DNA of 20,000 nt, taken from the IMG/VR virus record IMGVR_UViG_3300042691_049071; one strand, 5' to 3'. Positions 1 through 20,000 of this stretch are shown piece by piece. The stretch's first letter is position 1. Each line of letters begins with the position of its first letter. Position numbers and translations under genes: made by a program. The notes under the pieces are model-generated. The model was given only the letters and a program-made list of their open reading frames with translations. It did no database searches and was not told the origin of the DNA. This DNA is from an uncultured virus (IMG/VR IMGVR_UViG_3300042691_049071) (taxonomy: Duplodnaviria > Heunggongvirae > Uroviricota > Caudoviricetes).

Positions 1-181
1 TAGGATTTACAGGCTGCTTGAAGATGGTCAATGGTGGAAAACGGCAGCGATCGCCGAGAGACTCAATAAGAGCCCTGAACAAGTCAGGGACGTTCTTCAG
101 TCAATTAGAGAGCCTTGGAAACTGAGATCAAGTAGGTCAAGGATAAACGGAGGCTTTAAGAGGTATGACCAAAATGTTTAA
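1..181 (+). CDS. 3' end of a probable (winged) helix-turn-helix protein, 5'-truncated by the window
   Basis: Frame 2 is open from 2 to TAA at 179-181: RIYRLLEDGQWWKTAAIAERLNKSPEQVRDVLQSIREPWKLRSSRSRINGGFKRYDQNV*. The 'TAAIAERLNKSPEQVRDVL' segment is HTH-like. Not in the supplied ORF track. Confidence 0.6.
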   Translation, partial: RIYRLLEDGQWWKTAAIAERLNKSPEQVRDVLQSIREPWKLRSSRSRINGGFKRYDQNV

Positions 182-593
182 GTGTCAACAGAACCTAATT
201 AATCCTGATAAAGAAACAAGAGCTGTGCTTGAGTTCCTTTGTGGTGAGTCAGTAAAATTAGGAAATTGCGCTATTTATTATTCTCGACAACTATTCTTTA
301 AGACTGGGAAAGCTCCGTCTAAGTATGATTTACAAAAAGAACTTAGTGTAAGGAATAAAAATTTACACTACCAAGCTTTTTATTCTGATACAGCTCAGCA
401 GGTTTTAGGTGATGTTGCGGAGTCCTTTAAGGGCTTTTTTGGTTTGCTCAAAGCTCTTAAAGCTGGAAGGGTGTCTCAAAAGCCTAAACTACCTAATTAC
501 CGCAAAGGTGGTATGGCCGTAGTAACCTATACGGGTCGCTCCGTAAAACTTGAGAATGGATTACTGCCGACGAATTTAATTGGTCTGCCCTAA
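174..593 (+). pseudogene. tnpB: N-terminal fragment of an IS200/IS605-family TnpB (no RuvC or zinc finger); start at 165 or 174
   Basis: MFKCQQNLI...LEFLC...N.AIYY.RQ.FFKTG...YQAFYSDTAQQVL..VAESFK.F..L...KPKLPNYRKGG..VVTY resembles cyanobacterial TnpB N-termini. Similarity seems to end after 'KLENGLL' (~566) and the ORF stops at 593. Confidence 0.8.
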
Positions 594-599
594 GCGCCG

Positions 600-899
600 A
601 TGGATCGTTCTAAACTCCTAGCCAAAATCCAGTGCCAGCGAATGTGGTTAGAAGATATTCGTGGCAAGTCTCTAGCTGAGGAGCTAGAGATCTGGAAGAA
701 TAAATACCTTACCGCAAACAATCTCACGCATCTGGATACTCAGGGGCTAGAGCAACTGTTTAAGGCGCTTGAGTCGATGGTTAAAGCTGCGGTGAGTAAT
801 TTTGAGGAGTTGGATAGTCAGGCGCGAGAGAGGATTAAAGCTGGCGACCACTCGATTCGGTTTGTTGAAAAGATTGTTGAAGATGATGAATATTTTTAG
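600..899 (+). CDS. hypothetical protein (helical)
   Basis: 99-aa ORF packed tightly between neighbours in the operon. Confidence 0.7.
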   Translation: MDRSKLLAKIQCQRMWLEDIRGKSLAEELEIWKNKYLTANNLTHLDTQGLEQLFKALESMVKAAVSNFEELDSQARERIKAGDHSIRFVEKIVEDDEYF

Positions 900-908
900 G
901 AGGTTGAT

Positions 909-1343
909 ATGGTAAGTGTCAGGCGTTATTTAAGTTGCCCAGTTAGACCCTACGAAGAAGGGATGGCTCTATACTCTGATCGCCTGGGAAAATGGTTTCA
1001 CGATATCGGTGATGTCTGGGAATACTACGAAGATCAGATCGGAGAAGATGAGGATATTGATCTTGAATGGGCGGAAGCCAAGCAATCTCCTCAAGGTATT
1101 TGTGAAATGGCTCGCCTTTTCTTAGGTAGACCAGTTTATTTGCCGTGGGCTGAGATTGCTGAATTTGATCTACCTGATGGTGTTGACGATATCTCGGAAA
1201 TACTGCCGCCAAGCCACGAGATCCGCGTAAAACTTGCCGAGTTAAACAAGCTGATCGAAGAAACAAAGCTGGTTGTTTGCTACGAGGAGTCTAGCTACCG
1301 CCCAGATCCAGAAACCTTGGACTTTAAGTGCGCGATCGCCTAA
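909..1343 (+). CDS. hypothetical acidic phage protein
   Basis: Strong RBS GGAGGT before ATG 909; 144-aa ORF. Confidence 0.75.
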   Translation: MVSVRRYLSCPVRPYEEGMALYSDRLGKWFHDIGDVWEYYEDQIGEDEDIDLEWAEAKQSPQGICEMARLFLGRPVYLPWAEIAEFDLPDGVDDISEILPPSHEIRVKLAELNKLIEETKLVVCYEESSYRPDPETLDFKCAIA

Positions 1344-1443
1344 GCCGCTTTTTCAGATCTGAATTACCGCAAAAGCACAATGAAAACTCGGCAGTTCGAG
1401 ATTAAATTCAGAAACCATCCAGAACAGCAAGGAGCAAAAAGCA

Positions 1444-2010
1444 GTGATTGACAAAACAAGATTAGAAATAGCGAACAGGGTCTTAGTAGTACTCGGCGAG
1501 TCGTATCGTAAGACCGAGTTTGTAGTTAGCGATCGCAACCGACTTTGCCTGAACTGGTTTGATTATTATGGGAAAGCTCATTCCCGCCCTTGGGCAACAA
1601 GAGGTGGATCTTCATACCCAAGCTGGAGCGATAAACTGTCTTGCGGCGGCACGATGATGACGGCGATCGCGCAGTTGGCTTTATGGGTTCGAGGATTGCC
1701 TTGCTACCCCATCCAGACTTGGGAGTATTGGTGCGGAGAGACGGTTGGAATGAGAGGTGGGGAGAAAATTCTTCCGCTCTTAAGGAATAGTGGCTGTTAT
1801 CCCGATGGACTTAGTTGCGCTTTTTGTGGGGCTAGGGATGGCAAGAGGGATTGGTATTGGTTCTCGCCTCACCCCAAGCATTCTGGGTTTGGATGCCAGC
1901 GCCCAGAATGCCAGCCAATCAAAGATCTCAGAAATAGTCTAATCGACAAACAACAAAATCGCGTCAAAAGAATTTTATCCTTGCAACGCATCCCTGCTTC
2001 CGTAAAATAG
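1444..2010 (+). CDS. hypothetical phage protein with C-terminal Cys cluster (CAFC...CQRPEC, possible Zn finger)
   Basis: RBS AAGGAG before GTG; 188-aa ORF. Confidence 0.7.
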   Translation: MIDKTRLEIANRVLVVLGESYRKTEFVVSDRNRLCLNWFDYYGKAHSRPWATRGGSSYPSWSDKLSCGGTMMTAIAQLALWVRGLPCYPIQTWEYWCGETVGMRGGEKILPLLRNSGCYPDGLSCAFCGARDGKRDWYWFSPHPKHSGFGCQRPECQPIKDLRNSLIDKQQNRVKRILSLQRIPASVK

Positions 2011-2063
2011 TTTGATTAATAACGTAGATTTATGGCAATATTGACAGAAGCATTTCAAGAAAG

Positions 2064-2714
2064 ATGAACAAACTAATTGCCTACTTGGTAAGCAAGATCG
2101 GATCTGCTTACCACTCTGCAAGATTCCTGCTATCTATACTTAAATTGGAATTTCCCCATGTTAGACCCCATAGAGCTACAGGTCAGTATTTTCGAGATGG
2201 AGTTCACACAGGCGATCACGCACCAACCACTCCCAGAAGCAAGAAAAGCAGTAGCCGATTATTTGCAGCTACTGGAGTACAAGAAGGACTCGATAATCAG
2301 GCTGAGACCTCAAGTGACATCCTTGGTTTCTGGACTGGAGACCCTCTCAATCGCTTTCTCCATACAGTCAACCGAAAGTCGGGAGGAACTCAAGGCGATC
2401 GCGGTAAGGATTTGCAGGATGTTGCTGAAGTTAAACATACTGCTCAAGGAAGCGGTGAGTGGGATCTGCTAAAACCCCAGCAGCGTCAAGCTATCATTCT
2501 TGATTTAATGCGGGAATGTCAGGCACAGGTCAAAGATGGTGTCTACCACATATTTACTACCCATGACATCGTAATGCTATGCGATCGCCCTGACACTCAC
2601 TGGGAAATCGTTTTTGAAGATTTATTGCAGCTCAATCGCGAGGAAAAAATATTGATTACCACTTTTTGCAATACGAAGGGCGAGCTGTGCGTCCCTTGCT
2701 GGGGGCTAAAGTAG
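2064..2714 (+). CDS. hypothetical protein; the C-terminal ~85 aa look wHTH-like; true start uncertain
   Basis: 216-aa open frame whose stop overlaps the methylase start; middle part is hydrophilic and overlaps a second ORF. Confidence 0.5.
   Translation: MNKLIAYLVSKIGSAYHSARFLLSILKLEFPHVRPHRATGQYFRDGVHTGDHAPTTPRSKKSSSRLFAATGVQEGLDNQAETSSDILGFWTGDPLNRFLHTVNRKSGGTQGDRGKDLQDVAEVKHTAQGSGEWDLLKPQQRQAIILDLMRECQAQVKDGVYHIFTTHDIVMLCDRPDTHWEIVFEDLLQLNREEKILITTFCNTKGELCVPCWGLK
2158..2472 (+). CDS. hypothetical all-helical protein nested in a different frame inside 2064-2714
   Basis: 104-aa ORF with amphipathic, protein-like composition. Confidence 0.55.
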   Translation: MLDPIELQVSIFEMEFTQAITHQPLPEARKAVADYLQLLEYKKDSIIRLRPQVTSLVSGLETLSIAFSIQSTESREELKAIAVRICRMLLKLNILLKEAVSGIC

Positions 2715-3988
2715 TGAGAAAGCTAAAATATATTACTGTTTGTTCTGGCATAGAAGCCCAGTCTGCCGCATGGGATAAAGATTGGGAGGCGATCGCGTTC
2801 TCAGATATTGACCCATTTTGTAACGCTTTCTTGGCTCACAAATATCCGTCAGTCCCGAATCTTGGAGACCTAAATAGTATCGACTGGAGCCAGATCAAGG
2901 ATGCCGACATCTTTATGGGGTCAACCCCCTGCCAAGCATTTTCTCTTGCTGGGAACCGTCTTTCTTTAGGCGATGCTCGCGGTCAATTAACAAAAACATT
3001 TGTGGAGGCATGGAATGAACTTACAGCTAGAGATCAATGCCCTATACTCTTCTGGGAAAACGTCGATGGAGTCCTGTCAACCCGCGACAACGCTTTTGGA
3101 TGTATGCTCGCGGCAATTTTGGGAGAGGAAGAACCGTTGTCTTCTCGCAGAAGAAACGGCAAATGGTCGCGTTCAGGCTTTTTTCTTGGACAACACCGTA
3201 GTGTCGCATACCGAGTTATCGATGCTCAATACTTTGGAGTACCCCAGCGAAGAAATCGAATCTTCCTCTGTGCGATCGATACTAGAGTCTTGGGAAAGTT
3301 ATTCCCAGAAATACCCGCAAGCGAGTTATCAGGACTGGCAGGCGTACCAGCAGCGATACTATTTGAGCCAGAAGGCGAAAGACGGGTTGTTACGAAGGTC
3401 AGCAACTCAAAAAGTAAGATTACCAAGACTGCTAAAACTAGCGCTGGAGAGCCACTTAACGTTTGTCGAGAAGAACTTCTGGCTGCTGCGATCGCTGATC
3501 ATCTTAGCTTAGGTGTTGATGAACAGGACTGGCGATTAGCCAACGAAGAATCCGTAACTGGTCCTATTCTTGCAAACTGTGGCAAAAAACAATGGCTTGG
3601 GAACCAAGAGGGTTTTTCTGGTCGTTACCACCTAGTCAGAGAAATCGCCTTTTCCTCCGTCGATAATGGCAGGGATGCTGGGAAGGTATGCCCACCAATC
3701 AGGGCAGGTAAGCACGATCAAAGCTGGATGAATGGTCGAGGTGGCGGTGCAGCGATCGCAATGCAAGATACTCGAACCGCATACATTACTCGCCGTTTTA
3801 CTCCAACCGAGTGTTTGCGACTGATGGGCTTTCCCGACGACTATCTTGACTTTGACTATCAAGGCAAACCTGCTAGCGATACTCGTAAGTACGCAGCGAT
3901 CGGTAACAGTATCGCAGTGCCGTGTTTATCATGGCTGCAACGTCGGACAATAAAAGTATTAGATGCGATCGCGAAGAGTTTTAACTAG
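2714..3988 (+). CDS. DNA (cytosine-5)-methyltransferase, phage orphan type
   Basis: Motif I variant CSGIEA, catalytic GSTPCQAFS, WENV, QRRNR, RRFTPTECLRLMGFPD and YAAIGNS. Probable GTG start at 2714 overlaps the upstream TAG. Confidence 0.95.
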   Translation: MRKLKYITVCSGIEAQSAAWDKDWEAIAFSDIDPFCNAFLAHKYPSVPNLGDLNSIDWSQIKDADIFMGSTPCQAFSLAGNRLSLGDARGQLTKTFVEAWNELTARDQCPILFWENVDGVLSTRDNAFGCMLAAILGEEEPLSSRRRNGKWSRSGFFLGQHRSVAYRVIDAQYFGVPQRRNRIFLCAIDTRVLGKLFPEIPASELSGLAGVPAAILFEPEGERRVVTKVSNSKSKITKTAKTSAGEPLNVCREELLAAAIADHLSLGVDEQDWRLANEESVTGPILANCGKKQWLGNQEGFSGRYHLVREIAFSSVDNGRDAGKVCPPIRAGKHDQSWMNGRGGGAAIAMQDTRTAYITRRFTPTECLRLMGFPDDYLDFDYQGKPASDTRKYAAIGNSIAVPCLSWLQRRTIKVLDAIAKSFN

Positions 3989-3998
3989 AGAGAATACT

Positions 3999-4211
3999 AT
4001 GGATGGCTCAACACGAATCAAATTTACTCTTGGGATTGGTTTTCAGTCAGACCAAGAGGATGTCTTTGACTTAGAAGGACTTATTGAAAATTGGGCGGAA
4101 CTAAGCCAAGAGGATCTGGAAGAAGCTTTGTATAACGAATGGAAGAAATGGATATGGGAGTTTATTGATGGTGGATGGGAAATTGCTAAAGGCGAAGAGG
4201 CGAATGACTAA
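3999..4211 (+). CDS. small acidic hypothetical phage protein
   Basis: ATG 3999, directly after the methylase; Trp/Glu-rich. Confidence 0.7.
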   Translation: MDGSTRIKFTLGIGFQSDQEDVFDLEGLIENWAELSQEDLEEALYNEWKKWIWEFIDGGWEIAKGEEAND

Positions 4212-4279
4212 ATGATCGCCGATCAATGGTCGAAAGTTTTGCTTGAAAACATATAAAACTACCACAAAATTGAATTATC

Positions 4280-4474
4280 ATGAAGGAATCGGATTTGGAT
4301 AACGCGATCGCTTCCGCAAAGCTTTTCTTAGAGTTCGCGGAAGTGATGAAAGAGTATTTTCAAAACAATCCCAAGGCTGGAAATACCAACAATATATTCT
4401 ATGGAGAGCAGAGAGGGCTGATCAAACATCAAGCTCGCATTCTCTCCCATTTTCTAGCAAAACTGAGGAAATGA
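4280..4474 (+). CDS. hypothetical protein
   Basis: 64-aa ORF with ATGA overlap to the next gene. Confidence 0.65.
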   Translation: MKESDLDNAIASAKLFLEFAEVMKEYFQNNPKAGNTNNIFYGEQRGLIKHQARILSHFLAKLRK

Positions 4475-4707
4475 TGACCCAGTATATACAGACCGAATTC
4501 TGCCTTGATTTAAGGCGAGGTAATACCGAATCACTGCCTACATGGATGAAAAGCGTAGGAGATCGCCCACCAACTCTCCCTTTGAAACCACTCTCAATTC
4601 AATTACCATTATTCGATACCGCGTCCTATGTCTCAAAAGCTTCTACTAAAACCAAAGCCACCAGAGGCGATCGCCATAAACAGGTTGCTATTCCGACCCC
4701 GCAATAG
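4471..4707 (+). CDS. hypothetical protein
   Basis: ATGA-coupled to the previous ORF; overlaps the next ORF by 80 nt. Confidence 0.5.
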   Translation: MMTQYIQTEFCLDLRRGNTESLPTWMKSVGDRPPTLPLKPLSIQLPLFDTASYVSKASTKTKATRGDRHKQVAIPTPQ

Positions 4708-5071
4708 TGAAAGCCCTAACCAGTCCCGCAGATTAATGTCTGACGGGCTGGTTGCCCACTATCCAGTAAACGTCGAGGCGGATCTGGTGATTGCTGAGTG
4801 CATCTCCGAGATACTTCAGGAGCACCAGTCTTGCTTGGGTAAGGGCATCGATCACTTCGCGATCGCTATTTACTGGGGCAACAAGATTCGTATTGAGGCA
4901 AAACCTCTTGAGCGACTACGTTGGCTTCAGGACTCCAACTGGAGAACTGATTTCTGGAAGACGTTAGGCGATCGGGCGGAGAGCTACAACCCCACCACCC
5001 ATCTCAATATCGGATATATCTCTGGAGATGGGTTGGGATGCACAAAATTACAGGCGATCATGGAGGTGTAA
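4628..5071 (+). CDS. hypothetical protein
   Basis: 147-aa ORF; TAATG coupling to the next gene. Confidence 0.65.
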   Translation: MSQKLLLKPKPPEAIAINRLLFRPRNSESPNQSRRLMSDGLVAHYPVNVEADLVIAECISEILQEHQSCLGKGIDHFAIAIYWGNKIRIEAKPLERLRWLQDSNWRTDFWKTLGDRAESYNPTTHLNIGYISGDGLGCTKLQAIMEV

Positions 5072-5271
5072 TGGAGACGATTGAACAGATTTGCTTTAAT
5101 TGCAAGTATCTAGGATCTCAGCCCGTTACCGACACTTGGTTAAGAGTTGGAGACACTGACTACTGGTGCGACAACGAGGACGTTATTGAAGTACCTCAGA
5201 CCTTAGACCCCGATCTGATGGAGCACTACCCAGACACGTGCAAAAAATTTGAAGCGATCGTGGAGGCTTAG
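5071..5271 (+). CDS. small Cys-containing hypothetical protein (CFNC...C...C)
   Basis: GGAGGT RBS before ATG 5071. Confidence 0.7.
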   Translation: METIEQICFNCKYLGSQPVTDTWLRVGDTDYWCDNEDVIEVPQTLDPDLMEHYPDTCKKFEAIVEA

Positions 5272-5894
5272 TGGGAGTTCTAGCAGATTGGCAAATCAAG
5301 TATTTGTGCAGAGACAATTCTTGGCAGATCCCTCGTCTCACCAAGCAGGACTTCTTGCACCCTAGCAGAATAAACACCATATTCAAGATGTGGTTTTGGA
5401 AAAATTTCTTGCCCATACCAGAAGTCCCTTTGGTAACGCCTTATATTCCAGAGAATGTGGGGTGCTCAAGCTTAGATATTTTTATCGGAGACACGATCAA
5501 GAAGTCTACGCCTAACGGCTGGATTGATATCGATCTCAGTCAGGGGCAGAAATATGCGCTGCACTATGGCGAGTTCGTTCTAACTTCTGGGGTCGAAATA
5601 TGCAATTTCCCCCGATGGATTGCCGCCTCAATCGACCTCAGATCCAGTTCTGCGAGATTGGGGTGTCAACACTTAAAGGCGGGGCACTGCGAACCAGGTT
5701 GGCACGATTCGGTTCCAACACTGGAATTGATATGCGTTGACAAAAACCAGCCTTTTATTCTTGAAAAAGGCATGCGCGTATGTCAAATGATTTTTCAAAC
5801 AATGGATGCGGAACCACTGGTTTCGTATGCCGAACATGGTCACTACAACGGCGATCGCACAGTACAGGAAGCTAAGCCAGATGCTACAAGATAA
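5271..5894 (+). CDS. dcd: dCTP deaminase (dUTPase-like trimeric family)
   Basis: N-terminal 'VLADWQI', S.DI.IG, EFVL...E, RSSSARLG, G..EPGW, TLEL, G.RVCQMIF, Y..HGHY; GGAGG RBS before GTG. Confidence 0.9.
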   Translation: MGVLADWQIKYLCRDNSWQIPRLTKQDFLHPSRINTIFKMWFWKNFLPIPEVPLVTPYIPENVGCSSLDIFIGDTIKKSTPNGWIDIDLSQGQKYALHYGEFVLTSGVEICNFPRWIAASIDLRSSSARLGCQHLKAGHCEPGWHDSVPTLELICVDKNQPFILEKGMRVCQMIFQTMDAEPLVSYAEHGHYNGDRTVQEAKPDATR

Positions 5895-6102
5895 AGTCAC
5901 CTTAGACAGCATTGTTGAAGAGTTAGAGAATGTTAGTACCAGAATAACCAGTGCTCCGCTTGTAGGTTACGACGAGACTGGGTCTTTGAGGTACATAACA
6001 GCTTGGGATATCCACACAGTTGAAGAGGGTGAGGAGGATTTTCTTCCTTTTATTACTTCTGCCCGACTGGTTTTTAGATTTGGAGATATAGCCGATGTCT
6101 GA
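5881..6102 (+). CDS. hypothetical protein
   Basis: ATG 5881 overlaps the dcd end; operon packing. Confidence 0.6.
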   Translation: MLQDKVTLDSIVEELENVSTRITSAPLVGYDETGSLRYITAWDIHTVEEGEEDFLPFITSARLVFRFGDIADV

Positions 6103-6490
6103 ATCCCACGTTAATTATTCAATCCCTGAGCCACCCCCGATCGCCACCGATGAACCCGCAATCATCGACCTAGCAATCGAGGATATCGAAACCTATGGTG
6201 GTGAATTTAAAATACTTATTCCCCACCTGCGCGATCGCCTAGCTATGGGTATAGATAAACATGGCACTCCCCTCCAGAAGTCCAACGGGCGAAATCACAG
6301 GATTGATGGATTTCAAGAGCTTGAAGATTTTATTGCTTACATGAAGCAAGGTCTTGAGCGAGGAGACGAGGAGATGAGGTGGTTTTACTACCAAGGACTC
6401 ATCCTTGCTTCCGACTTTGCCGAACTCTTAGAGGGCAAGCAATTTAACTACAACGTCAAAAAGAAAACCATACTAAGACCAAACGAATAG
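6095..6490 (+). CDS. phage protein, possibly an all-alpha (MazG-like) nucleotide pyrophosphohydrolase
   Basis: Motif R...G..KHGTPL...NGR....DG.QELED...Y; located in the nucleotide-metabolism cluster. Function is inferred. Confidence 0.45.
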   Translation: MSESHVNYSIPEPPPIATDEPAIIDLAIEDIETYGGEFKILIPHLRDRLAMGIDKHGTPLQKSNGRNHRIDGFQELEDFIAYMKQGLERGDEEMRWFYYQGLILASDFAELLEGKQFNYNVKKKTILRPNE

Positions 6491-6499
6491 GAACTAGTG

Positions 6500-6868
6500 A
6501 TGACCACAAGAAAAAAGACCGCGATCGCGCAACAAGTCGATTCCAGCACAAGCGTAACCACTTCGGAAGTGGTTGATTTTGCCTTGATTGCCGAAGCGAT
6601 CGCCTTTAAAACCCACGATGCTATACGAAACTCAAGATCTGCTGATTCTCTATATGCGGAGAAGGCTTCCGAAGTGGCGATCGGTGATTTAGTCGCGAAC
6701 ATTTCCGATCTAACCGTGGGTGCTAGCTGTCTAGATAGCGTCGGCACGGTACTGGAGATTCGGGATGGCGAAATCGAAGTTCGTCGTATAGACGGAGTTA
6801 CTCGATATGTGCTTCCCGCGATCGGTACTTATGTTGCGGCAAAGGGAGGTAAGGATGTTTCAGTATGA
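6500..6868 (+). CDS. hypothetical protein with C-terminal SH3/KOW-like beta region
   Basis: 'IGDLV...VGTVLEIRDGEIEVRRIDG'. Confidence 0.6.
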   Translation: MTTRKKTAIAQQVDSSTSVTTSEVVDFALIAEAIAFKTHDAIRNSRSADSLYAEKASEVAIGDLVANISDLTVGASCLDSVGTVLEIRDGEIEVRRIDGVTRYVLPAIGTYVAAKGGKDVSV

Positions 6869-7709
6869 AGCAACAATTGTTGCCGACAGCCTAAATCCGT
6901 GGGGGACGAGGCTGACCTCCTTTGTTCTTACCTATCCACGGTTTATACATGCAGAAATGTTGCGGCACAGAGTCTTTTCTCGCTGTGTATCAAGTTCACG
7001 GGCTATTCCGATCGCCAAGATGATCAAAGCTGTCGAAGAAGCCGATCTGTATCCAGTCTTTTGGGGTGCAGCGCAAAAAGGCATGGCAGCTGACTATGAG
7101 ATTAAAGAGGAAGACAAATGGTACGCGATCGCTATATGGGACGAGCACAGAAAAGCGACTATAAAAGCGGTTAAAAAGCTCTCTGATGTAGGTCTACACA
7201 AGCAAATCCCTAACAGACTGCTAGAGCCTTTTGCACCAGTAACTGAACTAGTCACGGCAACCGAATATCAAAATTTCTTTGAGCTTCGAGATCACCCTAC
7301 GGCTCAGCCAGAAATTCAGGCGATCGCCAAGCTAATGCGTAAAGCATATACGGAATGCAAACCCAAAGAGTGTGAGCTAGGTCAATGGCACATCCCGTTC
7401 ATAGACCCAGAAAAAGACAAGGATCTAGATCCCAAAATTGTACTTAAGGTAGCGGTGGGTCGATGCGCTAGGGTGAGTTATCTAACTCATGATGGAGTTA
7501 GAGATCCGCAGGAGGATGTGAGACTGTGCGATCGCTTATGGAATAGCAAGCCAAAACACCTATCTCCGTTTGAGCACGTAGCAAGAGTCGCTCCTTGGAA
7601 AACTAAGAGCGACAACTTTGATGAGTGGGCTAGCCTACGCTATGAACTAAGGGTTGGCGCACTTAAGTTTGAAGATGGGAAAATCATGGAGGGTCGCCAT
7701 GTTAAGTGA
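6855..7709 (+). CDS. thyX: FAD-dependent thymidylate synthase
   Basis: Signature RHRVFSRCVSSSRAIP (RHRx7SxR), LLEPF, NFFELR....AQPEIQ, CARVSY, HLSPFEH; GGAGG RBS before ATG 6855. Confidence 0.93.
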   Translation: MFQYEATIVADSLNPWGTRLTSFVLTYPRFIHAEMLRHRVFSRCVSSSRAIPIAKMIKAVEEADLYPVFWGAAQKGMAADYEIKEEDKWYAIAIWDEHRKATIKAVKKLSDVGLHKQIPNRLLEPFAPVTELVTATEYQNFFELRDHPTAQPEIQAIAKLMRKAYTECKPKECELGQWHIPFIDPEKDKDLDPKIVLKVAVGRCARVSYLTHDGVRDPQEDVRLCDRLWNSKPKHLSPFEHVARVAPWKTKSDNFDEWASLRYELRVGALKFEDGKIMEGRHVK

Positions 7710-8139
7710 CGAACAGATTAAGGCGATCGCGCAAGCTCGGTACGAGAAGGATAGAGATCTCTCATGGGATAGTCTGTTAACCGAAGAACAAGACTCAGCA
7801 AAAGAGGATGTCCTCTTTATTACTCGTAGAGCGATCGCTATCCAAGCCGAACAAGACCGCCGCAGCTTTACCGCCGTCGCGAAGTATATCGGCGTTAGCT
7901 TTACCTCTGAGACCGATGTGGTTTCCGAGGTCTACAGAAAACTCGATGAAATTATGACCGTGTTTAGAGAGCATAGTCAAGAGATTGCGATCGCGCAGCA
8001 AATTAAAACCTTGAACAATCTACTGGAGAAGTATGGCAAGCAACAAGAAGCCGCGCCTGTTTACGAAGGGGCAGTGGGTACAAAAGAGGGAAGATCCGTT
8101 CGTGCTGGAGTCGTCTCCGACCAAGAACCTCAAGCCTGA
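7699..8139 (+). CDS. hypothetical coiled/helical protein
   Basis: GGAGG RBS before ATG 7699. Confidence 0.65.
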   Translation: MLSDEQIKAIAQARYEKDRDLSWDSLLTEEQDSAKEDVLFITRRAIAIQAEQDRRSFTAVAKYIGVSFTSETDVVSEVYRKLDEIMTVFREHSQEIAIAQQIKTLNNLLEKYGKQQEAAPVYEGAVGTKEGRSVRAGVVSDQEPQA

Positions 8140-8341
8140 GAGTTCGAGGAAAGGAGAATCCCGCTATGGCATTGTTATTTCGTCAACAGAAAGCAACAAA
8201 ATTAACACAAAAGTACGGATTTTGTTTTTCCCGCAAGGTAAAATAGAAGAGGTCGCAAAGAGTCGGTTAGACTTTGCGATCGCCCCTACCGATATCAACA
8301 GCGCTAGCCCTAAATTTTTAGAGAATTTCACAATCCTATGA
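8033..8341 (+). CDS. hypothetical SH3/KOW-like protein
   Basis: 'FTKGQWVQK...RYGIVIS...VRILF'; GGAG RBS; ATGA overlap with nrdJ. Confidence 0.6.
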   Translation: MASNKKPRLFTKGQWVQKREDPFVLESSPTKNLKPESSRKGESRYGIVISSTESNKINTKVRILFFPQGKIEEVAKSRLDFAIAPTDINSASPKFLENFTIL

Positions 8342-11058
8342 CAGAATTTCCTTCAGGCGTTCTTGGTAACGTCGTCGCTTCGCGTACCTATTTCCGTCGT
8401 TTAGCTTCAGGATTACTTGAGGGCTGGAAAGATGTATGCGATCGCACTATTCCCGCGATCGCTATCCTTGGCAAGTTTACAGATGAAGAAAAAGCTCTCG
8501 TCTATGACATGCAGATCCAGCTAAAGACTCTCACTAGTGGTCGATGGCTATGGGTGGGTGGTACTGAGTGGGTACTTAATCCTCGCAACTACTTTGGCTC
8601 CTATAACTGCTCTGGACAGGGGCTTTGCGACTGGGAAGCTTTTGCCACTGTAATGAATTTAGCGATGATGGGCTGCGGCACAGGCGTAAATCTTGAAGAG
8701 AAATATATTTCTCAACTACCTGTTATTCGCAACAGGCTAAAAGTTTCGATTGTTGGCGAGATTGGCGGAGTCCGCAAAGGCGATCGCAAGGAAAATACAG
8801 CAATTGAATTTGATTACTGCGATATCAATCCACGCGCTGTAATCACAATCGGAGACTCTCGAAAAGGATGGGCAGATGCTTATAAAGCTTTGCTCGAAAT
8901 TGGCTCTAATGATGTACTGCTAAAGCCTGCTAATTTCGACGTTGAGGTTGTAGTCTCCAATGTCCGACCCGCAGGCGAGCCACTCAAGAGCTTCGGCGGT
9001 ACTGCTAACCCTGCCAAACTACCCGAAATGTTTGTGCGCGTAGCCAAAATTCTGAACAAGGCTGTTGGGCGAAAGCTCAATTCTCTTGAGTGTTGTTTGA
9101 TTGTTGATGAGGCTGCGATCGTAGTCGTAGCGGGAAATATCAGGAGAAGTTCAGGAATTCGTCAGTTTGCTGAAGATGACGAGCTGGGTGCAACAGCTAA
9201 AGACAACCTCTGGATTCAAGATGGTGCTGGCAATTGGAGTATCGATCCCGATCGCGATGCTCTTAGGATGGCAAATCACTCGCGGGTATACCATCACAAG
9301 CCAGCACTTGAAGAAGTACTAGCCTCAGTAACCAAGCAACATGGTTCTGGCGAAGGTGCAATTCAGTATGCTCCAGAGGCGATCGCACGAGGCAATGCCG
9401 ATCTGCTAGACACGGGCGAGAAGCGTAGAGAGTTTATCCGTCTTTACGAAGAGGATTACCTCAATGGAGTAAAGGTGTTTACTGAGGCGAGAGCGGCTCA
9501 GTATCTTGGATCTCTAAGTCTAGAAAAATATGGATACGATCTTTTTGACGTAGAGGCTTATGCTCAAGAGCTAGAACATCGCCTATCCCGTTATCAACTC
9601 AATCCGTTAATCCTAGCGGCATAAGCGAGCGATCGCCTATGAAAACCCGAATCACGGGGGAAGTCCTAAAGCTGGATAATCCCGTACCGCCACTCGAAGA
9701 AGCGGTCGAACGACTGACAAGGGAGGCTCTCAGAGTCTGTGATACAGTCTGAACTGCACGAATAGCCGATAAAGGTGCAGACTTAAGCAGAAATGGCTTA
9801 AGCACGTCATACAGACGGGTAACAGGTTGGTGGAGAAATAGTTGGAGCCGAATTTATGTGTAATTTGGCTGAAATTCATCTAAATCAAATTGATCCTTAC
9901 GATTTTGCAGACCAAGAACGGGCATTTAAGGCTGGAGCTTTATCAGTAGCTGCATTGCTTAACCATGATTTTTCTGCGTTAGGCGATCGCTACCAAAAGT
10001 CCCGCGAATTCGATCCGATTGTGGCTGTCTGCCCGACGGGTATTTTCGATTTCTTCGTAAAAGCCTTCGGTGTGGACTGGTTGAAGTGGTGGGAAGCTGG
10101 TCGCCCTGCGGAGTGGGGCGATGACTATGTGTGGACTCCATTGGGAGAGACGTTTAGTCAGTCGATCGCCGATATCATGCCAGCATCGCAGTACTTCACT
10201 CTGCGCGAAAAAGAGTATCTGACTTACTGGCGACAAATTGTCGAGCGAACAGTTAAAGATTATTGCGATCGCCACGACCTTAAAACTCCTAACAGAACTA
10301 CTGCGGGGCAACCTTCGGGGTCGAAATCCTTACTGACAGGCGCTTCCCCTGGTTATCACCCACCCAAAGCTGCATACATGATTCGCCGCATCACAGTGAG
10401 GAAAAACCATCCCGTAGCGTTTGCCGCGATCGCATTGGGCTACACTGTAGTACCCAGTCAGTCAGACAAAGACGAGAATGGAGTTCTGCTCAACGACCCG
10501 TTCGACCCTAGAGTGACTGAATGGCTGATCGAAATTCCGATGAAGACCATTTGGGCAGATCTAGATGGCGCAGACCAAATCGACATCTCGAAGTTTAGCG
10601 CAGTCTCTCAATTCAATTTCATGATGCAAGTGCAAAAATACTATGTAACCCATAATCTTTCTAGCACTTTGGAGCTGCGCGAAAGCGAGATTGAGCCTCT
10701 AGCCAAGTGTATCTACGACGCAATCCAAAATGATGATGGCTATATAAGCTCAGCTATTCTTGCTCGCTATGACGACGTACAAACTTATCCCCGCCTACCC
10801 TTTGAGCCAATCGATCGCGCAAAGTATCAAGAACTTGAACAGGCGATCGCTGAACGTAAAGCTCAAAAACAAGTAGCTCTCGCGTTCAGACTCAAAGAAG
10901 CAGGCATCGACACCTACGACTTTAACAGCCTCTACAAGTTCTACGACCAAGGCGACGCACTCTCTCCTGAGACCGCGGCTTGTGACACGGGCTTGTGCGA
11001 GATGAAAGAGACGCTCGAACAAATCAAATCAGACTCTTTAACTGTGGAGATCCTATGA
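8338..11058 (+). CDS. nrdJ: class II adenosylcobalamin-dependent ribonucleotide reductase; join(8338..9607,9830..11058), 832 aa after splicing
   Basis: SGRWLWVGGT, YNC, MMGCGTG, VVAGNIRRS, GQPSGSKSLL and a C-terminal CDTGLC pair. Removing 9608-9829 restores the catalytic LNP-C-GEIVGAEFMCNLAE motif in frame. Confidence 0.95.
9608..9829 (+). ncRNA. group I self-splicing intron, 222 nt, no internal ORF
   Basis: 5' exon ends in U (9607) and the intron ends in G (9829). P1 CCGU|UA-aucc-UAGCGG has a U.G pair at the splice site. P4 ACGGG/CCCGU, P6 ACCGC/GCGGU, P7 GACUG(9712-16)/CAGUC(9745-49), P8 AGGCUC/GAGUCU, P9 CUGCAC/GUGCAG, and further hairpins CUUAAGC/GCUUAAG and CGUC/GACG. P3 pairing is short (CCC/GGG). 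Confidence 0.93.
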
Positions 11059-11324
11059 GATTAGCTAGACTGCAAAAAATCTTTGAGGAATTGCAGGTAG
11101 CTCAGAATGGGCAAGGAGTATTTGGCGGTACAACGCCTTACTCCTTGCTTATTGAGGAGATGCTAAAAGATTCCGACTCGGACTTTTGTTTAGTGATCGC
11201 CGAAAAAGCCATCAATATTGGTCGCAAGAAAGATGGGCTACGCGATCGCCCCGAACCAGTTGAGCAGACTACCCCTGTAAAGCGAGGCAGGAAGCCTAAA
11301 GTTCAGGAGGTAGTTAATGGCTAA
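11055..11324 (+). CDS. hypothetical protein with basic C-terminal 'KRGRKPK' motif
   Basis: ATGA overlap with the nrdJ stop; GGAG RBS. Confidence 0.7.
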   Translation: MRLARLQKIFEELQVAQNGQGVFGGTTPYSLLIEEMLKDSDSDFCLVIAEKAINIGRKKDGLRDRPEPVEQTTPVKRGRKPKVQEVVNG

Positions 11325-11541
11325 AAACGAATTACCCCACCTATATCTAGGTAATTTTAGCGCCACTCCTATTACACATAGCGTTTACTTGTCCTGCGAT
11401 CGCTGCAATGTCAGTTGGACTGGATGCTGGGACGCGATGGAGTGTCTTTACTGCGGAAGAGACTGCCTTCACGGGATCGATCATCCTGATAATCCAGAAG
11501 GCTTAAGCTCTAGACCTCTGGAGGTGGTAGTTAATGGCTAA
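11309..11541 (+). repeat. 16-bp perfect direct repeat GGTAGTTAATGGCTAA (11309-11324 and 11526-11541) at two consecutive gene junctions
   Basis: Read directly from the sequence. Confidence 0.9.
11317..11541 (+). CDS. small Cys-rich (CxxC...CxxC) putative zinc-binding protein
   Basis: CDRC...CLYCGRDC; GGAGG RBS. Confidence 0.7.
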   Translation: MAKNELPHLYLGNFSATPITHSVYLSCDRCNVSWTGCWDAMECLYCGRDCLHGIDHPDNPEGLSSRPLEVVVNG

Positions 11542-12007
11542 GCGATCGCCAAAACTAACTCCCCCACCTCTATCCGATGAAGAGTTGAGGGACTACGCGA
11601 TCGCCAAGTATATCGGGAACTTGCTTAAAGCGGAGAACGAGTCAATTGTTTTTCGCTTGCAAGGCTCGGTAGTACCCAAGGCGCGACCTAGAGTAACCAA
11701 TTCGGGACACGCCTATATGCCGCAAAACTACCGAGAGTGGAAACAGCAAGCGATCGCTGCCTTTCGGGATATTCGGTATCGCTGCCCCGCATACACGTTT
11801 CCTCTCGCTCAAGCCAATATCTTCTTGGTGTTTGATGGCAAACATGACAGGGGAAAGGATGGCGACAATTCGGGAGGTTCTTGCAATGATGCTTTAGTAC
11901 AAGCAGGTATACTCCAAGATGACAACTTTCTGCATGTGCCAGAACAGACTATGATGTTGAACTACGATGCTAAGCGATCGCCAAGCACATTAATTGTTTT
12001 GTATTGA
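11534..12007 (+). CDS. rusA: RusA-family Holliday junction resolvase
   Basis: G.VVPKARPRV..GHAYMP..Y..WK; acidic catalytic motifs DGDN...DAL...GIL.DD. Confidence 0.85.
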   Translation: MAKRSPKLTPPPLSDEELRDYAIAKYIGNLLKAENESIVFRLQGSVVPKARPRVTNSGHAYMPQNYREWKQQAIAAFRDIRYRCPAYTFPLAQANIFLVFDGKHDRGKDGDNSGGSCNDALVQAGILQDDNFLHVPEQTMMLNYDAKRSPSTLIVLY

Positions 12008-12011
12008 CACT

Positions 12012-12368
12012 ATGGCTGTAAACGTAAAAATCCTTCCAAGAGACATTCTGTACCCGCCCGAACTAGAGGGGTGTGGCTTTGATGTTACTGCTGCGGATGT
12101 AGGAATTTGCGGTGATAACGCCTATTGCCGTCTCCGACATTCTAAAATGAAAGCTGTTGAGGCATTATTCAGGGCGATCGAAAGCCAGCAAAACTGTTCC
12201 GCGATATCGAGTGTCAATTTTGGTAGCCACTTTGCCGCTTCCTATAATGCAGACGGATCTATAACCTTAATGCCAAGGACGGTGATCATCGCAGGTGAAG
12301 AATTCCTTGAATCCCATATAGAGATCAACTACAGCTACCCGATCGCAATTATTAATCCTATTGACTAA
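12012..12368 (+). CDS. hypothetical protein
   Basis: ATG 12012, 4 nt after the rusA stop. Confidence 0.65.
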   Translation: MAVNVKILPRDILYPPELEGCGFDVTAADVGICGDNAYCRLRHSKMKAVEALFRAIESQQNCSAISSVNFGSHFAASYNADGSITLMPRTVIIAGEEFLESHIEINYSYPIAIINPID

Positions 12369-12391
12369 CTAACGCGCTTTTGTGGTAGTAT
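12361..12391 (+). promoter_or_regulatory. putative sigma70-type promoter for the ssb pair
   Basis: TTGACT at 12361-66 and extended -10 TG-G-TAGTAT at 12383-91 (spacer 19 nt, long), in one of the few intergenic gaps. Confidence 0.45.
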
Positions 12392-12456
12392 TATTTTCTA
12401 ACAGGCGATCGCTACAGTAATCGCAAACAACTTTTATTTGGCTGGCACACAATATC

Positions 12457-12852
12457 ATGACAAATTCATTCGCTCTCACTCCGACCAAGCTGGTGTCGGT
12501 AGTGCCTAGCGGTACTACGGCAACAGGCATTGTAGCCTTCCGAGACTATAAGGGCGACGTTCATCACCTAGACTTTGAAGCCTATGGGGAAACCGCCAAG
12601 AAGCTTCAAGATATAAAGATTGGCAGCAAATTTGACGCTGAAGGTAATCTCGATATCTATAAAGAGAGAAATTACCTGACAGTATTCAATATTTCCTCAA
12701 TTTCTGGTGTTAAGAACCCAGATCCCGAAGAGGTTGCTCAAACCACTCCAGAGCCAACACCTGTTGCAGCGATCGCACCCAAAACCACTAAGTCGGCAGC
12801 ACCTCAACCCCCTGCCAGCAATGATTTTGACGAAGATTCTATACCGTTCTAG
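12457..12852 (+). CDS. SSB-like OB-fold protein with Pro/Ala/Thr linker and acidic SSB-Ct tail
   Basis: 'FEAYGETAKKL...GSKFDAEGNL' is OB-fold-like; C-terminus DFDEDSIPF. Confidence 0.75.
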   Translation: MTNSFALTPTKLVSVVPSGTTATGIVAFRDYKGDVHHLDFEAYGETAKKLQDIKIGSKFDAEGNLDIYKERNYLTVFNISSISGVKNPDPEEVAQTTPEPTPVAAIAPKTTKSAAPQPPASNDFDEDSIPF

Positions 12853-12861
12853 GAAACAGAC

Positions 12862-13209
12862 ATGATTAACAAGTTAAATATTGTAGGCAGACTAGGGAGT
12901 GACCCTGAACTGTCTTATTTTGAGGGCGGCAAGGTAGTAGCTAAGTTCTCCGTAGCCGTAAACAGGACTAAAACCGAAACCAATTGGTTTAACGTTGAGG
13001 TATGGGGCAAGCAAGCAGAAACAGCCAAAACATACCTAACAAGAGGTTCCTTGGTAGGCATTACTGGGCGACTGGGCTTTAGCGAGTGGAACGACAGAGA
13101 GACTGGTGAACTTCGCCGCAAGCACGTAGTTACTGCTGATAATTATAGGGGGTTAACCTTGCTCGGCTCTAAAAAACAGGATAGTGGCTACAGTGATGAT
13201 GACTGGTAG
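12862..13209 (+). CDS. ssb: single-stranded DNA-binding protein (short cyanobacterial type)
   Basis: INK..IVGRLG.DPEL.YFE.G..VAKFSVAVNR...T.WF.VEVWGKQAE...YL.RGSLVGITGRL. Confidence 0.95.
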   Translation: MINKLNIVGRLGSDPELSYFEGGKVVAKFSVAVNRTKTETNWFNVEVWGKQAETAKTYLTRGSLVGITGRLGFSEWNDRETGELRRKHVVTADNYRGLTLLGSKKQDSGYSDDDW

Positions 13210-13378
13210 TCCATGCGATCGCTGTCGATACAACAGCGATCGCTACTGCAAGATTCTTAACGTGGCGATCGCTGAATATCCTCCCTGCCATTACTGGTAT
13301 TACAAGTCCCCTCGTAGCAGAGGTATAGAATTAAAGCTAACAACAATCGAGGATCTGGCTAATGCACAACTCTTATGA
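13199..13378 (+). CDS. small Cys-rich hypothetical protein
   Basis: CDRC...C...C; overlaps the ssb stop. Confidence 0.55.
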   Translation: MTGSPCDRCRYNSDRYCKILNVAIAEYPPCHYWYYKSPRSRGIELKLTTIEDLANAQLL

Positions 13379-13395
13379 AAGCTGGAGAGACTTAA

Positions 13396-14274
13396 GTGAA
13401 TAGGATTATTTGGAAAGGCGATCGCTTTGAATGCAGCAGTTCAGAACTAGAGGACGCAAAATGGCAAGCCTTAACTTCTAGCGATTTAAGACTAAGGGAT
13501 TTTATGGCTTACTGCGATTTGCGTCTCGACGACTTTATATGCCACGCCGATCACAATATCACAGTTCTTAAGCTTAAGGAGGACCTGTCCTTCGCTGAAC
13601 TCCCGATCACCAAAGAAGGCACAGGCTTCAACACTTGCTTTCACTTAGGAGCTTATGCGATCGCGTCAATGAATCTCGGCCAAAAGCTTGAGATATGTGC
13701 CTACTCGTTTAAGCCCTTACTGCATCCAGTGCTGTTTCAAGGGTTGAGCAAATGGTTTGGTGATCGACCCGCTCAGGAGGTTGATAAGAACTGCTCTTAC
13801 TACAGTGGTGATTTAACCTTAAAATGCGCTGTTAATCCATCCTTACCTTGCAAAGACTGTAGCGATGTGTCTGCGAGGTTTAACGAGAACCTATTCGTTT
13901 GGAGGGCTACAGATTTAAACGATTACCTCAATCACGACTTGATGAAACACCTTGAAGAAATAGCCATGCGAGGGAGCGGTTTTAACCAAACGAGACAGGC
14001 TTTTGCTTCGGTACAAGAGTCAATGCGATCGCGGGTGGTAGAGATTCCTCGCATGACTATAGGTATAGATGAAGGTTCTGGGCAGGATGCTACCGCGATC
14101 GCCACGGGGTTCACTACTCCACCGCCCAGATTTGAGGAAGAACGTCAACGGTATACGGAGGAGAGGAGGCAGGCGAGAATTTGGTCTCAATTTGGCGGAG
14201 TAGTGGTATATCCTCAGCCCCATAGAATGCCAATCCCCCAAGAGCTTTACGGAATAATAAACGAAACAGAATAA
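13396..14274 (+). CDS. hypothetical protein with a cyanobacterial DUF6464-like Cys motif
   Basis: CSYYSGDLTLKCAVNPSLPCKDC; GGAG RBS before GTG. Confidence 0.6.
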   Translation: MNRIIWKGDRFECSSSELEDAKWQALTSSDLRLRDFMAYCDLRLDDFICHADHNITVLKLKEDLSFAELPITKEGTGFNTCFHLGAYAIASMNLGQKLEICAYSFKPLLHPVLFQGLSKWFGDRPAQEVDKNCSYYSGDLTLKCAVNPSLPCKDCSDVSARFNENLFVWRATDLNDYLNHDLMKHLEEIAMRGSGFNQTRQAFASVQESMRSRVVEIPRMTIGIDEGSGQDATAIATGFTTPPPRFEEERQRYTEERRQARIWSQFGGVVVYPQPHRMPIPQELYGIINETE

Positions 14275-14276
14275 CT

Positions 14277-14639
14277 ATGGGTACATGGACTGCACTTGTA
14301 TTTAACGCGGTAATCAAAGATGACTCAGTTGCTAGTGACTGGTTCTTGCTTGAGTTGGATTATAAGTTAGGGCAATTTCGCGATCGCCGAAGCTGTTATT
14401 TTCCTGCGGTAAAGCATTACGCCGTATTTAAGCAGGAACCTACTGAGTATTACGAGGTTGAAAATACCGTATCAATCTGCTGCTCGATCAAAAACTATGA
14501 CAACCAAATCGAGGATTTCTTAGATTGGATCAATCCTCATCTTGCGGAATGGCAAAAGCCAATTCAGTGTCTTGGCTATAAGCAGATCATGAACGACGAG
14601 AAGTTGCCCGAATTTATTTTTCGGAGGGCGTATGACTAG
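14277..14639 (+). CDS. phage hypothetical protein
   Basis: MG.WT.L.F...; SIKNYDNQIEDFLDWI.P motif; tight packing. Confidence 0.7.
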   Translation: MGTWTALVFNAVIKDDSVASDWFLLELDYKLGQFRDRRSCYFPAVKHYAVFKQEPTEYYEVENTVSICCSIKNYDNQIEDFLDWINPHLAEWQKPIQCLGYKQIMNDEKLPEFIFRRAYD

Positions 14640-14865
14640 AGAAGATGCCGAAGAGTGCCTATCTAAAGGCTTAAAAGTCGTCACCCGATACGGCTTAGGC
14701 GAAGTTATGTCACTATCAAAGAAAAGTGACTCGATTCAATGGGCGAAGATAAAGCAGCTTGACCCTGATCGCCAGTTTGAAGCACCCAGATGTCTATACT
14801 TGTCGAGCATCAGCAGATATACTGCTACTTCTGTTGAGCAAGAACGGGTAGACAGTAATTTTTAA
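14632..14865 (+). CDS. hypothetical SH3-like protein, last gene of the + operon
   Basis: GGAGG RBS; stop overlaps the terL stop (TTAA). Confidence 0.65.
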   Translation: MTREDAEECLSKGLKVVTRYGLGEVMSLSKKSDSIQWAKIKQLDPDRQFEAPRCLYLSSISRYTATSVEQERVDSNF

Positions 14866-16490
14866 TATCCAGTCCGCCACAAAGTATCCATCAGTGTCTC
14901 TCTACCAGCAAACGCAATTACACAAGCATCACTACAATTAGGCGATCGCCCCAATCTCGGAATAGTCTTAGAAGCCTTATCCTCGATGCGAAGTTTCGCG
15001 TTGGGGGTTTCTTCGTAATAGACGTTACTGAAGTCGGTCATGATATATTCTTCTTCTTCTAGTGGTGCGATCGCTGATATATCGTCATTACCATCAGCAG
15101 CCGCAAAGAACTCACGCAACTTCCAATACCATTGAGCCTTCCAGTTCATGTACAACTGATCGAAGTCTTGGTTAGCATCTTCTTCAACTGCATCACCAAA
15201 ATTAGCTGCCCATACCTGCGCTCCCCATCCGCGATCAAGCAAGTAGGCTAATGTGCCCGAACCAACACCCGTAGCATCTATGCCGACTTTGCAGTTTGGA
15301 TAGACGCGCAGATATTCTTCCTCAATGATTTGGGCAATACGAATAACATCTTTGCGATCGCCTACACAGGGGATAACTCTCGCGACCTTAAGTACATTAC
15401 CTTGGAACCCACAAATAGCATGGTCGTCACTCATGGAGCCAACATCTACACCAAAACTCCAAGGTGTATTGACATTGATGATCGTTTCCCATAGATCGGG
15501 GTTGAGATCGTACCTTGCTCGTGCCGCCAAGAAGTATGACTGGGGAAGAATAGCACTGCCTGAGTCTTCAGGAAATAAGCCTTCGACACGGCTTACCCAG
15601 TAAGGCGATCGCTCGCCCTTCTTTGATCGGATCTTCTCAATCCATTCAACAGACACCGCCCCTTCAACAACGTCTCGCGGTAGATCCTCTGACCACAATT
15701 TCTGTGGTTTTACGGGGCTTCGTTTGTATTGGGGGTCATCGCGATCGCGTAGTATCTTCTCGGCAATATCGGGCTTGAGTCGGTGTATACCATCTGGATG
15801 CAACTCATAGAAATCGACCACATTCGGGTGAGACCATACGGGAATTCTAATGTGACCCATTTTACAGGCAGCATCAAAAGCTGTTCCTGAAGATACTGGG
15901 TTTCCAACCCTGATAATCTTGTTGGTGTCGGAACCTGTTAGGCAGGATGCAGCCCCATCATCAATCTGAGAGGATATACCGTTAGCCTCATCAAAGACAA
16001 TGAGAAGCTTCTTTGAGTGAACGCCTTGAAAGGTATTGGCATCATAATTACTAGTACTAAATCCTTCCCCAAAACAGTCATTGTCTAGAAATAGCCTAAC
16101 CGAAGTTCTCCTACCCCCGATGATCTTCTTGTTGCGATCGTAGTTGCTGCGTATATACCTCCAGAGCAGCATCTCGACTTGTCGATAGGTTGGAGCAGTA
16201 GTAAGTGCAACACCCCCAAGACATTTAACAAAATGAATAACTATCCAAGCAAGTAGCCAAGTCTTTCCAACCCCGTGCGCTGCCTGTACGTTGGTTTCCT
16301 GTTCTTCAATATACGATCGCAGTATCTCTCTTTGGTCTTGGGACAGCATTCCGTTCGGCTGCATATACATAATCAGCCCTTCGGGGTCGTCGGCAAACCT
16401 TGTAAGATCTTCGCCTAAGTCTAGAAACTGATCTCCCCCGATCGCCTTAACCTGCGCGTTACAACTCTTCTTCAGTGTCGCTAAGCCCAC
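14862..16490 (-). CDS. terL: terminase large subunit
   Basis: Walker A AHGVGKT, TAPT..Q, Walker B LIVFDEA, GNP coupling motif, RV.G.FP, nuclease motifs GVDVG / IDATGVG / SPN.SDA. Confidence 0.93.
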   Translation of the reverse strand: MGLATLKKSCNAQVKAIGGDQFLDLGEDLTRFADDPEGLIMYMQPNGMLSQDQREILRSYIEEQETNVQAAHGVGKTWLLAWIVIHFVKCLGGVALTTAPTYRQVEMLLWRYIRSNYDRNKKIIGGRRTSVRLFLDNDCFGEGFSTSNYDANTFQGVHSKKLLIVFDEANGISSQIDDGAASCLTGSDTNKIIRVGNPVSSGTAFDAACKMGHIRIPVWSHPNVVDFYELHPDGIHRLKPDIAEKILRDRDDPQYKRSPVKPQKLWSEDLPRDVVEGAVSVEWIEKIRSKKGERSPYWVSRVEGLFPEDSGSAILPQSYFLAARARYDLNPDLWETIINVNTPWSFGVDVGSMSDDHAICGFQGNVLKVARVIPCVGDRKDVIRIAQIIEEEYLRVYPNCKVGIDATGVGSGTLAYLLDRGWGAQVWAANFGDAVEEDANQDFDQLYMNWKAQWYWKLREFFAAADGNDDISAIAPLEEEEYIMTDFSNVYYEETPNAKLRIEDKASKTIPRLGRSPNCSDACVIAFAGRETLMDTLWRTGY

Positions 16491-17055
16491 CGCTTAATAC
16501 CTCCCTGATAGTTGTCTGAGCTTGATCGGCGATCGCCATAATCGTCTCGGCTTTAGACTGCGGCAGTATACCTTCGTTAGCCATCTGAGTCGCCAGCACA
16601 TCGATAGTTGTCCGAGGTATTGCTGGCATAATCATCTCGATAATCTTGGGAGGGCAGCGCAGGATAACCTCGTTAGTGGTCTCTACTTCGTCAATGCAAT
16701 CTAAAACTAATTCATCGGGCTTTTTCTTGTTTGGTACATACCGAGTTCTCTTAGTTCGAGAGGTTGTAACCCTTGGAGATTTATGGCAAGTTAAGTAATC
16801 TTCTACGCAAGCCTTGGCTAAATTTATAAAATAATCAGGTTGCGATCGCCTGTAGTCCGCCAAAGCGACATTAATTTCCTCAGAAAATTCAGGGAACTCA
16901 ATTTGCCACGAATCGTAAGTGTGTTTAGTAATGATTCTGGGTAATTGTTCGTACACGGATTCAGCCGAACCAGTTCTCCTGATTCGGTCTTTCACCTCCT
17001 TTAGTAAAGACGGAGATAGATCTGCTCTGCTTTTAGGTCTACCTTTCTTAGCCAT
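16459..17055 (-). CDS. terS: probable terminase small subunit
   Basis: Directly upstream of and overlapping terL; MAKKGRP start and 'TYDSW..EFPEFSE.I..A' HTH-like pattern typical of TerS. Confidence 0.65.
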   Translation of the reverse strand: MAKKGRPKSRADLSPSLLKEVKDRIRRTGSAESVYEQLPRIITKHTYDSWQIEFPEFSEEINVALADYRRSQPDYFINLAKACVEDYLTCHKSPRVTTSRTKRTRYVPNKKKPDELVLDCIDEVETTNEVILRCPPKIIEMIMPAIPRTTIDVLATQMANEGILPQSKAETIMAIADQAQTTIREVLSGGLSDTEEEL

Positions 17056-17086
17056 GTATCGACGAAAGCATGTCCTAACGCAGATT

Positions 17087-17320
17087 CTAGCCGATTTCGT
17101 GGTAATAGCGATCGCATAACACCACATTATCAAAAGAAAATGGAATTAACTCTCCATCATCAAAACGAATCCATAATCTCTCACAAGCGATCGCCACTGT
17201 TTCTACGGTTGCCTCAAGCCCATATTTGCCGTTGCCAGGGTATAGGCAGATTACGCGATCGCCTTCTTGGGGAGTATATCTGCCGAGGCGTTTTAGAATT
17301 GTCTTTAGCTTGTATATCAT
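17087..17320 (-). CDS. small SH3/KOW-like hypothetical protein (start 17320 or upstream)
   Basis: 'EGDRVICL.PG...GLEATVE.V...LWIRFDDGE'. Confidence 0.6.
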   Translation of the reverse strand: MIYKLKTILKRLGRYTPQEGDRVICLYPGNGKYGLEATVETVAIACERLWIRFDDGELIPFSFDNVVLCDRYYHEIG

Positions 17321-17331
17321 ATTTTGCTTAT

Positions 17332-17377
17332 TATTAACGGCAAGCTTGTTAGGCGATCGCATATTAACGACAAACTT
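17332..17377. repeat. imperfect 16-bp direct repeat TATTAACG(G/A)CAA(G/A)CTT, 30-bp period, flanking a HIP1 site
   Basis: 17332-17347 versus 17362-17377, 14/16 identical. Confidence 0.7.
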
Positions 17378-17381
17378 CAAG

Positions 17382-17723
17382 CTATAGACTCTCAAAAGTT
17401 ACGGCTTGATTGGCGAACATCCTGATCTGCTGAATCAACATCATTTTATTTTCAGGGTTTGATTCCGCTTCTAGCTGATCGCGTAGATTTAAAATCCACT
17501 CAATAATCTTGACTGTGGACTCTTTTGTTGGATTGTCAAACAGTCCTATAGTTTGCGCGATCGTCGCATTAAGGATTTCGCCCCACTCAAGACAATCAAT
17601 ACTTTGCGCTAAAGTCAAGCTAAATTTGTTAACCGCTTCGTGCTTAGCTTTTCTATCCTCGGTTGTGGGCGGATGATATTTAAACCAATCACTCAACGGG
17701 ATGCCTAGATATAGTGTTTCCAT
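17382..17723 (-). CDS. Acb2/Tad1-like helical hairpin protein (candidate anti-defence nucleotide sponge)
   Basis: WFKYHPP...K.HE..N...L.LA..I at the N-terminus and L..IRMFANQAV at the C-terminus match my recollection of this family; strong RBS GAGGAGG. Confidence 0.6.
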   Translation of the reverse strand: METLYLGIPLSDWFKYHPPTTEDRKAKHEAVNKFSLTLAQSIDCLEWGEILNATIAQTIGLFDNPTKESTVKIIEWILNLRDQLEAESNPENKMMLIQQIRMFANQAVTFESL

Positions 17724-17904
17724 AATCCTCCTCAGATGCTTGATAAAGATTAAAAACCACCAGTTAAACCTTCAAGCACTGCCTTCGACAATATACGCGG
17801 TGCGTGTATCTCTGGCTTAGCTATTGATTCAACTGATGTTTTTGCGAATGGTGTTTTGAGCGCCAAGTAATTAGTTTTGAAAGAACAATTACTAATAAAC
17901 TTTT

Positions 17905-18385
17905 ATACAATCGCGCTTAGGACAAGGAGGATCTGACTTTCAATCTTTCGATTAGGCTGAAGGATTATAAGGGACTATCCACTCCCTAGACCTTTGGGCT
18001 TGCACCAACACTTGATCTGCTCTAAGCGCGATCGCATAGTAGATAGATTTCTCTATCCGCACTTTCTCTGGACAAGAAAGTAGTAGAGTAATCAACCGCC
18101 AGCACCATGTCTGGCATTTGCCGACACAGGGGCTTAAAGGTGCTTGTGTGTTACCACGGTTGATTGAGTGCGATCGCTGCCTCTGATATCTTTGGGCTTC
18201 ATATCCCCATCGACTTGCGAATCGCTGCATACTAAGGTCGTTATCCCACGAAGTAATGTTTCAACCGCGCCGCTCAGTTGCGTTAGTTGTGATCGCATAG
18301 CTATTACCCTAATCCGCAAGTACAGAAGTCCTTTTCGGGACCCCCTCTCACGGGGTAGTAGTGAACTACCGTACTAAGCGATCGC
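17905..18385 (-). ncRNA. candidate large structured ncRNA of unknown class (~480 nt, may extend to ~17735)
   Basis: Dense nested inverted repeats, several closed by GNRA tetraloops on the - strand; own extended -10 promoter; no convincing ORF. Confidence 0.6.
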
Positions 18386-18391
18386 AATGCA

Positions 18392-18410
18392 ATTCTAACA
18401 CAATATTGTG
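18392..18410 (-). promoter_or_regulatory. extended -10 promoter (TG-T-TAGAAT, 18400-18392) overlapped by a perfect 12-bp palindrome CACAATATTGTG (18399-18410)
   Basis: Read directly; lies just downstream of the stop of the 18426-19037 gene and points into the structured region. Confidence 0.55.
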
Positions 18411-18425
18411 GGATTCCGATCCGAA

Positions 18426-19037
18426 CTAATTGACCTGTTTTACAATTTTCTTGCACTGAAACTTACAATCCAGCCAGTATGGGTGTTCTCCTGTTGGCCA
18501 AAGACTGCCACGCTCGCTCTTAGCTCCTTCTGTCTGCAAATCTATCTTCAGTAGATTGTTGGAGCTTATATTGGTAATCGTTGCCCTGACTGGCTCCACG
18601 AATAATTGAGGGTAGTAGCTATCGTAATCAATGATAACTTCGTCACCGATCGCCAATAGATTTGACAAAACAATCCAGCCACCAAGATTTAGCCGCTCGA
18701 CTGTTTCGCCTTCTTTTAATAAATTCTCGTACATTTGATCTCCGTAATATTGTAAAAGCCCAACCAATACCTTTAGAAGCGCCAACCAAATCCTTTGATC
18801 TGTTTGGATTTCGAGGAACTTGTTTGCCGCAATCCATGCGGATGAAGCAGGAAACTCTTCCCACTTTTCTTCATACAACTCAAGCCAAACAGCTAGGTTT
18901 AAAAGCTCTATTAAGCGATGTAGTTCATCTCTATCTAGGCAGGCGATCGCATCGGCAACTTCCTTGGGTATCTCAATCCCGAATCTACGCATAGTAGAGT
19001 CTATACATTTGGATCTCCAAATCTGCTCGGTAAACAT
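18426..19037 (-). CDS. hypothetical protein
   Basis: GGAGG RBS before ATG 19037 (MFTEQIW), 4 nt after the ParB-like stop. Confidence 0.65.
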   Translation of the reverse strand: MFTEQIWRSKCIDSTMRRFGIEIPKEVADAIACLDRDELHRLIELLNLAVWLELYEEKWEEFPASSAWIAANKFLEIQTDQRIWLALLKVLVGLLQYYGDQMYENLLKEGETVERLNLGGWIVLSNLLAIGDEVIIDYDSYYPQLFVEPVRATITNISSNNLLKIDLQTEGAKSERGSLWPTGEHPYWLDCKFQCKKIVKQVN

Positions 19038-19041
19038 AGCT

Positions 19042-19686
19042 TTAGCCTCCATAATAATCAGCACATAAATACTCAAGCGATCGCCCCATCTTGACGGAAT
19101 AATTTTCGCCCTCGATATTAGCCTCCTGCATTACCTTTTCCAGCGCTGCCCTCACGATCTCCACAGCGTCCGTAGGAACACTAAAGATCATTCGAGTGAA
19201 TTCGTCACTGGCTTCGGGAGGAGCCTTCTCTTTGGCAAGTTCTAACATCTTGGAGATATCTTCTTTTGTATAGGGGATGGGCTGAAAGGTGCGATCGCCT
19301 AACGCTGCTTCAATATCTCTAAGCGACTTACTTAGCTTAACTGGTTCATGCTCGCCATATCCGTGCGAGGCATGCGTTAATAACTGGCATTCTTCATCCG
19401 TTAGTCCTGTAATAACGTGGCATAGCAAATATTCGAGGTTCTCGATATACCGATGCTCACCATCAATGATTTCGTATTCGCCCTCAATAAAAGGGTGAGG
19501 ACGGACAAGTATCTCGGCAACCTGCGTGAACAACTTCATACTCCCTCCAAGTGCTCTTTGGGCTTTGGGGGTTAAAAAATTGGCGTTCCAATTATTCGGG
19601 TGAATTTTTGAGGTTTCAATTCTTACACTGCGCTCAATCTTGATTCGCTGAGCGATCGGCAGCGAATAATCAATCTTCTTCGTCAT
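19042..19686 (-). CDS. ParB/Srx N-terminal domain protein
   Basis: IHPNNWNAN...ILVRP....YEIIDGEHRY. Confidence 0.8.
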   Translation of the reverse strand: MTKKIDYSLPIAQRIKIERSVRIETSKIHPNNWNANFLTPKAQRALGGSMKLFTQVAEILVRPHPFIEGEYEIIDGEHRYIENLEYLLCHVITGLTDEECQLLTHASHGYGEHEPVKLSKSLRDIEAALGDRTFQPIPYTKEDISKMLELAKEKAPPEASDEFTRMIFSVPTDAVEIVRAALEKVMQEANIEGENYSVKMGRSLEYLCADYYGG

Positions 19687-20000
19687 CTTCTTCCTCTTGA
19701 AATTTCTTGGGCATAATCACTGATGTCAAAAAAGACTCCTGCTCCACTCCGTCGCATGGGCTAACCATTACCAATGGTCGAGTCCCCTCGTATACCTCCA
19801 GCTTAACGTGTTTTGAGTTTGTGGTATCCAAGATATGCTGCAAGTATTTTATGTTGAACCGAGCAGCAAATCCTGACACGCCAACATCGCATGGCAGCGA
19901 TTCTTCCACTCTGCCCACACCCGCAACTTCGGCAACAAGTATCAGTTCATCACCCTTGATAGTAATGTCAACCAAATAGCTGGTAATTTCGCCTTCGCAT
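19670..20000 (-). CDS. dnaN: DNA polymerase III beta sliding clamp-like protein, C-terminal part (5'-truncated by the window)
   Basis: 'G.VEE.LPC...F.ARFN.KYL..IL.....V.L.....RPLV......L..VIMP' matches the clamp C-terminal domain; frame stays open to the window edge. Confidence 0.75.
   Translation of the reverse strand, partial: CEGEITSYLVDITIKGDELILVAEVAGVGRVEESLPCDVGVSGFAARFNIKYLQHILDTTNSKHVKLEVYEGTRPLVMVSPCDGVEQESFLTSVIMPKKFQEEEDDEED

Follow-up and report, generated by a model that had tools for sequence, protein, structure and literature searches.

A folded, non-coding RNA ahead of the terminase genes of an uncultured, probably cyanobacterial phage: a candidate operon leader

We found that a 702-nt gap between two minus-strand genes of an uncultured virus is non-coding and gives rise to a folded RNA in lake RNA samples. 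The gap lies directly before the terminase genes in a window of 20,000 nt, the whole stretch of DNA that was analysed (IMG/VR record IMGVR_UViG_3300042691_049071). The RNA is about 0.81 kb long, and some 0.65 kb of it is a leader that we regard as real: it is transcribed, it folds and it does not encode a protein. The explanation that we favour, with moderate confidence, is that this RNA is the modular structured leader of the terminase operon, with transcripts that mostly stop early in the manner of the PR'-6S-tR' region of phage lambda. The region belongs to a known kind of phage control region, and a new RNA class is not supported. What is new here is a set of RNA-library contigs, a third lineage with a canonical terminator, tests of the GNRA loops and of the strand, and a negative search for Q antiterminators.

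The window is the minus strand of G000, the source virus record, which has 43,022 bases, is classed as linear and is estimated to be 32% complete. The HIP1 palindrome GCGATCGC occurs 66 times in the window, whereas 0.2 copies are expected. Among the TerL matches listed (120 of 125), all seven homologs that carry an organism name are cyanobacterial (Symploca, Nostoc, Desmonostoc, Leptolyngbya and two unclassified). The HIP1 excess and these names together indicate a cyanobacterial host. Among cultured phages there is no close relative, the best TerL identity being about 26%. The minus-strand genes run from the partition module past the gap to TerL (Table 1), and the plus-strand genes at 1-14865, a replication and nucleotide-metabolism module, converge on TerL.

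The original prediction held that the gap has no convincing gene and could not match its RNA to GOLLD, ROOL, RNase P, tmRNA or group I/II introns, and both points stand. Minus-strand ORFs end at 18426 with the 216-aa protein and resume at the ATG at 17723 with the 113-aa gene, and no conserved or family-bearing ORF lies in the gap (17724-18425). The only sizeable ORF there encodes 92 aa (17952-18230). Compared with L004, a diverged homolog described below, its substitutions are spread 6/6/5 over codon positions 1/2/3 and a 5-nt indel falls inside it, in a conserved block; moreover, the sense strand of the L004 leader is never open for more than 45 codons. Codon-pattern conservation of a small ORF, which the original prediction had named as evidence against an RNA, is thus absent. 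Rfam covariance models, including those for GOLLD, ROOL, RNase P, tmRNA, group I/II introns, self-cleaving ribozymes and 6S, gave no match at gathering scores in the whole window, and ARAGORN found no tRNA or tmRNA gene. With E-values of up to 10 allowed, 17600-18550 gave two chance hits, at 14.6 and 11.6 bits against cut-offs of 47.9 and 50.

Table 1. Features of the gap and its surroundings, in minus-strand order, with the RNA contigs
Feature	Position	Strand	Remarks
ParA, FtsK-like protein, peptidase, sliding clamp		-	first in minus-strand gene order
ParB-like protein	19042-19686	-	
216-aa protein	18426-19076	-	last ORF before the gap
Conserved element upstream of the -10	18414..18430	-	TAGTT..GATCGGAA in the window
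Extended -10 promoter (predicted) TGTGTTAGAAT	18392..18402	-	TAGAAT at 18397-18392; predicted start about 18385
TGTTAGAAT, as named in the original prediction	18400-18392	-	
RNA as covered by contigs	17543..18371	- (from indirect evidence)	809-824 nt in 3 runs
X15 RNA contig	17543-18366		0 differences from window
X16 RNA contig	17558-18371		0 differences from window
X17 RNA contig	17557-18365		0 differences from window
X18 RNA contigs	17798-18366 and, separately, 17580-17825		0 differences from window
5' domain	18180..18371	-	lineage-specific, HIP1-bounded; hairpins GGUAG/CUACC, CCCC/GGGG, GUCC/GGAC
AGUAC/GUACU	18375-71 / 18323-19	-	
Conserved core	18036..18168	-	9-bp-stem domain with GUAA loop, then two hairpins
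9-bp stem AAUCAACCG/CGGUUGAUU	18165-57 / 18098-90	-	in conserved core
Hairpin ACUUUCU/AGAAAGU	18081-61	-	in conserved core
Hairpin GAUAGA-GAAA-UCUAUC	18057-42	-	in conserved core
Lineage-specific domain	17904..18038	-	17-bp closing stem; GCAA and GAAA loops
11-bp stem AUCGCGCUUAG/CUAAGCGCGAU	18032-22 / 17920-10	-	lengthened to 17 pairs by RNAfold
Conserved hairpin UUAGUAAUUG..CUAAUUACU	17866..17893	-	12 pairs, one A-U to G-U, 0 broken
Long irregular terminator-like hairpin	17743..17844	-	5' A-run pairs 3' U-run; then GUUUUUAAUCUUUAU
Hairpin named in the original prediction	17778-37	-	
RBS GAGGAGG and ATG of first operon gene	17721..17733	-	
113-aa gene, first of terminase operon	17382..17723	-	ATG 17723
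102-aa gene, then 224-aa TerS-like gene	after 113-aa gene	-	
TerL	14862-16490	-	phrog_2, E 6.6e-28

The predicted transcript is present in the RNA libraries of four studies. The evidence consists of assembled contigs from four RNA runs, which we compared with the window over 16000-19999. Three runs hold the RNA as one contig each, and in the fourth it is split into pieces of 569 nt and 246 nt. More broadly, 14 DNA runs from seven studies contain 99-100% of the words sampled from 17300-18700; for six RNA runs the share is 43-69%. The contig ends on the promoter side agree within 7 nt across the four studies and those on the far side within 16 nt across three, and apart from one adapter they leave no unexplained loose ends. 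Strand, exact ends and local depth are not readable from assembled contigs, and the agreeing stops are a weak hint of real RNA ends. The 5' ends lie 21-26 nt after TGTGTTAGAAT and 14-20 nt past the transcription start that the -10 element predicts.

One contig, X15, runs directly after 18366 into 24 nt of Illumina adapter, which suggests that many fragments end exactly there. This adapter seems to be of the read-1 read-through type. If it is, and if the library was dUTP-stranded, the transcript comes from the minus strand. At the other end, three of the RNA contigs extend 165-180 nt into the 113-aa ORF. The RNA thus reaches into the first ORF of the terminase operon, and in this it acts like the leader of an operon, not like an independent gene. 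No contig covers 16000-17260 or 18372-19163, and small low-depth pieces lie at 17261-17491 (X15) and 19164-19314 (X16). Contig holes prove nothing about the silence of a gene. Silent flanking genes are what a leader model predicts, and we do not count the holes as evidence for it.

What drives this transcription? The original prediction pointed to a minus-strand extended -10 promoter, and this element is kept in three lineages. The 11-mer TGTGTTAGAAT is identical in the window type, in L004 and in L036, while its flanks differ among them. It is present at 25 of 87 loci, none of them outside these lineages; each record has one good match, and the window has a single match at up to one mismatch. 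As called from the sequence, the promoter precedes the first TerS/TerL operon gene by 0.67 kb. It lacks a good -35 hexamer, and we saw by eye no second promoter-like start that would explain the 18366 end. Upstream of the -10 is a further conserved element, which reads TAATT..GATCTGAA in both L004 and L036 and may be a factor-binding site.

Every motif listed in the original prediction was found where it had been placed, and the idea of a multi-domain RNA holds in part: the RNA is transcribed, folded and non-coding, but two of its domains are lineage-specific and it appears to be an operon leader instead. The 5' multiloop domain (18375-18180) cannot be aligned to L004. The conserved core is 84% identical there. 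None of its 40 pairs is broken (two are changed on both sides and two on one side), its GNRA loops remain GNRA loops (GUAA becomes GCAA, and GAAA becomes GUAA), and its z-score is -3.80, with as good a fold in 1 of 200 shuffles. Any function of this core is putative. In L004 the next domain (17904..18038) gives way to a shorter insert whose closing stem is formed by two mutually paired HIP1 copies. Within the window domain we considered an anti-Shine-Dalgarno sequence, AUCCUCC (about 17932-17926), that could pair with the RBS, and dropped it because the domain is missing from L004. Between lineages two of the four domains can be dispensed with, and several of the stems are closed by HIP1 palindromes; both points weigh against the explanation that we favour.

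The last module, the terminator-like hairpin, ends 10 nt before the RBS and has a predicted energy of -30.0 kcal/mol on the minus strand vs -22.0 on the plus strand; its L004 equivalent reaches -40.9 (z -6.14). A simple terminator scan did not call the irregular hairpin and U-run of either the window or L004. Three of the four RNA runs have contigs that pass through the hairpin and U-run, and X18 alone breaks near it, at 17798-17825. Where the contigs do stop, inside the 113-aa ORF, no minus-strand terminator is predicted.

Folding scores, a check proposed in the original prediction, bear it out in part. The whole 702-nt gap folds more stably than its dinucleotide shuffles, and more so on the minus strand (z -5.20) than on the plus strand (z -2.79; 20 shuffles each), but only the central 300 nt are outlying. 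Among 300-nt windows the sole outlier is 17901-18200 (z -5.22 minus, -2.03 plus), the remaining gap windows scoring between -1.4 and -2.7. The background from 81 minus-strand windows over 1-16300 has a mean of -0.50 and an sd of 1.27, with a minimum of -5.06 in a coding region. Fold scores are inflated here because any two HIP1 copies can pair and the gap has three. The GNRA count gives a cleaner signal. Three of the four tetraloops in the minus-strand MFE fold are GNRA loops, vs none on the plus strand, in agreement with the original assignment of these loops to the promoter strand; 80 shuffles gave a mean of 0.15 and a maximum of 2, with at least three in 0 of 80. From the promoter, the GNRA loops, the substitution pattern and the one adapter junction, we infer that the RNA lies on the minus strand.

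How widely is the leader distributed? Identical copies of the gap are present in three other IMG/VR contigs, and the sole diverged sequence homolog is L004, at about 84% identity. L004 comes from G001, a record of 134,296 bases that is rated 100% complete and has inverted terminal repeats; the leader region is internal to it. The identity of about 84% applies to three blocks of the gap (positions 1-48, 260-398 and 512-702). The two stretches between them, 49-259 and 399-511, are swapped for unrelated sequence, with breakpoints at HIP1 sites, and the 5' multiloop and 11-bp-stem domains are therefore lineage-specific. The ORF-free stretch of L004 is 657 nt long and keeps the conserved core and the 3' hairpin with its U-run.

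In a third lineage, L036, TerL identity is 56% and the ParB-like protein is nearly identical. Its last upstream ORF is immediately followed by TGTGTTAGAAT, then by about 270 nt of unrelated non-coding leader and by a perfect 21-bp intrinsic terminator (z -10.1), in which the U-run is paired with an A-run on the 5' side. Beyond the terminator lie a small gene, then the TerS-like gene and TerL. The order common to the three lineages is a ParB-like gene, the promoter, an ORF-free leader of 270-650 nt, a hairpin with A-run and U-run, one or more small genes, a TerS-like gene and TerL. As judged from these sequences, the promoter, the hairpin with U-run and the place before TerS/TerL seem to be the constant parts, and the leader body appears modular and partly dispensable.

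Beyond these lineages our searches found no further homolog of the leader, although protein homologs turned up for the 113-aa gene product (63-87% identity) and for TerL (51-72%). Neither blastn of the gap nor tblastn of the 113-aa protein matched any of 50,697 phage records, and scans of viral contigs, metagenome and genomes returned only the identical copies, L004 and L036. Of 56 loci retrieved by a scan built on a TerL alignment, none shares sequence with the leader RNA. Against 52 TerL-related loci, blastn of the RNA found nothing with the window query and two 19-nt chance hits with the L004 query. A covariance model (R1), run over 57 sources (476 kb) plus G001 and G002, recovered its two training sequences and one hit at E 0.35. 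Two candidate homologs were rejected: L010 proved to be a chance 18-mer inside a 526-aa ORF, and L012 has the 113-aa gene in an unrelated context, without the leader. A survey of ORF-free gaps at 28 TerL loci was too noisy to use, since spurious ORFs split even the window-type gap.

Covariation, another check put forward with the original prediction, gave no statistical support. It rests on two distinct sequences, the window type and L004. In the RNAalifold consensus of the conserved blocks, 93 of 104 pairs are invariant, none is broken, three are changed on both sides and eight on one side, mostly to G-U. Shuffles match the observed covariation values in 127 of 500 and 255 of 500 trials, and substitutions are no rarer in stems than in loops. 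The pair changes are consistent with a structured minus-strand RNA, but two sequences are too few to give them any statistical weight.

Taken together, the conserved promoter, the U-run hairpin and the location ahead of the terminase genes are laid out as in a late-operon leader such as PR'-6S RNA-tR' of lambda. We propose that the single dedicated extended -10 promoter would give rise to a minus-strand RNA of about 0.81 kb, whose first 645 nt or so (as in the contigs) would form a non-coding string of hairpin modules. The RNA would pass the hairpin and U-run before the RBS and continue briefly into the first ORF of a probable four-gene operon (113 aa, 102 aa, TerS-like and TerL). On this model the promoter would fire, most transcripts would stop or be cut early through termination or attenuation, and the folded leader would accumulate. 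The terminase genes would be made only once a phage-encoded or host signal lets the polymerase read through.

How close is the parallel with lambda? In PMC7547250 the lambdoid PR' promoter is described as always active, with its transcript terminated at tR' in lysogens to give an abundant short RNA. Measured against that account, our region is alike in having a single dedicated promoter directly before the packaging genes, a hairpin with U-run between promoter and first gene, a leader RNA found in RNA samples, and a conserved element beside the -10, where Q-binding sites lie. Unlike the lambdoid leader, the leader here is 3-4 times longer (about 645 vs about 200 nt) and modular. Its contigs also pass the hairpin and stop inside the first ORF, its operon has only four genes and converges on a replication module, its host is cyanobacterial, and no Q-family protein was found. 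For the latter we searched G000 (32% complete), G001 (100%) and G002 (28%) with the Q antiterminator families PF06530 and PF03589, which gave no hits. PF06323 also gave none in these three records, a void test in which the control matched nowhere. The lack of a Q protein, the contigs that pass the hairpin and the 5' ends beyond the predicted start count against a lambda-type filing.

Four other explanations deserve consideration, and two of them concern the nature of the gap itself. A plus-strand antisense transcript, starting at about 17558 and crossing the gap towards 18366, is very unlikely. By eye, TATAGT at 17547-17552 with TTGTTG 16 nt upstream would give a start at about 17559, near the contig ends at 17557 and 17558; the contigs are strandless, and the L004 leader folds equally well on both strands (z -4.61 and -4.23). 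However, the X15 contig begins at a position upstream of this putative start, the promoter scan did not call it, and there is no plus-strand terminator near 18366. The plus strand also has no GNRA loops, and substitutions fit it worse: in a structure predicted from the window alone, 9 of 12 pairs changed in L004 stay paired on the minus strand vs 3 of 7 on the plus strand. The adapter orientation, if of the read-1 read-through type, favours the minus strand as well. Least probable of all we consider a DNA-level site (pac/cos, a replication origin or a ParB centromere) at which transcription would be incidental. The gap does lie between a ParB-like gene and TerS/TerL, has many inverted repeats, including one of 17 bp, and scores below the shuffle mean on the plus strand too. 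Yet the 17-bp repeat and the 5' domain are missing from L004, the complete 134-kb relative carries the gap in its interior, away from the inverted terminal repeats that form its ends, and we noticed by eye no iterated direct repeats of the origin type. A DNA site would also leave the GNRA loops, the G-U-compatible changes and the presence of RNA unexplained.

The other two accept a minus-strand RNA. It is unlikely, though well short of negligible, that the product is a free-standing, stable, trans-acting RNA of 0.6-0.8 kb, its place before the terminase genes being incidental or the RNA being a second use of a leader by-product. Such an RNA would be highly expressed from a plasmid-like cyanobacterial prophage while the packaging genes are off, and it could itself be an RNA factor for immunity or maintenance, or could act on proteins of the host or of defence systems. 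Its conserved core with GNRA loops would be the active part and the HIP1-bounded modules swappable cassettes. A discrete contig of about 810 nt in three studies, the GNRA loops and compensatory changes in the core, and the ParA and ParB-like genes and inverted terminal repeats (of the complete relative), which recall phage-plasmids, all fit. So does StxS, which PMC7547250 presents as a PR' by-product that gained trans functions. Against it, L036 has the promoter and the terminator but lacks the RNA sequence altogether, L004 has other sequence in place of half of the RNA, and the transcript continues into the first ORF. We give still less weight to an ordinary long 5' UTR, with neither a regulated stop nor a separate function, in which the contigs would be the stable folded 5' part of an operon mRNA whose 3' part decays faster. 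The contigs that run unbroken from the leader into the 113-aa ORF, with no stop at the hairpin in three of four runs, agree with a plain UTR, as do the replaceable domains and the failure to find an antiterminator gene in G000, G001 and G002. A plain UTR fits poorly with the canonical terminator between promoter and genes in L036 and the hairpins with U-runs in the other two lineages, and with a conservation of the core and 3' block (84-94%) that equals or exceeds that of the neighbouring coding sequence (84%).

Why would a terminase-operon leader in this host matter? To our knowledge, late-gene control in phages of bloom-forming freshwater cyanobacteria is essentially unknown, and we know of no Rho in cyanobacteria. 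Without Rho, intrinsic stops and folded leaders are likely switches. The region supplies a defined promoter motif and a leader that is detectable in public lake metatranscriptomes of several studies. It also comes in three natural versions, a long one, a long one whose modules are swapped and a short one that has a perfect terminator, which together amount to a ready-made deletion series. A leader that merely reports a resident prophage with packaging off could still serve as a useful in-situ marker of the non-lytic state; one that acts in trans would rank among the largest phage regulatory RNAs known.

GOLLD and ROOL are large structured RNAs that are often carried by phages and are conserved across many genera. 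The original prediction named them, could not match the gap RNA to them and saw in it a possible new class, a view that our findings do not bear out. The gap RNA resembles them in being phage-borne, several hundred nt long and built of many hairpins. Unlike them, it is confined to two close lineages, has no statistically supported covariation and has no Rfam match; homologs occur in one other lineage only, where two domains are replaced. The unrelated 270-nt leader behind the same promoter in L036 weakens the case for a free-standing class further. A second comparison is with the immunity RNAs P4 CI, P1/P7 c4 and N15 CA, which are cut from operon leaders of plasmid-like prophages, are 70-100 nt long and pair with repeated target sites in the same leader. 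Shared features would be an RNA from the leader of the operon that is controlled, premature stops and partition genes on the element; here, unlike there, the operon would be that of the terminase.

Two published sets of RNAs are also relevant. An IMG/VR survey (PMC10690425) reports 14 candidate structured RNAs consistently upstream of a putative large terminase domain, and our leader is at the same kind of location in the same database. The four sample numbers of the related contigs are absent from the part of its supplement that was searched, and our leader may be identical to one of the listed motifs. IsrK of the Gifsy-1 prophage is reported to have a short terminated form and a read-through form (PMC4825925). 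IsrK differs from our leader RNA in being much smaller, enterobacterial and unrelated in sequence.

What kind of element carries the window? Inverted terminal repeats occur in G001, the complete 134-kb relative, and ParA and ParB-like genes lie on the record from which the window comes. HIP1, a palindrome whose copies can pair with each other and thereby raise fold scores, occurs once per 300 nt in the phage window (66 in 20 kb). Taken together, the HIP1 density, the inverted terminal repeats and the ParA/ParB-like genes suggest that the element is a linear plasmid-like prophage. The strongest fold z-score outside the ORF-free gap (-5.06) comes from a 300-nt window directly after the SSB gene that contains three HIP1 copies inside 50 nt.

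Ribonucleotide reductase is encoded in two ORFs separated by a 231-nt spacer. An Rfam search of the window at gathering score, which included this spacer, returned no intron. The gene could simply be split, or it could be interrupted by an intervening sequence that goes unrecognised. The 43-kb record (G000) contains four HNH endonuclease-type ORFs or domains, one of which forms a fusion with a replication-initiator O-like protein. In L036, a third lineage, two ORFs correspond to the window's 216-aa gene, one of 116 aa for the N-terminal part and one of 102 aa for the C-terminal part; an unrelated ORF, also of 102 aa, is inserted between them.

Coordinates of features in the window and related loci
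Feature	Location	Strand	Detail
Ribonucleotide reductase, first ORF	8338-9624	+	phrog_367 profile positions 27-372
Ribonucleotide reductase, second ORF	9856-11058	+	phrog_367 profile positions 399-698
Fold outlier	13001-13300	-	HIP1 at 13215, 13236, 13265
Terminator-like hairpin, T-run	17530-17556	+	within 113-aa gene
HNH endonuclease-type ORFs/domains	G000 C1:4842-5297; C1:11648-11956; C1:12530-12922; L089 2732-4123
Split 216-aa gene counterpart	L036 1630-2565
Inserted 102-aa ORF	L036 1967-2275

The 113-aa gene before the terminase genes (minus strand, 17382-17723) also lies in an unrelated context at another locus (L012), and therefore behaves as a mobile small gene. Its product gives a weak, sub-threshold match to PF24729, the Acb2/Tad1 hairpin domain (E 0.007; score 17 bits, cut-off 27), and precomputed annotation places this domain in two distant homologs. 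The protein may be an anti-defence sponge. The gene also contains a plus-strand terminator-like hairpin followed by a T-run, which coincides with RNA contig ends at 17543-17558.
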